Shown: in pieces, positions 1 through 64,000 of the stretch
Numbering within the stretch: position 1 is the first letter of the stretch
Layout of the letters: the number at the start of each line of letters is the position of its first letter
Assembly: GCA_003151795.1 (NCBI GenBank)
Contig: PLYL01000008.1
Location: 3,103-67,102, forward strand
Length of the DNA: 64,000 nt
Source of the DNA: Candidatus Yanofskybacteria bacterium
Lineage (GTDB): Bacteria; Patescibacteriota; Minisyncoccia; 2-02-FULL-40-12; GWA2-44-9
Direction: 5' to 3'
The notes under the pieces: model-generated
Databases searched by the model: none
Seen by the model: the letters and a program-made list of their open reading frames with translations, nothing else
Told to the model about the DNA's origin: nothing
Program-made: the position numbers and the translations under genes

Positions 1-470
1 CTTCGGGCGACTGGAGTGGTTCAAAGGGTCCAAGCGGTAGTGAAGTTGTCGGACCGTTTGCAGTGGACGGCACCAAGACCTACACATTGACATGCGATGG
101 AGGCGTCGGCACGGCGGTTCTCGTCGTCGGCCAGGGGGGACCGGGCGGTGATGCCAACACTGTCACTTCGCCCGACGGTTCCGTGACGGTCACGATTGTC
201 CAGCTGATTCCGGCGGCTGGCCCGCTAGTACCAGGGCAGCCGCAAATGATGAAGGTGCACGTCGTTAACAGAGGCGACGATCAGATTGAAATAGAAAATG
301 ACGTTTTCAATTCCATACATGATTTTCCAGCTCGCTCCGAAAATGATTCGAACTGGGGATCATCTTTCGGATCTCTCTCGGGTTCGTTCCCCATTATCCA
401 TCTGAAAGGAACATATAGCAAGACGTATCCACAGGTATCGTGGACGATGGAGTTCCCGGGCTGGCCTTAA
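1..470 (+). CDS. hypothetical protein, C-terminal part; reading frame is open to window edge (5'-truncated)
   Basis: ORF 63..470 in track; same frame has no stop back to nt 3; followed by intrinsic terminator. Confidence 0.5.
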   Translation, partial: SGDWSGSKGPSGSEVVGPFAVDGTKTYTLTCDGGVGTAVLVVGQGGPGGDANTVTSPDGSVTVTIVQLIPAAGPLVPGQPQMMKVHVVNRGDDQIEIENDVFNSIHDFPARSENDSNWGSSFGSLSGSFPIIHLKGTYSKTYPQVSWTMEFPGWP

Positions 471-479
471 GTCTCGCGA

Positions 480-530
480 AAGAAGCCCCGTGCTGAAAGC
501 ACCGCTTCTGGCGCGGGGCTTCTTTTGTTT
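480..530 (+). terminator. rho-independent terminator
   Basis: 11-bp stem aagaagccccg/cggggcttctt followed by ttttgttt. Confidence 0.6.
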
Positions 531-540
531 ATAAGATTGT

Positions 541-570
541 TTGTTATAGGTGTTCATTTAGTTTTATAAT
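541..570 (+). promoter_or_regulatory. putative sigma70-like promoter (-35 ttgtta, ~18 bp spacer, -10 tataat 565-570) giving a near-leaderless transcript at ATG 577
   Basis: hexamer spacing read from sequence; no SD before ATG 577. Confidence 0.35.
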
Positions 571-576
571 AGCGGT

Positions 577-3006
577 ATGCAGTCAAAGAGAATCTTTCTT
601 GTCTTTGGTTTAGGCTTTCTTTTATTTGTTTCTTTTTCTCACACCGCCAAGGCTACTCCTCTTGGGAATAATGGCGGTACCACCAGCGGTTACTATGAGG
701 TAGACGGCGATAATGAAACAAAGGATCAGACCTTTTGGTTGCCGGGTCCGGCCGGCCAGACGTTTTATTATGGCGTTAACTCCGCGGGCGATTCAAATGA
801 TCCTGGGTCAATGACGGTTGATATTTGTTTCTGGGGTACTGCGCCGGGGGCTATATTTTGTGAAACTCCAATCAGTAGCCAACCTATTGGTAACTCTTTT
901 AACGCTGGGGGATACAACCCTTACAGAATTCCCAATAGTGGAGATATTGGAGGGGGTATGGGCCTAAACGATGTTTCCTCATATCGCGTGTGGGTACATA
1001 TTTGGGTTGATAGTTCCAGTAAATACAAAACAGGGACTACGGTTACCGCATACGGCCGATATGTGGTGGCGGGGACTTTGAGCGCATCAGCCACAACTAT
1101 TTCGCCAGGTGATCCCGTAACACTTAATTTTAATGCCACTAATGGGATGAGAGGTTACGTATTTAATGTCAATACTGGACAGTATGTTTCTGATCAGCTT
1201 AGCCCTAATGGGTCATGGACAACTCATCCAAGCCAAACAACTACGTATCGCTTTGCCGTTTATGGACCAGGATTATACTGGTACGACGACTCTAGTAACT
1301 GGGTTAATACTAACGATGTAACAGTTACCGTCGCTTCTTTTGTAAACCTGAATTTTCAGGTGACGGATGGGTGTTCGGGCGGGCTGACGGCGACTCCGGC
1401 CACCATCACCCTAAACAATGATTACGGCGGAGGGACGACCACGACGGCTAATGGTTCTGGCTTCGCGACTATTTCTGTCAGTCCGAATACTAATATTGGA
1501 TGGAGTTCGGCGGTGAATGGGTATGATACCGTGGGCGGAAGTGTTAATTCCGGCAATGGGACGACCGTCAATGTGGTACAGACGCGCACCTGTGGCGGCG
1601 GCACCCCGACTCCAACACCCACACCCACCCCTTCTCCTACCCCCATAAACGCAACACCCACACCCACCCCTTCTCCTACCCCCATAAACGCAACACCCAC
1701 ACCCACCCCTTCTCCAACTCCCATAAACGCAACACCCACTCCGACACCTTCTCCAACTCCTACCTGCCAAGATTCGGCCGCCACTAACTATGGCGGGCCA
1801 TTACCATGCACCTATTCTCCAGCCCCCACTGCCCACATAACCGCCAATGGCCAAAGCGGCATTGTTTGGGTTCCGCTTTGGTCTCAACCAACAATAGCGT
1901 GGGTTTCAAACGCGGCCTCGTGCAATGTATATATCGGCACGAATCAAGGTTATGATAACACCAGTCCGTGGTCGGCGGGCCATGCCAACTATACTGCGAC
2001 TTCTCCGCCGATTGGAGGAGACACGGTATTTTTCTTGGTGTGCGATGGCGGGGCTAGTTCCGACGAGGTAACCGTGAGACCGTTGCCAGCCTCAACACCG
2101 ACGCCAACACCAGGAAGTAATTCCGGAGCGGATTCGTGCACGGTGACGGTGCAAGCCCGGCCCGGCCCGAGCGTATCATTAACGGCAAACCCGAGTACTT
2201 TAAACTGGAATAATTCCGGCTCGACGCTGAATTGGTCATCAAGCAACGCCGATGCTTGCGGTGCTTCCGTCGATTGGTCCGGCGTCAAAGCATTATCCGG
2301 TTCGCAGGGTATAGGGGCTCTGACGCCCGGAAGATACACCTACGTCCTGACCTGTTCCGGTAACGGCTCGGGTCAATCAACGGCGTACGTTACGGTCAAT
2401 TCGCCGGTGCCGACCGCTTATAGCGTGACCCATTCCGAACCGGATTATTGTTTATCCGGCCCGGGCGGCTATGTGGCTTGGTCATACTCTGACCCGTCAG
2501 GCAGTCCGCAAACCGCCTATGAAGTTAAAATCGGCGGTTATGATTCCGGAAAGTTAACTTCGTCTTCCAAGATATTCGCGATTCCGAACGGCGCCTTGAA
2601 TTTCAATAACACCTACAACGCCCAAGTCATGGTCTGGAACACCTACGACCAGCCGTCAGCATGGTCCACTCCAACCGCGAATTGGACGACCCCGCCGTAT
2701 GCCTATCCCGATGTTATCTCGCCATATCAATTCACCTGGCCGACTCCGCCTAAGCCCCAGCAGAATAAGCCGGTCCAGTTCACCGACCACACTGTGTTCG
2801 GCGCCGGCGGCAATCACTCCTGGAGCTGGAATTTCGGCGATGGCGGCACCTCGACCCAGCCGAGTCCAGCCCACACCTATACCACCATCGGCAATTATAC
2901 GGTTAATCTCATCGCTACCGACGCCGCCGGCCAGAGTTGCGGTCTTTCCCAATCTCTCAATGTTCAAAAACCCATTCCGGTCATTAAAGAAGTGGCGCCA
3001 AAATAA
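577..3006 (+). CDS. large secreted cell-surface protein: signal peptide, Pro/Thr-rich tandem repeats, C-terminal PKD-like domain
   Basis: N-term MQSKRIFLVFGLGFLLFVSFSHTAKA signal peptide; TPTPTPSPTPINA repeats; C-terminal 'WSWNFGDGGTS...YTVNLIATDAAGQS' PKD-type motif. Confidence 0.8.
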   Translation: MQSKRIFLVFGLGFLLFVSFSHTAKATPLGNNGGTTSGYYEVDGDNETKDQTFWLPGPAGQTFYYGVNSAGDSNDPGSMTVDICFWGTAPGAIFCETPISSQPIGNSFNAGGYNPYRIPNSGDIGGGMGLNDVSSYRVWVHIWVDSSSKYKTGTTVTAYGRYVVAGTLSASATTISPGDPVTLNFNATNGMRGYVFNVNTGQYVSDQLSPNGSWTTHPSQTTTYRFAVYGPGLYWYDDSSNWVNTNDVTVTVASFVNLNFQVTDGCSGGLTATPATITLNNDYGGGTTTTANGSGFATISVSPNTNIGWSSAVNGYDTVGGSVNSGNGTTVNVVQTRTCGGGTPTPTPTPTPSPTPINATPTPTPSPTPINATPTPTPSPTPINATPTPTPSPTPTCQDSAATNYGGPLPCTYSPAPTAHITANGQSGIVWVPLWSQPTIAWVSNAASCNVYIGTNQGYDNTSPWSAGHANYTATSPPIGGDTVFFLVCDGGASSDEVTVRPLPASTPTPTPGSNSGADSCTVTVQARPGPSVSLTANPSTLNWNNSGSTLNWSSSNADACGASVDWSGVKALSGSQGIGALTPGRYTYVLTCSGNGSGQSTAYVTVNSPVPTAYSVTHSEPDYCLSGPGGYVAWSYSDPSGSPQTAYEVKIGGYDSGKLTSSSKIFAIPNGALNFNNTYNAQVMVWNTYDQPSAWSTPTANWTTPPYAYPDVISPYQFTWPTPPKPQQNKPVQFTDHTVFGAGGNHSWSWNFGDGGTSTQPSPAHTYTTIGNYTVNLIATDAAGQSCGLSQSLNVQKPIPVIKEVAPK
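1612..1767 (+). repeat. tandem 39-nt repeat (~4 copies) encoding ATPTPTPSPTPIN units inside 577..3006
   Basis: direct reading: gcaacacccacacccaccccttctcctacccccataaac repeated. Confidence 0.9.
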
Positions 3007-3461
3007 TGACTAATTATTTTAAAGCAAATAAAAAATTTATTAGTGCCACGGTTGCGGTTGCGGTGATTATCGCGACAGCCATTTTATTGGGCCGAGCCGG
3101 ATATTTTCAGCATAAATTAACAAGCAACGAATTTTCCGGTATGATTACGGGTGTTCAGTATCGGGTTATCACGATGAAAGGGGTTTATACTGTTTCGCAA
3201 CAGACGAATACTGATCCGGCGGTCATCCGCGAAATTACAGCCTCAATCACTCCCGAAGCCAAGATTTATAAGCAATCGGGGAACCCGTTCGCGGGCCAAG
3301 CGGTTAAAACATCAGTTACGTTCGATGAGTTGACCGCCGACATTCAACAGAAAAAATTTGTGTTAGCTAAAATCCACGCCAGTTATGACATTAACTTTAA
3401 GTCCCATGTCGTTCCCTATGAAGTCGTATATACGACAGATCCGCATGTACCCATTCAATAA
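3006..3461 (+). CDS. hypothetical membrane-anchored protein
   Basis: ORF with N-terminal hydrophobic helix; ATGA start/stop overlap with upstream gene. Confidence 0.55.
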   Translation: MTNYFKANKKFISATVAVAVIIATAILLGRAGYFQHKLTSNEFSGMITGVQYRVITMKGVYTVSQQTNTDPAVIREITASITPEAKIYKQSGNPFAGQAVKTSVTFDELTADIQQKKFVLAKIHASYDINFKSHVVPYEVVYTTDPHVPIQ

Positions 3462-3463
3462 TT

Positions 3464-4285
3464 ATGATTAAAAAATTTCTATTATTAACACTATTGGTAT
3501 TAGCAGGGTTATCTTTTTATTTTCATCATGGCGTTCAAGCGGCGGGAACCGCAACTATCACCGCCAATGGCCAAAGCGGCATTGTTTGGGTCCCGCTTTG
3601 GTCTCAACCAACAATAGCGTGGACTTCAGATGCCAGCACTTGCGATGTTTTTATCGGTACGAATCAAGGCCATGGATCAGAGCCTTGGTCCTCGGGCCAT
3701 CCCAGCTATACCGCGACTTCTCCGCCGATTGGGGCAGACACGGTATTTTTCTTGGTATGTTATACCTCGCCCGATTTCGCGAACCCGTCTAGTTCCGACG
3801 AAGTAACCGTGAGGCCTCTTCCAGCCCCCACCGCCTCCATCATCGTCAATGGCTCACATGATGTGACCACATCCGTTCCTTCTGGAACTGCCGTAGAAGT
3901 AACATGGTCTTCCAATGCCACTTACTGCCAGGTGCATCGCGGTGACGCCACAAATGACGGCCCAATTGCCTGGGAAGGTGCAAATGGTGACGTCAGTACT
4001 CCTATTACGTCATACACTAGATTTCGTTTATATTGCCAGGGTCCGAACGGTTCAGCTTTTGACCAAGCCTCGGTGGATGTGTCTGCTCCACCCGCCGTCG
4101 TTACGCATATCAGTTGTGACCCGGGTACCGTAGCATATGGCGGATCATCAAATATATCTTGGTCTTCAAGTTATGCCTCGTCATGCACGGTCTCGCCGGG
4201 CGGCTGGTCGGGAATTTCCGGCGGGCCTAACTCGACCGGCACGCTTTACTCCTCGACGACTTACACGATAAGTTGCAGCCGGTAA
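3464..4285 (+). CDS. secreted protein sharing a ~90-aa domain (near-identical at DNA level) with 577..3006
   Basis: signal peptide MIKKFLLLTLLVLAGLSFYF; segment ITANGQSGIVWVPLWSQPTIAW... shared with upstream protein. Confidence 0.75.
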   Translation: MIKKFLLLTLLVLAGLSFYFHHGVQAAGTATITANGQSGIVWVPLWSQPTIAWTSDASTCDVFIGTNQGHGSEPWSSGHPSYTATSPPIGADTVFFLVCYTSPDFANPSSSDEVTVRPLPAPTASIIVNGSHDVTTSVPSGTAVEVTWSSNATYCQVHRGDATNDGPIAWEGANGDVSTPITSYTRFRLYCQGPNGSAFDQASVDVSAPPAVVTHISCDPGTVAYGGSSNISWSSSYASSCTVSPGGWSGISGGPNSTGTLYSSTTYTISCSR

Positions 4286-4292
4286 CAACTAA

Positions 4293-4322
4293 AATCCGCC
4301 CGCTTCGGCGGGTTGATTTTAG
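4293..4322 (+). terminator. rho-independent terminator
   Basis: aatccgcc/ggcgggtt stem, loop cgcttc, then gatttt. Confidence 0.65.
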
Positions 4323-4360
4323 TTGACCAAAAGTCATTTTTTTAGTACTATTTTCGAATT

Positions 4361-4906
4361 ATGATTGAAACACATCCCTTACCGGTTCACGTGGTGCGTA
4401 TCAAATTATTGAAGTCGCTTTTGGCGATGATTGAGAACTCTGCCAAGGGTGGCAACAACTATTTTTTCCGTAATTTATGGGCCGACGAAGACGGTAAAGA
4501 AATTGATATTTTGGAAAACGGTCAAAATTCGTGCTGTGCGCATGTGACTTGGATTTTGTATCTCCTGAACGATACCTTGGAGTATGCTAAAAAACCACAC
4601 TGGATAAAGTTTAAGCACGCGACGGTATTTTCGACCGAAAAAGATTTGCTGGCGAACGGCTGGTTTGAGATTAAAGACCATCGGCCCGGGGCGGTAATTA
4701 TCTGGGAACCGAGAACGGCTTCGGTGCACGGACTTTTGGGCGACAAAAACGCGGAGCTTCAGCACATTGGTTTTTGCGTCAGCGAGACCGAGGCGATTAG
4801 CAATGATTCCAAAAAGACAGGCTTCCCAGTTCGCCACCACATTACTTACAATGAAACTCGGCCGATTAAAAAAATTCTCTGGCATCCGGAGCTAGATAAT
4901 GACTAA
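4361..4906 (+). CDS. putative papain-like (C39-like) cysteine peptidase, paralog of next gene
   Basis: Cys motif NSCCAHVTWILYLL and downstream His (SVHGLLG) arranged like next ORF. Confidence 0.45.
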   Translation: MIETHPLPVHVVRIKLLKSLLAMIENSAKGGNNYFFRNLWADEDGKEIDILENGQNSCCAHVTWILYLLNDTLEYAKKPHWIKFKHATVFSTEKDLLANGWFEIKDHRPGAVIIWEPRTASVHGLLGDKNAELQHIGFCVSETEAISNDSKKTGFPVRHHITYNETRPIKKILWHPELDND

Positions 4907-4908
4907 TC

Positions 4909-5442
4909 ATGCAAGACATTAAAATCGAAGCCCCACTTTGCAATCAGTATGATAAAGCCCACGACGAATCGTGGGCTTATCGGATGTGCGCGCCGTGCTC
5001 GCTTTGGATGCTTCTGAAGCATCATGATTCAGGGTTTGCTTTATCGCCCTTGGATTTGCGTGACAAACTTATGGCCCGCGATGGCTATCTAGAGAATATC
5101 GGCTTTAAGCATCAGGCCATCGCCGATATGGCTCGCGAATACGGGCTGCCGCTCACGTACGCGAAGAGATTTTTTTACACGCCAGAAGAAAAGGAAATTG
5201 GGATGGCAATCATCGACAAAAATCTGGAAGCTGGCCAGCCGATCATGGTTTCTATGTTCTCACATTTTAATCCGGCTCGGGGCGGCCACATGCTTGTCAT
5301 TCACGGTCTGCAGAAATTTAATGGCGTAACAATCGGTTATTATATCCAAAGCTCCGACGCTTCGTTCCGGGGTCATAATTATTTCGTTACCAAAGAAGAA
5401 TTCGTCCCTAACTGGCGCGGAGGATTGGTGTATAAGGACTAG
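4909..5442 (+). CDS. peptidase C39_2-like cysteine peptidase
   Basis: MCAPCSLWMLL (cf. C39 CGPTSLAMVL nucleophile motif) and GGHMLVIHG His motif. Confidence 0.55.
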   Translation: MQDIKIEAPLCNQYDKAHDESWAYRMCAPCSLWMLLKHHDSGFALSPLDLRDKLMARDGYLENIGFKHQAIADMAREYGLPLTYAKRFFYTPEEKEIGMAIIDKNLEAGQPIMVSMFSHFNPARGGHMLVIHGLQKFNGVTIGYYIQSSDASFRGHNYFVTKEEFVPNWRGGLVYKD

Positions 5443-5490
5443 CAAAAACCCTCAAATTGTGATAGATTTTGGCTACCCAAATTGATATTT

Positions 5491-5567
5491 GGGGGTGTAG
5501 CTCAATTGGTTAGAGCGCGTCCCTGTCACGGACGAGGTTGCGGGTTCGAGTCCCGTCACTCCCGCCA
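5491..5567 (+). tRNA. tRNA-Asp (anticodon GTC)
   Basis: cloverleaf folded by hand: acceptor GGGGGTG/CACTCCC, anticodon stem CGTCC/GGACG with loop CTGTCAC, T-loop GGTTCGAGT, encoded CCA. Confidence 0.9.
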
Positions 5568-5624
5568 GTAAAAATGATATGATTCCCAAAGGTCGATGTA
5601 CTTAATTAACCTAATTACAAAACT

Positions 5625-5780
5625 ATGATAAAAGGAAATTTTCTTGGGGCGGCGATTGTCGCAATAATCTACACGGTCTATATCGTATGGAATCCTCTTG
5701 CGGCGAAAGGACACACAGTATTGATATTGGTGATTCTTAACGCTTTGACTATCGTGTTGATGGCTTTTGCATTCAAATGA
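5625..5780 (+). CDS. small hydrophobic protein (51 aa, two predicted TM helices)
   Basis: ATG..TGA ORF MIKGNFLGAAIVAIIYTVYIVWNPLAAKGHTVLILVILNALTIVLMAFAFK, below track cutoff; sits just upstream of ABC transporter. Confidence 0.3.
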   Translation: MIKGNFLGAAIVAIIYTVYIVWNPLAAKGHTVLILVILNALTIVLMAFAFK

Positions 5781-5807
5781 CACAAAGTTGAAATAAGAAG
5801 TTTCTAC

Positions 5808-6602
5808 ATGAACAATATAATTGAGGTCAGGAACCTCACGAAAAAATTCGATCATTCAAACGCCGTCGACGACGTGTCTTTTTCGGTGGCTGAAGGCGAG
5901 ATTTTTGCTTTTCTCGGGCCGAATGGCGCCGGCAAATCGACGGCCATCAGAATGCTGACGACCTTGCTCCACCCCACCAGCGGCACCATGGCCATCAATG
6001 GATTGGATCCCGTCCAGAAGCCCGATGCGGTTCGGCGGATGTTCGGGATTGTTTTTCAAGACCCCAGCCTGGACGATGAATTAACCGCTTGGGAAAATAT
6101 GGAATTTCACGGGATACTCTACGATATTCCCAATCCTTTGCGCCGAGACCGCATGAAGCAACTTCTTGAATTCGTCGAACTCTGGGACCGCAAAGATGAT
6201 TTAGTGAAAGAATTTTCCGGCGGGATGAAACGGCGCCTGGAAATCGCCCGGGGCCTGCTCCATCATCCGAAAATTATTTTTCTCGATGAACCGACGCTTG
6301 GCCTTGATCCGCAAACTAGAAACGGGATGTGGATGTATCTCAAAGAGCTGAATAAGAATGAAAACACGACCATTTTTTTCACCACGCACTACATGGAAGA
6401 AGCCGAGCGCATCGCCCAAAGAATCGCCATCATCGACCACGGGAAAATAATCGCTTCAGGAACATCGGAGGAATTGAAACGGCAAACGGCCACCGCTTCA
6501 CTCGAAGAAGCTTTCCTGAAGCTGACCGGAAAAACAATCCGCGACGAATCCGTTGGTTCGGCCGAGCACATGCGGACGGCCCGGCGCATGTGGCGGAGAT
6601 AG
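5808..6602 (+). CDS. ABC transporter ATP-binding protein
   Basis: Walker A GPNGAGKST, signature SGGMKRRLEIA, Walker B IFLDEPT. Confidence 0.9.
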   Translation: MNNIIEVRNLTKKFDHSNAVDDVSFSVAEGEIFAFLGPNGAGKSTAIRMLTTLLHPTSGTMAINGLDPVQKPDAVRRMFGIVFQDPSLDDELTAWENMEFHGILYDIPNPLRRDRMKQLLEFVELWDRKDDLVKEFSGGMKRRLEIARGLLHHPKIIFLDEPTLGLDPQTRNGMWMYLKELNKNENTTIFFTTHYMEEAERIAQRIAIIDHGKIIASGTSEELKRQTATASLEEAFLKLTGKTIRDESVGSAEHMRTARRMWRR

Positions 6603-7360
6603 CTTTTATTATTATGAAAAAAATATACATTCTTTGGCTAAGGCAAATTAAGCGGTATCTGCGGTCCCGCTCGCGCATCGTGGGTTCTTTGGCTCAACCA
6701 ATCTTGTTCCTGCTGGCGCTAGGCTATGGTTTTGGTTCGGTGTTCCAGCAGGCCGGCCAGGGCAATTACGTCGAATTCTTGGCGCCGGGGATTATCGGCA
6801 TGGGCATTATTTTTACGGCGATTTTTACCGGAATCGAGATTATCTGGGATCGCCAGTTCGGATTTTTAAAAGAAATGATGGTCGCGCCGGTCTCGCGCTT
6901 GAGCATCATGTTCGGGCGGACGCTGGGCGGGGCGACGATTGCCGTGATGCAAGGCATTATCGTGCTCGCCCTTTCGCTTTTCTTGGGATTCCATCCTTAT
7001 GCCTGGGCGGGGATTTCGCTGGCCATCGGGGTGATGTTTTTGATTGCCCTTCTTTTTACCGCTCTTGGCACCATGATTACGTCGTTGCTCGACGACATGC
7101 AGGGGTTCCAGCTGATTATGAACTTTCTGGTGATGCCCTTGTTCTTTCTGTCCGGCGCCTTGTTTCCGCTCAAGGGCCTGCCGCCGGCCCTGGCCATCAT
7201 CGCCCGACTCGATCCGCTCTCCTACGGAATTGATGCGCTCCGCATCCTCCTGATTAATGTCGGCTTTTACGGCCTGGGCACGGATATTCTTGTTTTGACC
7301 GCGGTAACCGCCGTCTTCTTGTGGCTGGGAAGTTATTTCTTCAAAAAAATTCAGATTTAA
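6590..7360 (+). CDS. ABC-2 type transporter permease
   Basis: 6-TM ORF overlapping ATPase stop; ABC-2 permease-like. Confidence 0.75.
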   Translation: MAEIAFIIMKKIYILWLRQIKRYLRSRSRIVGSLAQPILFLLALGYGFGSVFQQAGQGNYVEFLAPGIIGMGIIFTAIFTGIEIIWDRQFGFLKEMMVAPVSRLSIMFGRTLGGATIAVMQGIIVLALSLFLGFHPYAWAGISLAIGVMFLIALLFTALGTMITSLLDDMQGFQLIMNFLVMPLFFLSGALFPLKGLPPALAIIARLDPLSYGIDALRILLINVGFYGLGTDILVLTAVTAVFLWLGSYFFKKIQI

Positions 7361-7370
7361 CAAAATTACG

Positions 7371-7757
7371 ATGCAAATAATGAAGCACAAGCATTTTTGG
7401 CGTTACGTCTTTGCAGGATTATTGATTGCGCTCATCGCGCTGCTGGGCTGGCTGATTTTTGACGTCAGAGATTTGTATCGCGGAGGCATGTTAAGGCCGA
7501 CGGGGGGATTCCGCCGGACGTATGTTCGAGAGCAGGCATCGGATACTTCTCAAATTCAGAGTTGGATGACTTTTTCGTACATTAATCATATTTTTAATCT
7601 GCCGCCAGCCTATCTGGCGTCGGCGTTGGCCATTCAAGACAGCCGTTACCCGGATTTAATCGTTAGCCAGTACGCCAAAAGTAAAAACCTGATTGATGCT
7701 GATTTTTTGAAGCAGGTCCAAGATTCAGTGAGTCAGTATCTTCAGAGCGCTCATTAA
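7371..7757 (+). CDS. hypothetical membrane protein
   Basis: ORF with N-terminal TM helix. Confidence 0.5.
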   Translation: MQIMKHKHFWRYVFAGLLIALIALLGWLIFDVRDLYRGGMLRPTGGFRRTYVREQASDTSQIQSWMTFSYINHIFNLPPAYLASALAIQDSRYPDLIVSQYAKSKNLIDADFLKQVQDSVSQYLQSAH

Positions 7758-8360
7758 ATGAGTTTAGTCTTTCAGAACATTCTTGGCTGGATTCTGGTCT
7801 ATAAATACTCCACGCTCTTTGCGGTTTCGTTTCTTTCTTCTCTCGGGGTGCCGTTGCCGGCCGCCGCGAGCACGGTGGCCTCGGCCGCTTTCGCGAGCCA
7901 GGGCTATCTCAACCTGGGAGCGGTTTTAATCGTGGGCCTGCTCGGAAATATTATCGGTGATTTCGCCGCCTACGGCTTAGTGAGAAAATACGGCAAACCG
8001 GTTTTGTACTGGTTTCATCTGGGGAAAGTGGTCGAATCTCAAGTTTTAAAAAATGTCGAGAATATCGAGAATACCTACAAAGCCACGGTGATCATGGCCA
8101 GCCGTTTTCAGGATCAGGCCACGACCCTCGTGAATATTATTGCCGGCCTGGGCAACATGGACTTCAAGCACTTCGCGCTCTATGCGGTTATTGGCGACGT
8201 CCTGCAGATTTTGTTTTACAGCGCTATCGGCTATTTCTTCGCCGGGAGCTGGCAGTCATTATATAACGCGGTTGGCGTGTTTGGCTGGCTGATTATTCTC
8301 GGCACGACCGTGGTGGCGATTCTAGCCTCGCGCAAATTTGTAAAACAATTATTAAAATAA
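7758..8360 (+). CDS. DedA/TVP38 family membrane protein
   Basis: DedA-like pattern (…LGVPLPAAASTVASAAFASQG…GNIIGDFAAYGLVRKYG…). Confidence 0.65.
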   Translation: MSLVFQNILGWILVYKYSTLFAVSFLSSLGVPLPAAASTVASAAFASQGYLNLGAVLIVGLLGNIIGDFAAYGLVRKYGKPVLYWFHLGKVVESQVLKNVENIENTYKATVIMASRFQDQATTLVNIIAGLGNMDFKHFALYAVIGDVLQILFYSAIGYFFAGSWQSLYNAVGVFGWLIILGTTVVAILASRKFVKQLLK

Positions 8361-9451
8361 TGAAAAAAGATATCGTCCTTTATTTTGCGGTTCTTTGGAT
8401 TCTGGCGCCGGCGGCGAGCCAAGCCAGCTATCATTTTGCCGATTTTAAGGGCCATCCGCCGCTGCATATTTATTCGGCCAATAAAAAGACGCCGACCGGC
8501 CTATCGCCGGATAAAATCAAATCCGCGTACAACTTGCCGGCCACGGGTGGCAAGGGCGTCATCGCGATTATTGACGCTTATGCTTCGCCGACGCTCGAGA
8601 AGGATTTAGCCGTCTTTAATTCTGCTTTTGGTCTGGCTTCCTGCACGGTCGCGAATGGCTGTCTAGAATTGCACCCCATGGCCGCAAAAATGACCGCGAA
8701 TTCCGGCTGGGCTTTGGAAACCGCGCTCGATGTTGAGTGGGCCCACGCGATTGCGCCCCAGGCCAAGATTCTTTTGGTCGAAGCGGTGACGCCGAGCGGC
8801 GCAAATTTAATTAACGCGGTTGATTATACCCGTGGCCGAAGCGATGTTGCGGCTATCTCGATGAGCTGGGGCGGAGCGGAATTTTCTGATGAAACAACGC
8901 TTGATACTCATTTCGTCAGCAGTTACGGCGCGATATTTTTTGCTTCTTCCGGTGATAATGGCGCCGGGGTCAGTTGGCCGGCCTCGTCGCCGCATGTGGT
9001 CGGCGTCGGGGGCACCACATTGACGTTTAGTAAAACAGGCGCTTTTCAAAAAGAGTTAGCGTGGCCGGGAAGCGGGGGCGGGGTCAGCGCCTATGAATCC
9101 CAGCCCTCATTTCAAGCTGGCTATAATATCAGCAAAGCCAATAAGCATCGGGCCGTGCCCGACGTCTCTTACAACGCCGATCCGAAATCAGGCTACTCGG
9201 TCTATGAAAAAGGAGCGTGGTACGTGCTGGGCGGGACGAGCGCCGGCGCGCCGCAATGGGCGGCCATTCAAGCGTTAGGCGGAACGGCTTCGAACGATAA
9301 GTTTTATACCGACAAGGCAGGAGATAATAACAAGAATTACTTTCGAGACATCATAAGCGGAAGCAATGGCGATTGCACCTATTACTGCGACGCGCACAAA
9401 CACTACGACTATATCACTGGCCTCGGCTCGCCATTAACCGCAACATTTTAG
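8360..9451 (+). CDS. secreted S8/S53 (sedolisin-like) serine peptidase
   Basis: signal peptide; IAIIDAYASP… Asp region, GGTSAGAPQWAA Ser motif. Confidence 0.7.
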   Translation: MKKDIVLYFAVLWILAPAASQASYHFADFKGHPPLHIYSANKKTPTGLSPDKIKSAYNLPATGGKGVIAIIDAYASPTLEKDLAVFNSAFGLASCTVANGCLELHPMAAKMTANSGWALETALDVEWAHAIAPQAKILLVEAVTPSGANLINAVDYTRGRSDVAAISMSWGGAEFSDETTLDTHFVSSYGAIFFASSGDNGAGVSWPASSPHVVGVGGTTLTFSKTGAFQKELAWPGSGGGVSAYESQPSFQAGYNISKANKHRAVPDVSYNADPKSGYSVYEKGAWYVLGGTSAGAPQWAAIQALGGTASNDKFYTDKAGDNNKNYFRDIISGSNGDCTYYCDAHKHYDYITGLGSPLTATF

Positions 9452-9820
9452 TTGTCAGATTTAGTCAAAATTGGTAGAGTAAAGCCCATGCATCGGCCCA
9501 TGCTTGTTATTTTGGGAATCGGAATTCTGGCCGCGATCGCGGTGGGGATTTTGATGTATTCGACCGATCCGTTTACGGCCAGCACGGGGATTAAGGCGCT
9601 ACTTTTTATTTCGGTTTTTATTTTGATTATGAGTGTCTCGGCCCTTGTGCTTTATGGAATCGCGGTGGCGTGGCATAACGGGATGCGATATTTTTTCGCG
9701 AACTATTTCGGCCCGGAAGAATCATATTTTAAATCAAGTTTTCAGGGCGCGGTATTGGTTACGGTAATAATGATGCTCGTAATCGGTCTGCGCCGATTCG
9801 GATTACTGCAATGGAAATAA
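9452..9820 (+). CDS. hypothetical membrane protein
   Basis: ORF with 3 predicted TM helices. Confidence 0.5.
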   Translation: MSDLVKIGRVKPMHRPMLVILGIGILAAIAVGILMYSTDPFTASTGIKALLFISVFILIMSVSALVLYGIAVAWHNGMRYFFANYFGPEESYFKSSFQGAVLVTVIMMLVIGLRRFGLLQWK

Positions 9821-10278
9821 AGGTTGAAAAAATACTTCAGAACAAAAATATAGGATATAAGTTAATAAAATTAAGCGAAGCTGCTTTTAGCGTGAGCGAT
9901 GTCATTAATAATTCAGGTGGTACCATCAACCCGAATGAGATTTGTAAAACAATAATCCTCAGGGGTAAAAAGTCTGGCAAAAAGTTTGCCGTCTTGTTGC
10001 GCGGTATCGATAGGCTGGATTTTTCTAAAGCTAAGAAGATTTTTGGGGAAGAAATGGCCATTGCCACAGCCGAAGAGGTTTTAGAAGCTAGCGGTGTTGA
10101 GCCTGGTGCGGTCTGCCCTTTTTTATTGAATGTGGCGCTGTTTATAGATAATAAAGTCCTGGACTTGGAAACGGTTAACTGTGGCTCCGGCGACCATTTA
10201 TACGGCATAGAATTTAAGTTGAAAGACCTTTTAAACAATTTAGATCATCAGACAATTGATATTTCTAAAACTCTCTAA
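9811..10278 (+). CDS. YbaK/ProX-like aminoacyl-tRNA deacylase domain protein
   Basis: similarity pattern to YbaK deacylase (…ICKTIILRGKK…GVEPGAVCPF…). Confidence 0.6.
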   Translation: MEIKVEKILQNKNIGYKLIKLSEAAFSVSDVINNSGGTINPNEICKTIILRGKKSGKKFAVLLRGIDRLDFSKAKKIFGEEMAIATAEEVLEASGVEPGAVCPFLLNVALFIDNKVLDLETVNCGSGDHLYGIEFKLKDLLNNLDHQTIDISKTL

Positions 10279-10290
10279 ATTTCTCAGGAT

Positions 10291-10319
10291 TTGCTATAAA
10301 AGTAGCCATGTGGTAGAAT
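10291..10319 (+). promoter_or_regulatory. putative promoter (-35 ttgcta, 17 bp, -10 tagaat) of a short ORF-poor transcript
   Basis: hexamers and spacing read directly. Confidence 0.35.
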
Positions 10320-10435
10320 TAGACCAATGTCAGCTAAATTCATAACAACTGCATATTGGCTCAGCTTGCACTTTACCCCTGCCAATCGGGAGTTGTTTAG
10401 AATTTCTTCGTAAAATATCGTTAGTCCAAGGATAT

Positions 10436-10472
10436 TCTCAACAACCCCTGATTCCCGGGGGTTGTTTGTTTG
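10436..10472 (+). terminator. intrinsic terminator-like hairpin (aacaacccc/ggggttgtt + tgttt); coordinates +/-1
   Basis: 9-bp GC-rich stem followed by T-rich tract, ~145 nt downstream of the promoter above. Confidence 0.45.
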
Positions 10473-10483
10473 AGAGGTGAAGA

Positions 10484-11386
10484 GTGCTTACAACAGAGAT
10501 GATTGGCTCGTCGCACGAAACCGCCATGAATTCCGGGGTTGTCGAACTCCCTGGTCGTATCGTTCAGAGTGGACCCGTGTTCTATGGCACATCGGATCCA
10601 GTTCCAAATGTTTCGGAACTAATCTTGACGGCTATCGTGGCAATTCTGTGCCAACAGCCAGCTAAGTTTTCGGTCTATCGAGGTGGTCGAACTGAATACG
10701 CGAAGGCCTCGGAGCGCTATTCCAGGAATTTGGTTGATGCGGGGATTGTGCCATCGGTGGATGAAGCCATTCGTATCGTGGGAGAGTGGTTCGGCCTGCG
10801 GATCAATGTCGTTTCCTTCGAGACGATCATGGAGGCCGGCGGTATATGGAATATGCCGTTGATTGAAATCGCACAGGCCATTCGAACTTTGCGGCCAAAG
10901 CCACTACGTTTTTGCTACATGCCCGAGATTTATGTACCAGACAGCCCAGCCAAAACGATCTACACCAACGATAAATGGTTGGAGAAGAATTCTCTAAAGA
11001 CAGTGGCCGATCTTCACGAAACGGGCGGCTGGTTATCGGGCGCTTCGATCCACTACTCGCTCCGGCGGTTCTCGGAGAAGTTTGCGGATCATATCCACGT
11101 CGTTCCATTCGGGACCAAAGGTGACGTTTATCGGATGTATGACGGAAGCGGTTCAAGGTTTGTTCTAGCTCCGGCTCTTCACATCCGTCCAGCAGGAGCG
11201 GAGCCAGAGTGGTTACCACTGGAATTGAGAACCTTCGCGGCTATCATTCAGCTCTGGCCAGAAGCTGAGCGAGTTCAGCTCCGAGATCGGCTTGTCTCGG
11301 AAGTCTCCAAGGGTTTTGAAGGAACGACCCAGAAAATTAGCTTGGAGTTTCGATCGGTTCAGGACTATCGAGTTACGATTGCCTAA
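10484..11386 (+). CDS. hypothetical protein (GC-rich relative to neighbours)
   Basis: 300-aa ORF, no recognisable motif. Confidence 0.55.
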   Translation: MLTTEMIGSSHETAMNSGVVELPGRIVQSGPVFYGTSDPVPNVSELILTAIVAILCQQPAKFSVYRGGRTEYAKASERYSRNLVDAGIVPSVDEAIRIVGEWFGLRINVVSFETIMEAGGIWNMPLIEIAQAIRTLRPKPLRFCYMPEIYVPDSPAKTIYTNDKWLEKNSLKTVADLHETGGWLSGASIHYSLRRFSEKFADHIHVVPFGTKGDVYRMYDGSGSRFVLAPALHIRPAGAEPEWLPLELRTFAAIIQLWPEAERVQLRDRLVSEVSKGFEGTTQKISLEFRSVQDYRVTIA

Positions 11387-11390
11387 CGAT

Positions 11391-11419
11391 TGTGGGCCGA
11401 CCCGTTCGGCCGGCCCACA
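11391..11419. terminator. hairpin tgtgggccg…cggcccaca between genes (terminator-like, no T-tract)
   Basis: 9-bp perfect inverted repeat immediately after stop of 10484..11386. Confidence 0.35.
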
Positions 11420-11434
11420 ATCAACTTATTAATT

Positions 11435-12154
11435 ATGAAAAAATCAAAAACAATTAAAGATAAACGAGCATTAATATTTACTGCCCACCCCGATGATCAC
11501 TTACTGTGTGCTGGAACATTAATGTTGCTCAAAGAAAAAGGTTTCAAAATAACCGAAGTTGTATTTACTGGTGGAGAACAGAGCGTATGGTTTGGTTCTG
11601 ATAATTCTGTAATTGATAAAGAGGCTCTAAAAAGTGAGCGAAAGAAAGAGATATCTAAAGCATCTCGTATTATTGGTATTGATGAGACAATATTTCTCGG
11701 AGAACCAGACAGTGAAGTCACAAGGAGTTTAAATCTTATTCACCGGATCATGGCTATTGTCCGAGAGGTAAGGCCGTCAATAATTTTCACTCTCCACTAC
11801 AATGATTATCACCCTGATCACCGAGCTGTGGCGACTATCGTGACCGAAGCGGTAGATAGAGCTTCGTGGTCAGTAGCTCCACATCTGGGAGAATCACACA
11901 GAGCGGATATGCTCCTGTACACTGATGGTGAATACCTATGTCGGGCAGATTTTCTTGTGGACATTTCTAAATTTGAACCAAAGATAGAGAAAGCGATGGA
12001 TGCTTATGGTTCACAGATGAGAGAGAAGCACAGACGATTGAGTCGTTCCATTAGGGCATACCGAGGATTCTTCAAGCGGTCTAATGTCGCTGAAGCATTT
12101 GAAATCGGCGAAAGATATCCGATTGATTTAGAATTATTTTCTCTATTGTCATGA
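11435..12154 (+). CDS. LmbE/PIG-L family N-acetylglucosaminyl deacetylase
   Basis: AHPDDHLLCAGTL and HPDHRA motifs; ATG 11435 preferred over TTG 11390 in track. Confidence 0.75.
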   Translation: MKKSKTIKDKRALIFTAHPDDHLLCAGTLMLLKEKGFKITEVVFTGGEQSVWFGSDNSVIDKEALKSERKKEISKASRIIGIDETIFLGEPDSEVTRSLNLIHRIMAIVREVRPSIIFTLHYNDYHPDHRAVATIVTEAVDRASWSVAPHLGESHRADMLLYTDGEYLCRADFLVDISKFEPKIEKAMDAYGSQMREKHRRLSRSIRAYRGFFKRSNVAEAFEIGERYPIDLELFSLLS

Positions 12155-13173
12155 AAAAGTTAAATCAAAAAATTCTGTTGGTCCACGACTACCCCGCACT
12201 ACATGGTGGAGGCGTTGTTCAGTTAAATTTAGATTTGGCAAAATCTCTAATCCAAAAAGGTTCACAGGTCACGATTGCCGTTCCAGAATATAACCCCGAT
12301 CTAAAGAAGTTGATAACAGAGAGCGACCAAATTTTGGTCAGCTTATCTAGTAAATTCAGAGAGATGGGTAAGAAATCGATTAGAATTGCTAGGGCTTGTG
12401 GTAAGCCTTACAAGGTTTGGTTACACACAAAATTGCCAGAAAATTATTGCGATTCTGAACAAGGAAAAGAAATGCAAAAAGTTTTATCTGATAAATTTTG
12501 CCTATCTTTTATTTGCGTTTCTCAAAGTGTCGCCGATGATATGGTCGCTAACTTTGGTTTTTCTTTGAAGGTAGCAGTTGTCTATCCGGGTGTATACATG
12601 GCTCAAAGATTTGAAGCTGACTCGCTGAACCTTGTGCTTAAAAGCGACGTTCTGTTCGCTGGAAGACTGTCTACTGAAAAAGGTGGCGATATATTTATCA
12701 GGGCTTTCAGTAAGCTTTTAAAGAATTCGCCAAATCTTAAAGGCGTGATTATTGGTGACGGGGAAGAAAAAAACTCGCTGGTTGAGTTGGCTTTTAATCT
12801 TGGAATTAAAAAGTCTATAACTTTTTTACCTGCGTGTAGCAGAGAAGAACTTTTCAAATACATCCGAAATACTCGTCTATTTTGTGTTTCATCTCGCACA
12901 GAATCTTTTTGTATAACATTAGCCGAAGCTCTTGCCTTAGGAGCTACAGTAGTCGCGCCAAACAGGGGTGGTCCGATTGAAGTATTGGATTCGGGAAGAT
13001 TTGGCTACTTGTTTAAACCAGAGGATCCTAATGATCTTGCTAGGATTCTTAAAGTGGCTCTATCTGAAAATCTATCAAGTAAGTTACTCCAAAAACTTTA
13101 TGTCATGAGACGATTTAATGCTAGTGTTCAGTTTATTCAGATGGCTAAGCTCGTAATATCGCCGAATTGGTAA
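12151..13173 (+). CDS. GT4 (group 1) glycosyltransferase
   Basis: C-terminal GT4 signature region (…FAGRLSTEKGGDIFIRAF…LAEALALGATVVAPNRGGPIEV…). Confidence 0.8.
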   Translation: MKKLNQKILLVHDYPALHGGGVVQLNLDLAKSLIQKGSQVTIAVPEYNPDLKKLITESDQILVSLSSKFREMGKKSIRIARACGKPYKVWLHTKLPENYCDSEQGKEMQKVLSDKFCLSFICVSQSVADDMVANFGFSLKVAVVYPGVYMAQRFEADSLNLVLKSDVLFAGRLSTEKGGDIFIRAFSKLLKNSPNLKGVIIGDGEEKNSLVELAFNLGIKKSITFLPACSREELFKYIRNTRLFCVSSRTESFCITLAEALALGATVVAPNRGGPIEVLDSGRFGYLFKPEDPNDLARILKVALSENLSSKLLQKLYVMRRFNASVQFIQMAKLVISPNW

Positions 13174-13270
13174 CCCGACCTTACCCCTGCCCTAAAAGCT
13201 ATGAAATTCTCTAGAACGTATGGAATTATAGTCCAAAAACATCTATACTATTGTTAACAATATACACCAT

Positions 13271-14401
13271 ATGAATATTACAGTTCCAGAAGATAATAAC
13301 CTGTTAGATAAAGTTGAGGCAAGGCAAGATGCTGAGGGTTTGCGAATCAAGCGATTCTTGGCGATGCCGGATCTATCGCGTACTGAAGGCAGTCCGATCA
13401 AGGAGGTTGTTGAACGGATTCTCGCGCTCCCTGATTTTGCGGGCTTGGATGTTATTGAAGTTCCGGAAATAGTGCCGACTGATATTCATTTTGATCTATT
13501 TGATTTTCCCGCCGATCATCCGGCGCGATCTAAATCCGACACGTATTACGTAGACGATAACCATATTCTTCGCACCCACACGACGGTGATGTGGTACTAC
13601 TATCTGCAGGATCCTGATGTTAAACGCCGTATGGCTGAGGGTGAGCCCGTAGGTTGTTTCTGTTTTGGCAAGGTCTATCGCAAAGATGAGATTGATCGGA
13701 ATCACATGAATGTCTTTCACCAGATTGACGGTTGGTATCTCGCCCCAAAAGATAAAAAGATAATTGGTGCGAAAGAATTAGAAGAGGCTCTCCGAGGAAT
13801 TGGTCGGGCGGTATTTGGTCCAGACACCCCGCTCAATATAATTCCGGATACTTTTCCATTTACTGATCCATCCCGTCAAATGGAAGTAGAAAAGAAGGGT
13901 GTCTGGCTCGAAGTCTTGGGGAGCGGTGTCGTGAAGGGGAGCGTGCTCGAAAAATTTGGCGTGGATTCTTCTAAATGGAACGGTTGGGCGTTTGGGCCGG
14001 GTATTGAACGTCTGGCGATGGTTTCCATGGAATTGCCCGATATTCGTTTGCTCTGGTCACAGGATGAGCGGGTGAAGAAACAGCTCAAGCTCGGCCAGAA
14101 ATTCAAAGAAGTTTCCAAGTACCCACCAATCGTTCGCGATATTTCGTTCATCGTCCACAAGGATTTCATCCCCAACAATTATTTCGATTTAATTCGCGAT
14201 ATCGGCGGAGATTTGGTGGAAGAAGTTCATCTTCTCGATAAATACGAAAACGCCGAAAAATTCGGGCCCGATAAAATCAGCTATACTTACCGTATCACTT
14301 ATCGCTCTATCGACCGCACTCTCACGACCGAAGAAATTGAGCCGCTTCAAGAAAGAGTAATCTCGGAAACCAAGAAACAGTTCCAAGCGGAAATCCGGTA
14401 G
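13271..14401 (+). CDS. pheS: phenylalanyl-tRNA synthetase alpha subunit
   Basis: class II aaRS motifs (FPFTDPS…; GWAFGPGIERLAM motif 3). Confidence 0.9.
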   Translation: MNITVPEDNNLLDKVEARQDAEGLRIKRFLAMPDLSRTEGSPIKEVVERILALPDFAGLDVIEVPEIVPTDIHFDLFDFPADHPARSKSDTYYVDDNHILRTHTTVMWYYYLQDPDVKRRMAEGEPVGCFCFGKVYRKDEIDRNHMNVFHQIDGWYLAPKDKKIIGAKELEEALRGIGRAVFGPDTPLNIIPDTFPFTDPSRQMEVEKKGVWLEVLGSGVVKGSVLEKFGVDSSKWNGWAFGPGIERLAMVSMELPDIRLLWSQDERVKKQLKLGQKFKEVSKYPPIVRDISFIVHKDFIPNNYFDLIRDIGGDLVEEVHLLDKYENAEKFGPDKISYTYRITYRSIDRTLTTEEIEPLQERVISETKKQFQAEIR

Positions 14402-14403
14402 TT

Positions 14404-15321
14404 ATGTATAAATATCATTTGCCAAAACCAATTATCATAAAGCTCAATGATGAGTCAGGTTTTCGGTTAAGACAAAAAGCGGCAGAACATATTTCCATAA
14501 ATCAAAATAAAACCGGCGCCGAGCGGGGAAGTTCCGAGGAGCAAGGCTTTGGGGCGCTCGCGGAGATGGTTATACGAAATAAATTGGGTATGCCGGAAAT
14601 AAATCCCAAAGACCATCCTTTAGGATATGACCTCCTACTCCCTTCTGGAATAAAAGTTGATGTTAAATGTCGCGGCGGAACATTACCGTTTAAGGAAGAA
14701 TACGAAAGTAGTGACGGTATCGCAAGGGAAGCAAAGCATAATTTCTTCGCGCGCCAAATGCATGACGAAAGACTGGACGCCGATATTTATGTTATGACCC
14801 ATCTTGAAACTCCCAGCAAAAGAGAACTCCCGGGTACGACCAGACAAAGAAAATGGATATTGTACGTTTGCGGATGGGTATCAAAAGAGCGGGTTGCGAA
14901 TGAAGGCGTTTATCTGCCGCGAGGCTCTCTCACTGAACAAGGAAGAACATGGTTTCCGTATCGCGGGCAAGAGATAGAATATTATAATCGTAATCTGAAC
15001 GGATTAGAGAAGATGGAAGATTTATTGAGCATTGAATTGCCAGACGTTGAGAAAGACAGAAATCATAAGGGTGATTTAAACTTAACTTCCGCCGACGCAA
15101 TAAGGATAGCCTATGATCTTATTGGCCGTGGAGTGTTAAACGAAAAACACCTTGCTTTTATTCAGAAGGAAGCGGGTATATCAAAAATCGTGAAACCGAT
15201 TCTGAACCCGAATCAATATTTTCACTTGCTGTACTGGCTTAAAGAAAAAGGCGCTCTGACTGAAGTAGAAATAAAAAAAGCGAAAGAGATCCTTAAAGAA
15301 GAACCTTTTGATGGAATTTAA
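14404..15321 (+). CDS. putative PD-(D/E)xK nuclease, candidate restriction endonuclease partner of adjacent methyltransferase
   Basis: 'GYDLLLPSGIKVDVKCRGG' fits D…(D/E)xK; AT-rich; convergent with MTase gene, 4-nt overlap of stops. Confidence 0.35.
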   Translation: MYKYHLPKPIIIKLNDESGFRLRQKAAEHISINQNKTGAERGSSEEQGFGALAEMVIRNKLGMPEINPKDHPLGYDLLLPSGIKVDVKCRGGTLPFKEEYESSDGIAREAKHNFFARQMHDERLDADIYVMTHLETPSKRELPGTTRQRKWILYVCGWVSKERVANEGVYLPRGSLTEQGRTWFPYRGQEIEYYNRNLNGLEKMEDLLSIELPDVEKDRNHKGDLNLTSADAIRIAYDLIGRGVLNEKHLAFIQKEAGISKIVKPILNPNQYFHLLYWLKEKGALTEVEIKKAKEILKEEPFDGI

Positions 15322-16433
15322 AATAGCCTACTTGTATTGGCTCTGTATTGAGCCGCCGCCTCTTTCGTTCTTTTTCTAGAAATCTCCACATAGTCAACCT
15401 TATGCTTTTTAAAGAGATAGACTTCTTCATTTTTCTCAATCCCAATAAATTTTCTTCCTTCCAAAACTGCCGAGACAAGAAAGCTTCCGCTCCCACAAGT
15501 ATTATCTAATACAATATCACCCTCTTTAGTAAAGGTGCGAACAAGATAACGGCCAAGCTCTATAGGTTTTTGTGTAGGATGAAAAACTTCACCTTCGCTC
15601 TCGGCGGTTTTAAAATAAACTACATCGGTCGGATACCTCTCACCGTTACTTTTTACCTCTACTGTTTTGAAGTCGCCGTAGCTTCCTGTTAGCTGATCTT
15701 TTCTGAATCCTTTATTGTACGGTTCGCCGTATGTCATTTGAGGATTGTAGATTGGCTGATTTTTGTAAAAGATACAAATGTCTTCGTGTTTTCGCAGCGG
15801 CTGTTTTTTTGCGTTCAAAAAATTTGTGGGCTTTGATTTAATCCAGGTAATTTTGTACTTGAAAAGTTTTGGTTTAGAGAGCATTAAGTTAGCCGTAAAA
15901 AGTCCTTGGCCCGTGAGAGCGATTGCCCCGTTATCTTTAATAATCCGCTCGTAGTGTGTCCATAGCTGATCCAGCGGGATCACGCTATCCCAATGATTTT
16001 GAGTAGTGCCGTAGGGTAAATCGCACAAAATCATGTCCACAGATTTTGAGGGTATATCCACCATTATTTCCAAACAGTCGCCTTTGATTACCTTGTTTTC
16101 AAAATCAGTGATTATTTTTTTGCTTTTCTCTACTTTTGCTCCTATTTCTTCCGCTCCCATATTTTTTCGTAGGTACCATAAGCAATAGGTATTTACTGGC
16201 AGGCCCTCTTGATTGGCGCGTTGTTCAAGTTCCAGATAAGAATCTGTTCCAAGTAGGCCACGTAATTCACTACTCCCAAAATTAGCAATATTTTTGTATA
16301 GATCTTTATTCCTTTCTCCAAAGGCTAAGATAAATCCCTTTGCTTTCGGGTTAACATCTTTGTAGTCGGGGAAATAGACTGCTTTGAAAGTTTGGTGACT
16401 CGGCATAGATATATTATAGTATGATACCCCCAT
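15318..16433 (-). CDS. site-specific DNA methyltransferase (N6-adenine/N4-cytosine, beta class)
   Basis: motif IV 'DLPYG' (DPPY variant) precedes motif I 'DNTCGSGSF'; 'HPTQKP' motif. Confidence 0.85.
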   Translation of the reverse strand: MGVSYYNISMPSHQTFKAVYFPDYKDVNPKAKGFILAFGERNKDLYKNIANFGSSELRGLLGTDSYLELEQRANQEGLPVNTYCLWYLRKNMGAEEIGAKVEKSKKIITDFENKVIKGDCLEIMVDIPSKSVDMILCDLPYGTTQNHWDSVIPLDQLWTHYERIIKDNGAIALTGQGLFTANLMLSKPKLFKYKITWIKSKPTNFLNAKKQPLRKHEDICIFYKNQPIYNPQMTYGEPYNKGFRKDQLTGSYGDFKTVEVKSNGERYPTDVVYFKTAESEGEVFHPTQKPIELGRYLVRTFTKEGDIVLDNTCGSGSFLVSAVLEGRKFIGIEKNEEVYLFKKHKVDYVEISRKRTKEAAAQYRANTSRLF

Positions 16434-16448
16434 TATTTATATATGGTT

Positions 16449-16457
16449 TTATCCACA
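16449..16457 (+). promoter_or_regulatory. consensus DnaA box TTATCCACA upstream of gyrB
   Basis: exact 9-mer; single copy seen. Confidence 0.3.
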
Positions 16458-16487
16458 ATCCTAGACAAAACTATCCAGTCCGAACCC

Positions 16488-16516
16488 TTGTTTGGCGGGT
16501 AGTAAAATGCTACAAT
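16488..16516 (+). promoter_or_regulatory. gyrB promoter (-35 ttgttt, 17 bp, -10 tacaat)
   Basis: hexamers and spacing read directly; start codon 15 nt after -10 (very short leader, no SD). Confidence 0.5.
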
Positions 16517-16531
16517 TATACAGTATAAAAC

Positions 16532-19500
16532 ATGGCTGATAAAGAGCTCAAAAAATCCGAATATACCGCCAAAGATATCCAAGTTCTTGAGGGGCTGGAA
16601 CCGGTCCGGAAACGGCCGGGGATGTATATCGGCTCGACGGGCGTCGACGGCTTGCATCACCTCATCTGGGAAGTGTTCGACAACTCGATTGACGAAGCCA
16701 TGGCCGGCCACGCCCATCATATCGAGGTTGGGCTTTTGGCCGACAACAAAGTTCGCGTCGCTGACGATGGCCGCGGCATCCCGACCGATATCCATCCTAA
16801 GACCAAAAAATCCGCCCTCGAAACCGCGGCCACGGTCTTGCATGCCGGCGGTAAATTCGAACAAGGCGCGTATAAAGTTTCCGGCGGTTTACACGGCGTC
16901 GGTTTGTCTGTTGTAAACGCGCTCTCGACCTGGATGAAAGCCGAAGTCTATCGCAAGCCGGATATCTTCGCTCAAGAATACAAAATCGGCAAACCGCAGG
17001 GGCCGGTCAAAAAAGTCGGGACCACCAAAAAGACAGGGACGACGATTACTTTCCAGCCCGACCCGACTATTTTCCCCGATACAACCTTCGACCTGCCGTA
17101 TATTCTTAATCACATTCGCCAGCAGGCCTACTTGACCAAGGGCGTTAAGATTACCGTGACTGATGCCCGTAATCCGATTATTGTCGCCGGCAAAGATGGC
17201 AACCTGCCTGCCGGCAGGCAGGGAAAACAGGAAGCGCCGTTCGATTACACGTTTTATTTCGAAGGCGGGATTATGTCGTACGTTGATTTTTTGAATCACG
17301 GCGAAGAGGTCAAAAACAAAAACATTTTTTATGTCGGTAAGGAACAGCAGGACATGTTCGTCGAAGTTTCTCTGCAGTATATCGAAGAGCTCACGAGCCG
17401 AGAATTATCTTTTGCCAACAACATCCATACGATTGAGGGCGGGACGCATCTGACTGGTTTTCGTACCGCGCTGACCAGAATTTTGAATGACTACGCGCGC
17501 AAGAACGGATTTTTGAAAGAAAAAGACGATAACTTGTCAGGCGAAGACGTCCGGGAAGGCTTGACGGTGGTGATTTCAATCAAACTTCGCGAACCTCAAT
17601 TCGAAGGCCAGACCAAAGCCAAGCTCGGTACAACCGAAGCCCGCAATGCCGTCGAGACCGTGATGACCGTTGAGTTCACGGACTGGCTGGAGCGTAATCC
17701 GAACGATGCTCGGGCGATTCTCGAAAAAGTTATCCTGGCCTCGAAAGCCCGTCTCGCGGCCAAAGCGGCTCGCGATACGGTGCTGCGCAAGGGCGCCCTG
17801 GAAGGCATGACCTTGCCGGGCAAGCTCGCCGATTGTTCCAGCCGGGATGCTTCGGAATCCGAATTGTTTATCGTCGAGGGCGACTCGGCCGGCGGATGTT
17901 TTTCGGGCGATACAAAAGTCGCTTTGCTTGATGGCAGGAACCTTTCGTTTAAGGAATTAGTAGAGGAGGACATGACTGGTAAGAAAAACTACTGCTACAC
18001 CATCAAAAATGACGGCAATGTCAGCGTGGCCCAAATTTTACATCCGCGAATTACTAAAAAGAACGCAGAAATAATAAGGGTTACTTTAGATAATAAAGAG
18101 GAAATTAGATGTACCCCAGATCATAAATTTATGTTGCGAGACGGGACTTATAAGGAAGCTCAATACCTAACAAAAAAGGATTCGTTGATGCCATTGTATA
18201 GAAGGTTGTCTAAAATCGCCGGTCGGATAACCATCAAAGGTTATGAGATGGTATATAATCCCGCCGAACATTATTGGCGGTTCACTCATGTTTTGGCGGA
18301 TCAATACAATCTTGCTCGAGATGTCTATACTCCTGAAGGTGGGGAAGCTCGGCATCACAAAGATTTTAATAAGCTGAACAACAACCCCGACAACTTGGTT
18401 CGTATGGGGAAACAAGAACATTTAATGTTTCATACGCAATGGCTTGAAAAGACAGCCCGAACACCGGAAGTATTAGAAAAACTGCGTAAGATTAGACAAA
18501 GTCCTGAATATCGCGCCAAAATAAGCCAGACCATGAAAATGCCAGCCATGCGGGCAATGCTTAGTGAACGCGCGAAGAAACAATGGGAAAATAAAGAATA
18601 TAAGGAATTTATGAATTCCAAGTTTTTAGAATTCTATAATTCCAATGAAGAATATCGAAAAACTAATAATAAACTTCTTAATAAAGCCCAAAAAACTTAT
18701 TGGGCCAGTAAAGACAATCGTCATGAACAGGCCAAGCGAGTTGCAGATTTCTTTGATAAAAATCCGGAATACCGAGCCTTGCTTTCTCAACAGGCGAAAC
18801 GGCAGTGGGACAATAAAGAGCTGGTGGCTTGGCGAAGTTTGGAGACTAAAAAACAGTGGACCCCCGAGTTCAGAGCCAAGAGAAAAGAGGCTTATAGCAA
18901 AACATACTTTACCCATACGATTAAATTTATGAAGGGTATTTTTGATCGGGATCATTTTCTTGATCAGTATGATGTCTTGAGAATTCAAAATAAAAGTCGA
19001 AATTTGTTACGAAGTGAAACATTCTGCCACAGGTTCTTTGACGACAATCCAACCGCCATGCTAGATGCGGTAAAAAACTATAACCATAAAATTAGGAAGG
19101 TAGAGAAATTAATTGAATGGACTGATGTCTATGATTTAGAAGTCTCTGGGACTCACAATTTTGCTTTGGCAAGTGGTGTCTTTGTTCACAATAGTTCCAA
19201 GCAAGCCCGTAATCGCCATACCCAAGCCATCTTGCCGTTGCGCGGGAAGATTTTGAATGTCGAAAAAGCCCGTCTCGACAAAATGCTCGCCTCGCAAGAA
19301 ATCCGCAATTTGATTATCGCTATGGGTACGGCCATCGCCGAGGAGTTTGATTTATCCAAATTGCGCTACCACAAGATTGTCATCATGACCGACGCCGACG
19401 TTGACGGCGCCCATATCCGGACATTGTTGCTCACGCTTTTCTATCGATATTTCCCGCAAGTTATCGCGGGCGGCCATTTGTATATCGCACAACCGCCGTT

Positions 19501-19933
19501 ATACAAAGTGCAAAAAGGAACCAAGATTCAATACGCATACAACGACGCGGAGAAAGATAAGGTGCTCGATATGTATCGAAAGGAAGCAGGCGAGAAAGCC
19601 GTCACCAAACCGAAAAAAATAAAAACAGACGCCGGCTTTGAAGTAACGGATCTTGATGGCAATGGCGCGGAACCCTCTTTCGCTGAAGCTTCGGCGGGCG
19701 AGGAAAAAATCGCTGGTGTTTCTCTCCAGCGTTACAAAGGTCTTGGTGAAATGAATCCGGACCAGTTGTGGGAAACCACCCTCAATCCCGAGAACCGAGT
19801 CTTACTTCGTGTTGATGTGAAAGATGCCCAAGCGGCCGACAAGGTCTTTGATATTCTGATGGGCTCCGATGTCATGCCCCGCAAGAAATTTATCCAGACC
19901 CACGCCAAGTCAGTAGTTAATCTAGATATCTAG
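16532..19933 (+). CDS. gyrB: DNA gyrase subunit B, interrupted in-frame by an intein
   Basis: N-term GHKL ATPase motifs; EGDSAGG|C…HN|[26 protein letters not shown]; C-term [10 protein letters not shown]. Confidence 0.95.
   Translation: [1133 protein letters not shown]
17897..19192 (+). mobile_element. GyrB intein (~432 aa) with HNH homing-endonuclease-like core and repeated basic motifs
   Basis: starts Cys (tgt 17897), ends His-Asn (19187-19192), +1 Ser; internal '[29 protein letters not shown]' HNH motif; repeats PEYRAK.SQ..K..W.NKE. Confidence 0.85.
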
Positions 19934-20014
19934 CAGGTTGACAGTTGATAAGCCTTTTGGTACTCTGCGGGTACGCCCTCGGGCGGTTTTTAGATAGTTT
20001 TAGCTAATCATTTT

Positions 20015-20197
20015 ATGGCAAATATTCCGCAATTTTTCCGAGAAGTCCGCGTGGAGATGTCCAAGGTGGTGTGGCCGACTAGCCGACAGCTAGTGATTTA
20101 CACGCTCGTGGTCATTGTTTTGAGCGTGCTTTTGGCCGTATTTCTGGGCGCGCTCGATTTAGGATTCCAGACGATATTAACCAAGTACATATTGTAA
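20015..20197 (+). CDS. secE: preprotein translocase subunit SecE
   Basis: 60-aa single-TM protein immediately upstream of nusG; conserved position and sequence style. Confidence 0.75.
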   Translation: MANIPQFFREVRVEMSKVVWPTSRQLVIYTLVVIVLSVLLAVFLGALDLGFQTILTKYIL

Positions 20198-20209
20198 TAA
20201 ATCGGAGTC

Positions 20210-20276
20210 ATTTATCCGCCCGAGGCGGATGAGAAGTTTGCAACTACTCACTCCGTTCGCAGGCAAACATCACATG
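20210..20276 (+). repeat. 67-bp leader repeat copy 1 (palindrome ATCCGCCcGAGGCGGAT + conserved tail ending in ATG of nusG)
   Basis: 66/67 identical to 20823..20889. Confidence 0.85.
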
Positions 20277-20819
20277 CCCAAACAAGTTGAAACAGGACAA
20301 CGCAATTGGTTCGCGATTCATACCTATGCCGGGTATGAGGATAACGTCGCGCGCAATTTAACCCAGCGGATTGAGTCGCTCGGTTTTGAAAATAAGATTT
20401 TTAATGTTTTGGTCCCGAAAGAAAAAAAGATTCGCATCAAATCCGGCAAGCGCGAGACCATCGAAGAGAAGATTTATCCGGGCTACGTCTTGGTGGAAAT
20501 GATTGTCGACGATGCTTCGTGGTATGTCGTGCGCAACACGCCCAACGTCACCGGCTTCATCGGCGCCGGGACCGTGCCGACACCGCTCGCGCCAGGCGAA
20601 GTGGAAGTTTTGCTCAAGCGCATGGGCGTGGATGAGCCGAAATACAAGATTGACGTGGCGGCGGGCGACCGAGTCAAGATTACCGACGGGCCGTTCAAAG
20701 ATTTCGACGGCAAGATTGCCGAGATTGACCCCGAGAAAGGCCGTGTTAAAGTGCTGGTGACGATTTTCGGGCGCGAGACGCCAGTCGAATTAGACTTTTT
20801 ACAGATTAAAAAATTATAA
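20274..20819 (+). CDS. nusG: transcription termination/antitermination factor NusG
   Basis: NGN and KOW domain motifs; start at ATG 20274 (MPKQ…) rather than track 20229. Confidence 0.9.
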   Translation: MPKQVETGQRNWFAIHTYAGYEDNVARNLTQRIESLGFENKIFNVLVPKEKKIRIKSGKRETIEEKIYPGYVLVEMIVDDASWYVVRNTPNVTGFIGAGTVPTPLAPGEVEVLLKRMGVDEPKYKIDVAAGDRVKITDGPFKDFDGKIAEIDPEKGRVKVLVTIFGRETPVELDFLQIKKL

Positions 20820-20822
20820 ATA

Positions 20823-20889
20823 ATTTATCCGCCAGAGGCGGATGAGAAGTTTGCAACTACTCACTCCGTTCGCAGGCAAACATCACATG
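20823..20889 (+). repeat. 67-bp leader repeat copy 2 (ends in ATG of rplK)
   Basis: 66/67 identical to 20210..20276. Confidence 0.85.
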
Positions 20890-21306
20890 GCCAAGAAAAT
20901 CAAGACAATCGTAAAGTTACAGGTTATCGCCGGTGGTTTAGAGCCGTCAAAAATCGGGCAGGCTTTGGGGCCTCATGGTTTGAATCTCCAGCAGTTCATG
21001 TCGCAGGTCAACGAAGCGACCAAAGACAAAGCCGGCCAGCAGATTCCGGTCGAGATTACGATTTATGACGACCGGACGTTCTCATTTATTTTAAAGACTC
21101 CGCCGGCCGCTTATCTTTTGCACCGAGCTGCGGGGATTGAAAAGGGTTCGGGCGTGCCCAACAAGACTAAAGTCGGCACCGTGACCAAAGCCCAAGTTAA
21201 AGAAATTGCCGAACAAAAGATGGGCGACTTGAACGCCAACGATATCAATGCCGCCGCCAAGATTATCGAAGGCACCGCCCGCTCGATGGGCATCGACGTT
21301 AAGTAG
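20887..21306 (+). CDS. rplK: 50S ribosomal protein L11
   Basis: [17 protein letters not shown]… L11 N-terminus; start ATG 20887. Confidence 0.9.
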
Positions 21307-21322
21307 ATTTTATCAAGAACTA

Positions 21323-21362
21323 CCAAATTAAAGCCCCGACTTGCGTCGGGGCTTTAATTTGG
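21323..21362. terminator. long perfect hairpin (ccaaattaaagccccgac/gtcggggctttaatttgg) after rplK
   Basis: 18-bp stem, loop ttgc; U-rich 3' arm. Confidence 0.55.
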
Positions 21363-21413
21363 TAGTATTCTCAAGGTTCGTTTATAACCTAATTTCACCG
21401 AGAGGTCAGCTTT

Positions 21414-22115
21414 ATGATTCCGAATCCGTATCCGGGAATTTTCATCGCCGTTGATGGTATCAATGGCTCCGGCAAAACGACCCAGGTTCAACTCTTGGAA
21501 AAATGGCTTCGGGAGCAGTATCCGACGCCAACGCTGGATTCTCACCATTCTGGCCGAGTCATCGAAGTTTTCAAGGAGCCGAACAAGGATGGCGAGTACG
21601 GCAAGCGAATCTACGAGGAATTGAACAAAGGTTTAGAAGGCTTGGCCATCAAGGATCCGATGAGCTTTCAAACTTGGTACGCTTGTGACAGCAAGGCCAA
21701 CCTGGAACTCAATGTGATTCCTCGGCTGAAGCTCGGCGGCATCGTCATTCTGGATCGTTTCCGTTCGTCTTTGGTGCATGGAGCTATTTCTGTCCATGAC
21801 ATTGATATACTGATGATGAAGAATCAGATCATCATTGGCGAACATTTCATCTTGCCGGATGCCTTGTTTATTATCGACACGCCAGTCGAAGCGGCCATGG
21901 AACGTCTAAAAGAGAAGGGCCGTGCGCTCGACGCTCAGGAAAACAGAGCCGATCAAGAGCGTACCGCCGGATATTTTCTGGCGTTTGCGGAGAAATATCC
22001 CAACTGTGTCGTCATCAAAGATGGTGGCGATTCGGCAAGCCTGAAATCCAAGCATCTGCAGATCAAGGCTCACGTTCAAAAGTTGCTGGAACAAAAACCT
22101 GCTCGTGGGATTTAG
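21414..22115 (+). CDS. tmk: thymidylate kinase
   Basis: P-loop IAVDGINGSGKTTQ; Tmk-like layout. Confidence 0.8.
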   Translation: MIPNPYPGIFIAVDGINGSGKTTQVQLLEKWLREQYPTPTLDSHHSGRVIEVFKEPNKDGEYGKRIYEELNKGLEGLAIKDPMSFQTWYACDSKANLELNVIPRLKLGGIVILDRFRSSLVHGAISVHDIDILMMKNQIIIGEHFILPDALFIIDTPVEAAMERLKEKGRALDAQENRADQERTAGYFLAFAEKYPNCVVIKDGGDSASLKSKHLQIKAHVQKLLEQKPARGI

Positions 22116-22126
22116 GGGAGGAATTT

Positions 22127-23056
22127 ATGTCTGAACACTCTGGCAGTGAACTACCGGCTCGAATTTTGAATGACCTTCAAACAAGTTTTCGACCAGTGAA
22201 CAAAGGCGCGGAGAAGTGGCTCTACCGGCCCATTCCATGCTTGAACCACGGCTTTGTTTATCTCGTCGACTACATGGGCAACGACGAAGCCATCGCCCAG
22301 GCGGCCCGAGTTTCCTACGGCACCGGCACCAAGAAAGCCCAGACCGACGCCGGCCTGATCCGCCATCTCTTACGGCATGCTCACACCACGCCGTTCGAAA
22401 TGGTCGAATTCAAGTTCCACTGCAAGATGCCGATTTTCGTGGCGCGTCAGTGGATTCGTCATCGCATGGCGAGTGTCAACGAATACTCCGGCCGGTATTC
22501 GGAGATGTTGGACGAGTTCTATCTGCCGGAGCCGGAAGTCATCAGAAAACAGTCGGTCAGCAATCGCCAGGGCCGAGGAGATGACCTCACTGTCGAACAG
22601 CAGAGAGAAGTGATCAGTATTCTCAAGGCCGAGTTCGCAAGCCAGTACGATGCGTACCAGAAATTGCTGCGCATGGACGTGGCCAAAGAACTGGCTCGCA
22701 TCGGCCTGTCGGTCGCGAACTATACCCAGTGGTACTGGAAGATTGATCTCCACAACCTCATGCATTTTTTGCGGTTGCGTCTCGACAGCCATGCCCAGCA
22801 CGAAATTCAGGTCTACGGCCAGGCCATGGCCCGAATCATCGAGAGCGCCGTCCCGATTGCCTACCAGGCTTTCTCGGACTACCGTCTGAATGCCATGTCT
22901 CTGACGGCACTGGATATCTCTTTTATCCAGTCAGGAGGCTGGCCACGGAGCGAGGAGCAGGTGTTGAAGGAACTGGCGGCACGATTCAGCAACAAACGGG
23001 AACGAGACGAGTGTCTCCAGAAACTCAAGCAACTTTCATTAGTCAGGAGAGAATAG
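22127..23056 (+). CDS. thyX: FAD-dependent thymidylate synthase ThyX
   Basis: ThyX motif [14 protein letters not shown]. Confidence 0.9.
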
Positions 23057-23610
23057 TGTCCATCAAACCAGACAGTTGGATTCGGCGCATGGTTAAAGAA
23101 CATGCCATGATTGAGCCGTTCGTAGACGAACAGATGCGAGAGGGCGTCATCTCATACGGTGTCTCGTCATATGGCTACGATCTTCGGGTCGGTAGTAGCT
23201 TCAAGGTATTCACGAATGTGTACAATGTAGTCGTGGATCCGAAGCATTTCGACCCGAAGTCTCTCGTAGATTTTGAGACTGACGTTTGCATCATCCCGCC
23301 GAACTCCTTCGCGCTTGCCGGAAGTGTCGAGTATTTCCGGATTCCGCGGAACGTCCTGACAGTGTGTCTGGGGAAGTCTACCTATGCCCGCTGTGGGATC
23401 ATTGTGAATGTCACCCCGTTTGAACCGGAATGGGAAGGTCACGTTACTCTAGAAATCTCCAACACGACGCCTCTCCCTGCGAAAATCTACGCCAACGAAG
23501 GCCTCGCCCAGGTCTTGTTCTTTGAAAGTGACGAAGTTTGCGAAACTTCGTACAAAGACAAGAAGGGGAAGTATCAAGCCCAACGTGGCGTTACTCTGCC
23601 GAGGATCTAA
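23053..23610 (+). CDS. dcd: dCTP deaminase (start GTG 23053 overlapping thyX stop, or ATG 23098)
   Basis: SYGYDLRVG and downstream dUTPase-fold motifs. Confidence 0.8.
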
Positions 23611-23636
23611 TCATTCTTGGCAGATCAGGTTATTAG

Positions 23637-23667
23637 GCCCCGGAAACGAATTCCGGGGCTTTTTTTA
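23637..23667 (+). terminator. rho-independent terminator
   Basis: gccccggaa/ttccggggc stem + ttttttt. Confidence 0.8.
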
Positions 23668-23695
23668 TCGAATAAATCGTGGTAAATTAAGCATT

Positions 23696-25198
23696 ATGAA
23701 ATACCAGCCGGTTGTCGGACTCGAAATTCACGCGGCGGTCAAAACCAAGACCAAGATGTTTTGTGATTCGCTGAATGATCCGGATGAGAAACGGCCGAAT
23801 TGGAATGTCTGCCCGATTTGCATGGGCCATCCGGGAACGATTCCAGTTATCAACGAAGAGGCGGTCAAGAAAGTTATTATGACGGGCTTGGCTTTGAATT
23901 GTTCCATTGCGCGCGATACTTTTTTCGAGCGCAAGAACTATTTTTATCCCGATTTGCCGAAGGGCTATCAGATTTCTCAATATCAAAAACCGTTGTGTTT
24001 CGGAGGCTACTTGGAAATTAAATCCGAAGCACGAAATCCTAAATCCGAAATAAATTCGAATATAAAAAATTCAAAAAGAATAAACATTACCCGAATTCAT
24101 CTAGAGGAAGACGCGGGCCGGCTCCAGCATGACCCATCGGGAGATTTCTCTTTGGTGGACTATAATCGGGCGAGTGTCCCGCTCATGGAACTCGTGACCG
24201 AGCCAGATTTTACTAACGGAGATGATGTGCGAGCGTTCGCGGAAGAGTATCAGCTGATTTTGAAATATATCGGCGCGTCGGATGCCGATATGGAAAAAGG
24301 TCTGATGCGGGTCGAGGTCAATATTTCTCTGACTAACGCTGACGGTTCCTACGGCACCAAAGTGGAAATTAAGAATCTCAATTCTATCGCCGCCGCCGCC
24401 GCATCGGTGGATTATGAAATGGCCCGGCAGAAAGAATTGATTGAAAGCGGGGGAGAAGTGGCGGCCGAGACACGCGGGTGGGACGAAAATAAAAAGGCGA
24501 CTTTCAGCCAGCGTTCCAAAGAGGAAGCCCATGACTATCGCTATTTTCCCGAACCGGATTTGCCGCCGTTGAAAATACAGGAATTACGAAGTAGGAATAA
24601 TGAATTAGGAGAAGAAAACCGAGGAGGATTTTATATTGATGAAATCCGAGCCATGTTACCTGAACTGCCACAGGCTAGACGTGAACGATTCAAGAAGCAA
24701 TATGGTTTACCAGATGCAGATGTTGAAATATTCACGACCGATAAGGAACTGGGAAATTACTTTGAGCATGTGGTATCGGAACTCGGCGATAACAGCCTCG
24801 CTAAATTGGCCGCCAACTATCTCATCACCGAAATCAGAAAACACGGCGGAGTGGTCGGAATCAAAATTACGCCCGCCGATTTCGCGGATTTTATTAAGCG
24901 CATCGCGAAGAAGGAAATCTCTTCCTCCGGCGCGCAAACGGTATTGGAAGAAATGTTCAAAACCGGCGCTTCGCCCGAACAAATCATTAAAGAAAAAGAT
25001 TTGGGCCAAGTTTCAGATGCCGGCGCCCTGGATGCGGTAGTAGATAAGGTCCTTGCCGATAATGCCAAAGCGGTAGAAGATTACAAGAAAGGCAAGGAAG
25101 CACCGTTGAAATTCCTAATCGGCATGGCCATGCGCGAAAGCAAGGGGAAGGGGAATCCCCAAGTTTTAGAAGAGATGATTAAACAAAAGCTCTTGTAA
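23696..25198 (+). CDS. gatB: Asp/Glu-tRNA(Asn/Gln) amidotransferase subunit B
   Basis: MKYQPVVGLEIHAAVKTKTKMFC… RIHLEEDAGRL; ATG 23696 (track 23522 is an upstream extension). Confidence 0.9.
   Translation: MKYQPVVGLEIHAAVKTKTKMFCDSLNDPDEKRPNWNVCPICMGHPGTIPVINEEAVKKVIMTGLALNCSIARDTFFERKNYFYPDLPKGYQISQYQKPLCFGGYLEIKSEARNPKSEINSNIKNSKRINITRIHLEEDAGRLQHDPSGDFSLVDYNRASVPLMELVTEPDFTNGDDVRAFAEEYQLILKYIGASDADMEKGLMRVEVNISLTNADGSYGTKVEIKNLNSIAAAAASVDYEMARQKELIESGGEVAAETRGWDENKKATFSQRSKEEAHDYRYFPEPDLPPLKIQELRSRNNELGEENRGGFYIDEIRAMLPELPQARRERFKKQYGLPDADVEIFTTDKELGNYFEHVVSELGDNSLAKLAANYLITEIRKHGGVVGIKITPADFADFIKRIAKKEISSSGAQTVLEEMFKTGASPEQIIKEKDLGQVSDAGALDAVVDKVLADNAKAVEDYKKGKEAPLKFLIGMAMRESKGKGNPQVLEEMIKQKLL
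24026..24085 (+). repeat. in-frame dispersed-repeat copy inside gatB (encodes SEARNPKSEINSNIKNSK)
   Basis: cgaaatcctaaatccgaaat resembles reverse complement of intergenic element at 34483..34546. Confidence 0.4.
24581..24614 (+). repeat. in-frame dispersed-repeat copy inside gatB (encodes ELRSRNNELGEE)
   Basis: gaattacgaagtaggaataatgaattaggagaag matches miaA copy and 55132..55174 arm. Confidence 0.5.
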
Positions 25199-26168
25199 GT
25201 TTCTCGGCGTTTTTCTCGGTTTTTAGCCAGCGGATTTCTTTGTTGCGTTTGAACCAGGTCATCTGGCGTTTGGAGTATTGAATTTCAGAAAGCGTAACTA
25301 ATTTTTTTGTTTCAGTTAAAGAGGTATTTCCCTTCAGGTATTCAAGGATGATTCGATAGCCTAATCCTAAATTATGAAGTCGTTGCCAAGAAATTCCGTT
25401 TGCGCGGAGTTTTTTAACTTCGGCAATCAGACCTTGTTTGAATCGGGCCGAGAGACGAGCGGAGATTCTTTGGTCAAGATTTTTAGGATTTAAACCGAGC
25501 CAAAGGACATCGTAAGGCGATTGTTTTTTAATTTGACCAACAGGCTGGCCGGTCGCGATAACAATCTCAATTGCGCGAATCAGGCGGCGGGGATTATGGC
25601 GGTCGATGTTTTGGGCTCTTTCTGGGTCGAGCTTTTGCAATCGAGCGAATAATTGTTCCGGAGTTTGTTTCTCGAGTTTCGTGCGGAGTTTATAGTTGGG
25701 CGGTACTTCCGGCAGAGAGAAGTTGTAGATAAGCGTATCAATGTATTGTCCCGTTCCGCCGACGATAATTGGTAGTTTGTTTCTTTTTAAAATATTTTTG
25801 ATAGCGCGCTGAGCGAGCTTTTGAAATTGGGCCACGCTAAAAATCCGTTTTGGATTAGCGACATCGATGAGATGATGTCTGATTCCGTTTGAGTAGTACT
25901 CATTCCTAATTCCTAATTCATAATTCCTACTTCTGTCTTTTGAGACTTTACCCGTGCCGATGTCCATTCTACGATATACTTGGCGCGAATCAGCGGAGAT
26001 AATCTCGCCATTGAATTTTCGGGCTAACTGAATCGCCAGGTCAGATTTTCCTGACGCAGTCGGGCCCACGATTACGATTATTTTAGGCTTGCCCAGTATA
26101 TCAACATCGACCCGCCTGCGGTTTTTGGAGACTGTCGAAGTTGTATTACTGGGTTTGATTTTGACCAT
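25179..26168 (-). CDS. miaA: tRNA dimethylallyltransferase
   Basis: P-loop GPTASGKS, …ISADSRQVYRRMDIGTGK. Confidence 0.9.
   Translation of the reverse strand: MVKIKPSNTTSTVSKNRRRVDVDILGKPKIIVIVGPTASGKSDLAIQLARKFNGEIISADSRQVYRRMDIGTGKVSKDRSRNYELGIRNEYYSNGIRHHLIDVANPKRIFSVAQFQKLAQRAIKNILKRNKLPIIVGGTGQYIDTLIYNFSLPEVPPNYKLRTKLEKQTPEQLFARLQKLDPERAQNIDRHNPRRLIRAIEIVIATGQPVGQIKKQSPYDVLWLGLNPKNLDQRISARLSARFKQGLIAEVKKLRANGISWQRLHNLGLGYRIILEYLKGNTSLTETKKLVTLSEIQYSKRQMTWFKRNKEIRWLKTEKNAEKLTRAFV
25902..25934. repeat. in-frame dispersed-repeat copy inside miaA (encodes RSRNYELGIRNEYY on - strand)
   Basis: attcctaattcctaattcataattcctacttctg. Confidence 0.5.
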
Positions 26169-26243
26169 GAAGTATGCGATAGTATACGCTCACATTGGTT
26201 CGTTGACAAGACTAAACATTCTTAGGCTCGACAAGGGGGACTT

Positions 26244-26813
26244 GTGGTTGTAAAAGCTCTGGATAAGCTTTTGTTTTTGACCCTCCTCTTCGTTGCCGGG
26301 CTTATCAGCATCTGCAACGTGGACTGGGTTCTCGCTCCCTTCATGGCCAGCCCCTTTTTTGGGGCTCATATTGGAGCAGTCTCGCTCAAGGAACGAGTAC
26401 TGATCGTGACCCTGGTGTCATTTATCGGTGCGAACTACGTCTATTGGTTCGCGAGATTTACCGACAGGCGCATTCGTGGATACGAAGAGAAGGGCCAGAC
26501 CTTAGCTGTGCTCGAATCTTCACCTCGCTGGCAGGACCAGAGAAGGGCAGCATTCATCCGCCGTCACCAAAAACTTGTTGCTCGCGATAACATCTGGGCG
26601 ATGAGGATGAGGAATTACGGTTGGCCGCTGGCGATGGGTGTCGGATTAGTTCCAGAGTTCATCACAATACCGTTCATGCGGACGACCCTAATCACTTTCT
26701 GTGCTATCTGGGAATCCCGTCAGGGGTTCGTGGTCTACTTGGCGGCCGAAGCGGCCAAGAACCTTACCTGGGGCACGCTGTGGGCCTGGCTGTGGATTAG
26801 ATTCTTTCACTAA
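26244..26813 (+). CDS. hypothetical membrane protein (GC-rich)
   Basis: ORF with several TM helices. Confidence 0.5.
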   Translation: MVVKALDKLLFLTLLFVAGLISICNVDWVLAPFMASPFFGAHIGAVSLKERVLIVTLVSFIGANYVYWFARFTDRRIRGYEEKGQTLAVLESSPRWQDQRRAAFIRRHQKLVARDNIWAMRMRNYGWPLAMGVGLVPEFITIPFMRTTLITFCAIWESRQGFVVYLAAEAAKNLTWGTLWAWLWIRFFH

Positions 26814-26830
26814 TGATTTGAGGAGGTGGT

Positions 26831-27199
26831 ATGACAGCCAGACATATGCAATCGTGTAAGTCGTGGGAAGATATTTTGGGAGGCGGACCGCGCGAAGAAC
26901 TCGGAAAAAGAATTGTGGCGAAGGCGCGAAATGCCGCTAACGTTGCGCGGGAACGCCAGCGTAAGAAAACGCCTCAACAACGCGACCCAAAAAAGGAAGC
27001 CTGGGCGGGTATTGTATGTGTTTCGGTGGAAGGACATTCTCTTGAGCAGGGAATGTGGCTCTTCGAACACATACGTGTTGCTACGGCAATCCTTAGAAAA
27101 GAAGGCTACATGGTCGAGCCGGACGCCTATCTTGAAGGGGAAGTCGAAAACCGGGTCTTCATTGCCGGCGTGAGATTCCTGCGGCTTGGGAAATTATGA
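26831..27199 (+). CDS. hypothetical protein (GC-rich)
   Basis: ORF with SD-like ggaggtggt upstream. Confidence 0.45.
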   Translation: MTARHMQSCKSWEDILGGGPREELGKRIVAKARNAANVARERQRKKTPQQRDPKKEAWAGIVCVSVEGHSLEQGMWLFEHIRVATAILRKEGYMVEPDAYLEGEVENRVFIAGVRFLRLGKL

Positions 27200-27218
27200 T
27201 CTGAAGCCGCGAATAACA

Positions 27219-27252
27219 GCGCGGGCCCGAGGGCCCGCGCAATTTATTTTTT
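27219..27252. terminator. bidirectional rho-independent terminator between 26831..27199 and thrS
   Basis: gcgcgggccc/gggcccgcgc palindrome + aatttatttttt. Confidence 0.75.
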
Positions 27253-28965
27253 GAGGCTGATTTCTTCTTTCAGTTGAGCGACGGCAGTGTCTATGAGCAT
27301 GGTGCCCATGTCGCCTTGACCGTGTTTGCGGACGGCGACGGTTTGCGCGTCGACTTCTTTGTCTCCGATCACGAACAGATAGGGGATTTTTTGGGTCTCG
27401 GCGTTGCGGATTTTTTTGCCGAGGGTTTCGTTTTCGTTATGAAGCTCAACCCGGACGCCGGCATGTTTTAATTTGTGCACGACGGCTTCGGCCCAGGCTT
27501 GTTGCTTTTCGGTTATAGTAATGACGGCGACTTGGACTGGCGAAAGCCAGAGCGGAAACGCACCGGCGTAGTGTTCAATAATAATTCCAAGGAATCTCTC
27601 AAGCGAGCCATACACTACGCGATGGACAACTACTGGCGTTTTTTTATTTCCGTCTCGGTCGGTGTAATAGAGTTCAAAGCGTTTCGGTAACTGGAAGTCA
27701 AGCTGAATAGTGCCCATCTGCCATTCACGGCCAAGACAGTCCTTCATTAAGATATCTATTTTTGGCCCATAAAAGGCGGCGTCGCCTTCTGCCACGATGT
27801 ATTCTTTGCCGGATTTTTTAAGAATCTCCCTAAGTTTTTCTTCAGCTTTATCCCAAGTCGCTTTCTCTCCTAAAAATTTTTCCGGCCTCGTTCCCAGGCG
27901 GAAAGAGTATTCAAGATTGAATATGCCATAAAACTTTTTACAGATTTCAAAAATATGTTCGTATTCATCTCCGATCATTTCTTCGGAGATAAAGTTATGA
28001 GAATCGTCTTGTTGGAATGAGCGGACTCGTAAGAGGCCATTAAGCGTCCCGCTTCGTTCATAGCGATGCAAACGATCGGTATCGGACAGCCGGATCGGAA
28101 GATCTTTGTAGCTCACTTGCATGGATTTGAAGACCACCATCGCATTCGGACAATTCATCGGTTTGATGCCGTAAATTTCGTTTTCTCCCATATCCGCGAT
28201 AAACATATCGTCTTTATAATGTTCCCAATGGCCGGAAATTTTCCAAAGTTCCGCCTTATTCACAAGCGGACTCGCTATTTCTTGATATCCGAGGGCACTA
28301 TGTTCAACTCGCCAGTAATTAACGAGTTCGTTGTAAATGATAAGTCCTTTCGGTAACCAGTAGGGCATGCCGGGTGAAGTTTCATGAAACATAAAAAGGC
28401 CGAGCTGGGGTCCGAGTTTCTTGTGGTCGCGCTTCCTTGCTTCTTCGAGGAGTATTAAATGTTTCTGCAGTTCGTCTTTGGTCGCGAAGGCTAGGCCGTA
28501 AATGCGGGTGAGCTGGGGATTCTTTTCATCACCGCGCCAGTAGGCGCCGGCGAGACGCGAGAGTTTGAAGGCTTTGGGATTGAGGTCTTTGATATTCTCG
28601 ACATGACCGCCTCGGCAGAGGTCGGTGAAATTTCCCGAAGTATAGAGAGTTATTGTTTCACCTTTTTTAACCAGTTCATCAATTAATTCTTCTTTGTAAG
28701 GGTTACTGGCGAATTGTTGCTTGGCTTCATCGGCGGAAACTTCTCGGCCTTCAAAACCTTGCCATGTTTTTAAAATCTCGCGCATCTTGTCTTCAATTTT
28801 CGGGAGGTCGGTGTCCGAAACTTTTTCCGGAATATCGATGTCGTAATAGAAACCATCGTCGATGGCCGGCCCGATGGCTAATTTAGAACCGGGATATAAA
28901 TCCAAAACCGCCGCCCCGAGCAAGTGGGCGAGAGAATGGCGGATATGTTCAATAGGGGAAGCCAT
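27244..28965 (-). CDS. thrS: threonyl-tRNA synthetase (no N-terminal TGS domain)
   Basis: HSLAHLL editing-domain motif, class II core, anticodon-binding domain. Confidence 0.9.
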   Translation of the reverse strand: MASPIEHIRHSLAHLLGAAVLDLYPGSKLAIGPAIDDGFYYDIDIPEKVSDTDLPKIEDKMREILKTWQGFEGREVSADEAKQQFASNPYKEELIDELVKKGETITLYTSGNFTDLCRGGHVENIKDLNPKAFKLSRLAGAYWRGDEKNPQLTRIYGLAFATKDELQKHLILLEEARKRDHKKLGPQLGLFMFHETSPGMPYWLPKGLIIYNELVNYWRVEHSALGYQEIASPLVNKAELWKISGHWEHYKDDMFIADMGENEIYGIKPMNCPNAMVVFKSMQVSYKDLPIRLSDTDRLHRYERSGTLNGLLRVRSFQQDDSHNFISEEMIGDEYEHIFEICKKFYGIFNLEYSFRLGTRPEKFLGEKATWDKAEEKLREILKKSGKEYIVAEGDAAFYGPKIDILMKDCLGREWQMGTIQLDFQLPKRFELYYTDRDGNKKTPVVVHRVVYGSLERFLGIIIEHYAGAFPLWLSPVQVAVITITEKQQAWAEAVVHKLKHAGVRVELHNENETLGKKIRNAETQKIPYLFVIGDKEVDAQTVAVRKHGQGDMGTMLIDTAVAQLKEEISLKK

Positions 28966-28967
28966 TA

Positions 28968-29030
28968 GTAATTAGCGATTAGGACTTAGTCAATAAAGAA
29001 TAACAAATAAATTCAGTAAGTTAAAGAGCT
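28968..29030. repeat. intergenic copy of AGGACTTAG/AAGAAT-type dispersed repeat
   Basis: attaggacttag… shares core with 34483..34546. Confidence 0.35.
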
Positions 29031-29037
29031 TGATTTA

Positions 29038-29358
29038 GTGTTTAGATTATTGTATTATATAGACGAGGAGATTGCTATGAGTGGAGACTTCTATCTTGGC
29101 CCAGATTTCCGGGTTTTGGGGGAGGGTGCAGGAATGACAGACCGGCGAGCATCAAAGAAAAGATGGAACGAGGGGAAGATTCCTGGTCAATTGGGACAGG
29201 AACTCTCGAAAGAGGAACTGGCGGAGATTGATGCCCGGTTTGAAGGACTTTCACCGGTCCAGACACTTATCAAGCGAGCCGAAAAATGTGATCCGGAGGC
29301 AGTCAAACTCCTTCGTGAGCACCACGAACGGCGCGGGAGGAATGAACGTGCCGACTAG
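29038..29358 (+). CDS. hypothetical protein (GC-rich)
   Basis: 106-aa ORF followed by terminator. Confidence 0.45.
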   Translation: MFRLLYYIDEEIAMSGDFYLGPDFRVLGEGAGMTDRRASKKRWNEGKIPGQLGQELSKEELAEIDARFEGLSPVQTLIKRAEKCDPEAVKLLREHHERRGRNERAD

Positions 29359-29408
29359 CTCGGCGATGAAGGAGCAAAGCTCCGCGTCGCCGAGCTCCTT
29401 TGTTTTTA
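29357..29408 (+). terminator. rho-independent terminator
   Basis: agctcggcga/tcgccgagct stem, then cctttgttttta. Confidence 0.65.
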
Positions 29409-29411
29409 TGC

Positions 29412-29492
29412 GGTCAGCCGGGTAGTAGAAGTTGCTGTTGCAGCTTCGCTGCTCGGAAATGCAGCAACTTTCACTACCCGGTCAGCATCGCG
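29412..29492. repeat. long imperfect inverted repeat (~25-bp arms) overlapping dnaE stop codon
   Basis: gtcagccgggtagtagaagttgctg … cagcaactttcactacccggtcagc. Confidence 0.5.
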
Positions 29493-32400
29493 ATTGATTT
29501 CACATCATCACAGAGGAGCTTGAGGGCGCCGTCGCGGTCATTGATTTTGCCGGTGGTGACGACGATAGCATTTTCTTTAAACATTTCGGGATATTTTTCA
29601 TAGACATTCGGGAAGACGACGACTTCGATTTTTGAAGTGAGATCTTCAACCCAGGCGAACATCATCGGCCGGCCGGTTTTGGTAATTATTTTTTGAACTT
29701 TGGTCACAATTCCGCCGATTTTGATTTGGCTCGTGCTGTTTGGTTTCACGTCTTTGATGGCGACAGTCTTTTCTAATTTCATGGTTGGTGCGTATTCGTG
29801 GAGGGGATGGGCGGAAACAAAGAGGCCGAGCAGTTCTTTTTCCCACATTAATTTTTCGGAGTTGCGGGCGGGCGTGGTGGCATTGAGCCGAAAGGCCGGC
29901 AGAGCAATAGGGTCGTTGCCAAACAAACTGGCTTGGCCCATGCTAGTGCTTTTTTGTTTGTCGTGGGCGAAGGAAAGAAGGTTTTCCAGATTAAGCAATA
30001 ACATGTTCCGTTCGCCGAAAGAATCCAGCGCTCCGCATTTGATGAGGGCCTCGAGCGATTTTTTGTTGAGGTCTTTATTGTGCACTCGCGATACAAAATT
30101 TTCGATGTCGGTATAGGGGCCATTGGCTGTTCGTTCGGCGATAATCGCCTCGGCGATATTTTCGCCGAGATTTTTAATGGTCAAAAGCCCAAATCGGATT
30201 TGATCCCTTTGTTCCTTGTTCATTGTTCCCTGTTCACTGGCTTTAATGACCGTAAAATCTTTAAAAGAGGTGTTAATTTCCGGCGGTAAAACCGGAATTT
30301 TCATGCGCTGGCATTCTTCAATCACTTGAGCGACTCTCTCCGTGTCGCCCGATTCGGCCGTGAGAATGGCGCACATATATTCCGCGGAATAGTTAGCCTT
30401 CATGTACGCGGTCTGGTAGGCGACTCGGCCGTAGCAGGCGGCGTGGGCTTTATTGAAGCCATAGCCCTGGAACGGTTCGAATAAATTCCAGATTCCTTCG
30501 GCTTGTTCGGTCGTCATACCGCTATGGGTTTTACAACCTTCAACGAAAATAACATGCTGTTTGGCCATCTCGGCCGGAATTTTTTTGCCCACCGCTTTTC
30601 TAAATTTGTCGACGGATTCCCAATTGTAGCCGGCCAATTCCATGGCCGTGAACAGCAGGTCATCCTGATAGACCAAGACGCCGTAGGATTTTTCCAGCCA
30701 TTGTTTAGCTTTAGGGTGAAAATAAATAGTCGGACTCCGGCCTTGTTTGCGGGCGATGTACTCCGAGATGTTATTAATCGGACCGGGCCGATACAGCGCG
30801 ACCATGAGATTAATATCATGAATAGTGGTGGGTTTGAGTTCCATGAGATACTTAGTCATACCCGAGGAACCGCCCAGCTGGAAAACTCCTTCGGTATAGC
30901 CGTTGGCGAGCATGGTGAAGGTTTTTTTGTCGTCGAAAGGAATTTTTTCAATATCAATAGTGATGCCTTGGTGTTCTTTAACCAAGCGGACGGCGTTTTC
31001 TAAGATGGCCAAGTTGCGGATGCCCAAGACGTCGAGCTTAAGGAGGCCGACGCCGTCTTCGCCGACCGTGTACATGTCGTATTGCGTGATAAGGTTGTTG
31101 CCTTCTTTAGGATCGAACTGAATCGGCACGTATTCGATGAGCGGTCTGGGCGAAATAACGAGACCGGCGGCGTGGACCGAGACATGGCGGACCGTGCCTT
31201 CAAGCTTTTTGGCGATGTCCATAATCTGCCGAGTTTCCAAATCCCGTTCGTAGAGATTTTTTAATTCCGGTTCAAGTTCCAGCGCTCGTTCGATGGTCAT
31301 GGGGAATCCTTGAGAACCCATGGGGATGAGTTTGGCGAGCCGGTCGCCGACTTCGTAGGACTTGCCGGTGGCGCGAGCGACGTCCCGTACCGAACCGCGG
31401 GCGAGCATGGTGCCGAAGGTGCCGATTTGAGCGACTTTATCGGCGCCGTATTTCTTTTTGGCGTACTCCACGATTTCTTGACGGCGGTTATCGGCAAAAT
31501 CCATATCAATATCCGGCGCCGACGGGCGAAAAGGATTCAAAAATCTTTCAAACGGCAGCTGGAATTCAATAGGATTGACGCTAGTGATGCCGGAAAGATA
31601 GGCGACCAGGGAACCGGCGGCGGAACCGCGGACCGTGGTATAGATATTTGATTCGTGGGCAAAGCGAAGCAGGTCGGCGACGACCAAAAAATAGGGCGCG
31701 TAATTTTTGTTTTTGATAATCTCCAGTTCGTATTGGCGGCGGGTTTCGATTTCGGGGTTATTTTCTAATTCGCGTTCGACGGCCCCTTTTTTGGTCAGCT
31801 CGTCCAACATCTGATCGGATGTTTTGCCTGGTTCGAGTTCAAAATTAGGGAAGATGAATTTACCGAGGGTCAGTTCGATGTTGCAGCGGTCGGCGATTTT
31901 TTGCGTGTTCGCGACGGCTTCGGGAGTTTCCTTGAATCGTTCGACCGCTTCTTCGGTGGAAAGAAAATGATACTCGCCTTGGCCGGAAAATATCGCCGGA
32001 TCGCTGACGTCGGTGTGTGTGGAGATGGCGACCAAAGTTTTATGGGCGACCGCATCGTCTTTGCGGAGGTAGTGGGAGTCTTGCGTCGCGACGAGGGGAA
32101 TATTGTGTTTGCGGGCTAGCTCGAGAATCGCACTTTTCCATTCCGGGAACCATTCCATATCAGGATGGTGCATGATTTCCATATAATAGTTTTCGGGACC
32201 GAAGATGGCCTGGTATTCCAGAACAATTGCTTCCGCTTTTTCTTTGTCGCCGTGCTGAATGGCTCGGCCTAACTCACTGCCGGGACAGCCCGAAAGACAA
32301 ATCAAGCCTTCAGCGTGCTGGCGGAGCAAGTCTTTATCGACACGCGGTTTGTAATAGAAGCCCTCGAGGTGGGCCGAGGTGGTGAGCCTGATTAAGTTTT

Positions 32401-32695
32401 GGTAGCCCGTCAAATCTTTCGCCAGCAAAGTGAGATGATAGCGCTTATTGTCGATTTGAGGTTCCTTTTGCAGTCGGCTCCGGTTGGCGACGTAGGCCTC
32501 AACGCCGATGATGGGTTTGATGCCGTTCTTCTTGCAGGCGGTATAAAAATCAATCGCGCCGTACATCACGCCGTGGTCCGTCAGCGCGATAGCGGTCTGG
32601 CCGTGTTCCTTCGCCAGCTTCACCATTTGATCTATCTGCGACATCCCATCCAATAATGAATAATGGCTATGTGTATGTAAATGAACAAATTTCAT
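29474..32695 (-). CDS. dnaE: DNA polymerase III alpha subunit
   Basis: PHP domain MKFVHLHTHSHYSLLDG; polymerase core motifs. Confidence 0.95.
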   Translation of the reverse strand: MKFVHLHTHSHYSLLDGMSQIDQMVKLAKEHGQTAIALTDHGVMYGAIDFYTACKKNGIKPIIGVEAYVANRSRLQKEPQIDNKRYHLTLLAKDLTGYQNLIRLTTSAHLEGFYYKPRVDKDLLRQHAEGLICLSGCPGSELGRAIQHGDKEKAEAIVLEYQAIFGPENYYMEIMHHPDMEWFPEWKSAILELARKHNIPLVATQDSHYLRKDDAVAHKTLVAISTHTDVSDPAIFSGQGEYHFLSTEEAVERFKETPEAVANTQKIADRCNIELTLGKFIFPNFELEPGKTSDQMLDELTKKGAVERELENNPEIETRRQYELEIIKNKNYAPYFLVVADLLRFAHESNIYTTVRGSAAGSLVAYLSGITSVNPIEFQLPFERFLNPFRPSAPDIDMDFADNRRQEIVEYAKKKYGADKVAQIGTFGTMLARGSVRDVARATGKSYEVGDRLAKLIPMGSQGFPMTIERALELEPELKNLYERDLETRQIMDIAKKLEGTVRHVSVHAAGLVISPRPLIEYVPIQFDPKEGNNLITQYDMYTVGEDGVGLLKLDVLGIRNLAILENAVRLVKEHQGITIDIEKIPFDDKKTFTMLANGYTEGVFQLGGSSGMTKYLMELKPTTIHDINLMVALYRPGPINNISEYIARKQGRSPTIYFHPKAKQWLEKSYGVLVYQDDLLFTAMELAGYNWESVDKFRKAVGKKIPAEMAKQHVIFVEGCKTHSGMTTEQAEGIWNLFEPFQGYGFNKAHAACYGRVAYQTAYMKANYSAEYMCAILTAESGDTERVAQVIEECQRMKIPVLPPEINTSFKDFTVIKASEQGTMNKEQRDQIRFGLLTIKNLGENIAEAIIAERTANGPYTDIENFVSRVHNKDLNKKSLEALIKCGALDSFGERNMLLLNLENLLSFAHDKQKSTSMGQASLFGNDPIALPAFRLNATTPARNSEKLMWEKELLGLFVSAHPLHEYAPTMKLEKTVAIKDVKPNSTSQIKIGGIVTKVQKIITKTGRPMMFAWVEDLTSKIEVVVFPNVYEKYPEMFKENAIVVTTGKINDRDGALKLLCDDVKSIAMLTG

Positions 32696-33222
32696 ATATA
32701 AAGTACTTGCCCGCCAAAATTTTGCTTTGCAAAACTTAGGCGGGTGAAGAGATGAACGAAATTATTTGTCGGATTTGAATCCATAGAGGTTTAAGCGCGA
32801 TTCACAGGATCAACCTATGCACGCTCGGATAAGTACTTAGAGATTGTATTTCATTGGCAGAAAGAATCCAGGGGATAACTAAAAAATAAAAAACCGCTGA
32901 AAATTTGACCACCCTAAGTCTCAAAGTTGGAATCATAAGCACCAGACGGTACGTACTAGAAGTGTGACAGGTAGAAGTCTTGCTTCTTTGCTGACCCGCA
33001 GGAACTATGTGTTTCGGTCATACTTTTTTCAAAGCATTTTTATAATACCAAGAGGATACGCATTTCAGCCGATGCTGCATCAAGCAACATATCGGGCATT
33101 AGAGTGGCCAAATTTTTAGAGGTCTACTTTTATTATACTCTTAAAAATTTATCACGCAATTGTGGGTAGGAAAATTATACTTGATTTTTATTAGGTAATG
33201 ATTTATAATACTGACCAAGGGG

Positions 33223-33522
33223 GTGGAAATGGCCAAAAAAGCCAAGAAGAAGAAAGCACCAAAGAAGCTGAGCCAGCGGGAACTGGTGAACGAGTTGTTA
33301 TCCTTTGAGCATCTCGATGAGATCACTCTTGTTAGCAAGGATAGTCCGGCGAAGGAATGCGTGTTTGAGTATATTCGTCAGATTTCCAAACCAGAACGAG
33401 CGAGCGATGACATGGTCGCTAGAATCGTTTTTCATGGTTTGGCGCAACTTGAAGCAGAGGCGTGGCAGCTTCGACAAGATCTATATCGAAGTTGCTCTTC
33501 GAACGGTCATCCGGTCCTATAG
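33223..33522 (+). CDS. hypothetical protein with Lys-rich N-terminus
   Basis: ORF with ggggg SD-like upstream. Confidence 0.4.
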   Translation: MEMAKKAKKKKAPKKLSQRELVNELLSFEHLDEITLVSKDSPAKECVFEYIRQISKPERASDDMVARIVFHGLAQLEAEAWQLRQDLYRSCSSNGHPVL

Positions 33523-33532
33523 TCCATGTTCC

Positions 33533-33588
33533 GCACGCTCGTCAGGAAAGGCACGTTCGCTTTCCGAGGGCGTGCTTTTTAATTTTTA
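33533..33588 (+). terminator. terminator-like structured hairpin + T-tract
   Basis: gcacgc/gcgtgc stem with nested ggaaag/ctttcc, then tttttaattttt. Confidence 0.45.
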
Positions 33589-34098
33589 TAAATAAAACGC
33601 CGGAGGCTCGTCTGTGGCCTCCGGCTGTCGTCTGAACGTGCGGGATCGGAATTCTAGGCCGCGTTGGGTCGGCACTCCAGCGGGCCCTTGTGAATCTACC
33701 TGTTCGCTGTGGTTCTCTCCCGGCCCTGGCCTGTAGGCCAAGATGTGGAACCCCTTCTTGATGCTCGGGAGGTCTCGCTCAATGAGCGTAGCCTTCAGTT
33801 GCGGTTCAACGGCGGACCGGTCGGAGGTTCGGAACGCCGTCGCGGTGAGTCTCGAGTAGTCGATCTCCCGCTTGACGCTGATTCCGACCAGGTCGCCTTG
33901 AAGGTCTTTCGTGCTGACCAGACGCCCGTAATCTCCTGCAGTGCTAACTTTGCAGAAGGCGATGACTTCTTTGAAGTCGCCGTACACTCTCACCCTTCCA
34001 TCCTGGTCGACTTCCACAAGTACTGTCTGGCCGTGACTTCGCTCAATCTCAAACTTGCTCGACATGGTTACCCTCCAGTGAAATCCAATCAAGACCAT
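33586..34098 (-). CDS. hypothetical protein (GC-rich; likely real start at internal MSSKFEIE…)
   Basis: ORF in ~60% GC segment. Confidence 0.45.
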   Translation of the reverse strand: MVLIGFHWRVTMSSKFEIERSHGQTVLVEVDQDGRVRVYGDFKEVIAFCKVSTAGDYGRLVSTKDLQGDLVGISVKREIDYSRLTATAFRTSDRSAVEPQLKATLIERDLPSIKKGFHILAYRPGPGENHSEQVDSQGPAGVPTQRGLEFRSRTFRRQPEATDEPPAFYL

Positions 34099-34257
34099 GC
34101 TACTCCATCTATAAATTCTGTAAATACATAGATGGGTGATTTAATTTGCAAAAGAAATCTTTTTGTGGTATCATCTTCAAGTAGTTAATATTAGTTGTTG
34201 GCGATTGGATTTTAGAGATTTATCTAAGTTCTAATGGCTAATTACTGAATTCTATCC

Positions 34258-34482
34258 GTGGCAGTACCGAGACACCATATGGCCAAAGGGAAGCAGCTGC
34301 GCCGACGCAGTCATTTGGCGTTGAAGAGCGGCACCTTAACGAAATGCGCTCATTGCGCTAAAATGATTATGCCGCATCAGGTTTGCAAATTCTGCGGTTT
34401 CTACAAAGGCCGAGAAGTTGTAAATGTTCTCGGTAAGGAATTAAAGAAGCAGGAAAAGCGCACCGCACAGCGTACAAGATAG
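34258..34482 (+). CDS. rpmF: 50S ribosomal protein L32
   Basis: MAVP…RRRSH…C..C…C..C zinc-ribbon pattern. Confidence 0.75.
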   Translation: MAVPRHHMAKGKQLRRRSHLALKSGTLTKCAHCAKMIMPHQVCKFCGFYKGREVVNVLGKELKKQEKRTAQRTR

Positions 34483-34546
34483 AATTTAGGACTCAGGATT
34501 TAGGACTTAGATTTGACTAAGTTCTAACTTCTAAGTTCTAACTCCT
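34483..34546. repeat. intergenic inverted-repeat element (TAGGACT/TAGAACT units)
   Basis: left taggactcaggatttaggacttag vs right ctaagttctaacttctaagttctaa. Confidence 0.55.
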
Positions 34547-34552
34547 TTATAA

Positions 34553-35074
34553 GTGGCATCACGTCATCTCTCTCGCAGCGTCGCAATGCAGTCCCTCTAC
34601 GAATGGGATTTTAAGGGCAGTAAAAAAGAAGACCTCGCCGACATTGTCGGGCGCAATATCGAAGAATTCGCTTCCGGTGTTGACGACCCGACGTTTATCG
34701 TCCAGATTGTCCAGGGCGTCGTTAAAAATCTCGACAAGATAAATGCGATTATCGAAAAAGCGGCCCCGCAGTGGCCCTTGGCCCAGATTGCCATTGTTGA
34801 TCGCAATGTCTTACGGATTGGTTTGTACGAATTGCTTTTCGGTAGCCGAGATGAAGTGCCGCCCAAAGTGGCCATCAACGAAGCCATCGAATTGGCCAAA
34901 TCATTCGGCGGAGATTCGTCCGGCAAATTCGTAAATGGTGTATTGGGTACCGTCTATCGTGAAATCGGCGAACCGGGCAAAAACGACGTCGCAAAATCAC
35001 GCGACCCCGAAGACAGCGAGCCAATCGAGGGCGTGCCAGTTGATGATGAGCCAGTGGAAGCACAGGAGAAATAA
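34553..35074 (+). CDS. nusB: transcription antitermination factor NusB (with acidic C-terminal extension)
   Basis: NusB-fold sequence pattern. Confidence 0.8.
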
Positions 35075-35084
35075 TAATTTAATA

Positions 35085-35151
35085 GAATTAAGAGTTAAGA
35101 ATTACGAATTAAGATTTTCAATCTTACTTCTTAATTCTTACTTCGTACTTC
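35085..35151. repeat. intergenic inverted-repeat element (AAGAATTA units)
   Basis: gaattaagagttaagaattacgaattaaga … tcttacttcttaattcttacttcgtacttc. Confidence 0.6.
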
Positions 35152-35160
35152 TTTGTGAAT

Positions 35161-35850
35161 ATGGCAGAAAATTTATCTAAACTAGAATCCAGTATCGGAG
35201 TCATTTTTCGTGACAAAAATCTTTTATTGCAGGCGCTGACTCATCGTTCGTATATCAATGAAAATCCGAAGTGGCCTTTAGACCATAATGAACGCTTGGA
35301 ATTCCTGGGTGATGCCGTGCTGGAGCTGGTAGTGACGGAGCATCTTTATCGGACTTATCCCAATCCGGAGGGGGAATTAACCAATTGGCGTGCGGCGCTG
35401 GTGAATGCCGTGATGCTCGCCGATATTTCTAAGGTTTTTGATTTAAATGAATATATGCTGTTGTCGCGGGGCGAAGCTAAAGACACCGGCCGGGCTCGTC
35501 AATACATTCTCGCTAACGCGATGGAAGCCGTCATCGGCGCCATTTATCTCGACCAAGGTTACGAAAAATCAGCCGAGTTTATCCATACTTTTATTTTGAG
35601 CGAACTCCCGCGCATTATTAAAAACAATCTCTATCGCGACGCCAAAAGTTTATTCCAAGAAAAAGCCCAAGAGCAAGTCGGCGTGACCCCGAATTACGAA
35701 GTCATCCAAGAATGGGGTCCCGACCACGCCCGTCAATTTAAAGTCGGCGTCTATCTCGGCAAAGACCTCATCGCCGAAGGCGAAGGCCCCTCCAAACAAG
35801 AAGCCCAGCAAAAAGCGGCCGAAACTGCACTGAAAGCCAAGGGTTGGTAA
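35161..35850 (+). CDS. rnc: ribonuclease III
   Basis: ERLEFLGDAVLELVV catalytic motif, C-terminal dsRBD; ATG 35161 (track GTG 35155). Confidence 0.85.
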   Translation: MAENLSKLESSIGVIFRDKNLLLQALTHRSYINENPKWPLDHNERLEFLGDAVLELVVTEHLYRTYPNPEGELTNWRAALVNAVMLADISKVFDLNEYMLLSRGEAKDTGRARQYILANAMEAVIGAIYLDQGYEKSAEFIHTFILSELPRIIKNNLYRDAKSLFQEKAQEQVGVTPNYEVIQEWGPDHARQFKVGVYLGKDLIAEGEGPSKQEAQQKAAETALKAKGW

Positions 35851-35860
35851 TTTTATTTGA

Positions 35861-36865
35861 ATGATCTGGCTTCTGTTTCTTATTGCCTATATCATCGGCT
35901 CACTGTCTCCCGGTTATTTTTTTAGTCGTGTGGTGAAAGGAATTGATATCCGAAAGCATGGCGACTTCAATACCGGCGCGACCAATGTCTATCGCGTCGT
36001 CGGTCCCGGATATGGCGTGATGACGGCGTCTTTCGATTTTTTCAAACCCATACTGGTATATTGGCTGGCAATTCGATATTTCGGGATGGGCCCGACCTTG
36101 GCCATAGTGCCGGGCTTGTTTGTTGTGATCGGCCACGTCTGGCCGTTCTATTTGAATTTTCGCGGAGGGAAAGGCGCCGCTTCGCTCCTTGGACTTGCCA
36201 TCGCGGTCATAATTTCAGATCGGAATTGGGTCACGCTAGGGTTCGTCTCGGCCGCCGGGATCTATATGCTTTATCTGTCGCGACGGCTCCAAGGGCTCTG
36301 GTCAATCAGAAAAACCCTCAAGCTTGGGGCTCTCATCCTGCCGTTCGGGTTCATACAAATTTCGGCCAAAGCGTTCCTTGCCATCACCGGGGCATTGCTG
36401 GCCGCGGCCATGGTTTTTGACGTGGTCCGGTCCTTGTCCCCCAAGATCAATCGTTGGTATCTGGCCCGGGGCCAGTTCGCCAAACAAAAGGAGCGACGGC
36501 GCCTCTCCGGTTATACCTTGTTTCTCTTGAGCGCGTTCACACTGTTCTATCTATTCCCGAAAGACATCACTCTTGTCGCCATAACCTTCTTCATCATCGC
36601 CGATCTGGCCGGACCGATTGGCGGGCGATTGATGTTACATAAAGAGATCACGCACAGCAAAACATGGGGCGGGGCCATATTGATATTCATATTGTGCGTC
36701 ATCGCGGGCTACTTCATGACCAATTTGTCGCCGGTGGCCGTCAGTTGGCGGCTCATCGTGGTCGGATCGCTGTCAGTCTCGGTTCTCGATCAATTGTCGT
36801 TCTTGCTCGATGATAATTTGCTGGTGCCACTCGGCACAGCTACGCTGGCCTTGCTGTTCCGTTAG
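35861..36865 (+). CDS. PlsY-like glycerol-3-phosphate acyltransferase with ~130-aa extra C-terminal membrane domain
   Basis: GDFNTGATNVYRVVG (cf. GSGNxGATN) and PlsY TM layout. Confidence 0.6.
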   Translation: MIWLLFLIAYIIGSLSPGYFFSRVVKGIDIRKHGDFNTGATNVYRVVGPGYGVMTASFDFFKPILVYWLAIRYFGMGPTLAIVPGLFVVIGHVWPFYLNFRGGKGAASLLGLAIAVIISDRNWVTLGFVSAAGIYMLYLSRRLQGLWSIRKTLKLGALILPFGFIQISAKAFLAITGALLAAAMVFDVVRSLSPKINRWYLARGQFAKQKERRRLSGYTLFLLSAFTLFYLFPKDITLVAITFFIIADLAGPIGGRLMLHKEITHSKTWGGAILIFILCVIAGYFMTNLSPVAVSWRLIVVGSLSVSVLDQLSFLLDDNLLVPLGTATLALLFR

Positions 36866-36877
36866 GTTTTTTCTAGA

Positions 36878-37255
36878 ATGGCAGAGATACCCAGATTTCA
36901 AATGAAAGACTATATCCGAATCACGTTCTATGGGGTCGGTATTCTGATCATGCTGGCGCTCGTTCCATCGGTGACGAACGACTATCTGCTTACAGCTGTG
37001 TACGTTGCCTTTATCGCTCTTGCGCTGATATCCAAAAAAGAACGTGCGGATTACTTGTTTCTCGCTCTCGGATTTTTCGGGGTCATTCTTGGAGAATATT
37101 TTTTTGTGCGGACGGGCGTGGAGACTTTTAATCGCAACACGCTCTTCGGTATCATGCCATTATGGTTGCCGTTCCTCTGGGCATTTGTATTTTTATCAAT
37201 GAAACGAATCTTCTGGCTTCTCGTCAAAGACTACTGGCATATCCAACTGAAATAA
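36878..37255 (+). CDS. hypothetical membrane protein
   Basis: 125-aa ORF with 3-4 TM helices. Confidence 0.45.
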   Translation: MAEIPRFQMKDYIRITFYGVGILIMLALVPSVTNDYLLTAVYVAFIALALISKKERADYLFLALGFFGVILGEYFFVRTGVETFNRNTLFGIMPLWLPFLWAFVFLSMKRIFWLLVKDYWHIQLK

Positions 37256-37302
37256 ATCCAACAGAAAGCGGCCGAAACCGCCTTGCAGAAAAAGGGCTGG
37301 TA
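37256..37302 (+). repeat. diverged duplicate of rnc 3' end (encodes …QKAAETALQKKGW*)
   Basis: ~75% nt identity to 35806..35850 (…QQKAAETALKAKGW*). Confidence 0.5.
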
Positions 37303-37308
37303 AGAAAA

Positions 37309-37330
37309 GTGCCGCCCGTACGGGCGGCAC
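37309..37330 (-). terminator. perfect palindrome gtgccgcccgtacgggcggcac; terminator for - strand gene (T-tract on - strand)
   Basis: followed on - strand by ttttctt. Confidence 0.6.
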
Positions 37331-37336
37331 CGAGTA

Positions 37337-37711
37337 CTACTGAAGATCGCTTGGTACTTCTATTCTACGAATCCCGTCAAGATCTTTGACAATGATGGTC
37401 TTGCCTTTGATGAGGTTCAAGACCGCATCGCGGCAATCTTTTTTGGTCCTTCCTTTTGTGGCGATTTTCTTTCGTCGGATTTCCTCGATAACGGTTTCTT
37501 CAGTTTGTTTGACCATGGTCTTGGTTTCCACCACAACCAGATAATCAAACGTTGGGTATCGAATCTCGCATCCCCATGTCTCGGTGGTTTTGTTGGCAAT
37601 CTTGGAGCCAATCGTGTAATGTCTCGGTTGCATAACAGACCACTCTCGGCAGGTCCTCCTCGTGAAACGAAGTTCAAGATCTTGATTTTCAACGAACCGT
37701 TCTAGTTTCAT
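37337..37711 (-). CDS. hypothetical protein (paralog-like C-terminus with 37809..38183)
   Basis: both end in …RRIEVP…/…RKIEVP…. Confidence 0.4.
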   Translation of the reverse strand: MKLERFVENQDLELRFTRRTCREWSVMQPRHYTIGSKIANKTTETWGCEIRYPTFDYLVVVETKTMVKQTEETVIEEIRRKKIATKGRTKKDCRDAVLNLIKGKTIIVKDLDGIRRIEVPSDLQ

Positions 37712-37808
37712 AACCGTGCCCTTCCGAGTCTAGCACACCATCAAGACAGGGCCTGTTCATAAAAACGCAAAGCCCACGGCTTTGCGTGGGCGAGTTAGGA
37801 AAGCACTT

Positions 37809-38183
37809 TCAGCGGAGGTTCTTGGGAACCTCGATCTTTCTGTCATGTCCTTCACGAGAACGCACGGTCACGATGATTCCACGAACGTGGCCGAGAAGGA
37901 CTTTTCTCCCCTCTTTCTTTGTACTCCGCCGGTCCGCGTCGAAATGAAGAGCGTGCCCGCCCCTATCGAGATCTTTGAGGATGACCGTCTCGTCTCGTCC
38001 ATTGGCGGGGCGAAGCGAGAAGCCCCATGAACGGAAGGTTCGTTCAACCGAGCGGTAAGTGCCCGGCTTGCTTCCAGAAACCCGCGTCTGGTTCATCATG
38101 AGATTACTGATTACCAGAACCTGATGCTTACGGAAGAACTGTTCCATCGTTTGCATAAAGACTCCTTGGCCGAGATTATACAT
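37809..38183 (-). CDS. hypothetical protein
   Basis: ORF, GC-rich. Confidence 0.4.
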   Translation of the reverse strand: MYNLGQGVFMQTMEQFFRKHQVLVISNLMMNQTRVSGSKPGTYRSVERTFRSWGFSLRPANGRDETVILKDLDRGGHALHFDADRRSTKKEGRKVLLGHVRGIIVTVRSREGHDRKIEVPKNLR

Positions 38184-38225
38184 CAGCTTGCATTAAAAGT
38201 AAATATCTGATAAAATAACGAAACA

Positions 38226-38669
38226 ATGTTAACTATGCGCTTACAACGAATCGGAAAGAGGGGTCAGGCCTATTTCCGGATTATCGTCACCGAACACACC
38301 AAGAAACCGCAAGGGGAATACTTGGAGCTTTTAGGTTCTTATGACCCGCATAAGAAGAGCTTATTGGTTAAGAAAGAACGCATTGAGCACTGGATGTCCA
38401 AAGGCGTCCAATTGTCTCCGACGGTCAATAATTTACTTGTAAACAACAAAATCATCGTCGCCGCCAAGAAATTAAGCTGGAAGCCAAAGGTTGTGGCTAA
38501 GGCAGTTGCCGCGCCTGTCGCACCGAAGGCTAAAGTTGAAAGTACTCCAGAATCTGTCAGTGAAGCTGAACCAGAAGCGGTTGTTGAAGTCGCACCCGAG
38601 GTGCCAGTAGAAGTTCCGGTTGAAGAGCCGAAAAAAGAAGAAGCTCCCGTAGAAACTCCGGCAGAATAA
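38226..38669 (+). CDS. rpsP: 30S ribosomal protein S16 with Ala/Pro/Glu/Val-rich C-terminal extension
   Basis: MLTMRLQRIGKRGQAYFRIIV…. Confidence 0.85.
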   Translation: MLTMRLQRIGKRGQAYFRIIVTEHTKKPQGEYLELLGSYDPHKKSLLVKKERIEHWMSKGVQLSPTVNNLLVNNKIIVAAKKLSWKPKVVAKAVAAPVAPKAKVESTPESVSEAEPEAVVEVAPEVPVEVPVEEPKKEEAPVETPAE

Positions 38670-38698
38670 ATTGACCACCTGGAGGTGGTCAATTTTCA
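38670..38698 (+). terminator. rho-independent terminator
   Basis: ttgaccacc/ggtggtcaa + ttttc. Confidence 0.6.
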
Positions 38699-38700
38699 CT

Positions 38701-39336
38701 ATGCGTATTATTAAGATTGATCTCAAACAGGATTACTCCGCTGCCATCAAGGAAGCTATTGATATCTTGAAGATGGGCGGGACGATTGTCTATCCGACCG
38801 ATACGGTCTATGGATTAGGTTGCAACGCGCTAGACGAGATTGCGGTCCGGCATATTTTTGATATTAAAAATCGAAGCTCAAAACCGTTGCCGATTCTGGC
38901 CCGCGATATGAAATGGGTCGAAGAGCTAGCCTATCTGACTGACCAACATCGCAAACTGGCGGATAAATTCTGGCCCGGCAAATTCACGCTGGTTTTACCC
39001 AAAAAAGACATTGTCCCACCCATTGTTACGACTGGTCTGCCCGCCGTCGGTATCCGGATTGCTGACTTTGTGTTTACCGATAAATTATTGGGCGCTTTTG
39101 GTTATCCGCTCGTGGCGACCTCGGCGAATATTTCGGGTGAACCGGCGACAGGGGATATCGAGAGTATTATCGCGTCCTTGGGCACCCAGCCTCGTCGACC
39201 CGATTTGGTTATCGACGCGGGCGTTTTGCCTCCCTCTAATTCTTCGGTCGTCATCGATTGTTCAACCGACAAGCCCAAAGTGATCCGCGTTGGCCCCTCC
39301 AAACCAGAAGACCTTTTGAAATTATTAGAAATATAG
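38701..39336 (+). CDS. tsaC: L-threonylcarbamoyladenylate synthase (YrdC/TsaC family)
   Basis: TIVYPTDTVYGLGCNALDE motif; ATG 38701. Confidence 0.8.
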   Translation: MRIIKIDLKQDYSAAIKEAIDILKMGGTIVYPTDTVYGLGCNALDEIAVRHIFDIKNRSSKPLPILARDMKWVEELAYLTDQHRKLADKFWPGKFTLVLPKKDIVPPIVTTGLPAVGIRIADFVFTDKLLGAFGYPLVATSANISGEPATGDIESIIASLGTQPRRPDLVIDAGVLPPSNSSVVIDCSTDKPKVIRVGPSKPEDLLKLLEI

Positions 39337-39350
39337 TTCATACTTAGTCC

Positions 39351-39875
39351 ATGAATACATCCATTTTTCTTGCGATAAACAACTGGGCGGGTCGTTGGGG
39401 TTGGCTCGATGGTTTGATGGTCTTTTGCGCCGAGTATCTGATGTACGTGATGATTTTGGTCGTGCTGGTCTATGCGATTCGGAATTACAAAAAGTATCGG
39501 GATATGGCGATCGTCTCGATTGGTTCGGCCCTCGTGGCTCGATTCGGTGTCGCTACTTTTATTCGGCATTTTTATTACAGTTCTCGGCCGTATTGGATTT
39601 TGACCAATGTCCATCTTCTGCTCGCTCGCGAAACGGAAAGTTCCTTCCCGTCGGGCCATGCGATATTTATGTTCGCCCTGGCGACCGGCGTTTATCGATA
39701 TAACAAAAAAGCCGGCTGGTGGTTCTACGCCTCGGCCTGCCTGGTCGGTTTCGCCCGCATCTTTGCTGGCGTCCATTGGCCCTATGATATTGTGGCAGGT
39801 GCCGTTCTCGGTGTTTTGACCGCTTTGGTGTGCGGATGGTTATTTAGAAAATTTAAACACGTTGTCGGGTTGTAA
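39351..39875 (+). CDS. PAP2-superfamily phosphatase
   Basis: PSGH … FARIFAGVHWPYDIVAG motifs. Confidence 0.75.
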   Translation: MNTSIFLAINNWAGRWGWLDGLMVFCAEYLMYVMILVVLVYAIRNYKKYRDMAIVSIGSALVARFGVATFIRHFYYSSRPYWILTNVHLLLARETESSFPSGHAIFMFALATGVYRYNKKAGWWFYASACLVGFARIFAGVHWPYDIVAGAVLGVLTALVCGWLFRKFKHVVGL

Positions 39876-39947
39876 AATAAGCTCCTATTTTTAGCGCAGT
39901 GGATAACCTTGTTGTAATTATAAATTTGTTGTATCGTACAGGTACAC

Positions 39948-40466
39948 ATGGGGAAAGCTCTGGAAAGAGGTGTTATTGCCACTAAAATCGACCAGCGTCT
40001 TTATAAGAACGCCGTTTTGTATTTTATTAAGTACTGTAATAATCGTTATCTCCACCAAACTAAACTTAACAAGCTTTTGTATTATTTAGATTTTATTTCC
40101 TATCGTGATAATAAAAAATCAGTTACGGAGGATGTTTATATTCATAAGCAATATGGTCCAGTGCCTGCACACGCAGATGAGATATTGACTCAACTCAAAC
40201 AGCAAGGTGCTATTGGAACAAGTATGTCTTCCCACAAAGACGGAGAGATGATAAGTTTTGAATTGAAAGATGAATCGCAATTAGATGAATCGGTTTTTTC
40301 TCCAGAACAAAAGAAGCTCCTCAAAGAAATTTGTGATGAGTTTGGGGGTTGGCCAACTGAAAAGATTGTTGCCCAAACTCATTTAGAAGCTCCTTGGTTT
40401 TATTCAAAGCCTTATGAAATCGTCGATTATGCCTACGCACAAGACATCGGTTTCTTCAGGAAATAA
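39948..40466 (+). CDS. Panacea (DUF4065)-domain putative antitoxin
   Basis: TKLNKLLYYLDF…HKQYGPVPAH… pattern typical of DUF4065 phage-associated proteins; AT-rich. Confidence 0.55.
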   Translation: MGKALERGVIATKIDQRLYKNAVLYFIKYCNNRYLHQTKLNKLLYYLDFISYRDNKKSVTEDVYIHKQYGPVPAHADEILTQLKQQGAIGTSMSSHKDGEMISFELKDESQLDESVFSPEQKKLLKEICDEFGGWPTEKIVAQTHLEAPWFYSKPYEIVDYAYAQDIGFFRK

Positions 40467-40474
40467 TCAGAGCC

Positions 40475-40858
40475 ATGTCGTGGGTATATATCGAGAGAGA
40501 GCAATTTGTCCGTATGTGTGACAAACTGGATATATCAGCCACCGTCAGAGAATCTATAAAATCATGGGCACCCACTGTATCTAGATATGAGATACCACGC
40601 CAAAAACTAGTTTATCGGTCTCCTAAAAATAAATATGAAGCTTGGGCTGCTGGGCTTCCTAACCCAGATAGTAATAAAGGTAAAAGTGGTGGCTACAGGG
40701 TTGTTTATTATCTAGATCTTATTGAAAAAACGATAAACTTGGATTTTATTGAGGATAGAAAGAATCTAGGTTTTAAAGATGAAGGTCATCGTAAAAAAGA
40801 CGGCTATAATGATTATATTCGTGGTCTCAAAGAATTTTTAAAAGAGAATGATTGTTAA
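40475..40858 (+). CDS. HigB/RelE-like (Gp49-type) putative toxin
   Basis: KGKSGGYRVVYYLD… motif characteristic of HigB-2/RelE-family toxins. Confidence 0.55.
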   Translation: MSWVYIEREQFVRMCDKLDISATVRESIKSWAPTVSRYEIPRQKLVYRSPKNKYEAWAAGLPNPDSNKGKSGGYRVVYYLDLIEKTINLDFIEDRKNLGFKDEGHRKKDGYNDYIRGLKEFLKENDC

Positions 40859-40860
40859 TT

Positions 40861-40890
40861 AAAACCACCGATAGAATATCGGTGGTTTTA
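40861..40890. terminator. bidirectional rho-independent terminator
   Basis: aaaaccaccgatagaatatcggtggtttt. Confidence 0.8.
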
Positions 40891-40894
40891 ATTT

Positions 40895-40981
40895 TGGTGC
40901 CGCTGGTCGGACTCGAACCGACAAGGGATTGCTCCCACGACATTTTGAGTGTCGCATGGTTGCCAATTTCATCACAGCGGC
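40895..40981 (-). tRNA. tRNA-Leu (anticodon CAA), long variable arm
   Basis: acceptor GCCGCTG/CAGCGGC, anticodon stem CGACA/TGTCG with loop CTCAAAA, variable hairpin GGGAgcaaTCCC, T-arm GTCGG-TTCGAGT-CCGAC, CCA. Confidence 0.85.
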
Positions 40982-41054
40982 ATATTGACACTATAGCATT
41001 TTATCACCTATTTTTCAATTGAAAATTTTATTAAATAGGTTAGAATGAACGCAT

Positions 41055-41819
41055 ATGGCACGCGTCATCGCAATCTGCAATCAAAAAGGGGGAGTGGGAA
41101 AAAGTACCACGAGTACGAATATTTGCGCCTATATGGCGGCAATGGGGAAGTACGTGCTTTTGGTTGATTTGGATTCTCAAGCCAACGCGACGGTGGGACT
41201 GGGGATTTCGGTCGGGCCGGAAGATTCTCATATTTATCACGCTCTCATCAATGACCAGAATCCGGCGGGGATGTTGAAAAAAACCAGCATGTTCGGATTC
41301 GATATTCTGCCGGCCGGCCAGAGTCTGGCTGGGGCGACGGTCGAGCTAGTAACAATGGAAGAGCGGGAATTAAGATTGAAAAAAGTTTTGAATTCTCTCC
41401 GCACCAATTACGATTTTATTATTATTGACTGCCCGCCGTCCCTGGGCCTTTTGACCGTCAATGCTTTAGCGGCGGCGGAACGGATTATCATTCCTGTTCA
41501 GTGCGAATATTATGCCCTGGAAGGCTTGGGCCAGTTACTTAAAACAATCGAGCTAATCCGCCAGGGGTTGAATCCCGATTTGCAGGTCTTGGGAGTATTG
41601 CTTACAATGTATGATAGGCGGAATCAGTTGGCGAATCAGGTCGTGAACGAAGTCCATCGCAATTTTCCCGGCCGAGTCTTTGATGCCGTAATTCCTCGAA
41701 CAGTCTCCCTGGCCGAAGCGCCGAGTTTTGGAAAAACAATCCTGCAGTTCGACCCGAATTCCAAAGCCGCTCGTGCCTACCGCCAATTGGCAGAAGAAGT
41801 CATTAAATACAGTAATTAA
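41055..41819 (+). CDS. parA: chromosome partitioning ATPase ParA/Soj
   Basis: deviant Walker A KGGVGKST. Confidence 0.9.
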   Translation: MARVIAICNQKGGVGKSTTSTNICAYMAAMGKYVLLVDLDSQANATVGLGISVGPEDSHIYHALINDQNPAGMLKKTSMFGFDILPAGQSLAGATVELVTMEERELRLKKVLNSLRTNYDFIIIDCPPSLGLLTVNALAAAERIIIPVQCEYYALEGLGQLLKTIELIRQGLNPDLQVLGVLLTMYDRRNQLANQVVNEVHRNFPGRVFDAVIPRTVSLAEAPSFGKTILQFDPNSKAARAYRQLAEEVIKYSN

Positions 41820-41820
41820 T

Positions 41821-42711
41821 ATGTCTATGGATAAAAAATTTTTCGGGCTTGGCAAGGGTTTAGGTTCGCTTATTCCTGAAGGAGCGAAGATGATGCAACC
41901 GACTTCTCAAAAAGAGAATGTTTTTTATGTGGAAGTGGCCAAGATTGAGGCCAATCCCGATCAGCCTCGGCAGGATTTTGATAATGATTCGCTCAAAGAG
42001 TTGGCCAGCTCGATTCGCAAGTATGGCGTGCTTCAGCCGTTGCTGGTTTCCAAAGTGGAAACTTTGTCGGTCAAGGGGATAGACGTCTCCTACAATTTAA
42101 TTGCCGGCGAACGCCGTCTACGCGCCGCCAAGATGGCCGGCTTGCCCCACGTGCCGGTGATTATCCGCGATGATTTCCGCCATGAACGGGACCGTCTTGA
42201 AGTGGCCTTGATCGAAAATGTCCAGCGCGAAGATTTGAATCCGCTTGAAGAAGCCGACGCGTACCTCCGCCTTTCCAAAGAATTCAGCCTGACCCAAAAA
42301 GAAATTGCCGAAAAAGTCGGCAAGTCCCGTGAAGTCGTGGCCAACACCATTCGCTTGCTCAACTTGCCCCAAGACATCAAAGACGCTCTCCGCGCCGGCA
42401 AGATTGCCCGCGCCAGCGCTCGCGCCTTACTCGCGTTCAACGACCCTGCTAAACAACGCCAGGTTTACGAGAGCATTCTCGCCGGGGGAGTATCTTCCCG
42501 CGATGTTGAAACCGCCGCCGCCGTCAACAAGCCCAGCACCAAACGCCCGCGCCTCACCGAAGGCAAGTTTGTGGAACTGGAAAAGAATCTCGCAGACACC
42601 CTCGGCACCCACGTCTCCATCCAAGGTGCCGTCGCCTCCGGCGGCCGAATCGTCATCAAATTCGCCTCCCTCGAAGACCTCAACAAAATCGCAAAGACCA
42701 TCGTCGACTAA
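41821..42711 (+). CDS. parB: chromosome partitioning protein ParB/Spo0J
   Basis: LIAGERRLRAAKMAGL ParB box; ATG 41821. Confidence 0.9.
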   Translation: MSMDKKFFGLGKGLGSLIPEGAKMMQPTSQKENVFYVEVAKIEANPDQPRQDFDNDSLKELASSIRKYGVLQPLLVSKVETLSVKGIDVSYNLIAGERRLRAAKMAGLPHVPVIIRDDFRHERDRLEVALIENVQREDLNPLEEADAYLRLSKEFSLTQKEIAEKVGKSREVVANTIRLLNLPQDIKDALRAGKIARASARALLAFNDPAKQRQVYESILAGGVSSRDVETAAAVNKPSTKRPRLTEGKFVELEKNLADTLGTHVSIQGAVASGGRIVIKFASLEDLNKIAKTIVD

Positions 42712-42996
42712 ATGGATACATTCTTAATTATAGGAGTAGTTGCGATTATCTGGATTTTAGAATCGATTAAAAAAGTACTTGTAAGCATTAGAACATTACT
42801 TGAATTACCCTCGAGCGCCAAGAAAAAATATGATGAAGAATTAAGTAAATTAAGTGATGAAATTGAAACAGATCGTATTGCGGTATTAATTTCTCCGTCC
42901 GGCGAAGTCGAAAATGGGTTCAAAAAACACCTAGAAGAGTTAATTGAAAAACGGAAACATATTTTAGAACAAAGAAAGAAATACTTTCACGATTAA
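42712..42996 (+). CDS. hypothetical small membrane/coiled-coil protein
   Basis: ORF starting at parB stop. Confidence 0.45.
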   Translation: MDTFLIIGVVAIIWILESIKKVLVSIRTLLELPSSAKKKYDEELSKLSDEIETDRIAVLISPSGEVENGFKKHLEELIEKRKHILEQRKKYFHD

Positions 42997-43004
42997 TCCG
43001 AAAC

Positions 43005-43034
43005 AACCAAAAACCGCCTAGGCGGTTTTTGGTT
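43005..43034. terminator. bidirectional terminator, perfect palindrome aaccaaaaaccgcctaggcggtttttggtt
   Basis: read directly. Confidence 0.8.
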
Positions 43035-43040
43035 AGAGTC

Positions 43041-43229
43041 CTATCTCTTTTTCTTCGGTGCTCTCTGGGAAAGATCGCTAGCTGCAACAGATTTTTTCTG
43101 TCGGTGAGAGGTTTTCTTATCCCTCAACATCTTAGAAGCGATTTTCGCCATCTTTGCTGATGTTCTTCTGCTTTTAGGCATAGGAAGAAAGTAAATGGAA
43201 TAATTTTCGGCAATAACACGTGGCCGCAT
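43041..43229 (-). CDS. small basic hypothetical protein (uncertain)
   Basis: 62-aa Lys/Arg-rich ORF ending just before terminator. Confidence 0.25.
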   Translation of the reverse strand: MRPRVIAENYSIYFLPMPKSRRTSAKMAKIASKMLRDKKTSHRQKKSVAASDLSQRAPKKKR

Positions 43230-43634
43230 CCAGCAAGTTCTACCTTCACTGATTTCAGGAAATGCTGTTTCAGTTATTGTTTCTCGACATTTACCCCAAG
43301 TACTGGTTTAAGTTATTTGGATTTTTCAAGGCGACCAAATTCGATAGTCCGGCTATATTATATAAAAATAAAAAACTTGACGAAAGGTTAATAAGAATGG
43401 TTTGGGGACAACTTTGTGGACAACTAAAACAAGCGAAGTGATTGCTATTTTTCTCAATCTGCACAATCGGCTCTATTTCAGCGACTCTGACGCTATTTCT
43501 CTGGGTACCGAACCGAGGATGTCGAAAACGGCCCGTTAGGGCCGCATGGTTCGACAGGAGTTGCTTCGGTCGGTCAGAGAAATTAGGAAGAGTCGTTAGA
43601 AATAGTCCGAGCGGAAGCCTGAGAAAAATGGCAA

Positions 43635-43925
43635 TTACGGAGCGACCTTTTTGGTATTCTTGCACTTCGGGAAATTGGAGCAGGCTTTGAACTTGCCGAA
43701 CTGGCCAGTGCGGATGATGAAGTGGCCGGTACCGCATTTGTCGCAGACTTCGTCGGTCATGACGGGGGCGTCGGCGCCGGTGGGCGGAGCTTTCTTTTCG
43801 ATATATTTGCAGTTCGGATAATTCGAACAGGCAGTGAAGTTGCCAAACTTCCCAGACTTTACAACCAGATTGCCGACATGGCATTCGGGACAAGTTTTTC
43901 CGGCGTTGTTTTTTGGGTCAGACAT
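43635..43925 (-). CDS. topoisomerase-type C4 zinc-finger protein (two zinc ribbons)
   Basis: CPECHVGNL…ACSNYPNCKY and CDKCGTGHF…ACSNFPKCK. Confidence 0.65.
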   Translation of the reverse strand: MSDPKNNAGKTCPECHVGNLVVKSGKFGNFTACSNYPNCKYIEKKAPPTGADAPVMTDEVCDKCGTGHFIIRTGQFGKFKACSNFPKCKNTKKVAP

Positions 43926-43929
43926 GAAA

Positions 43930-44157
43930 TTAGAGAAGTTTTTTAAAATCTTCGATTGAAATATTGATGTCGCGGATAATTGCTCGCAGAGTGCCACGAG
44001 GAATATCTTTGCCAGCATGGCGAGCGACCACCGCTCGACGGCCATCTGGGTGTTTAAAAATTACGTGCGAGCTACCGGTTTCGCGATGTTCTAAAAATCC
44101 AAGTTTATGGAGGATCTGGATTAATGCCCGATCTTTAATTACGGGAAGAGGAGACAC
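43930..44157 (-). CDS. hicA: HicA-like mRNA interferase toxin
   Basis: …LHKLGF…GSSHVIFKHPDGRRAVVARHAGKDIPRGTL… HicA pattern. Confidence 0.7.
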   Translation of the reverse strand: MSPLPVIKDRALIQILHKLGFLEHRETGSSHVIFKHPDGRRAVVARHAGKDIPRGTLRAIIRDINISIEDFKKLL

Positions 44158-44159
44158 GG

Positions 44160-44390
44160 CTAGGCGGTGAACTGAATACTTTCAAAAACCTCAATCCCTC
44201 TATCTTCCGGAATTGCTTCTCCATCGGCCTTGAGGCTACGGAGATACACGTCGATGGCATCACGTACATTGGCTCGTGTTTCTTCTAGAGACTCACCCCA
44301 CGTATGACAGCCTGGCAAGGCGGGAACAGAGGCGTGAAAAGTATTATTTTCATCTGGTTCAATAATAATGCGATATGTATAGGATTTCAT
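44160..44390 (-). CDS. hicB: HicB-like antitoxin
   Basis: …FHASVPALPGCHTWGESLEETRANVRDAI… HicB/UPF0150 pattern. Confidence 0.65.
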   Translation of the reverse strand: MKSYTYRIIIEPDENNTFHASVPALPGCHTWGESLEETRANVRDAIDVYLRSLKADGEAIPEDRGIEVFESIQFTA

Positions 44391-44399
44391 AATCTGATT

Positions 44400-46745
44400 C
44401 TAGGATTCTTTAGATGAAGTGTCAATGACAGCGATTTCCCCACTAGTAGAATCTTCAATGGCCTTCGGCTTTTTGGGAGTTGAAAATTCACTACCCGGCT
44501 TAGGCTTTCCATATTTTTTAGCAGGTTTAACTGGTTTTGATTTCCATATTACCAATGCTTCCTGCAGTTCGGCTTCGCTTTCGGGTTTCTTGCCCATCAG
44601 GAAGGTACAATCGGGCCAGCGGGAACAGGCATAAAAGAGTTTACCACGGCCGCGGGATTTTTTCTCCACAACATCGCCAGTCAGACAGTTCGGGCATTTG
44701 AATCCGGTCTTGTTGAAGATTTTGGAAATACCCTTACATTTAGGATAATCGACACAACCGAGGAAATAGCCGAAGCGCCCGCGGATTACTTTCATGGGTT
44801 TGCCGCAGATAGGGCACATTTCGCCTTTGGTTTTTTCTTCCAGTTCTTTTATTTTGGCGGCTTCTTCGGGCATAGGAAGCGAAACTTTGCTCCCAGGTTC
44901 GGGACAGGCGAGGAATTTACCGTTGCGTCCGAATTTAACGAGCATCATTTTACCGCAGTGCGGGCAAGGCGTAGTCGATTCGACGATTAGTTTTTCGACG
45001 AGTTCCGTTTTTTCTTTTAAGTTCTTGGCGAAAGGCGCGTAGAATTCTTCCACCACCGGCACCCATTTAATTTTGCCTTCGGCAATATCATCAAACTCTT
45101 CTTCAATGTGCGAGGTGAAATTTATGTCGATGACTTCTGGGAAGTTCTCAACGAGCATGTCGTTGACCGAAAAGCCAATTTCGGTGGGTTTATATTTCTT
45201 GTCTTCTTTTTCGACGTAGCCGCGGTCCTGAATCGTGGTGAGGGTCGGCGCATAGGTCGAAGGACGGCCGACGCCCGCGGCTTCAAGGGTTTTAATGAGC
45301 GAGGCGTCGGTGTATCTGGGCGGCGGTTCGGTGAAGTGCTGGTCTTTGGCGAGCTTAATCAGATTTAATAATTCTTTTTGGGACAATTCCGGAAGTTGGC
45401 CGTCTTCGTATGAGTCTTCTTCAGTCTTTTCGTCGTCTTCTTTGGTTTCGGTATAGGCGCGGATGAAGCCGTCAAATTTAACCGCTTGGCCGTTGGCGCG
45501 GAAGGTGTATTTTCTTGATTCTTGATTCTTGCTTCGTGCTTCTATATCCGCGGCGGTTTGGTCGAGAATGGCAACCTGCATCTGGCAGGCGATGGTCCGT
45601 TTCCAGATCAAGTCATAGAGGCGGAGCTGGCCGGAATCCAAATCTTTGTCGAGACTGTCGGGCAAGCGGGATAAATCGGTGGGCCGGACGGCTTCGTGAG
45701 CTTCCTGGGCGCCTTTGGATTTGTTGAGGAATGAGCGGGGCGCGTCGAGGCAATATTCCTTGCCAAATTGTTTCTTGATGACTTCTTGGGCTTGAGCCAG
45801 GGCAATTTCCGAGATATGCAAACTGTCGGTGCGCATGTAGGTAATCATGCCGGTTTCGTATAATCTCTGGGCCAAGGTCATGGTCTGTTTGGCGGAGAAG
45901 CCGAGTTTCTTGGCTGCTTCTTGCTGGAGAGTGGAAGTCGTAAATGGCGCGGGCGGGGTCCGTTTGACTTCTTTTTTCACGACGTCGATGACTTTATATT
46001 CGGCGCCGACTAATTCGTCGGTAATTTTTTTAGCGTCGGCTGGATTTTTAATGCCCAATCGGTCGATTGATTCTTCGCCCCCGCCTGGCCGGCCGGCAGG
46101 GATTTTGACGAGCCGAGCTTTGAAAGTCTTGTCCTCGTCTTTTTTAGAAAGGTCGGCTTCGACGGACCAGTATTCTTGGGGCGTGAATTTTAGGATTTCG
46201 CGTTCGCGCTCCACGACGAGGCGGACGGCGACGCTTTGGACGCGGCCCGCGGAAAGGCCGGAGCGGATTTTTTTCCACAGGAAGGGCGAGAGTTTGTAAC
46301 CGACGAGGCGGTCGATGATGCGCCGGGCCTGTTGGGCGTCGACGAGATTCTGGTCGAGCTGGCGGGGATGAGCGATGGCTTTTTCAATCGCGGGTTTGGT
46401 AATTTCATGGAAGACGACGCGTTCGGTCTTGCCGGCCGTGGTTTTCTTATCCAGGCCGAGGGCGTGGGCGAGATGCCAGGCGATGGCTTCGCCTTCGCGG
46501 TCCGGGTCGGTGGCGAGAATCACCATGTCGGCTTTGGCCGCCGCGGTTTTGAGTTCGCTGACAATCTTCTTGGCTTTTGTCGGAATAATATATTCAGGTT
46601 TGAAATCGTGGGCGATATCGATGCCGATGCCTTTCTTGGGTAAGTCGCGGATATGGCCGAAAGAGGATTTAACGACAAAATCGCCGCCGAGGAAGCGGGA
46701 GATGGTTTTAGCTTTGGTTGGGGATTCGACGATTATTAACTGCAT
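44400..46745 (-). CDS. topA: DNA topoisomerase I
   Basis: Toprim N-terminus, catalytic core, three C-terminal zinc ribbons, Lys-rich tail. Confidence 0.95.
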   Translation of the reverse strand: MQLIIVESPTKAKTISRFLGGDFVVKSSFGHIRDLPKKGIGIDIAHDFKPEYIIPTKAKKIVSELKTAAAKADMVILATDPDREGEAIAWHLAHALGLDKKTTAGKTERVVFHEITKPAIEKAIAHPRQLDQNLVDAQQARRIIDRLVGYKLSPFLWKKIRSGLSAGRVQSVAVRLVVEREREILKFTPQEYWSVEADLSKKDEDKTFKARLVKIPAGRPGGGEESIDRLGIKNPADAKKITDELVGAEYKVIDVVKKEVKRTPPAPFTTSTLQQEAAKKLGFSAKQTMTLAQRLYETGMITYMRTDSLHISEIALAQAQEVIKKQFGKEYCLDAPRSFLNKSKGAQEAHEAVRPTDLSRLPDSLDKDLDSGQLRLYDLIWKRTIACQMQVAILDQTAADIEARSKNQESRKYTFRANGQAVKFDGFIRAYTETKEDDEKTEEDSYEDGQLPELSQKELLNLIKLAKDQHFTEPPPRYTDASLIKTLEAAGVGRPSTYAPTLTTIQDRGYVEKEDKKYKPTEIGFSVNDMLVENFPEVIDINFTSHIEEEFDDIAEGKIKWVPVVEEFYAPFAKNLKEKTELVEKLIVESTTPCPHCGKMMLVKFGRNGKFLACPEPGSKVSLPMPEEAAKIKELEEKTKGEMCPICGKPMKVIRGRFGYFLGCVDYPKCKGISKIFNKTGFKCPNCLTGDVVEKKSRGRGKLFYACSRWPDCTFLMGKKPESEAELQEALVIWKSKPVKPAKKYGKPKPGSEFSTPKKPKAIEDSTSGEIAVIDTSSKES
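45514..45542. repeat. in-frame dispersed-repeat copy inside topA (encodes EARSKNQESRK on - strand)
   Basis: cttgattcttgattcttgcttcgtgcttc. Confidence 0.45.
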
Positions 46746-46760
46746 GTAACTGATTTAACC

Positions 46761-46865
46761 TTGAGAACTAACCCTTTCGCCCCAGACCCATGAAACCAGT
46801 CCCGTCGGTTTCCCCACTGCTGTGGGACCCCTTCCACTACTGGGGCTTAAAGGGTCAGTTCTCAA
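46761..46865. repeat. 105-bp element with ~25-bp near-perfect terminal inverted repeats between dprA and topA
   Basis: ttgagaactaaccctttcgccccag … ctggggcttaaagggtcagttctcaa; inner hairpin cccactgctgtggg; followed by ttttt. Confidence 0.55.
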
Positions 46866-46868
46866 TTT

Positions 46869-47732
46869 TTATTCTGACTTGCGAAAAATTCCGCCGGCCA
46901 TTTGTTTGATATGGCCCTGGATTTCCATGAGCGCGAGTGCGCCCATAACTTCTGACGCGCCAAACTTACTCTCTTCTATGATAGCGTCGATGTTTAAAGG
47001 GCCGTGTTCTTCGAGCACCGCAAGAATAGTAGCATGGGTTGGGTCGATTGTGGAGAGACGCGAAGATTTTGCGAGGGGAAGTTTGGAATAATCATCCAGG
47101 ACATCATGCGCAGAGGCGACTAGTTTTGCGCCGGTCCGAATGAGTTTATGCGGGCCCATCGATTTCGATGAAAAAATATTTCCCGGCACTGCGAAGACAT
47201 CGCGATTCTGTTCTCCGGCCAGCCGAGCTGTAATTAAAGAACCGCTCTTTTCATCGGCTTCGATAATGAGAACACCTTTTGATAAACCACTGATGATACG
47301 GTTTCGTTCGGGGAAGGACTGCTTGCCCGCTGGCTTCTTGCCAGGATGCTCGGAAATTATTAAGCCATTATTTTTCAAAATATCCAGCCCGAGCCGACGG
47401 TTTGTTTCCGGCGTTATAGTATCAATGCCTGAACCAAGGATGGCGATGGTCTTGCCGCCGCAATCAAGCGTGGCGCGATGGGCGACAGCATCAATACCCA
47501 AGGCTAGACCGCTCACAATCGTGAAATGGCGGGCGAGGCCAGGGACAATTTGCTGGGCGGCTTCTCGGCCATAGGGCGTCATCGAGCGCGTGCCGACGAC
47601 GGCGAAGCATTCCGTTTTGAATAACGCGATATTTCCACGGCAATATAAAACTTCCGGCGGATCCGAAATGTGTTTCAGGAGTTTCGGATAAGCCTTTGAT
47701 GTTCGCTCGACTTTGATGACGGGATAATCCAT
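46869..47732 (-). CDS. dprA: DNA processing protein DprA/Smf
   Basis: VGTRSMTPYGREAAQQIV…GLALGIDAVAH pattern. Confidence 0.85.
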   Translation of the reverse strand: MDYPVIKVERTSKAYPKLLKHISDPPEVLYCRGNIALFKTECFAVVGTRSMTPYGREAAQQIVPGLARHFTIVSGLALGIDAVAHRATLDCGGKTIAILGSGIDTITPETNRRLGLDILKNNGLIISEHPGKKPAGKQSFPERNRIISGLSKGVLIIEADEKSGSLITARLAGEQNRDVFAVPGNIFSSKSMGPHKLIRTGAKLVASAHDVLDDYSKLPLAKSSRLSTIDPTHATILAVLEEHGPLNIDAIIEESKFGASEVMGALALMEIQGHIKQMAGGIFRKSE

Positions 47733-47799
47733 GGATAGCCCATATTACCCCGGGAAACTGGAAAAAAGCAAATTAATGTGTTAGATTAGCGCATACAAT

Positions 47800-48528
47800 A
47801 TGCATCTGTCCGTCATCATTCCCGCGAAAAATGAAGAGAAGTTTATCGGGCCGACCGTGGCCTCGGTTTTCGAATATTTAACCGCACGCAACATTGAGCA
47901 CGAAATTCTGGTGGTGACGAATAAATCGACCGACAAAACCGGGGAAATCGTGAATGAACTGCAGGCTTCTACAGTTCCAACGGTTCGTCTTTTAGATTAC
48001 CCCAAAAATGGCGGCAAAGGTTTCGCCGTCCGGGAAGGCATGTTGCGGGCGAAGGGCGACTACCGGTTGTTTATGGATGCCGATAATTCGACTAAAATAG
48101 ACCAGCTTGAGCTGATGATGCCCTATTTTGAAAAGGGCTATGATGTCGTCATCGGTTCAATTCGCGCTCCCGGCCATGAAGTCGTTCGAGGCAGTGAATC
48201 GTGGCTTAGAATTTTTCTAGGCCGCCTCGCGGGCTGGTATACGCGCATTATTCTTTTGCCGGGGATTCTTGATACCCAGCGGGGATTCAAAATTGTGACG
48301 GCCAAAGCGACGCAAGATATCTTCTCCCGCTCCAAGATTACCCAATGGGGTTTTGACATGGAGATGCTCGCTCTCGCGCGCAAATTTGGTTACAAAATCA
48401 AAGAAGTGCCAGTGAAGTGGCACAACAGTCCCAATACCGAGTCGCACCCGCGCCTATCGGCATATGTCGAAACCCTCCTGGACACCCTTCGTATTAAGCG
48501 TGATTTATTACTCGGCCGGTATAAGTGA
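47800..48528 (+). CDS. GT2 glycosyltransferase (polyprenyl-phosphate sugar synthase-like)
   Basis: VIIPAKNEE…, DADNS (DxD) motif. Confidence 0.8.
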   Translation: MHLSVIIPAKNEEKFIGPTVASVFEYLTARNIEHEILVVTNKSTDKTGEIVNELQASTVPTVRLLDYPKNGGKGFAVREGMLRAKGDYRLFMDADNSTKIDQLELMMPYFEKGYDVVIGSIRAPGHEVVRGSESWLRIFLGRLAGWYTRIILLPGILDTQRGFKIVTAKATQDIFSRSKITQWGFDMEMLALARKFGYKIKEVPVKWHNSPNTESHPRLSAYVETLLDTLRIKRDLLLGRYK

Positions 48529-48540
48529 TATACTAATCAG

Positions 48541-49548
48541 GTGCTAAACGAATTCCGACAAGATCCGGTTTCGGGCGAGTGGGTGCTATTTTCGACGGCT
48601 CGAAGCAAGAAACCCCGCCCCAAAGACGAAGCGCCTTTCTATCAATCAAAGGAAGAATGTTTTTTTGAGCCGGAACGGATGGCCCAACAAGAAACTCCCG
48701 TGGCTGTATATAATCACGGCCAGATTGTAAATAATCTCTTGGCCGATTGGACGACGGTGGTGGTTCCGAACAAATTTCCGGCGTTGAAGCAGGGCATTTG
48801 CGGGCCAATAATTAATGTCGGACCGTTCACCGTGGCCGATGGCAGCGGTTTTCACGAACTGGTGATTACCCGCGATCATGAGAAGAGCTTCGCCCAATTC
48901 AGTGATGCCGAAACCGCCGAAGTCATTCAAGCTTACAGAGACCGGTATGCCGTTATCGCCAAAGATAATTGCGGAGAATATATTTCTATTTTTCATAATC
49001 ACGGCCGGCTCGCGGGCGCGTCCGTCTATCACAATCATTCTCAAATTCTTTCGATGCCCATGGTACCGACCTCTATTGTTCGGCACATGGATGGCGCCCG
49101 AGAGTATTTTAAAAAAACCGGCAGACGAATTCATGAAGTCCTGCTGGCGTGGGAAATGGCCGAGGACAAAAGAGTTGTTTATCAGAACGAGCATTTTATC
49201 GTCCTGTGTCCGTACGTGAGCCGGTCGGCGTATGAAATTAAGATTTTTCCGAAGCGCCCCAGCGCCAATTTTGGCGATATTTCCGATATTGAAATGCCGT
49301 TTCTTGCCAATGCTTTGACAGCCGTGTTAAAAAAACTTTTCACAGCGTTTAATGATATCGATTACGCGTTTTTCATCCATACGGCGCCGCCGAAAAAAGA
49401 AGGCTTGCCCAGCATATACGATTTTTACCAGTGGCACGTGGAAATTATGCCCCGCACCGGAATTGATGCCGGTCTTGAACTGGAAACAAACGTGCTTGTG
49501 AATACCGTCGACCCCGATGAAGCGGCGACGGCATTGAGAAACGCATAA
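48541..49548 (+). CDS. galT: galactose-1-phosphate uridylyltransferase-like HIT-family protein (GTG start)
   Basis: HNHGRLAGASVYHNHSQ (H-x-H-x-Q) active-site motif. Confidence 0.75.
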   Translation: MLNEFRQDPVSGEWVLFSTARSKKPRPKDEAPFYQSKEECFFEPERMAQQETPVAVYNHGQIVNNLLADWTTVVVPNKFPALKQGICGPIINVGPFTVADGSGFHELVITRDHEKSFAQFSDAETAEVIQAYRDRYAVIAKDNCGEYISIFHNHGRLAGASVYHNHSQILSMPMVPTSIVRHMDGAREYFKKTGRRIHEVLLAWEMAEDKRVVYQNEHFIVLCPYVSRSAYEIKIFPKRPSANFGDISDIEMPFLANALTAVLKKLFTAFNDIDYAFFIHTAPPKKEGLPSIYDFYQWHVEIMPRTGIDAGLELETNVLVNTVDPDEAATALRNA

Positions 49549-49553
49549 TTGTC

Positions 49554-50162
49554 ATGATTAATTTTTTAGCTAATATCGCTATTCACTTGTTGACCGTTGG
49601 CGGCTATAGCGGGTTGTTTGTCTTATCATTGCTTGAAAGCGCGGCGATTCCGATTCCATCGGAAGTAGTATTGCCGTTCGCGGGATTTTTGGTGGCATCA
49701 GGGCAATTTTCATTATGGACGGCGGTGATTGTGGCCACCATTGCTAATCTTGTTGGTTCAGCCATCTTGTTTTGGATTGGCATTTCGGGCGGCCGCTGGA
49801 TTCTGGAACGCTATGGCAGGTATGTATTGATTCAGAAACATGACATTGAAATCGGCGAAGCTTGGTTCGAGCGCCACGGCACCAAAGCCGTTTTTTACGG
49901 CCGACTATTGCCCTTGGTGCGGACATTTATATCGTTGCCGGCCGGCGTCAGCCGAATGAATTTTAAAAAGTTTTCGCTCTATACGGTTCTCGGCGCTTTG
50001 CCGTGGAATTTTGTCCTTATCTATGCCGGATACAAAACTGGCGAGCATTGGGATTCGCTCCGGCCATACTTCCATATAGCCGACATTGTTATCGGGATAT
50101 TCCTAGTGATACTTATCGGTTGGTATGCGTTCAAAAAACTCAAAAAGAAGAATGCCCAGTAG
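49554..50162 (+). CDS. DedA family membrane protein
   Basis: DedA signature G…YGRLLPLVRTFISLPAG. Confidence 0.7.
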   Translation: MINFLANIAIHLLTVGGYSGLFVLSLLESAAIPIPSEVVLPFAGFLVASGQFSLWTAVIVATIANLVGSAILFWIGISGGRWILERYGRYVLIQKHDIEIGEAWFERHGTKAVFYGRLLPLVRTFISLPAGVSRMNFKKFSLYTVLGALPWNFVLIYAGYKTGEHWDSLRPYFHIADIVIGIFLVILIGWYAFKKLKKKNAQ

Positions 50163-50292
50163 TGAAAGTCCGACTAGTTTTGCTTGGCGCTTTCAATAAT
50201 TTACTTTTAAGCTTAGTATAAATAAAAAATGTCTCGATGTGCGCTTTGTCCAGCAAAACAGAAAGCGCAGGTCGGACTTCTACTATCTGGGC

Positions 50293-51075
50293 ATGGCTAA
50301 AAAATATATTGTCGCCAACTGGAAAAATCATCCCGACTCTTGGGCGGAAGCTGAAAGTATTTTGAATTATATTGACGAGCATTTAAAGGGCATAGCGAAT
50401 CAAGAATCGTCTCTCGTTGTTTGCCCGCCATTCGTGTTTCTCGAAGAAGTTTCTAGAGTCATACAATTATCTCAACTTACCCAGAAAGCCGAACTTGGCG
50501 CGCAGGATATTGCAATAAATGACTCAATATCATTGACGGGGGGAATTTCGGGCATGATGTTGGTCAAACTTGGCGCCCGCTACGTGATTATCGGCCACTC
50601 TGAACGGCGTTGGCCTCGCGGTGAAAGCGCCGGCACCGGCGAGTCAAATCAAATCGTGAACTTAAAAATTAAACAAGCCTTGGCCGACGGCTTAATTCCG
50701 ATTGTGTGCGTCGGCGAAAAAGACCGGGCCGACGATTATATTAAATGGCTGAAGCAACAGGTCGGCGCGACGTTTGCCGGTTTATCCGGCGATCAAATCA
50801 GCCGGTGTTTAATTGCTTACGAACCGGTCTGGGCCATCTCGACCAACCCCGACGCCCGGCCCGACACGCCCGAATCCGCACTGGAATCAATCTCCGCGAT
50901 TCGAGATTTTTTGGCCGAAAATCATTCCCCGGCCGACGTCAGAATTCTTTACGGCGGTTCGGTGACCGAAAAAAACGCCAAAGACTTTCTTTCGTTGTCT
51001 GAAATCGCCGGTGTCCTCGTCGGTGGCGCCAGCATCCGCAAAGAAGAATTCGTCCAGATTATCAAACAGGTCTAG
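50293..51075 (+). CDS. tpiA: triosephosphate isomerase
   Basis: ANWKNH…, IIGHSERR; ATG 50293 (track 50239 is an upstream extension). Confidence 0.9.
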   Translation: MAKKYIVANWKNHPDSWAEAESILNYIDEHLKGIANQESSLVVCPPFVFLEEVSRVIQLSQLTQKAELGAQDIAINDSISLTGGISGMMLVKLGARYVIIGHSERRWPRGESAGTGESNQIVNLKIKQALADGLIPIVCVGEKDRADDYIKWLKQQVGATFAGLSGDQISRCLIAYEPVWAISTNPDARPDTPESALESISAIRDFLAENHSPADVRILYGGSVTEKNAKDFLSLSEIAGVLVGGASIRKEEFVQIIKQV

Positions 51076-51149
51076 GATTTGCTCTATACTTTACAGTGTG
51101 TTATAATTTGACTCCCCAGTATTAGTAGAGGGGAGAAAGGTAAATAGAC

Positions 51150-51440
51150 GTGATTCTGTCAGAAGGAAGTTCTGTTTTTGTCATCGATAATCCAGGGAGC
51201 GCTCCAGCCATAGAACTTCGGCTCCGCTTTCCTGGGCGGTCGTTCAAGATTGCCAGGGAACCACATCCCTGCAACTGCCCGCCATGGATGCCTAAAGATG
51301 ACGAAGCTTGCTCGGAGACCTGCCCGAGCCGCCAGTTCACAATTGAAGTTCCTCAAGGAGACAAGTTCGTCAAGAGGCGCGTAATGGTACGCGACTTCAG
51401 GATAGTGGAACAAGTAGCTCCAGTCCATACGTCCGCTTAG
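51150..51440 (+). CDS. hypothetical protein, GTG start, strong SD (aggggagaaagg)
   Basis: GC-rich 96-aa ORF between tpiA and pgk; antisense ORF 51159..51476 considered less likely. Confidence 0.4.
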   Translation: MILSEGSSVFVIDNPGSAPAIELRLRFPGRSFKIAREPHPCNCPPWMPKDDEACSETCPSRQFTIEVPQGDKFVKRRVMVRDFRIVEQVAPVHTSA

Positions 51441-51539
51441 GCGGACACAACGCTCCGCGCACTCGCACGATGCCATCTGGCATCGTGCCCCGAGCCCGGA
51501 GCTTTTGATTTTGTCTTATTTTAATGTACGATATGTAGG

Positions 51540-52613
51540 ATGCGAACTCTTCGAGACATCCCAGATTTAAAAGATAAAAAAGTCCTGTTACGGGTGGATT
51601 TTAATGTGCCCGTAAGTGAAAATGGGCAGATTGATGATGCGTTTCGAGTTAAGAAACAAAAAGAAATTCTAGACTTCCTTATCAGCCACGGCGCCAAAGT
51701 TGTGATGGTGTCGCATATCACGGCTACGCCAAGTTTCGCTGATTTAATACCCCAATTTCACATCCTGCTCGGTCTTGAAATTAATTTTATAAAATCGTTT
51801 GCTAATATCGGCGAGTATTTGGAACATTATGCCGGGCCCGCTCTACTAGATAATATTCGTCAGAATGAAGGCGAAGAAAAAAATGACTCCGATTTCGCGA
51901 AGCAGTTAGCTCAAGAATTTGATTTGTATATAAACAACGCGTTTGGCGAATGCCATCGGGATTATGCTTCTGTTTCGGCAATCACCAAATTTTTGTCGAG
52001 CTATGCCGGGCCATTGGTTGAGCAAGAAGTCGCTCAATTAAACAAAGTTATTGACGCGCCCAAAGAAGGCAAAGTGGTGATTATGGGCGGAGCGAAGGCT
52101 TCAACCAAAGTCCCGGTCATCAAAAATCTTATTGATAAATCGGAGGCGATACTGCTAGGCGGGGTCGTGGCCAATGATGTTCTCAAAGAAAAAGGCCAAG
52201 ACATGGGCAGTTCGGTGGTGGATGCCGAGGCACATGATTTGCTGGTCGGTCTCGATTTGAATGATTCCAGATTAGTGATTCCCAAAGATTTTATTATTTT
52301 TGATAACAAAATTCTGGATATCGGTGACGAAACCATGCGTCACTACATGGACATCGTTTCCAAAGCCACGATGATTATTTGGAATGGCCCACTGGGATTG
52401 TTTGAGAATCCCGTCTTCGCCAAAGGTACCAACGAGATTGCCCAAGCAATTATAGAATCATCGGCATTCAAAGTCATCGGCGGCGGCGACACGATATCCG
52501 CGGTTGATAAAATCGGTCTGTTGGCTAAATTCGATTTCGTCTCCACCGGCGGCGGCGCGATGCTCGCGTTTCTGGCGGGCGATAAATTGCCCGGCATAGA
52601 AGCATTGAATTAA
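51540..52613 (+). CDS. pgk: phosphoglycerate kinase
   Basis: LLRVDFNVP N-terminus and PGK hinge motifs. Confidence 0.9.
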   Translation: MRTLRDIPDLKDKKVLLRVDFNVPVSENGQIDDAFRVKKQKEILDFLISHGAKVVMVSHITATPSFADLIPQFHILLGLEINFIKSFANIGEYLEHYAGPALLDNIRQNEGEEKNDSDFAKQLAQEFDLYINNAFGECHRDYASVSAITKFLSSYAGPLVEQEVAQLNKVIDAPKEGKVVIMGGAKASTKVPVIKNLIDKSEAILLGGVVANDVLKEKGQDMGSSVVDAEAHDLLVGLDLNDSRLVIPKDFIIFDNKILDIGDETMRHYMDIVSKATMIIWNGPLGLFENPVFAKGTNEIAQAIIESSAFKVIGGGDTISAVDKIGLLAKFDFVSTGGGAMLAFLAGDKLPGIEALN

Positions 52614-53071
52614 TGAAAAACAAAATTACTATTTATACCGATGGGGGAGCGAGGGGGAATCCGGGGCCGGCGGGGATTGGGATTGTCATTGACGGATTGG
52701 CGGGCGGGAAGAAAACATTCGGCGAATATATTGGCGAGACGACCAATAACGAAGCCGAGTATCGGGCGTTGATTGTGGCATTGCAGAAATTAAAAAAACT
52801 GGCGGGCAAAAAAAAGTTGGAACAAGTTGATTGCTACGCCGACAGCGAATTGATGGTCAAACAGTTAAACGGCGAATATAAAGTTAAAGACACGAATCTC
52901 CGGGGACTTTTTATGGAAGTTTTAAAACTCAAATCGGAATTCAAGGTTCCGATATTATTTCATCATATCAAGCGGGCCCAAAACGCCGAAGCGGATGAAT
53001 TACTGAACCAAGTCCTTGATAAAGAGACGGGAAAACCCAGGTTTGATTACAAAGCTAAGGATATGGTATAA
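52613..53071 (+). CDS. RNase H-like protein
   Basis: IYTDGGARGNPGPAGIG…NNEAEYRAL…D catalytic residues. Confidence 0.75.
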   Translation: MKNKITIYTDGGARGNPGPAGIGIVIDGLAGGKKTFGEYIGETTNNEAEYRALIVALQKLKKLAGKKKLEQVDCYADSELMVKQLNGEYKVKDTNLRGLFMEVLKLKSEFKVPILFHHIKRAQNAEADELLNQVLDKETGKPRFDYKAKDMV

Positions 53072-53072
53072 T
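53043..53072 (+). promoter_or_regulatory. rnpB promoter: -35 ttgatt, 18 bp, extended -10 TGgTATAAT (inside 3' end of upstream CDS)
   Basis: read directly; RNA P1 begins ~7 nt downstream. Confidence 0.55.
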
Positions 53073-53075
53073 GAG

Positions 53076-53603
53076 GCGTCAGTACGCAGGCAATTGGTCG
53101 CCATAGGCGACAGGAAAGTCCGGGCACTATCCCGCACATAGCAAGCACTAGTTGCTTTCGCAATACGTATAGCGTGTTTGCGAAGAAAACGAGAATAAGA
53201 CGAGATACGTTGTTAATTAAACAATGTGTCGCAACAGTATTGCCAGTGCTTGCTATGTGCGGGAAACGGTAATGGGTAACTCCCATACACGGCAACGTGA
53301 GAGGTGCGAGCAGAGACGGCTTGTCTCGAAAGAGACGGCAAGCTAAACCCAGACCATTGATTTATCAAAGGTCACAGCTTAGCTCTCATCGGGGATACAA
53401 GATGAGAGGTGAAACGGCTAAATCCTTACTGGAGTGCAAGATCAAAGTCCCGCCCGCTTTTACCTAAAAGTGGGGCGGGATTACAAGTAGATCGCTTGAG
53501 CTCGCGAGCAATCGCGAGCCTAGATAAATAATTGTCGAGGCCCGCCACACTCATTCATGAGTGATGAGGGCTAGTACAGAACCCGGCTTATTACGTACTG
53601 ACC
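53076..53603 (+). ncRNA. rnpB: RNase P RNA (bacterial type, with AT-rich expansion)
   Basis: GGAAAGTCCGGGC (P4 5'), …GGGAAACGGTAA…, CCTAGATAAATAATTGTC, ACAGAACCCGGCTTA (P4 3'); P1 pairing of gtcagtacg with cgtactgac. Confidence 0.85.
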
Positions 53604-53638
53604 AAAATCGTCCGCCTCGGCGGGCGATTTTGTTTTAT
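53604..53638 (+). terminator. rho-independent terminator of rnpB
   Basis: atcgtccgcc/ggcgggcgat (one G·U) + tttgtttt. Confidence 0.8.
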
Positions 53639-55059
53639 TGAAAAATGCTTCTGGACATGTTAGTATTTATATTGTGAAAAAAGCCGACCTATTCTTCAAT
53701 GTCATCCGTCTGCCCGTTGATTTCGGGATGCTCATGTTAGCCGGGCTGACCGCCTATATTCTCCGCACTCAAGTCTTGGCGAGTCTTCGGCCCGTTTATT
53801 TTCAGCTAAACTTGCCGTTAATCTCGTACCTTTCCCTCGTGGCAGTGGTGGCTTTAGTGTTTCTTGGCGCCTACGCAATTTCCGGATTATATTCCATGAA
53901 AATCCGCATCGGCAAGGCCGAGGAACTTCTCAAAGTTATTGTCGCGTCTTCGGCCGGCCTTATGCTCGTTATCGTTTTCATATTCTTGCAGCAAGCTCTA
54001 TTTAATTCTCGTTTTCTCGTTCTCGGCGCATGGATTCTCGCGATGTTATTTGTTTCCGTTGGCCGGCTCTTGGTGCGCTATTTCCAGTATATCGCGATAA
54101 CTCGCTATGACTTCGGTATTCAGCGGGCGGTCTTGATTGGCGGCGATGAACTCGCGAAAGGATTGAAAACTCAACTCGAACAGAACCCATCTTCCGGCTA
54201 TCGGATTATCGCGCACTGGGACAAGCCTCAACTGGAAACACTTGCCCAGTTGGGCGATACGGTGGACGAAGTTTTACTGGTCACACCTCATTACGCCGAC
54301 GAACAGATCATTGATTTGGTAGACTTCTGCCACGAACATCATATCGTGTTTAAGTTCGTCCCGAATTTATACAAAACGCTTACTAAACATCTTGATGTCG
54401 ACACGATTGGCACGGTGCCGGTGATTGAGCTCAAACGTACCCCACTGGATGGCTGGGGCAAAGTATTTAAACGCACTCTTGATATTATTGGTGCCAGCCT
54501 AGGGCTTATTATTTTGTCTCCGGTATTTTTAATAATTGCTATCGCGGTGAAGTTAAATACTAAAGGGCCAGTATTTGTGTCGCTTGAACGGGTGAGTAAA
54601 AATAGAAAATTTGATTTGTATAAATTCCGTTCAATGATAGACCACGCCCATGATTTAAATCACGAATTACGTTCTAAATACAACGATCGCCCGAATGCTG
54701 GTCCGTTGTGGAAAATGCGCGATGATCCACGCGTGACTGCTATCGGAAAATTTATTCGAAAAACAAGATTAGATGAATTGCCCCAGCTCTGGAATGTTTT
54801 GAAGGGCGATATAAGTCTCGTCGGTCCGCGTCCGCATCAGCCTGATGAGATTGCTCGATACCAAAAACATCACAAAAAAGTCCTCGCCATCAAAGCCGGC
54901 GCGACGGGCCTGGCCCAGGTTTCCGGCAGTTCCGACTTGCCGTTTGACGAAGAAGTTACGCTCGATAGTTTCTATATTGAAAATTGGTCGATGGGCATGG
55001 ACTTCAAAATTATCTTCCGAACCGTCTTTAAGATGTTGCACGACCACTCGGCAGTCTAA
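53638..55059 (+). CDS. polyprenyl-phosphate sugar phosphotransferase (WbaP/CpsE-type 'bacterial sugar transferase')
   Basis: C-terminal domain [28 protein letters not shown]…GP…; TTG 53638 or ATG 53728 start. Confidence 0.8.
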
Positions 55060-55063
55060 CCTA

Positions 55064-55174
55064 GAAGCAAGAATATAGAGTTAAGAATTAAGCGGGATTG
55101 AATGCTGAGCTATAAATTGGTAGCTTTGTTTCGTGCTTGATCTTAATTCTTGATTCGTAATTCCTACTTCTTCC
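55064..55174. repeat. intergenic inverted-repeat element of AAGAATTA family (arms 55064-55096 and 55132-55174)
   Basis: gaagcaagaatatagagttaagaattaagcggg … cgtgcttgatcttaattcttgattcgtaattcctacttcttcc. Confidence 0.6.
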
Positions 55175-55176
55175 TT

Positions 55177-56256
55177 ATGCACATCGCTTTTGTCCATGAA
55201 TATCTCAATCAGTTCGGCGGGGCCGAGCGGATGCTGGCCGTGCTCGCGGAGATGTTTCCGACAGCGCCGATTTATACGTTGCTTTATGATGAAAAGGCGA
55301 CCCGCGGATTATTTAAAGGCCGAGCCGTCAAAACTTCATTCCTTCAGAAATTTCCAGGGGCGGTAGCTCATCACGAATGGTATCCGTTGCTGATGCCTCT
55401 CGCGATTGAGCAATTTGATTTCTCCGCCTACGATGTCGTCATCTCGGTTTCGGCCTCATTCGCGAAAGGCATTATCACCAAACCGGCCGCTCGGCACATT
55501 TGCTACTGTCTCACGCCGCCGAGATTTCTTTGGGACAATAGTCAGAAGTTTGGCAAGGACTTTGGCTTTCCGCCCGTGATTCGATTCGCCAGCCAGCCGC
55601 TGATTTCGTATCTGCGGATGTGGGATCACTCGGCGGCCGATCGCGTCGATGAGTTCTGGCGGATATCTGATTTTGTGGGCAAGCGAATTCAAAAATATTA
55701 TCATCAAGATTCCAAGCTCATCTATCCGCCCGTCGACACGACAGCCTTTCCCATGGCCGCCGAACCGCCCGAAGATTATTTTCTTATGGCCGGCCGGCTC
55801 GTTTCTTATAAAAAATTTGATGTCGCGATTAAGGCATTCAATGAACTGGGACTACCGTTAAAAATTGTCGGCACGGGCCCGGAGTTGGGGAATTTAAAAC
55901 GCCTGGCTAGTAAAAATATCGAATTTCTCGGCCAAGTGGATGACGCAGAATTGGCCCGCCGATACCAAGAAGCTCGCGCTCTGATATTCCCGCAAGAAGA
56001 AGACTTCGGAATCGTGCCGTTGGAAGCGATGGCCTCCGGCCGGCCCGTGATCGCCTATCGGGGCGGGGGAGCGGAAGAGACAATCATTGAAAATGAAACC
56101 GGGATATTTTTTGATACTCAAACTCCCGAAGCTATTATTGAGGCGGTCAAAAAATTTAGCGCTCAAAAATTTTCTTCAGCGACATGCCACGCTCAAGCGG
56201 AGCGATTCAGTACGTCTCGTTTCAAAGAGGAAATTAAAAAAGCCCTGAACCTATGA
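55177..56256 (+). CDS. GT4 glycosyltransferase
   Basis: EDFGIVPLEAMASGRPVIAYRGGGAEE; ATG 55177 downstream of repeat. Confidence 0.8.
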   Translation: MHIAFVHEYLNQFGGAERMLAVLAEMFPTAPIYTLLYDEKATRGLFKGRAVKTSFLQKFPGAVAHHEWYPLLMPLAIEQFDFSAYDVVISVSASFAKGIITKPAARHICYCLTPPRFLWDNSQKFGKDFGFPPVIRFASQPLISYLRMWDHSAADRVDEFWRISDFVGKRIQKYYHQDSKLIYPPVDTTAFPMAAEPPEDYFLMAGRLVSYKKFDVAIKAFNELGLPLKIVGTGPELGNLKRLASKNIEFLGQVDDAELARRYQEARALIFPQEEDFGIVPLEAMASGRPVIAYRGGGAEETIIENETGIFFDTQTPEAIIEAVKKFSAQKFSSATCHAQAERFSTSRFKEEIKKALNL

Positions 56257-57380
56257 TTATTGGCGTCGACATTCGTCCGATGTCAGGTTTAAAGACCGGC
56301 ATTCAGGAATATACCGAGCAAATTCTGGCTTATCTGATTCCGCTCGCGCCCGAGCACACATTTAAATTATTCTTTTCTTCTTTTCGCGGGAGAGCGCCCG
56401 ACCGGCCGTGGATGCACGCGCCAAATGTCCAGATTGTCCAATACCGGATTCCCAATAACTTCTTGTTTTTTATGGGGAGCATGTTTGGATATCCTTTCAT
56501 TGATGATTTGATTGGCGGTGCGGACGTATTTTTCTCGCCTCATTTTTTCCTCGCGCCGCTCTCAAAGGCGTGCCGGCGCGTAACAACGTTTCACGATCTT
56601 TCGTATCTTCGGTTTCCCGAATTTTTCACGTGGCGGAAACGCTGGTGGCACACGATTGAAATGGATCCCGCACGCCAAGCTAGATTTTCCAATCAAATTA
56701 TTGCCGTGTCGGAATCAACTAAGACCGACCTGGCCGATTGCTATCAGATTGATCCCGCTAATATTGCCGTCGTTCATTCGGGGACCGTCGCGGCCCGTCC
56801 GGAAAATGAGACGCTTCTTCAATTTAAAAAAACGCACAATCTTCCCGAGCGATTCATTTTGCATGTCGGCACTCTGGAACCCCGCAAAAATATTGTCGGA
56901 CTTATCCGAGCGTTTAATATTTTAAAAAACCAAGCGGGGCATGAAGATGTTGAACTCGTGCTCATTGGAAAAGAAGGCTGGCAATTTCAAAACATTTTTA
57001 AAGAAATTCAAAAGTCTCCTTTTAAGTCCCACATTCGCCGTCTGGGCCATATCGCCGGCGATTTAGCCCCGTATTACAGCTCGGCGGCCGTATACGTTTG
57101 TCCGTCTTTTTTTGAGGGTTTTGGCTTTCCGGTTCTGGAAGCGATGGCCTGCGGGACGCCGGCGATTGTCTCGGCCAATTCTTCCTTGCCGGAAGTGGCC
57201 GGCGATGCGGGCCTTTTCATAAATCCGTATGATATTTCCGAAATTGCCGAAGCTTTAAAGGCTGTTCTGTCTGAACCATTGATTCGCGCTCGAATGATTA
57301 AAAAGGGCCTCGTCCAAGCTGAAAAATTCGGATGGGACAGTGCGGCTCGACAAACACTCGATATTTTAATCCGGGAATAG
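56253..57380 (+). CDS. GT4 glycosyltransferase
   Basis: FFEGFGFPVLEAMACGTPAIVSANSSLPEV. Confidence 0.8.
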   Translation: MIIGVDIRPMSGLKTGIQEYTEQILAYLIPLAPEHTFKLFFSSFRGRAPDRPWMHAPNVQIVQYRIPNNFLFFMGSMFGYPFIDDLIGGADVFFSPHFFLAPLSKACRRVTTFHDLSYLRFPEFFTWRKRWWHTIEMDPARQARFSNQIIAVSESTKTDLADCYQIDPANIAVVHSGTVAARPENETLLQFKKTHNLPERFILHVGTLEPRKNIVGLIRAFNILKNQAGHEDVELVLIGKEGWQFQNIFKEIQKSPFKSHIRRLGHIAGDLAPYYSSAAVYVCPSFFEGFGFPVLEAMACGTPAIVSANSSLPEVAGDAGLFINPYDISEIAEALKAVLSEPLIRARMIKKGLVQAEKFGWDSAARQTLDILIRE

Positions 57381-57428
57381 GCGAACCATCCACAGGCCTC
57401 ACCGATACTTTAGGGGTATAATTAGGCC

Positions 57429-60005
57429 ATGCCAGGCAGTGAAAATGGCGGGCAAGCGATGTTTGACGTGAAGCCGGTGGATGAATCCGGCGCTCTTGAT
57501 GTTCAAAAAATCGACGCCGTTCAGCCGATAATCAACCTCGCCTCATTCAGGCCCAAGAAGCGCGCCGTGGCGCAGAAGCAAGAAGCAAGAATTAAGAATC
57601 AAGAGGAAAAAATTACCTCGCTAGTTACGCCGTCCGAAGAAATGTTGCCGCCGGTGATTGGTTTGCCGTCTCGCCAGGATATCAAAGAGCAGTTCGAGGA
57701 ACTCATGAATCATGACCTCGATCTGGGTATCGAGCTGGCGCAAATAAATATTATTAACCCACCCAAATTTTCCGGAGAAAAACTTAGGCGGGCAAGGCCT
57801 CGCTATCAAATTATTCAAAGCCGTTCGTCGAGAGTCCCCGCGCCTGAAGATGACCTATACGCGCCGCTCATCGCCGCTATCCATCAATCGGCCAAAACCA
57901 TTTCTCATGAAGAATATATCAGTCCGGAAATTCTCGCCGAGCTCGATGCAACCCTGATACCCAACGAGCTTTCTCAATCGGCCGAGACGGATGTGCGATC
58001 GCTCTTTGCTGGACCATCGATTCAGCTCATCGCTAAAAAGAAATCTTTTCCGAAGGCGTCTCGTATTCGCAAATGGCCTAAATTTAAAATTCCTCGAGCC
58101 TATGTTTTTATCGCTATTGCTGCGGCCATTGCGCTGGCGCTTATCATTCTTTATGGCTTTCACGTGAAGCGCCAGATTGTGCAACAGAGCTCGGCCGCCG
58201 TGGCCAATCTCCAGACCGCTCAAGGCGATTTAAAAGCGCTTGATTTTAAAAACGCTTCCCAAGATTTCTTTTCGGCCTACGCTGATTTTTCTCAAGCCGG
58301 CAATAGTTTGAATGTCTTCGGCGCGGGCATTACCGACATTCTTTCAGCTCTGCCGGGCGGGAGTACGCTCAAGTCCGCCAAGAATTTGGTCCAAGTCGGC
58401 CAGTTGCTTTCGGCCGCTGGCACATCAATGACGACGGCGCTTGATGCGGTTGCCAAGACCGGCGCAATTAGCGACCCCACTAATCCCCAGGTGCCAATCG
58501 GGCCGATTGTCAGCGCTTTGAAGAAGGCGCTTTTAGCTTCTCAACAGCAAGTGGCCCAAGCGAGCACGCTCATGGCTGATATTGATAGCAGTATCATTCC
58601 TATCGACAAGCAGGCCGGCTTTGATGATTTGAAAGCCAAACTGCCAGAGTTGGAAGCGGGCGTGAATATGAGCGCCGACTATGCCAAGTTTTTTGAAAAT
58701 TTAATCAATAACGGTAACGCCAAATATCTTGTGATGTTCCAGAACGGTTCCGAACTTCGGCCCACGGGCGGGTTTCCGGGGACGTATGGCGTGGTCTCGT
58801 TTACTGATGGCAAGATGGACAGCCTGTTTGTTGATGATGTCTATAATCTCGACGGCCAGCTCAAAGAAAACATTATCCCTCCGCTTCAGCTTCAGCACAT
58901 TACGCCCAATTGGGGGATGCGCGATTCCAATTGGTATGTCGATTTTCCAACGTCGGCCCGTAACATTCAAGCCTTTTATAAAAAAGAATCTGGCCAAAGC
59001 GTGGATGGCGTAATCATCATCAATCCCGAAATGATTGCGAAGATTCTCGATATTGTCGGGCCGATTGATATGCCCCAATACCACCTCACCCTCACGGCTG
59101 ATAATGTCCTCACGACCATCCAAAGCCAAGTCGAGTATGGCACGAATCGGGTCCAGCCTAAACAAATCGTCAAAGATTTCGCGCCGTTACTGCTGGCAAA
59201 AATATACTCCGCTGGTTCAGATAAATGGCTTCAAATTTTCAACACGCTTATCTTAAGCATGAATCAGCGCGATGTCTTGATGTCTTTTAATAACTTATCT
59301 CTCGAAAGCTTCGTGACTGACAAAGGCTTCGGGGGCCAAGTCCAGGAGGCGAAAGGCCAGGACTATCTGATGCCCGTCATCACTAACATCAAAGGTTCTA
59401 AAACCGACGCTGTCACGGATACGTCATTCGCAATCGATACGACATTTGACGGTACAACCGCTGTCCACACGCTCACCATTACCCGCCAACATAACGGCGG
59501 CGGGGAGAAGTTTGGATTCTATAATAAACAAAATCCGGCCTATGTCCGCGTCCTCGTGCCTGATGGTGCAGAACTGGTTTCCGTGACTGGCAATGACCAG
59601 CCGAACTTCGCTCCGATTATCAACTACGCGAAAGATAAGAGTTTTGTTCGTGATGACGAATTGAATGTTTTCGAGACAAGCGGGACGACCGACAATGCGA
59701 CTGACGTCGTAACCTATCGCGAATCCGGCAAAACCGAATTCGGCTTCTGGCTCATCACCGATCCCGGAAAATCAAAGACCGTCACGGTCACTTATCGCGT
59801 CCCGAATGCCTTGACTGATAAGGCCTACCAACTCTACATCCAGAAACAGCCCGCTCTCGTGGTAAAGAATTTCTCATTCTCGATGCAAAAACCTGACGGT
59901 CTCATGCCCGACGCTTCGGCTCCGGTCCTGACTACTGATGGTTCGTCATACGACTACTCGGCACCGCTCACCGAAGACCTTGCCGTCAAGGTTAATTTCA
60001 AGTAA
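57429..60005 (+). CDS. DUF4012-family membrane-anchored extracytoplasmic protein
   Basis: single N-terminal TM (AYVFIAIAAAIALALIILYGF); YLVMFQNGSELRPTGGFPGTYGVV DUF4012-like core. Confidence 0.6.
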   Translation: MPGSENGGQAMFDVKPVDESGALDVQKIDAVQPIINLASFRPKKRAVAQKQEARIKNQEEKITSLVTPSEEMLPPVIGLPSRQDIKEQFEELMNHDLDLGIELAQINIINPPKFSGEKLRRARPRYQIIQSRSSRVPAPEDDLYAPLIAAIHQSAKTISHEEYISPEILAELDATLIPNELSQSAETDVRSLFAGPSIQLIAKKKSFPKASRIRKWPKFKIPRAYVFIAIAAAIALALIILYGFHVKRQIVQQSSAAVANLQTAQGDLKALDFKNASQDFFSAYADFSQAGNSLNVFGAGITDILSALPGGSTLKSAKNLVQVGQLLSAAGTSMTTALDAVAKTGAISDPTNPQVPIGPIVSALKKALLASQQQVAQASTLMADIDSSIIPIDKQAGFDDLKAKLPELEAGVNMSADYAKFFENLINNGNAKYLVMFQNGSELRPTGGFPGTYGVVSFTDGKMDSLFVDDVYNLDGQLKENIIPPLQLQHITPNWGMRDSNWYVDFPTSARNIQAFYKKESGQSVDGVIIINPEMIAKILDIVGPIDMPQYHLTLTADNVLTTIQSQVEYGTNRVQPKQIVKDFAPLLLAKIYSAGSDKWLQIFNTLILSMNQRDVLMSFNNLSLESFVTDKGFGGQVQEAKGQDYLMPVITNIKGSKTDAVTDTSFAIDTTFDGTTAVHTLTITRQHNGGGEKFGFYNKQNPAYVRVLVPDGAELVSVTGNDQPNFAPIINYAKDKSFVRDDELNVFETSGTTDNATDVVTYRESGKTEFGFWLITDPGKSKTVTVTYRVPNALTDKAYQLYIQKQPALVVKNFSFSMQKPDGLMPDASAPVLTTDGSSYDYSAPLTEDLAVKVNFK
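57575..57606 (+). repeat. in-frame dispersed-repeat copy (encodes QEARIKNQEE)
   Basis: gaagcaagaagcaagaattaagaatcaagagg. Confidence 0.45.
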
Positions 60006-60023
60006 CATCTTATCGAGGTTGTT

Positions 60024-60359
60024 ATGGATGAAGAAGTCCCTGAGGAAGTTCTTCGACAGAAGCCTGAAGAGCCCCTGGAACACGTTGGCTATTTCTCCGA
60101 ACGGATTGTTTGGACTGACGGCGACCTGGAGCGAATACTCGCGTTCGGGTGGCTGGAGATGAATCGGCGGTACCGTGGTGATTGTTTCCTCGATCTTCTT
60201 CTCAACAACGAGGGCCACGACGAATCTCAAGAAACGACTCAGCGTGATGCGCGAGTGGCCGCCACGGTTGTTCAGTGGTTCGGTTCGAACTGCGGTTTCG
60301 GCTTTATGGTGGACTGTCTCCGTAAAGCTGGTTACCAAGTTTCCGAACAGCCGAAGTAA
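60024..60359 (+). CDS. hypothetical acidic protein (GC-rich)
   Basis: 111-aa ORF followed by strong terminator. Confidence 0.4.
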   Translation: MDEEVPEEVLRQKPEEPLEHVGYFSERIVWTDGDLERILAFGWLEMNRRYRGDCFLDLLLNNEGHDESQETTQRDARVAATVVQWFGSNCGFGFMVDCLRKAGYQVSEQPK

Positions 60360-60364
60360 AAACT

Positions 60365-60398
60365 AACGACCGGCCAAGCCCGGTCGTTACCTTTTTTA
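60365..60398 (+). terminator. rho-independent terminator
   Basis: aacgaccgg/ccggtcgtt + accttttttat. Confidence 0.75.
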
Positions 60399-60420
60399 TC
60401 CCCATAAGATACACTTTATA

Positions 60421-60531
60421 TAATGCTTAAATCTCGGATATTGCGGGCGAGTGTGATTATTGGGACGTTTAGTTTTGGGGTGGCGGCGGTGGGGCAGAAA
60501 CTAGTGCCGACTATTCAGTCAACAATGTTTT
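60421..60531 (+). pseudogene. truncated duplicate of murJ 5' end (36-codon ORF MLKSRILRASVIIGTFSF…)
   Basis: first ~60 nt ~85% identical to murJ start at 61196 (MFKSKILRASVIIGGFSF…). Confidence 0.55.
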
Positions 60532-60612
60532 AATAATTTTTATCATTAGAGGCAGTATGTTCCAAAATGGAACTAACTGAATTTTTGTCCAACCCTTTTG
60601 AATCAGACAGGA

Positions 60613-60655
60613 ACTTCATTAGTAATGTGCATTTTTTGCACATTACTAATGAAGT
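60613..60655. promoter_or_regulatory. perfect palindrome: 19-bp arms acttcattagtaatgtgca / tgcacattactaatgaagt, 5-nt ttttt spacer; candidate operator upstream of mazF-like gene
   Basis: read directly; 17 bp upstream of ORF start 60672. Confidence 0.55.
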
Positions 60656-60671
60656 TATTTGAAAATCATGA

Positions 60672-61100
60672 ATGACTGTTTTAGTTTTTCAAAAATTGTG
60701 GTTTAATTTTTCTATGTCTAAAGATTTCAAGGCATGGCATGATAAAAAGGCGGATATTGATGAGATAGTGAAAAGACTGTTTTTCCATGAGCGAGAGATT
60801 TGGTATTGCCATCTAGGGCTTAACATTGGATTTGAACAAGACGGAAGAGGGGAAGATTTCTTAAGACCAATAATAGTGCTAAGAAAATTTAATAAAGAGG
60901 TACTCTGGATTGTCCCACTTACACATACCAAGAAAAATAGTAGATATTATTACTCTTTTAATTTTGTTGGTGCTACAAGTACAGCCATACTTTCACAGCT
61001 TAAACTTATTGATAGTCGCCGTTTGTCTTATAAAATAGGAGAAATTGATAGTGAAAGCTTTTTAAGTCTAAAACAAAAACTCAAGGTGATTTTGCCTTGA
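60672..61100 (+). CDS. MazF/PemK-like endoribonuclease toxin (solitary; no antitoxin ORF recognised)
   Basis: …EIWYCHLGLNIGFEQDGRGEDFLRPIIVLRKFNKEVLWIVPLTHTKK… and C-terminal …QLKLIDSRRLSYKIGEI… PemK-like pattern; AT-rich. Confidence 0.5.
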   Translation: MTVLVFQKLWFNFSMSKDFKAWHDKKADIDEIVKRLFFHEREIWYCHLGLNIGFEQDGRGEDFLRPIIVLRKFNKEVLWIVPLTHTKKNSRYYYSFNFVGATSTAILSQLKLIDSRRLSYKIGEIDSESFLSLKQKLKVILP

Positions 61101-61113
61101 GTTTTTGTTTTTT
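61076..61113 (+). terminator. rho-independent terminator
   Basis: aaaactcaagg/ccttgagtttt + tgtttttt. Confidence 0.7.
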
Positions 61114-61195
61114 ACCTCTGTCTTTCGACAGAGTCGAGCCGAAGCCATTTGTAGCTACATCCTATCAAATAACTTATTAACTGTCAAATCAATCA

Positions 61196-62533
61196 ATGTT
61201 CAAGTCTAAGATATTGCGGGCGAGTGTGATTATTGGGGGATTTAGTTTTGTGGCTGATCTCGTTGCGTTGTTGAGAGACAGAATACTCACGTCGCATTTT
61301 GGAGCCACAAGGATGCTGGATATTTATTACAGCGCGTTCAAACTGCCGGATTTAGTTTTTAATTTGTTAGTGCTAGGGGCGGTATCCTCGGCGTTTATTC
61401 CGGTGTTCGTCGGGGAGTACAAAAAAGACGAGAAGAATGCGTGGCGCGTGGCGCAGAATTTTACCAGCATTGTTTTCGCGATGGTGCTTGTGTTCGCGGG
61501 CGTGCTGTGGATATTCGCGGGCTCGGTGGTTACGCTGATTGCGCCGGGGTTTATCGGCGCGGATAGACAGCTGGCGATTTCACTCACGCGAATAATGCTT
61601 TTGTCGCCAGTATTATTTTCGTTAAGTACGATTTGCGGTTCGATCTTGCAATCGCTCCAGCGATTCTGGGCCTATGCTATCGCGCCGGTGTTGTATAACG
61701 CGGGCATTATCGCGGGCGCGGTGTATTTCGTACCGTTGATGCGAGCCCATGGCTATCCTGAAGTCTATGGTTTGGGCTGGGGCGTGGTCTTGGGCGCTTT
61801 CGCGCATTTTGTATTGCAGTTTATCGCCGCGCGGATGGCCGGATTTAAATTTAAAGCGGTCTTTGATTTCGGCGATAAGAATTTCAGAAAGATATTTCGA
61901 TTGATGATTCCGCGTACCATCGGTCTGGGCGCGTACAGCATTGATTCGGCAGTGGTGAACGCGTTCGCCTCGACGATGACGGCCGGGAGCATCGCCGTTT
62001 TGAACGTCGCCAATAATTTGCAGTTCGTGCCGATTTCGGTGGTAGGCGTGGCCGTGGCCACGGCCGTGTTTCCGAAACTATCGGGCCACGGGTCGGATAA
62101 TGAGATGAAAGAATTTAAGCAAAAATTATATTCGGCTCTCCGAAACACCGCTTTCATTGTTACGCCCCTCGCGATTGCGGGAATATTCTTATCCCACTGG
62201 GCGATTAATTTTTTGTTCGGCGCCGGTTTATTCCATAGCGCCAGCGTGGGGCTCACGGCCTCGGTCCTGGCGATCTTTATGTTCGGGATTCCGGCCCAGA
62301 GCCTGATCCCGATTCTTTCCCGAGCCTTCTACGCTTTGCACAATACCAAGGCCCCTGTGCTTATTTCCATTTTTTCGATTATAATTAACTTAAGTCTGGC
62401 GTGGTTCTTTGGCGTCGTCCACGGCGGAGGCGTGAAGGGCCTGGCGATCGCGTTTGCTATCGCGGGGAATGTCAATTTCCTTCTGCTGTGGATATCTTTT
62501 ACAAGATTCTTTAAACGTGGTATAACAAGATAG
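61196..62533 (+). CDS. murJ: lipid II flippase MurJ/MviN
   Basis: 12+ TM ORF with MurJ N-terminal pattern. Confidence 0.85.
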   Translation: MFKSKILRASVIIGGFSFVADLVALLRDRILTSHFGATRMLDIYYSAFKLPDLVFNLLVLGAVSSAFIPVFVGEYKKDEKNAWRVAQNFTSIVFAMVLVFAGVLWIFAGSVVTLIAPGFIGADRQLAISLTRIMLLSPVLFSLSTICGSILQSLQRFWAYAIAPVLYNAGIIAGAVYFVPLMRAHGYPEVYGLGWGVVLGAFAHFVLQFIAARMAGFKFKAVFDFGDKNFRKIFRLMIPRTIGLGAYSIDSAVVNAFASTMTAGSIAVLNVANNLQFVPISVVGVAVATAVFPKLSGHGSDNEMKEFKQKLYSALRNTAFIVTPLAIAGIFLSHWAINFLFGAGLFHSASVGLTASVLAIFMFGIPAQSLIPILSRAFYALHNTKAPVLISIFSIIINLSLAWFFGVVHGGGVKGLAIAFAIAGNVNFLLLWISFTRFFKRGITR

Positions 62534-62553
62534 TACCCTAAACAGGAGAACCT

Positions 62554-62814
62554 ATGTCATTTGAACGACGATTCAGTAAGGTGGTGGCGAAAGAAAAGAA
62601 GAAAGAATTCTTCGGTCCGGACGGACATTTCACCAGTTTCGGTATTGAAGAATGGCTCTATGGCGATGTCAGCTACAGGAGTCAGCGTAAGAATCATCGA
62701 CCAGGCAAAGAACATCTAGCGATGTGTAAGACCTGCTCGGGTTTTATTCAACAGCGCCGTCTCACGGATCCAGGGGACAAGAGTCACGCCGTTCCTGTGG
62801 GAGATAGGGACTAA
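62554..62814 (+). CDS. hypothetical protein (GC-rich)
   Basis: 86-aa ORF with aggagaacc SD-like. Confidence 0.35.
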   Translation: MSFERRFSKVVAKEKKKEFFGPDGHFTSFGIEEWLYGDVSYRSQRKNHRPGKEHLAMCKTCSGFIQQRRLTDPGDKSHAVPVGDRD

Positions 62815-62856
62815 GGGCCTCGCCGACGCGGGGCTCTCTCAATTTTTAACTTAACC

Positions 62857-64000
62857 ATGAATATTAGAAATTTTTGTATCATCGCCCACATTGATCATGG
62901 AAAATCGACCCTCGCGGATCGATTTTTAGAATTGACGGGTACGGTCGAGAAGCGAAAGATGCACGAACAGTATTTGGATACCATGGATTTGGAGCGCGAG
63001 CGAGGTATTACTATTAAACTCCAGCCGGTGCGGATGAATTATCAATACAAAGACGAAGCCTACATGCTTAATCTGATTGACACTCCCGGGCATGTTGATT
63101 TTACTTATGAAGTTTCGCGGTCGTTGGCGGCCGTGGAAGGGGCGATACTTTTAGTGGACGCATCCAAAGGCGTCCAAGCCCAGACGCTCGCGAATTTACA
63201 CCTCGCCCAACAGCAGAAACTAGTAATTGTACCCGTGATAAATAAAATAGATTTGCCGAATGCCCGCACCCTGCAAGTCAAAGAAGAACTGGCATACTTA
63301 CTCGGTATTGAGCCGGAAGAGATTCTAGAAATATCCGCCAAAAGCGGGTTAGGCGTCGAAGAACTTCTTCAGCGCGTGATTGAAAAGGTACCTTCACCCT
63401 CCCAAATTTTGTCTGACAAAAATTGGGAGGGCAAGCCAACCACAACTTCAGCCGAAGTCGAATTGAAGGCGCTCATTTTTGATTCTTCTTTTGATACCTA
63501 TAAAGGCGTGATCGCGTATGTCCGCGTCTTCAGCGGTTCCTTAAAACAGAGCATGCCGATTAGCGCGTACGCGTCGCGGGCGAAGGCCGAAGTGCTTGAA
63601 GTCGGCTATTTTTCTCCCGGTTTGGTCGAATCAAAACTTTTGGGTCCGGGTGAAATCGGCTATATCGCGACAGGCCTAAAAGATCCAGGCCAGATTCGGG
63701 TCGGCGATACGATTACAGATCAGAATTACGAAGCAAGAAGTAAGAATCACGAATTTAAACCTCTGGCGGGCTACAAAGAACCTCGGCCGATGGTGTTCGC
63801 CAGTTTCTTCCCCGTCGAAGGCGAAGCCTATGATCTGCTCAAAGACGCGCTGTCGAAGCTCAAGCTGACCGACGCCTCGCTGATTTATGAGCCGGAATCT
63901 TCCGCCGGACTGGGCCGGGGCTTTCGAGTTGGATTTTTGGGGATGCTGCACGTGGAAATTATATCCGAGCGGTTGCATCGGGAATTTAATTTGAATTTAA
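62857..64000 (+). CDS. lepA: elongation factor 4 (LepA), 3'-truncated by window edge
   Basis: IIAHIDHGKSTLADR G1, DTPGH G3, NKID G4; not in ORF track because no stop in window. Confidence 0.9.
   Translation, partial: MNIRNFCIIAHIDHGKSTLADRFLELTGTVEKRKMHEQYLDTMDLERERGITIKLQPVRMNYQYKDEAYMLNLIDTPGHVDFTYEVSRSLAAVEGAILLVDASKGVQAQTLANLHLAQQQKLVIVPVINKIDLPNARTLQVKEELAYLLGIEPEEILEISAKSGLGVEELLQRVIEKVPSPSQILSDKNWEGKPTTTSAEVELKALIFDSSFDTYKGVIAYVRVFSGSLKQSMPISAYASRAKAEVLEVGYFSPGLVESKLLGPGEIGYIATGLKDPGQIRVGDTITDQNYEARSKNHEFKPLAGYKEPRPMVFASFFPVEGEAYDLLKDALSKLKLTDASLIYEPESSAGLGRGFRVGFLGMLHVEIISERLHREFNLNL
63724..63756 (+). repeat. in-frame dispersed-repeat copy inside lepA (encodes NYEARSKNHEF)
   Basis: gaattacgaagcaagaagtaagaatcacgaattt. 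Confidence 0.45.

Follow-up and report, generated by a model that had tools for sequence, protein, structure and literature searches.

The window, a stretch of 64,000 nucleotides from a contig of Candidatus Yanofskybacteria bacterium, carries three consecutive genes between positions 10484 and 13173, in the order X (an orphan ORF), LmbE/PIG-L deacetylase, and GT4 glycosyltransferase. X is preceded by a promoter, a short leader ORF, and a set of RNA pairings, and is followed by a strong hairpin (Table 1). Exact-sequence look-ups with the window's own proteins returned no match.

Table 1 Features of the X locus, in window coordinates.
Feature	Position	Strand	Basis
Sigma-70-type promoter: -35 TTGCTA, 17-nt spacer, extended -10 TGTGGTAGAAT	10291-10319	+	Promoter scan
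Leader ORF, 28 codons (MSAKFITTAYWLSLHFTPANRELFRISS)	10327-10413	+	Frame and stop position kept in L001 and L003
P1/P2 hairpin inside the leader ORF (AACAAC..ATTGGC / GCCAAT..GTTGTT)	10344-10397	+	Folding, shuffle test
Terminator hairpin CAACCCCTG-ATTCC-CGGGGGTTG, then TTTGTTTG	10439-10472	+	-14.9 kcal/mol; compensatory changes
Shine-Dalgarno of X (GAGAGGTGA)	10472-10480	+	Read from sequence
X, 300-aa orphan ORF	10484-11386	+	GTG start 10484 backed by an N-terminus conserved in homologs
Very stable GC-rich hairpin directly 3' of the X stop codon	11390-11420	+	-26 kcal/mol
LmbE/PIG-L family zinc deacetylase, 239 aa	11435-12154	+	Pfam match; AHPDD and HPDH metal/catalytic motifs
GT4 (GT-B, retaining) glycosyltransferase, 340 aa	12151-13173	+	Pfam match; EX7E motif

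The adjacent deacetylase and glycosyltransferase had been recognised in the first-pass annotation, and the pair is real. The deacetylase scores 93.7 bits with the Pfam PIG-L model (PF02585; gathering threshold 28.2) and retains AHPDD (11486-11497, residues 17-21) and HPDH (11810-11821, residues 126-129), the latter corresponding to HxDH of the PIG-L/LmbE superfamily. Its true start is likely the ATG at 11435, rather than the TTG at 11390. The GT4 scores 119.8 bits with Glycos_transf_1 (PF00534; threshold 26.4), and the EX7E motif of its superfamily, ESFCITLAE (12901-12927, residues 251-259), is intact in the C-terminal domain. The start of GT4 overlaps the stop of the deacetylase by 4 nt; the two genes form a putative translationally coupled pair downstream of X.

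The relation of the deacetylase to BshB, MshB, and PIG-L was judged by HMM scores. In all loci, the curated models that it matches best are BshB1, BshB2, Mca, and MshB, with BshB1 at the top (NCBIfam), in line with the Bsh/Msh-like pairing proposed earlier. However, every equivalog cut-off is missed. The deacetylase of the window scores 99.1 with BshB1 (TIGR04001; cut-off 182.5), 74.6 with BshB2 (TIGR04000; 195.25), 41.8 with Mca (TIGR03446; 277), and 39.9 with MshB (TIGR03445; 224), and the deacetylases of the homologous loci score 81-105 with the BshB1 model. The top NCBIfam model for the GT4 of the window is MshA (TIGR03449), at 80 against a cut-off of 462.5; BshA (TIGR03999) gives 57.4 against 273.7, and models of exopolysaccharide, protein-glycosylation, and LPS transferases match the MshA and BshA scores. 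With these shortfalls, and with no sequence match to BshC or MshC, membership of the Bsh or Msh families is not supported.

X has no match in Pfam, NCBIfam, or PADLOC: Pfam is silent even at E up to 10 across 46 family members, and no component of the PADLOC anti-phage defence HMMs is matched. BshC in particular is not found by sequence, neither in NCBIfam at E up to 0.01 nor in Pfam at E up to 10 across the 46 members, and the sole match of the X profile to PDB sequences at E up to 10 is a spurious antibody. The description of X as a protein with no recognisable domain is thus true of its sequence, but not of its predicted fold. In the AF2 model (pLDDT 95), X has a class-I aaRS-like HUP (Rossmann) fold. 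BshC is the best match of the predicted structure among solved structures, MshC and CysRS match as well, and an independent low-depth model gives the same ranking. Foldseek returns mostly class-I aaRS, plus a few weak matches to Rossmann dehydrogenases, at low TM-scores (0.27-0.43) and with BshC absent from the top 50. The resemblance to BshC, whose fold is a Rossmann core with connective-peptide inserts, is tentative.

Three motifs of X are invariant: YG[TS][SA]DPxPNxxE (10583-10618), HxxGGWLxGxxIHxxLR (11015-11065), and PFxxKGxVY (11105-11131). Residues D38, N42, E45, H178, R194, and K212 make up a conserved cluster; E113, like these, is invariant. The strongest invariant motif lies in the beta1-alphaA loop, which is the position of HIGH in class-I aaRS, and a conserved K-G loop follows strand 204-208. 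HIGH and KMSKS themselves are absent from X, and the corresponding loops carry YG[TS][SA]DPxPN and PFxxKG. X has neither an invariant cluster of Cys or His nor a Cys/His zinc site as in CysRS/MshC. It is 245-300 aa long and ends in a small beta-sheet, in place of the length and coiled coil of BshC. The fold, together with the deacetylase synteny described below, makes X a candidate ligase, so that the BshC/MshC-like enzyme to be sought in the genome as a check on the pairing turned up in an unexpected place, the "unknown" protein just upstream. The HUP fold is also used by nucleotidyltransferases and aa-tRNA-using cyclodipeptide synthases, and it does not by itself prove ligase chemistry.

In all related loci that extend far enough to reveal gene order (L001-L005, L007 (twice) to L010, L013, L015-L018, L022/L023, and L024), X is followed by PIG-L and usually by GT4; the genes flanking the cassette vary among loci. 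Remote homologs of X, of 517 and 426 aa and found by profile search only, likewise have PIG-L as the next gene, and then an APH-like kinase or a GT4 as the third. Because the order recurs, remote homologs included, X is not a passenger, and adjacency kept over such a distance is hard to explain without functional coupling. Scanned with window-type patterns, GTDB genomes yielded a single locus, which was known already; a metagenome scan yielded 11 loci, and a scan of viral contigs none.

The GC contrast noted at first pass is confirmed, with a GC content of 0.518 for X and of 0.403 and 0.386 for the pair (window mean, 0.477). X exceeds its neighbours in GC in 9 of 9 loci measured, with a GC3 of about 0.5 compared with 0.12-0.26 in AT-rich hosts, and is a GC island even within 30%-GC genomes. 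The contrast is therefore a trait of the family and not the trace of an event in this genome, as mosaic acquisition would have it; what survives of that proposal is an exchange of X alleles, within the AT-rich lineage, that is independent of the genes on either side. No alternative-frame ORF is conserved, which rules out an overlapping gene as the origin of the GC island.

Among strains with 97-100% identity in the neighbouring genes, the X protein differs by 30-50%, and pairs of X proteins have a median identity of 59.5%, compared with 93% for the deacetylase. The alleles are ancient (dS of 1 or more, dN/dS 0.1-0.25) and have been swapped between near-identical backgrounds. The low dN/dS, with dS saturated along the whole gene, rules out hypermutation or a DGR as the source of the variability. 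Such variability is unexpected for a core metabolic ligase. Ancient alleles in near-identical flanks, with GC3 near 0.5 in 30%-GC genomes, clearly exemplify a cassette-like exchange of alleles among uncultured bacteria and suggest chemical diversity at the strain level. X is hypervariable and foreign in composition, and the pair is conserved; plausibly, different alleles attach different groups or fill a strain-specific role.

Upstream of X, the TTGC of the -35 element and the -10 element are kept in L001 and L003, and all other loci have an equivalent TTGACA/TATAAT promoter before the leader ORF. The leader ORF begins 7 nt past the -10 element and has no Shine-Dalgarno, indicating that the mRNA is leaderless or nearly so. 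Analogous ORFs of 18-38 codons occupy the same position in L010, L008-L025, L026, and L027, and leader ORF and promoter are conserved across five divergent branches. Translation of the leader ORF is predicted from the sequence, with indirect support from its conserved start and stop and from a 6-nt indel in L003 that stays in frame.

The 3' strand of P1/P2 (GGGAGTTGTT, about 10388-10397) complements the terminator 5' arm. The leader-terminator duplex has a free energy of -16.3 kcal/mol (z -5.5; matched by 0 of 300 shuffles), and the corresponding duplexes across loci have z of -5 to -8 relative to shuffles. Compensatory changes preserve the terminator (CTAACCCC/GGGGGTTAG in L001; CAGCCCC/GGGGGCTG in L003), and an alignment of nine sequences contains compensatory pairs in the leader pairings. 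In constraint folding, the leader structure switches with ribosome position. The leader has the structural marks of an attenuator, namely an upstream short ORF, mutually exclusive terminator and antiterminator, and covariation. The polarity of the predicted switch is unclear, since the 3' arm of the terminator also has an upstream partner in some lineages. No single codon is enriched in all branches, and an amino-acid-specific attenuator is not supported; a conserved P-A-x motif in the leader peptides was judged a by-product of the GC-rich pairing segments. The Rfam 15 covariance models match nothing on the leaders and give a single T-box match at chance level (E 0.13), which falls in coding sequence.

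A hairpin of differing sequence follows X in 10 of 10 loci checked (-22 to -31 kcal/mol). In AT-rich relatives it resembles a terminator, with a T-run behind it, so co-transcription of X with the pair is not assured. Inspection revealed no R''/R' core sites, which excludes an integron attC as its identity. X is its own regulated unit, consisting of promoter, leaderless leader ORF, antiterminator/terminator, X, and strong hairpin. With a leader ORF and alternative pairings in this unit, the position of the ribosome on the leader ORF probably sets the amount of X. The leader is a well-supported example, with translation predicted, of leader-peptide attenuation on a leaderless mRNA in Patescibacteria.

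The reading we prefer, at a little short of an even chance, is that the three genes form a cassette, specific to Patescibacteria, for a glucosamine conjugate that is N-acylated and probably aminoacylated, and that they follow the logic of bacillithiol and mycothiol with non-orthologous enzymes. The GT4 would transfer GlcNAc from UDP-GlcNAc to an acceptor, the zinc deacetylase would strip the N-acetyl group and free the 2-amino group, and X would activate a carboxylate (an amino acid) and ligate it to the freed amine. We infer the substrates, the order of the reactions, and the ligase activity of X. Patescibacteria have tiny genomes with few recognised biosynthetic pathways, and no thiol or glucosamine-conjugate system is described for them in the literature searched. 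A compact, self-contained cassette of this kind would be a directly testable candidate, for which three genes suffice. A bolder extension, which we regard as speculative and rather unlikely, is that X represents a new ligase family, polymorphic and exchanged horizontally. Depending on the allele, a different amino acid or acyl group, in some cases perhaps cysteine, would be joined to the glucosamine scaffold that the pair provides. If so, CPR bacteria would carry aminoacyl-glucosaminides that differ from strain to strain, and a leader-peptide attenuator that senses ribosomes would gate their production.

The pair may instead build a glucosamine-containing envelope glycoconjugate (a glycolipid, wall polymer, or protein glycan), X being a strain-variable decorating enzyme whose diversity is kept by phage or host-recognition pressure. 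We give this a modest chance. It fits the swapping of ancient alleles and the gap in identity between X and the deacetylase, the position of the cassette between YkuD/M23 wall enzymes and a glycoside hydrolase in the AT-rich lineage, and the level scores of the polysaccharide and protein-glycosylation GT4 models; however, the three proteins, as read by eye, lack a clear hydrophobic N-terminus or membrane segment, the cassette has no linked gene for a flippase, polymerase, or lipid carrier, and the neighbours vary by lineage. As a special case of the preferred reading, there is a small chance that a true low-molecular-weight thiol is made, with X as a minimal cysteine ligase, a functional analog of BshC/MshC, and Cys-GlcN-R as the product and redox buffer. 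The structural matches of X and the BshB1 and BshB2 models of the deacetylase argue for it, as do an Fe-SOD gene three genes downstream of the cassette in L022 and the fact that the searched literature describes no thiol system for Patescibacteria. The failed Bsh/Msh thresholds and the lack of a CysRS/MshC-type zinc site in X argue against it, and bacilliredoxin, disulfide reductase, and S-transferase were not recognised among the annotated genes (about ten ORFs of the window; most locus genes by precomputed Pfam). In addition, the divergence of X amid near-identical neighbours fits a housekeeping redox enzyme poorly, and this hypervariability favours a strain-specific product.

It is doubtful that X is independent of the pair, as a translation-stress factor that acts on tRNA or amino acids and is induced by ribosome stalling, with adjacency reflecting a recombination hot spot only. 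X does have its own promoter, attenuator, and downstream hairpin, an aaRS-like fold, and a composition and evolutionary history unlike those of the pair, and its leader peptides contain runs of I/L/V/F codons reminiscent of the ilv and pheST leaders. But U-rich sequence alone predicts hydrophobic leader peptides, and the adjacency to PIG-L persists in homologs detectable by profile search only. Very improbable, finally, is a glycosylated or aminoacylated RiPP, in which the small ORF would encode a ribosomal peptide precursor modified by X, deacetylase, and GT4, and the hairpin would set the ratio of precursor to enzymes. RiPP operons typically show this succession of promoter, small ORF, hairpin, and enzymes, and the small ORF keeps its position in all branches. 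However, its peptides are unrelated between branches, being hydrophobic in AT-rich genomes and polar in L027, and the recurring P-A-x residues, which lie within the GC-rich segments that pair, can be explained by these. Conservation is at the nucleotide level, with complementarity to the terminator, and L016 has a premature stop yet keeps the RNA pairing. No RRE, protease, or exporter is present.

Among known regulatory systems, the leader of X resembles the trp, pheST, and ilv attenuators and erm/cat-type stalling leaders, which likewise have a short promoter-near ORF with a 3' part complementary to the terminator 5' arm, mutually exclusive structures, and pairings preserved by compensatory changes. 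It differs from them in the leaderless mRNA without Shine-Dalgarno, in the lack of an obvious run of one regulatory codon, in the additional upstream partner of the terminator 3' arm in some lineages, and in the absence of an Rfam family match. Cyclodipeptide synthases and truncated class-I aaRS-like enzymes are of similar size to X (220-300 aa) and are also stand-alone aaRS-like Rossmann domains without HIGH and KMSKS. However, cyclodipeptide synthases score lower against X in structure than BshC and LysRS-I, no CDPS sequence motif tested positive in X, and no CDPS genes are known as partners of LmbE deacetylases.

A GT4 and a PIG-L/LmbE enzyme also install free-amine glucosamine on an acceptor in GPI anchor synthesis (PIG-A/PIG-L) and in the formation of paromamine (2-deoxystreptamine aminoglycosides). 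These systems are not known to have an aaRS-fold partner, and none of their other pathway genes is present at the cassette. In mycothiol synthesis, MshA, MshB, and MshC, a CysRS paralog, likewise combine a GT4, an LmbE deacetylase, and a class-I aaRS-fold ligase. The scores with MshA and MshB fall far below the cut-offs, X lacks the HIGH, KMSKS, and zinc-binding cysteines of CysRS/MshC, and no inositol-phosphate genes are seen with the cassette.

Bacillithiol synthesis comprises the same three enzyme types in the same implied order, namely BshA (GT4), BshB1/B2 (LmbE), and BshC (putative cysteine ligase), and BshB1 is the best curated model of the cassette deacetylase, although all three cassette proteins lie below the equivalog cut-offs. 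BshC is about 540 aa long, with a C-terminal coiled-coil dimerisation domain (PMC5790435), whereas X has 245-300 aa and no detectable sequence similarity to BshC. In B. subtilis, bshA and bshB1 are in one operon and bshC is elsewhere (PMC5372718, PMC5790435), in contrast to the three contiguous genes of the cassette, in which the candidate ligase comes first, is hypervariable, and is attenuator-controlled. Reconstitution of the BshC reaction in vitro has yet to be achieved (PMC5790435), and a minimal enzyme with a predicted BshC-like core fold could serve as a simpler model of BshC chemistry.

Three ORFs, all in one direction, occupy 10484-13173 of the window. The first, X, aligns with its homologs from residue 1 and matches nothing in Pfam, NCBIfam, or PADLOC. 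The second is a deacetylase (Pfam PIG-L, 93.7 bits) that keeps the AHPDD and HPDH motifs and whose nearest solved structures are TT1542, BcZBP, and BshB1. The third is a GT4 glycosyltransferase (Glycos_transf_1, 119.8 bits) with the EX7E motif. The Pfam scores and motifs confirm the LmbE deacetylase and adjacent GT4 that the first-pass annotation had read next to X. The window resembles a Patescibacteria (CPR) contig, and its nearest relatives are MAGs named Patescibacteria or Parcubacteria. A protein with a YbaK-type aminoacyl-tRNA editing domain is encoded just upstream. YbaK proteins deacylate Cys-tRNA(Pro). This neighbor is absent from the other loci, so its adjacency to the cassette is probably coincidence.

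Features of the window and of related loci that carry X homologs (L numbers); positions refer to the window unless a locus is named
Feature	Position	Strand	Remarks
YbaK-type protein	9811-10278	+	directly 5' of leader
Promoter	10291-10319	+	
Putative leader ORF	10327-10413	+	28 codons; ATG 7 nt past -10; contains a hairpin
Terminator hairpin and T-tract	10439-10472	+	abuts X ribosome-binding site
X	10484-11386	+	300 aa; GTG start; preceded by Shine-Dalgarno GAGAGGTGA
Hairpin 3' of X	11390-11420		
LmbE/PIG-L deacetylase	11435-12154	+	239 aa; ATG 11435 most likely start, as in public annotation P0004
GT4 glycosyltransferase	12151-13173	+	4-nt overlap with deacetylase stop
PheRS alpha-type core with FDX-ACB	13271-14401	+	376 aa
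Orphan ORF	14404-15321		305 aa
N6/N4 DNA methylase	15318-16433	-	convergent with orphan ORF
GyrB ORF	16532-19933	+	1133 aa
Low-GC part of GyrB region	18001-19000		GC 0.39
85-nt direct repeat	20210-20294 and 20823-20907		91% identical; contains CCGCCnGAGGCGG hairpin
Second RNA element	L008 5068-5156		
X as GC island	L008 5157-5915; L022 10001-10729		AT-rich hosts
Tandem cassette	L007 1818-7200		
Retroelement	L003 15991-17353; L004 13576-14937		bAvd and reverse transcriptase

X is a conserved partner of the deacetylase/GT4 pair. In every locus long enough to reveal it, the order is X, PIG-L, GT4, with varying surrounding genes (L001-L005, L007 as a tandem duplicate, L008, L009, L010, L013, L015-L018, L024, and L022/L023 on a 556-kb Parcubacteria contig). 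Two remote homologs reached by profile search alone, P0139 (517 aa) and P0136 (426 aa), also have PIG-L as the very next gene, with an APH-family kinase in third place in one locus (L026) and a GT4 in the other. The remote homologs keep PIG-L while the third gene changes, indicating that the X-deacetylase link is older and tighter than the GT4 link. Database-scale searches return few clusters, indicating that the X family is rare: a word-seeded search finds only 3 X proteins in 5.8 billion, an eight-sequence profile extends the family to 54 clusters, all labeled 'hypothetical' and without Pfam domains, and HMMER, run in full over 1.84 billion representatives, yields just 20 clusters. The family is absent from Pfam (2025) and NCBIfam (2026). 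The Hainich groundwater relatives L003 and L004 carry a diversity-generating retroelement ~5 kb 3' of the cassette, with no sign of X as its target.

An AlphaFold2 model of X from a 46-sequence alignment has a pLDDT of 95 and a pTM of 0.92. After BshC, its structural matches are class-I LysRS (8.6), GlnRS, GluRS, and ArgRS (6-7), CysRS (6.5), MshC (6.2), and cyclodipeptide synthases, PanC, ATP sulfurylase, and NMNAT (about 5). An earlier, much weaker model from three sequences gives the same ranking. Class-I aaRS make up most of the Foldseek hits, which score weakly (E about 1e-3, TM 0.27-0.43) and do not include BshC in the top 50. A profile of X against PDB sequences connects it to no chain at the sequence level, BshC and MshC included. 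The predicted fold robustly points to a divergent stand-alone class-I-aaRS-type (HUP) Rossmann domain of remote similarity; a link to BshC in particular is no more than suggestive. The first-pass statement that X has no recognisable domain holds for the sequence and fails for the fold. The invariant residues fall into three motifs. YG[TS][SA]DPxPNxxE lies in the beta1-alphaA loop, the site of HIGH in aaRS. HxxGGWLxGxxIHxxLR is the second. The third, PFxxKGxVY, follows strand 204-208 and by topology would take a KMSKS-like position. X contains no HIGH, KMSKS, or zinc-cysteine site.

The 205-nt spacer 5' of X is more conserved in nucleotide sequence than the X gene itself, as compared among loci that share just 52-60% X protein identity. 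L001 and L003 retain the frame and stop position of the leader ORF, the L003 copy having an in-frame 6-nt indel. Every other branch (L010, nine AT-rich loci, L026, and L027) repeats this layout in unrelated sequence: an ORF of 18-38 codons lies 6-14 nt past the -10 of a promoter, without a Shine-Dalgarno sequence, and is followed by a terminator. In every branch, the 5' terminator arm and its upstream flank find their complement in the 3' portion of the ORF. The duplexes have energies of -16 to -32 kcal/mol (z -5 to -8 versus shuffles), and in six loci none of 300 shuffles is as good as the real duplex. Across nine aligned sequences, changes on both sides preserve the pairing (110 of 129 cells paired): one pair, for example, occurs as GC, TA, or AT, and another as five different pair types. 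The terminator stem covaries as well. In some lineages the 3' arm of the terminator also has an upstream partner. Folding with a simulated ribosome footprint (window, L001, L003, and L026) gives three states. Without a ribosome, the leader RNA forms the ORF hairpin and the terminator; when a ribosome occupies codons 8-12, long-range pairing consumes the terminator; with the ribosome at the stop codon, the terminator forms again. As predicted from these sequences, the leader is of leader-peptide attenuator design, a candidate switch of which either state may read through.

The leaders match no Rfam family. A T-box hit at 9758-9936 is a chance match (20.8 bits versus a gathering score of 93, E 0.13) inside coding sequence. 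In the AT-rich lineage only (~30% GC), a second structured RNA element lies past the attenuator terminator and ahead of the X ribosome-binding site (L008, L013, L016, L017, and L022). It consists of UUGYCGC, a variable hairpin with clear compensatory changes, and GGGGCAAAUGCCCCGYGAAC, and has no Rfam match.

The GC contrast on which the first-pass annotation based mosaic acquisition is real (X, 0.518; pair, 0.403 and 0.386; whole window, 0.477). However, it is a trait of the whole X family, so the window alone does not justify the inference, although a history of X separate from that of the pair stands. The GC3 of X is 0.48-0.55 (0.73 in L003) independent of the host, whereas in loci of 29-31% GC that of the deacetylase, GT4, EF-G, S12, SOD, and L25 is 0.12-0.26 throughout. 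No overlapping ORF explains this island; horizontal exchange from a shared allele pool and mRNA selection are candidate causes. All 10 loci checked have a very stable hairpin (-22 to -31 kcal/mol) past the X stop codon; its sequence is lineage-specific, and a T-run comes next in AT-rich genomes.

Between strains whose leader, deacetylase, and GT4 share 97-100% DNA identity, X is at only 40-75%, with sharp boundaries. In L007, where the whole cassette (leader, X, PIG-L, and GT4) is duplicated, both copies have the same leader and deacetylase, X is 68% identical between them, and the second GT4 is decayed. Pairs of X alleles have a dS of at least 1, often saturated, and a dN/dS of 0.1-0.25, indicating that they are old and functional, not hypermutated copies. 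Either recombination has moved these alleles, or concerted evolution of the flanking sequences has preserved them. Across the database, the median pairwise identity in the AT-rich lineage is 93% for deacetylases and 59.5% for X proteins. The effect is milder in the GC-richer lineage of the window (versus L003: X, 52%; deacetylase, 75%; GT4, 46%).

Downstream of the cassette, a PheRS alpha-type core is fused to an FDX-ACB domain in one chain, an architecture known from mitochondrial PheRS, the usual bacterial enzyme being alpha2beta2; no gene resembling pheT was noticed elsewhere in the window. The orphan 305-aa ORF has no Pfam match and may form a restriction-modification pair with the methylase in a low-GC patch. 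The GyrB ORF has a large, intein-like in-frame insert (~residues 440-830). The 85-nt repeat lies immediately 5' of consecutive nusG-like and ribosomal L11-like genes, reaching into their annotated starts, and may represent a leader or promoter element present twice.

The first-pass annotation had likened the pair to Bsh and Msh enzymes. Both enzymes fall far short of every NCBIfam equivalog cut-off: the deacetylase scores 99 with BshB1 (cut-off 182.5), 75 with BshB2 (195), 40 with MshB (224), and 42 with Mca (277), and the GT4 scores 80 with MshA (462.5) and 57 with BshA (273.7). The homologous loci likewise fall below the cut-offs. Exopolysaccharide, protein-glycosylation, and LPS transferase models score the GT4 equally to MshA and BshA. 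By these profiles, the two enzymes are not Bsh or Msh orthologs, and the GT4 is a generic one. A GT4 and LmbE module alone is found also in GPI-anchor and aminoglycoside pathways. As a lead the enzyme pairing and the analogy were good, and the suggested search for a ligase is answered by X itself, a HUP-fold candidate.

We infer a three-step ligation, tentatively held and the best-supported mechanism: the GT4 would place GlcNAc on an acceptor, the LmbE enzyme would free the amine, and X would activate a carboxylate and acylate the freed amine. Since the APH family counts anomeric HexNAc kinases among its members, L026 would be consistent with a HexNAc substrate that carries a different aglycone. 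A cysteine-bearing thiol as product would be a special case of this ligation, and is unlikely, being weakened by the hypervariability of X and the absence of a cysteine-type zinc site. Strain-specific decoration or a strain-specific metabolite fits the population data better than a thiol, and a variable envelope decoration has a modest chance of being the product. That X functions independently of the pair, beside which it is conserved, is quite improbable, and a RiPP reading is very improbable.

In the literature searched, no paper connects bacillithiol, mycothiol, or LmbE clusters with Patescibacteria in the sense of the X cassette. A review (PMC5790435) describes the BshC reaction as never reconstituted and its activated cysteine donor as unknown. 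What is new here is the ligase candidate, polymorphic and compositionally anomalous, with a new attenuator leader. The pathway logic is already familiar: to deacetylate and then re-derivatise the amine, as proposed for the X cassette, is the established logic of bacillithiol and mycothiol.

Follow-up and report, generated by a model that had tools for sequence, protein, structure and literature searches.

In the 64,000-nucleotide stretch of Candidatus Yanofskybacteria DNA analyzed here (the window), two convergent genes, one for a methyltransferase and one for a 305-aa protein, lie between pheS and gyrB. Their presence raises the questions of what the 305-aa protein does, whether the two genes function together, and how they came to occupy a place where one might have looked for pheT. 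A preliminary description had proposed that they form a Type II restriction-modification (R-M) system. We consider it highly probable that positions 14402-16457 represent a horizontally acquired Type II R-M cassette in the pheS-gyrB spacer of a CPR chromosome, with the following main features:

14402-16457, both strands: whole cassette (R gene, M gene and M promoter region), delimited by blastn homology and by cassette-free relatives
14404-15321, plus strand: R gene, encoding a 305-aa putative Type II restriction endonuclease
15318-16406, minus strand: M gene, encoding a 362-aa DNA methyltransferase, recognized by PF01555, PADLOC, PDB sequence matches and motif order; the longest open reading frame extends to 16433 (371 aa)
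15318-15321, palindrome: TTAA common to both convergent stop codons
16407-16457, minus strand: putative cassette-borne M promoter/operator region, with two blocks invariant in five independent cassette copies

Both open reading frames are as first described, namely 14404-15321 on the plus strand (305 aa) and 15318-16433 on the minus strand (371 aa), and both have hundreds of homologues. The reported 4-nt overlap at their stops is the palindromic TTAA, and the same overlap is seen in the homologous loci L001, L004, L007 and L090. The ATG at 16406, which is M10 of the long reading frame, serves as the conserved start and gives a protein of 362 rather than 371 aa; homologues have no start codon farther upstream, and the 362-aa database protein P0176 is 100% identical to M. 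Truncation of M in L001 and L007 was rejected, as the short calls reflect the choice of start codon and the 362-aa frame is intact.

M is matched by Pfam PF01555 (N6_N4_Mtase) at 1.7e-24 and by PADLOC MTase_II (PDLC03251) at 2.4e-63, and its sequence matches in the PDB are CcrM, M.RsrI and M.MboIIA (E-values of 1e-13 to 1e-9, with all motifs aligned). Its parts are:

16155-16406, minus strand: N-terminal tandem ribbon-helix-helix (RHH) domain, predicted to bind DNA (residues 1-84), with a variable linker after it (residues 85-105)
M residues ~100-362: catalytic core and TRD, the latter at ~190-275
16011-16022, minus strand: motif IV, DLPY
15564-15581, minus strand: X-like motif, HPTQKP
15480-15506, minus strand: motif I, DNTCGSGSF

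The beta-class motif order noted at the outset was borne out, with DLPY at residues 129-132, HPTQKP at 276-281 and DNTCGSGSF at 301-309 in the numbering of the 362-aa protein. Judged by its sequence, M is a beta-class amino-methyltransferase (N6/N4), and its product is most likely N6-methyladenine, since motif IV starts with D; the source annotations also suggest adenine. It shares PF01555, the circularly permuted motif order and a D/SPPY-type motif IV with M.RsrI, CcrM and M.MboIIA (PDB 1eg2, 6pbd and 1g60), but differs from them in having DLPY in place of DPPY and in its N-terminal domain. The latter has the beta-alpha-alpha fold of RHH proteins in two repeats within one chain, including the two-stranded ribbon. 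The closest relatives of M in cultured organisms are 285-aa methyltransferases of Lactobacillaceae and Rhizorhabdus plasmids (for example NZ_CP027195.1 and CP021186.1), to which its core and TRD are 62-68% identical without gaps. Unlike M, these lack an RHH domain and precede a Type IIG-like N6_Mtase/Eco57I gene of 909-924 aa in the same orientation, with no 305-aa nuclease. An orphan methyltransferase, such as a CcrM- or Dam-like cell-cycle enzyme, had been named, together with a non-nuclease fold for the partner, as what would undo the R-M proposal. Against the CcrM equivalog NF050803, which has a cut-off of 830, M reaches 63 bits, and it falls outside the orphan CcrM/Dam class in that a nuclease partner is always present, with R beside M in 55 of 55 loci, and in that the cassette is missing from the syntenic site in relatives.

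The R protein belongs to an uncharacterized family that Pfam, NCBIfam, PADLOC and PHROGs do not contain, and searches with R against these collections, as well as phmmer and profile searches of the PDB, returned nothing significant; tblastn likewise found no match in PLSDB plasmids or GenBank phages. The structure prediction proposed earlier as a check on the fold of R proved informative: an AlphaFold model of high confidence shows the PD-(D/E)xK nuclease fold, and most of its top structural neighbours in the PDB are restriction enzymes, albeit at 12-20% identity, with a Foldseek E-value of 0.027 or worse and a TM score of ~0.3. The model and the alignment of homologues define these elements:

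R residues ~1-200: N-terminal PD-(D/E)xK domain
R residues ~204-296: C-terminal helical domain
14563-14667, plus strand: predicted catalytic residues E54 (14563-14565), D76 (14629-14631), D86 (14659-14661) and K88 (14665-14667)

The segment singled out earlier as compatible with a D…(D/E)xK motif, GYDLLLPSGIKVDVK, corresponds to residues 74-88 of R and includes D76, D86 and K88, which are invariant in 20 sequences of the family, down to 24% identity; E54 is conserved in at least 90% of homologues over the same span of identity. These residues fit the PD-(D/E)xK layout, with a conserved acidic residue lying in helix 1, a D that begins strand 2 and (D/E)xK in strand 3. In an HMM alignment with the N-domain of Eco15I they fall on its E / AD / QIK residues, which mutation has shown to be needed for cleavage (PMC11347163). 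The model places R in the PD-(D/E)xK superfamily, of which it is a member with predicted metal-dependent cleavage. It stands outside the BisI family to which Eco15I belongs: the R profile reaches this family with an E-value of 1.4 across 50 residues only, its motif is DVK rather than QxK, and the R family is unmatched in Pfam and PADLOC.

Comparative genomics shows that R and M are strictly linked. The same convergent methyltransferase abuts R in 55 of the 55 metagenome loci with room for one, and again in all nine contexts examined from databases, genomes and viral collections. Diverged R homologues (39-50% identity) adjoin gamma-class Eco57I-type methyltransferases, one of them beside GmrSD, and some variants keep the company typical of defence islands (GmrSD, ResIII plus methyltransferase). 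The family is widespread, comprising 522 clusters at 90% identity, and is confined to uncultured lineages. Two arrangements recur upstream of R among 75 related loci. An XRE-HTH gene (PF01381, 6e-14) ends 2 nt before the R ATG in 24 of them; from its sequence and its classical C-protein position, it can be regarded as C-protein-like. In 22 of the 75 R directly follows a tRNA gene; seven tRNA identities are represented, and some of these loci have an 18-nt leader that is conserved. The N-terminal module of M is a tandem RHH domain in most copies and a complete LexA in one variant.

The cassette has well-defined borders. At the DNA level it is 72-74% alike to the copies in L001, L004 and L007, which lie in unrelated contexts, and this blastn homology is limited to a region that runs from 14398/14401 to 16395/16457, the flanks being unrelated. 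The resulting unit of 2.06 kb sits after the pheS stop codon and before a retained gyrB promoter. Relatives without the cassette have gyrB 50-270 nt downstream of pheS, and gyrB directly follows pheS in about half of 80 related loci, all 80 of which lack the cassette. Since so many related genomes have gyrB directly after pheS, the cassette is an insertion into this spacer. Cassette loci in metagenomes display at least 29 distinct upstream flanks, showing that R and M move as one unit, and both reading frames were intact in the copies inspected. M is, moreover, the sole minus-strand gene between 577 and 25198 among open reading frames of at least 300 aa. The cassette is, then, a foreign and mobile unit in a Paceibacteria/Parcubacteria-type (CPR) chromosome. 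Recent horizontal transfer as the source of the ~80% identity between copies was rejected because synonymous sites are saturated.

The earlier remark that pheT is absent after pheS is correct, but the expectation that it should be there is not: pheS encodes a single-chain PheRS with a PheS core and an FDX-ACB domain, and since the clade uses this form, no pheT is to be expected. Displacement of pheT by the cassette was accordingly rejected, as was also indicated by the pheS-gyrB adjacency in relatives, and for annotation the gap after pheS is settled as not being a lost pheT. The claim that both R-M genes are poorer in GC than their flanking genes holds only in part. R (0.415) and M (0.395) lie below pheS (0.464), the gyrB N-extein (0.531) and the window as a whole (0.477), but equally low values occur in the upstream glycosyltransferase gene (0.386) and in the gyrB intein (0.392), so that low GC alone is not diagnostic.

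The organization of the M promoter suggests how the cassette may be controlled. On the minus strand, 16407-16457 reads TGTGGATAAAA, a spacer of 20 nt, GGTATCATACTATAATATA and 3 nt before the ATG; the spacer and the flanks vary among the five independent cassette copies, and the two blocks, which may act as promoter or operator, are invariant. The TATAAT ends 6 nt upstream of the M start codon, and the M mRNA is for this reason probably leaderless or nearly so. Neither the LexA-fused M (L091) nor the RHH-less M (L092) is preceded by the blocks; their co-occurrence with the RHH domain is correlative. On the R side, the start codon comes 2 nt downstream of the pheS stop, and in the window copy R has no recognizable promoter or Shine-Dalgarno sequence. 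A scan for promoters and terminators across 14200-16600 gave no more matches than shuffled sequence did, with no terminator at the R/M junction, and tblastn with the C-like protein of L100 detected no C-like reading frame or remnant in the window. Lacking a C-like gene, a recognizable promoter and a Shine-Dalgarno sequence, R could be poorly expressed here.

Putting these observations together, we propose that M would be transcribed from its own conserved cassette promoter as a leaderless or near-leaderless mRNA and would methylate a specific sequence in the host DNA, probably repressing its own promoter via the tandem RHH domain. R would probably rely for its expression on read-through from pheS and on translational coupling to it, given the 2-nt distance to the pheS stop codon, and would also meet convergent transcription from the M promoter. 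As a putative Mg2+-dependent endonuclease with E54, D76, D86 and K88 in its active site, and probably a homodimer, it would cut the sequence targeted by M when this is unmethylated; in this way DNA entering from phages or plasmids would be restricted, and a cell that lost the cassette would die.

The cassette combines traits of several known systems. With a separate nuclease of ~300 aa, predicted to be of the PD-(D/E)xK type, and a single methyltransferase, encoded convergently and mobile together, it resembles orthodox IIP-like R-M systems. These include C-protein-controlled systems of the Esp1396I type, in which a C-R operon faces M; in many members of the present family an XRE-HTH gene terminates 2 nt upstream of R, although the window copy lacks a C gene and its R abuts a host gene without a conserved promoter. 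Departures from orthodox Type II systems are the RHH domain carried by the methyltransferase itself and the overlap of the stop codons in TTAA. Control by C-proteins is an established principle in R-M systems, and methyltransferases of the SsoII/Ecl18kI/EcoRII/MspI type repress their own promoters via an N-terminal HTH region (PMC3874152). M is comparable to the latter in that its N-terminus is a predicted DNA-binding domain, in that conserved blocks overlap its promoter, and in that this domain appears dispensable for catalysis, being absent from L092 and the plasmid homologues. It differs in that the domain is a tandem RHH and not an HTH, the enzyme is a beta-class amino-methyltransferase and not a C5-methyltransferase, and the genes are convergent and not divergent. 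The RHH control of M would be the counterpart of HTH autoregulation in M.SsoII, M.Ecl18kI and M.EcoRII. The kind of system remains an ordinary Type II R-M system, in which a methyltransferase with SAM-binding and catalytic motifs is accompanied by a separate, adjacent and co-inherited endonuclease gene. The Type II reading of the preliminary description is likewise supported by the fold of R, the motifs of M, their constant linkage, the diversity of neighbourhoods and the C-protein-like gene in many copies.

Might R instead be a modification-dependent nuclease? Such enzymes (Type IIM or IV), among them DpnI, are normally solitary, and hallmarks of classical R-M systems are an adjoining methyltransferase, its retention as a partner, and a C-protein gene. 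In this case M would not be the protective partner of R, and would either have a different specificity or be an independent epigenetic or anti-restriction enzyme. The nearest structural neighbours of R, which are the BisI-family enzymes NhoI and Eco15I as well as DpnI, are of this kind, but the similarity exists at the level of the fold only, given the identities, Foldseek E-values and TM scores above. The BisI-family NhoI and Eco15I N-domain (PDB 8q5n, 8q5m) are m5C-dependent PD-QxK enzymes, and BisI enzymes are solitary proteins of ~150 aa or are fused to a different C-domain (PMC11347163). R, in contrast, is 16-20% identical to them, has DxK in place of the Mrr-like QxK, possesses an additional helical domain of 100 aa and has an obligatory methyltransferase neighbour, positioned stop-to-stop and kept across methyltransferase classes, often with a C-protein-like gene as well. 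We hold a modification-dependent R to be extremely improbable. A very unlikely reading, too, is that M, with its RHH domain, is the functional core as an epigenetic or transcriptional regulator, and R a repair or recombination enzyme, homing endonuclease or toxin of an addiction module, with no role in defence. It conflicts with the patchy distribution of the cassette (none in the 80 pheS loci of relatives, at least 29 contexts), with the defence-island variants and the frequent C-like gene, and with scores of M far below the cut-offs of CcrM and other orphan equivalogs. Addiction as such hardly competes with the main reading, since Type II R-M systems themselves act as addiction modules (PMC3874152).

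A different division of labour, in which R has no specificity of its own and serves as a nuclease subunit on M, which recognizes the target as in a split Type IIG/IIB or a Type III system, draws on three observations. Diverged R homologues lie beside 640-690-aa Eco57I/TaqI_C-type methyltransferases resembling nuclease-less Type IIG enzymes, the plasmid-borne relatives of the M core accompany the 909-924-aa Type IIG-like proteins, and the C-terminal helical domain of R is conserved. Yet R has the same architecture beside two unrelated classes of methyltransferases, and a specific docking interface would be difficult to square with this. The R profile also lacks detectable similarity to the N-terminal regions of the Type IIG-like proteins; hhalign with the first 350 aa of the plasmid partners gave a probability of <1%, and derivation of R from a split-off Type IIG nuclease domain was rejected. 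Furthermore, a convergent arrangement with separate transcription is typical of independently acting Type IIP enzymes. Overall, the subunit arrangement seems highly improbable, and we retain the reading of R as an independent endonuclease of a Type II system.

A search for the recognition sequence through k-mer avoidance in the window yielded no discriminating signal. GATC is the most depleted palindrome (O/E 0.48), but across 68 pheS loci of relatives the median O/E is 0.73 and the 10th percentile 0.46. As these relatives, which are not known to carry the cassette, share the depletion, and as the cassette itself contains six GATC sites, the depletion is not attributable to the cassette.

CRISPR is mostly missing from CPR/Patescibacteria, which are believed to depend on R-M systems and are hard to cultivate and transform. 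Were the family active, anyone manipulating these organisms genetically would have to reckon with its recognition site as a practical barrier, and the enzymes could be a source of new specificity. The fusion of RHH domains to methyltransferases, together with the LexA-fused variant, widens the known modes of R-M self-regulation.

Both genes bear the mark of selection. The dN/dS is below 0.05 for each, with pN of 0.11-0.16 and pS of 0.74-0.95, and pN for the nuclease domain of R is 0.08-0.10, which is not above that of the essential PheRS. These substitution patterns identify R and M as functional genes under strong purifying selection. R is far more conserved than restriction enzymes usually are, and this might indicate a function different from arms-race defence. 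A broader scenario, which we put forward tentatively and think rather unlikely, is a Patescibacteria-wide R-M family with unusual control: a promoterless R would be captured again and again just 3' of highly transcribed co-directional host genes (tRNA genes in the 22 loci above, pheS here), and the methyltransferase would carry a swappable repressor. Taken with a degree of conservation that equals an essential aminoacyl-tRNA synthetase, this would suggest a domesticated or host-integrated module. Such a module could couple the level of restriction to host growth or SOS state, or act in DNA traffic between episymbiont and host, and would go beyond an ordinary arms-race defence gene pair.

The two convergent genes between pheS and gyrB, together with the promoter region of the second (window 14402-16457; hereafter the cassette), probably constitute a Type II restriction-modification system. 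This reading, raised as a candidate in the preliminary description, is well supported by the beta-class methyltransferase (M), the PD-(D/E)xK model of its partner (R), the linkage of the two, and the methyltransferase neighbors of diverged R homologues. Three features lift the cassette slightly above the routine: R belongs to an unclassified, strongly conserved family, almost confined to Patescibacteria among named sources; M features a tandem ribbon-helix-helix (RHH) domain, exchanged for LexA in one variant; and R has no promoter of its own and is repeatedly found behind tRNA genes. Both open reading frames lie where they had been placed from the sequence:

13271-14401, + strand: pheS, single-chain PheRS of 376 aa (PheS catalytic core and C-terminal FDX-ACB anticodon-binding domain)
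14404..15321, + strand: R, 305 aa
15318..16433, - strand: longest open reading frame of M, 371 aa
16532-19933, + strand: gyrB, with an intein at ~17924-19192 (about 420 aa; Pfam Intein_splicing, residues 465-887)

The stop codons of R and M share a TTAA palindrome (15318-15321). The conserved start of M is the ATG at 16406, not 16433; its homologues are 362-365 aa long, an identical database protein (P0176) has 362 aa, and in L001, another locus of this set, the codons upstream of the M ATG resemble those of the window yet hold no start codon. The lower GC ascribed to both genes holds against pheS and the gyrB N-extein (R 0.415 and M 0.395 versus 0.464 and 0.531; window 0.477), but equally low values occur in a native glycosyltransferase neighbor (0.386) and in the gyrB intein (0.392). 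Two open reading frames that precede the glycosyltransferase/PIG-L genes, 10484-11386 (+, 300 aa) and 8360-9451 (+, 363 aa), did not match Pfam.

R had no match in Pfam, NCBIfam, PADLOC, PHROGs or PDB sequences, nor in plasmid or cultured-phage collections. In a large protein collection its homologues form 522 clusters, the best 120 of which show 77-87% identity and, with few exceptions, are exactly 305 aa long; clustering at 50% leaves 55, ~10 of them full length. Their named sources are all Patescibacteria (Kuenen-, Lloyd-, Azam-, Nealson-, Pace- and Gracilibacteria). In an alignment taking in homologues down to 24% identity, D76, D86, K88, N113, G157, W158, G174 and E192 are invariant, and 90% or more of the sequences keep E54 and K111. 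The AlphaFold2 model is confident (pLDDT 90, pTM 0.88); in it residues 1-200 form an alpha/beta domain and residues 204-296 a helical one. Its structural neighbors, with the figures as listed, are the fusellovirus nuclease D212 (6.6), the homing endonuclease I-Ssp6803I (5.9), DpnI (5.6), the Eco15I N-domain (5.3), Hjc (5.1) and EcoRV (4.9). The sole match of an R profile to PDB sequences was also the Eco15I N-domain, at an E-value (1.4) that alone is not significant. In this alignment E54 corresponds to the helix glutamate, D76 to 'AD' and D86-V-K88 to 'QIK', and mutation has shown the matching Eco15I residues to be essential for cleavage (PMC11347163). The D76...D86xK88 stretch forms a beta-hairpin in the model (DLLL, PSG, IKVDVK). 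This hairpin, its conservation and the Eco15I alignment make the D...(D/E)xK-compatible segment, picked out earlier by inspection, the predicted conserved active site of R, which the model places among the PD-(D/E)xK nucleases. The most distant homologues (24-30% identity), from marine (TARA) and ENA metagenomes, have long N-terminal extensions (P0165, 510 aa; P0168, 383 aa), in which, judged by eye, SAP-like helix-extended-helix segments, LGRLKELLRSLKLRLGGTKPKLLTRLDDFY, appear to be repeated.

The window and three cassette copies in unrelated contexts are 72-74% identical in nucleotides from 14398/14401 to 16395/16457, and outside these limits their sequences are unrelated. R was recovered in 80 metagenome loci; a beta-class methyltransferase abuts it on the opposite strand in 55/55 of those that extend 300 nt or more past the R stop, and the N-terminal domain of M is also present in 45 of the 46 loci with more room. 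Upstream of R, the flanks of the 57 metagenome loci that extend 600 nt or more group into 29 unrelated clusters. The sites occupied include the gap from a Y-family polymerase gene to a UvrD-like gene, the 3' side of a tRNA-Ser near rplS and infB, and that of a tRNA-Ala upstream of nusA. Four copies lie on contigs that IMG/VR classes as viral. R and M thus form one mobile unit; no integrase or transposase was found traveling with it.

Three diverged homologues bear on the function of R. One (L095, 50% identity; 687-3639) is convergent with a 686-aa Eco57I/N6_Mtase protein; another (L093, 47%; 1764-7050) is flanked by a divergent 662-aa Eco57I/TaqI_C methyltransferase and, on its other side, by a GmrSD Type IV enzyme; and the third (L094, 39%; 1-5936), on an archaeal-looking contig with the markers eIF-1A and RIO1, is downstream of two Eco57I-type methyltransferases. 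These methyltransferases are gamma-class enzymes of the Eco57I/TaqI_C type, 640-690 aa long and without a nuclease domain. A nuclease that keeps a methyltransferase neighbor across methyltransferase families bears the classical signature of a restriction endonuclease, and the retention seen here argues that the R family consists of such enzymes. Furthermore, in 24/75 cassette loci an XRE-type HTH gene of 73-81 aa (PF01381, 6e-14; for instance 2753-2998 in L100) has its stop 2 nt before the R ATG, the position just before R taken by the C (controller) proteins of Type II systems (PMC3874152). Three more loci hold truncated remnants (the last ~34 codons in L172 and L178, both just downstream of a tRNA-Arg gene, and ~20 in L153); the window cassette has neither gene nor remnant.

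M was correctly recognized as a beta-class amino-methyltransferase: it matches Pfam N6_N4_Mtase (PF01555, 1.7e-24), the PADLOC Type II methyltransferase model (2.4e-63) and phage family phrog_67, can be aligned to the solved beta-class enzymes CcrM, M.RsrI and M.MboIIA, and has motif IV (DLPY) ahead of HPTQKP and motif I (DNTCGSGSF). Residues 1-84, the RHH domain, are conserved across homologues and matched no Pfam model. This domain is modular: it is absent from the M core of L092 and from Lactobacillaceae and Rhizorhabdus plasmid homologues (62-68% identical), and in L091, an IMG/VR contig, it is replaced in frame by a complete LexA (LexA_DNA_bind and Peptidase_S24; 6905-8356, - strand). The latter gene, one apparent variant as assembled on its contig, is preceded by a canonical TTGACT-17-TATAAT promoter and a Shine-Dalgarno sequence, and adjoins a ResIII helicase, a 718-aa N6_N4 MTase and a TnsA-like nuclease. 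Two blocks 5' of M, TGTGGATAAAA and GGTATCATAnTATAATATA, are invariant in five independent cassette copies, and both are absent 5' of the LexA-fused and RHH-less forms; in the window the TATAAT ends 6 nt from the M ATG. By analogy with M.SsoII, M.Ecl18kI and M.EcoRII, which autoregulate via an N-terminal HTH rather than RHH (PMC3874152), the RHH domain may repress the M promoter. Among cultured organisms, the nearest relatives of the M core reside on plasmids, conjugative or mobilizable, from Lactobacillaceae and Rhizorhabdus (L096, NZ_CP027195.1, 3477-7105; L097, CP021186.1; L098, NZ_CP012279.1), in operon with a 909-924-aa Type IIG-like N6_Mtase/Eco57I protein, whose N-terminal regions showed no similarity to the R profile. 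In the Lactobacillaceae plasmids (L096 and L098) the relative adjoins a serine recombinase gene, with a SIR2 gene in L096 and TIR-domain genes in L098 as further neighbors.

The window PheRS was scanned against one genome per species, and 243 relatives, every one a Patescibacteria MAG, matched at 64-81% identity; the best 80 were retained as loci. About half of the 80 have gyrB just 50-270 nt past pheS, and none has R or M at this site. The gyrB promoter motif of these spacers, AAATGCTAyAAT, is kept in the window (~16505-16520), while a hairpin 3' of pheS in several relatives is gone; M is also the sole minus-strand gene (open reading frame of at least 300 aa) in 577-25198. The cassette is therefore an insertion at pheS-gyrB. 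As had been noted, pheT does not follow pheS, nor is it among the large open reading frames of the window, but to treat this as an anomaly was a misreading, the enzyme being single-chain with an FDX-ACB domain (PF03147, 7.4e-23). It resembles mitochondrial PheRS, scoring just below both model cut-offs (245 bits on TIGR00469, mitochondrial-type PheRS, cut-off 258; 245 on NF051887, 'PheS-related mystery ligase SrmL', cut-off 300), and a length of 376 aa is standard for the clade, this form being found in 243 Patescibacteria genomes. The gyrB directly adjoining the cassette carries an intein with a weak HNH_3 match (residues 608-631) and a GC (0.39) markedly below that of the exteins (0.49-0.53).

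The R ATG is essentially where cassette homology begins, nothing resembling a promoter or a Shine-Dalgarno sequence for R is evident in the window, and this ATG is 2 nt past the pheS stop, the same spacing as at the junction of the C-like gene and R in relatives. Hence R is likely to be expressed by read-through and translational coupling from pheS, which convergent transcription from the M promoter would oppose. In 22/75 loci a tRNA gene of the same orientation (Ser, Asp, Ala, Ile, Gln, Leu or Arg) directly precedes R, which starts 18-159 nt downstream (L004, 7884-8001; L007, 5564-5682; also L119, L108/L155, L131, L176, L147 and others). From the CCA end of the tRNA to the R ATG, an 18-nt leader, GATTNCCAACTTTGAACC, is conserved in several unrelated contexts. 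Either capture at a specific site or selection for read-through may account for the location behind tRNA genes.

Comparison of cassette copies gives a pN of 0.11-0.16 and a saturated pS of 0.74-0.95, implying a dN/dS below about 0.05 for R and M. Their protein identity of ~80% thus reflects constraint; recent transfer as its cause is ruled out by the saturated pS. For the R nuclease domain (pN 0.08-0.10), constraint equals or exceeds that on PheRS (0.125-0.24, window versus closest relatives), an unusual degree of conservation for a restriction enzyme. Constraint is looser on the R C-domain (0.19-0.23) and on the M linker, residues 85-105 (0.37-0.45). Of the palindromes in the window, GATC is the most strongly depleted (150 observed versus 312 expected under a Markov model, O/E 0.48; 0.39-0.45 in its last three quarters). 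This depletion is common but variable in related Patescibacteria loci (O/E 0.26-1.26), and the cassette itself holds six such sites.

Follow-up and report, generated by a model that had tools for sequence, protein, structure and literature searches.

A class 1 intein with predicted splicing activity and an HNH endonuclease domain in the GyrB protein of a Candidatus Yanofskybacteria-like bacterium

The GyrB inteins of cyanobacteria, such as that of Synechocystis sp. PCC 6803 (the Ssp GyrB intein) with its relatives, share the host protein and the insertion point (EGDSAGG|S) with the intein that is described here. The Ssp GyrB intein is about 435 aa long and is the intein that Dalgaard et al. 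assigned to the HNH family in 1997. Experiments on DNA cleavage by a GyrB HNH intein are not known to us. A putative endonuclease domain has been described for the Ssp GyrB intein, which is a natural intein and undergoes splicing in E. coli (PMC3620165). Judging from its title, a paper of 1997 reported an HNH-family intein (Dalgaard et al., NAR 25:4626, cited in PMC8966425). The GyrB inteins of Aetokthonos, Waterburya and Pseudanabaena are 50–56% identical to the intein under study and have the same junctions, but their hosts belong to a phylum other than the CPR, and the sequences have diverged by about 50%. The link to the Ssp GyrB intein is drawn through these cyanobacterial homologues. A text search of the literature retrieved nothing that paired a GyrB intein with HNH, or inteins with CPR and gyrase.

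I-HmuI of Bacillus phage SPO1 (PDB 1U3E) is a free-standing HNH homing endonuclease with an extended, monomeric architecture, in which helical elements that bind DNA come after an HNH core without zinc-binding cysteines. The enzyme is encoded by an intron and lies outside any Hint domain, whereas the endonuclease described here is located inside one. Where the intein has some eight or nine repeat helices, I-HmuI has a pair of minor-groove helices and a helix-turn-helix. I-HmuI is a nickase. A profile search detected no sequence similarity between I-HmuI and the intein. The minor-groove helix repeats NUMOD3/IENR2 (I-TevI, I-BmoI, I-HmuI) and the repeats of the intein are alike in being short, basic, single-helix units of about 17 aa downstream of the catalytic domain of a homing endonuclease. 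The NUMOD3 motif is G-K-x-H-S-E-E-T-K-x-K-I-S; in contrast, the intein repeat has the motif P-E-Y-R-x-K-x-S-x3-K-x2-W with conserved aromatic residues.

The gyrB precursor and its splicing domain

The window, i.e., the whole stretch of 64,000 nt that was analysed, contains a gyrB precursor ORF at positions 16532..19933 of the plus strand, on which all features of gyrB given below are located. It is a single, continuous ORF of 3402 nt that has no frameshift and no interrupting stop codon and encodes 1133 aa including the intein, or 701 aa after splicing; the domains HATPase_c, DNA_gyraseB, Toprim and DNA_gyraseB_C were all matched. The N-extein of 455 aa (16532..17896) ends with the Toprim motif ...ELFIVEGDSAGG, and the C-extein of 246 aa plus stop codon (19193..19933), which starts with Ser+1-SKQARNRH, comprises the remainder of Toprim and the GyrB C-terminal domain. 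Both were delimited by the Pfam domains and by the junction reading GDSAGG|C...VHN|SSKQARNRH, by which the 432 residues of the intein extend from nt 17897 to nt 19192. The first-pass annotation had put the insertion at 17897-19192 between GDSAGG and SKQARNRH, with Cys at the start, His-Asn at the end and Ser at +1; the positions proved to be exact to the base and the residues were as described. A frameshift that disrupts the gene, which it had named as a refuting observation, was looked for and was absent. Its remark that the intein is AT-rich was borne out as well, with GC contents of 0.391 for the intein and 0.518 for the exteins (GC3 0.398 versus 0.611), and the GC content differed in the same direction in 27 of 27 related loci.

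The Hint N-terminal lobe (residues 1-104, 17897..18208) was matched by TIGR01445 (1.1e-13), and its model is rich in beta-strands with pLDDT values of 90-96. Block A is C1-FSGDTKVALLDG and block B is T73-P-D-H76, and T73 and H76 are invariant in 50 sequences. The Hint C-terminal lobe (residues 396-432, 19082..19192) was matched by TIGR01443 (1.2e-6), and its residues are near-invariant; it contains block F (DVYD413LEVSGTH420NF) and block G (ALASGVFVH431N432). Pfam Intein_splicing yielded 77.5 bits. The intein call made earlier, for which a search with intein HMMs had been proposed as a check, was thus verified, since blocks A, B, F and G were all found and the Pfam and TIGR models matched. The insertion has the Hint fold and is in frame in a conserved protein with homologues that are contiguous over the site; its key residues are those of class 1 inteins, i.e., the nucleophile Cys1, the TxxH of block B, and the terminal His431-Asn432 followed by Ser+1. 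Judging from these sequence features, gyrB carries an intact intein that is predicted to be self-splicing; for the homologous Ssp GyrB intein, splicing in E. coli is on record (PMC3620165).

The intact residues and the fold suggest the following course of splicing. Cys1 would form a thioester with the aid of Thr73 and His76 of block B, and the attack of Ser+1 on the thioester would generate a branched ester. Cyclisation of Asn432, assisted by His431 and the Asp and His of block F, would release the intein, and an O-to-N shift would restore GDSAGG-SSKQ and thereby a functional GyrB of 701 aa.

No additional intein was detected in the other large ORFs of the window that were inspected, i.e., DnaE, TopA, ThrRS, GatB and PheS. 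A comparison of the window with Rfam yielded a tRNA at 5491-5564 as the sole match and none in the intein and its surroundings.

The endonuclease domain and its basic helical repeats

The HNH (His-Me finger) endonuclease domain comprises residues 105-185 (18209..18451), and a beta-hairpin (ITIKGYEMV...WRFTH) is followed by a beta-beta-alpha core. The first-pass annotation had noticed an HNH signature in the centre of the intein, and the string ARHHKDFNKLNNNPDNLVRMGKQEHLMFH was indeed found at residues 151-179. The core motif H153-H154-K-D156-F-N-K-L-N161-N162-N-P-D-N166-L...H175...H179 (18353..18433) was delineated by family conservation: among 50 family members with an identity of only 47-63% to the intein, conservation is at least 90% at H153, H154, D156, N161, N162, N166, H175 and H179, and the catalytic and metal-binding residues are invariant in a set of 20 members. 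HNH families of PHROG matched the domain at E-values of about 1e-7, and Foldseek retrieved HNH homing endonucleases of phages by the dozen with a probability of 1.0, in agreement with a beta-beta-alpha-metal fold. Pfam HNH_3 scored 21.9-22.7 bits, which is under the gathering cut-off of 24.8 bits, and covered only the last 24 positions of the profile, so that membership in HNH_3 is borderline by sequence, while membership in the HNH superfamily is supported; within the family, 39 of 50 members matched HNH_3 at E<=1 (best E 4.5e-5). A profile search with an HMM of the central region of the intein against the PDB did not match any solved structure by sequence, and therefore the HNH assignment rests on the fold matches and the PHROG families. 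A small helical subdomain that is possibly helix-turn-helix-like (residues 346-395, 18932..19081) forms the C-terminal end of the endonuclease.

The HNH domain is followed by a basic array of predicted helices (residues 186-345, 18452..18931; pLDDT up to 97) with a net charge of +18 and a pI of 10.05. It is made up of roughly eight or nine units, each with a single helix and a length of 13-22 aa (about 17), which usually start with P-E-[YF]-R and end with W, Y or F. The repetition was confirmed: the top pair of 14-aa windows scored 58 compared with 25 +/- 3 in 200 shuffles, 88 window pairs scored at least 20 compared with 10 +/- 7 in shuffles, and an alignment of the family profiles of residues 214-242 and 288-316 with hhalign had a probability of 94.7% (E 5.7e-8). 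The claim of at least four repeats agrees with the result obtained with a unit HMM of 16 aa, which was built solely from unrelated nuclease proteins and found four units, namely PEYRAKISQTMK (residues 203-214, 18503..18538; 15.6 bits, E 8e-7), PAMRAMLSERAKKQW (residues 216-230, 18542..18586; 10.0 bits, E 5e-5), NPEYRALLSQQAKRQW (residues 289-304, 18761..18808; 17.0 bits, E 3e-7) and PEFRAKRKEA (residues 323-332, 18863..18892; 6.2 bits, E 9e-4). The repeats had been said to flank the HNH motif; in fact, all of them lie after it.

The repeats had also been called NUMOD-type, and of this designation the association with nucleases could be retained, while the identity could not. At E<=1, no Pfam NUMOD model was among the matches of the window or among the 25 Pfam families that were matched most often when its 49 relatives were included, and at E<=10 none matched the repeat region, although very weak matches may be hidden by the filters of HMMER; the label NUMOD3 was therefore rejected. 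In contrast, a phmmer search of 1.84 billion proteins revealed matches of the repeat at E-values from 1e-3 to 5e-8 in arrays fused to nucleases. The fusion partners are GIY-YIG-like (P0330), Vsr/DUF559-like (P0349), and MTES_1575-like plus Mom (P0331, P0346), with all Pfam matches of nuclease domains in these four proteins under their cut-offs. A short helical repeat thus recurs beside different nuclease catalytic domains, and, because tandem arrays are fused to GIY-YIG-like and Vsr-like nucleases, it is a nuclease-associated module that probably binds DNA. At the level of sequence, the intein repeats are a separate, unmodelled repeat that is nuclease-associated in the NUMOD sense, which supports "works like a NUMOD" and not "is a NUMOD".

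The same order of domains was found in a protein of Bacillus phage SP-15 (SP15_022, "hypothetical protein"), the HNH intein of which aligns over the whole length with 28% identity (E 4e-40) and is composed of Hint-N, HNH, PE[FY]R-type repeats, a helical domain and Hint-C. It differs in its extein, in a shorter repeat array and in its length of about 377 aa. A phage terminase of 1117 aa (A0A8S5M786) was matched in BFVD by Foldseek (E 1.8e-3); its length and this match suggest that it contains an intein.

Distribution, selection and mobility

Homologues of the intein were found in 1548 proteins at E<=1e-5, and 116 of the best 120 of these have the junction at the GyrB EGDSAGG|S site. The best matches at this site stem from CPR bacteria, DPANN archaea, Chloroflexota and cyanobacteria; 33 intein loci were found in GTDB genomes, and the architecture recurs in hundreds of independent assemblies. 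Most full-length inteins of the family have 429-435 aa, and 31 align end to end. With the same insertion point as the GyrB intein allele and homology over its whole length, the intein is a member of a widespread GyrB intein family that is recognised in public annotation, where many homologues go by the name "intein-containing DNA gyrase subunit B" in the source records; it is real but ordinary.

The nearest inteins are those of Candidatus Yanofskybacteria loci L001 (CAIKUK010000023.1) and L002 (MGJA01000010.1), which have 432 aa, are located at the same site and align without gaps at 86% identity, i.e., about 14% amino-acid divergence. Their exteins are 82-92% identical to those of the window, the gyrB of which has a higher extein GC3. 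In comparisons with these two loci, pN was 0.056-0.07 and pS 0.48-0.66, and the Hint, HNH and repeat segments had dN/dS values of about 0.04-0.08, which were similar in the exteins and are approximate because synonymous sites are near saturation. The pS of the intein (0.56-0.62) was lower than that of the extein (0.66-0.74). By these estimates, every subdomain of the intein is under strong purifying selection. A second Yanofskybacteria MAG (L009) has exteins that are 79-81% identical and an intein that is 57% identical.

Intein-less alleles with an identical junction were found in L036 (N-extein 92% identical) and L035 (88%), which are interleaved with the intein-bearing L002 (91%) and L001 (88%). 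In these intein-less relatives EGDSAGG|SSKQARNRH is unbroken, and the DNA of the empty site was found in both; it reads GGCGACTCGGCCGGTGGC|TCGTCAAAGCAAGCC, and the junction of L036 is ...GAAGGCGACTCGGCCGGTGGC|TCGTCAAAGCAAGCCCGCAAT... A search with the spliced protein revealed G[DE]SAGG directly followed by S or T in 120 of 120 GyrB relatives listed, three of which have the identical SSKQARNRHTQA; because a spliced query favours intein-less matches by construction, these numbers show that empty sites exist and give no frequency. Intein and extein identities were weakly correlated (Spearman 0.21), and the similarity of inteins was 0.54 for pairs labelled bacterial versus archaeal and 0.56 for same-domain pairs, with the reservation that taxonomic labels of MAGs may be wrong. 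These figures, the divergent intein of L009, and the lower pS and GC3 of the intein relative to the exteins speak for horizontal spread. The combination of purifying selection, empty sites in equally close relatives and weak coupling between intein and host fits a live homing element.

It is very probable that the element, which interrupts the catalytic Toprim motif (EGDSAGG|S) of GyrB on the chromosome of a Candidatus Yanofskybacteria-like member of the Patescibacteria/CPR, is a class 1 intein with two functions and both splices and homes via its HNH endonuclease. The excised protein of 432 aa would be an I-HmuI-like HNH (His-Me finger) endonuclease. It may use the long basic repeat array and the small C-terminal helical domain to bind a gyrB allele that lacks the intein and would nick or cut close to the insertion point. 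Repair templated by the intein-bearing allele would then copy the element into the empty site.

Alternative explanations and implications

A reading in which the insertion escapes splicing and disrupts gyrB, as a pseudogene or an assembly artefact, is effectively refuted. The continuity of the ORF led to the rejection of this reading, and the intact splicing residues, the strong purifying selection on the exteins and the recurrence in so many assemblies also speak against it. It is improbable that the intein splices with an inactive endonuclease, as a vertically inherited passenger whose sole reason for persisting is that an essential gene would be destroyed if the intein were lost imprecisely. 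The intein identity to L001 and L002, which is close to that of the exteins, and the HNH_3 score under the threshold would be in line with a passenger. However, a dead endonuclease should drift, whereas dN/dS of the HNH and repeat segments is 0.045-0.08, as low as that of the Hint domain, the catalytic residues are near-invariant among members that are about 50% divergent, and the length has been kept in most full-length members. The empty sites and the weak coupling to the host argue against a passenger as well.

For the helical array, a function in oligomerisation or as a scaffold, resembling the helical rope of GerD, or in the regulation of splicing was considered as an alternative to DNA recognition, and it appears unlikely. 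GerD is an alpha-helical trimer, a rope that does not bind DNA (PMC11841064), and the Pfam model scored above its threshold in the more regular arrays of P0331 (82 bits) and P0349 (52 bits); the conserved aromatic residues at both ends of the units also suggest packing of helices against each other. However, the GerD score of the array in the window is not significant (E 0.2-0.5), its charge and pI are high, and the fusion, again and again, to nuclease-like domains as varied as HNH, GIY-YIG-like, Vsr/DUF559-like and MTES_1575-like is what one would expect if the module binds a target. By way of the more regular arrays in other proteins, GerD is the sole Pfam relative of the repeat, an observation that counts against homing and DNA binding. 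It is tempting, but quite speculative, to propose that the P-E-Y/F-R-x-K-x-S-x3-K-x2-W helix of about 17 aa is an undescribed modular DNA-recognition repeat that lets homing endonucleases with different kinds of catalytic domain recognise long targets, each repeat possibly being related to the DNA sequence. On this reading, the matches to GerD, the only Pfam model that covers the repeat, would be accidental. To our knowledge, no structure of this repeat has been solved. The copies in the intein, about eight or nine, are degenerate, whereas the proteins with nuclease fusions have regular arrays of up to about 20.

For annotation, gyrB of this organism should be treated as one intein-containing gene, neither as a pseudogene nor as two split genes. 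GyrB inteins of this family (Ssp GyrB) already serve protein engineering, and new orthologues may prove practically useful. The basic repeat array in common with other nuclease families is the sole element that goes beyond the textbook, and if it binds DNA in a modular fashion, it could interest engineers of site-specific nucleases. Empty and occupied alleles coexist in close relatives with reduced CPR genomes, and homing is therefore directly testable. Among intein endonucleases the HNH class is rare, and the locus adds to it a well-preserved member on which selection apparently still acts.

An intein in the Toprim domain of GyrB and its surroundings

The gyrB precursor is encoded by a single open reading frame of 1133 aa (16532–19933, forward strand), which is interrupted by an insertion of 432 aa with the junctions ...ELFIVEGDSAGG|CFSGDTKVALLDG...HNFALASGVFVHN|SSKQARNRH.... 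Residues 1 and 432 map exactly to positions 17897 and 19192 of the forward strand, as had been proposed in the first-pass annotation. The remaining GyrB of 701 aa has the domains HATPase_c, DNA_gyraseB, Toprim and GyrB C-terminal, and the insertion splits the Toprim domain directly after the EGDSAGG motif. The Pfam model Intein_splicing matched residues 10–432 with 77.5 bits (E 1.2e-21, cut-off 35.8), and TIGR01445 and TIGR01443 matched the intein N-terminal (1.1e-13) and C-terminal (1.2e-6) regions. No residue of the class 1 pathway is missing, with Cys1, T73-x-x-H76 in block B, D413 and H420 in block F, and H431-N432 directly before Ser+1. An AlphaFold2 model based on 50 sequences had a mean pLDDT of 88. 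The Hint blocks were thus present and no frameshift was found, and both sequence and model support the assignment as an intein. Splicing would follow the class 1 route, with conversion of Cys1 to a thioester, trans-esterification by attack of Ser+1, cyclisation of Asn432, and an O-to-N shift that would rebuild the Toprim motif. Because the insertion interrupts this motif of an essential enzyme, only a precise removal would be tolerated.

The proposed AT-richness was verified: the GC content of the insertion is 0.391 versus 0.532 in the N-extein and 0.491 in the C-extein (whole window 0.477), GC3 is 0.398 versus 0.611 in the exteins, and GC was lower in the intein than in the extein at 27 of 27 loci, a difference partly due to the Lys-, Asn- and Glu-rich composition.

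Several further features were observed around gyrB. In the C-extein (19193–19933), the GyrB C-terminal region has a poorly conserved acidic/Gly-rich insert (…KPKKIKTDAGFEVTDLDGNGAEPSFAEASAGEEKIAG…; precursor residues about 1000–1060), across which the nucleotide identity to relatives falls to 0.54–0.67. At the intein-less locus L035 (1557–3674) of a close relative, gyrB was called as two genes, one of 586 aa and a shorter one of 102 aa with the GyrB C-terminal domain. This points to a frameshift, a misassembly or some other break near the C-terminal variable region. Between pheS (13271–14401) and gyrB, two convergent open reading frames lie at 14404–16433, one for a protein of 305 aa on the forward strand without Pfam or NCBIfam match, and one for an N4/N6 DNA methyltransferase of 371 aa on the reverse strand (PF01555, 1.7e-24). 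The GC content of this region is 0.36–0.41 versus about 0.52 in gyrB, and at L036, the locus of another intein-less relative, the pheS-gyrB gap is only about 470 nt with no gene called; the region looks like an inserted restriction-modification-like island. Upstream of pheS, L036 has a gene for 208 aa (258–884) with a weak LAGLIDADG_3 match, which could be the remnant of a free-standing homing endonuclease in the same neighbourhood. An 85-nt direct repeat is present only twice in the window (20210–20294 and 20823–20907; 91% identical, exact 41-nt core). Its copies adjoin the upstream side of nusG and rplK and run into their starts, producing an identical false N-terminus of 16 residues on both listed open reading frames. 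A GC-rich hairpin (TCCGCC-N-GAGGCGGA) lies within the repeat, which might serve as a shared terminator/promoter or as a leader cassette.

Family, distribution and selection

A search with the whole intein retrieved 1548 proteins at E<=1e-5, and in 116 of the best 120 of these the junction was at the same GyrB site. Full-length copies are mostly 429–435 aa long, can be aligned end to end, and are named "intein-containing DNA gyrase subunit B" in the source. Their hosts include Patescibacteria, Nanoarchaeota/Woesearchaeota, Chloroflexota, Omnitrophota, Methanosarcinales and cyanobacteria (Aetokthonos, Waterburya, Pseudanabaena), and the nearest copies in GTDB genomes belong to two Ca. Yanofskybacteria MAGs (86% identity, gap-free), so that this lineage is the probable origin of the window. 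An intein whose endonuclease belongs to the HNH family was described in 1997, according to the title of Dalgaard et al. as cited in PMC8966425 and PMC5050341. The NCBIfam model NF052663, which is RtcB-related, aligned with the window intein at 146.5 bits. We take the HNH intein of 1997 to be the Ssp GyrB intein. The latter, from Synechocystis, is an established natural intein that is able to splice and has a putative endonuclease domain (PMC3620165). The family to which the window intein belongs is known and widely annotated. The 539-aa protein SP15_022 of Bacillus phage SP-15 (L034 1853–3472; KT624200.1 12315–13934), annotated as "hypothetical protein", contains a complete homologous HNH intein at residues of about 110–486 between short exteins, with identical domain order and 28% identity (E 4e-40).

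In comparison with the intein-bearing Yanofskybacteria loci L001 and L002, pN was 0.056–0.07 and pS 0.48–0.66 in the Hint, HNH and repeat segments. The dN/dS of about 0.04–0.08 was comparable to that of the exteins (0.02–0.05), values that are rough because pS is near saturation. Purifying selection acts on every intein subdomain. The spliced junction region of 360 aa, a query that favours intein-less hits, matched GyrBs that are 94–95% identical over 360 aa and have an uninterrupted EGDSAGG|SSKQARNRHTQA. Gene neighbours are shared with the window, namely pheS upstream in L036 and secE, nusG, rplK and gatB downstream in L035. The identity of the whole N-extein to the window was 92% (L036) and 88% (L035) for intein-less versus 91% (L002) and 88% (L001) for intein-bearing loci, showing that empty sites occur in relatives as close as the intein-bearing ones and that the distribution among close relatives is patchy.

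The similarities of inteins and hosts were poorly coupled (Spearman 0.21, 351 pairs). Bacterium-versus-archaeon pairs had an intein similarity of 0.54 versus 0.56 for same-domain pairs, and an extein similarity of 0.51 versus 0.59, although the taxonomic labels of MAGs can be wrong. At L009, from another Yanofskybacteria MAG, the exteins are 79–81% identical and the intein 57%. For the same genome pairs, pS was lower in the intein (0.56–0.62) than in the extein (0.66–0.74), and composition and synonymous divergence point in the same direction. Taken together with purifying selection, empty sites and poor coupling, this suggests that the intein is a live element.

The HNH domain and the basic repeat array

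Residues of about 105–185 matched three PHROG "HNH endonuclease" families (best about 1e-7) and the Pfam model HNH_3 at 21.9–22.7 bits, slightly below the cut-off of 24.8. A separate model of residues 105–395 (pLDDT 92.6) matched dozens of phage HNH homing endonucleases among viral predicted structures with a probability of about 1.0. Across 50 relatives, which share only 47–63% identity with the window intein, the conservation of H153, H154, D156, N161, N162, N166, H175 and H179 is 90% or higher. The endonuclease is thus of the HNH and not the LAGLIDADG type, in line with the first reading.

The repeat array (residues about 186–345, forward strand) lies entirely downstream of the HNH motif. 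The best 14-aa self-match (221–234 versus 295–308) scored 58 versus 25 +/- 3 in shuffles, and a comparison of the family profiles of the two halves (hhalign) yielded a probability of 94.7% (E 5.7e-8), indicating that the duplication is old and conserved. Both models had one helix per unit (190–200, 203–213, 216–230, 233–249, 251–268, 272–288, 290–300, 308–318, 323–352), with pLDDT up to 97. A typical unit begins with P-E-[Y/F]-R and ends with W/Y/F, at a spacing of about 17 residues. A 16-residue HMM built only from foreign arrays found four units (203–214, 216–230, 289–304, 323–332; E 9e-4 to 3e-7), and the other helices are degenerate copies. The initial proposal of at least four repeats flanking the HNH core therefore held for the number of units and failed for their arrangement. 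With 38 Lys+Arg versus 20 Asp+Glu (net +18, pI 10.05), the charge and the domain context suggest that the array may bind DNA. The freed intein would act as an extended monomeric HNH enzyme similar to I-HmuI, which would recognize the empty gyrB site via the array and the C-terminal helical domain and nick or cut it, and the intein would be copied in by repair.

The repeat unit in other nuclease-like proteins

The repeats had been labelled NUMOD-type, a membership that is unsupported because at E<=1 neither the window nor a single one of 49 relatives was matched by a Pfam NUMOD model, and at E<=10 the repeat region was not matched either. An exhaustive phmmer search with residues 186–395 against 1.84 billion representatives yielded only 113 proteins at E<=1e-3. 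The majority appear to be GyrB inteins, judged from the match position in long hits and from four scanned proteins with intein or GyrB domains, while a minority are different proteins with regular tandem arrays of the unit (e.g., ADPEYRAKQSERSKRVW).

Long regular arrays of (A/W)DPEYRAKxSExxKRxW were seen in the non-intein proteins P0330, P0331, P0334, P0346, P0349, P0314 and P0323, fused to nuclease domains that are GIY-YIG-like, Vsr/DUF559-like or MTES_1575-like. All nuclease-domain matches were below the Pfam gathering cut-offs: GIY-YIG (E 0.01) together with a weak I-HmuI NUMOD-like C-terminal match (E 0.025) in P0330, Vsr and DUF559 (E about 4e-4) in P0349, and MTES_1575 in P0331 (E 1.3e-4) and P0346 (E 0.0045, beside GerD, E 0.0025). 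P0331 also has a Mom-family domain above the cut-off (64.8 bits). The only Pfam labels on the arrays were "GerD" or "STI1-HOP_DP"; GerD, a trimeric helical rope (PMC11841064), was the only model recognizing regular arrays (up to 82 bits, P0331), and its score for the window intein itself was not significant.

The fusion of arrays to nuclease-like domains, together with the units found in the intein by the HMM from foreign arrays, argues that the repeat, like the NUMODs, is a module associated with nucleases. In I-TevI and I-HmuI, NUMOD3 forms the minor-groove helix (PMC2853131); the intein repeat resembles it in the association with nucleases and represents a distinct repeat, for which Pfam has no model of its own. 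Within this known intein family, the somewhat novel aspect is solely the basic repeat, which is common to other nuclease types.
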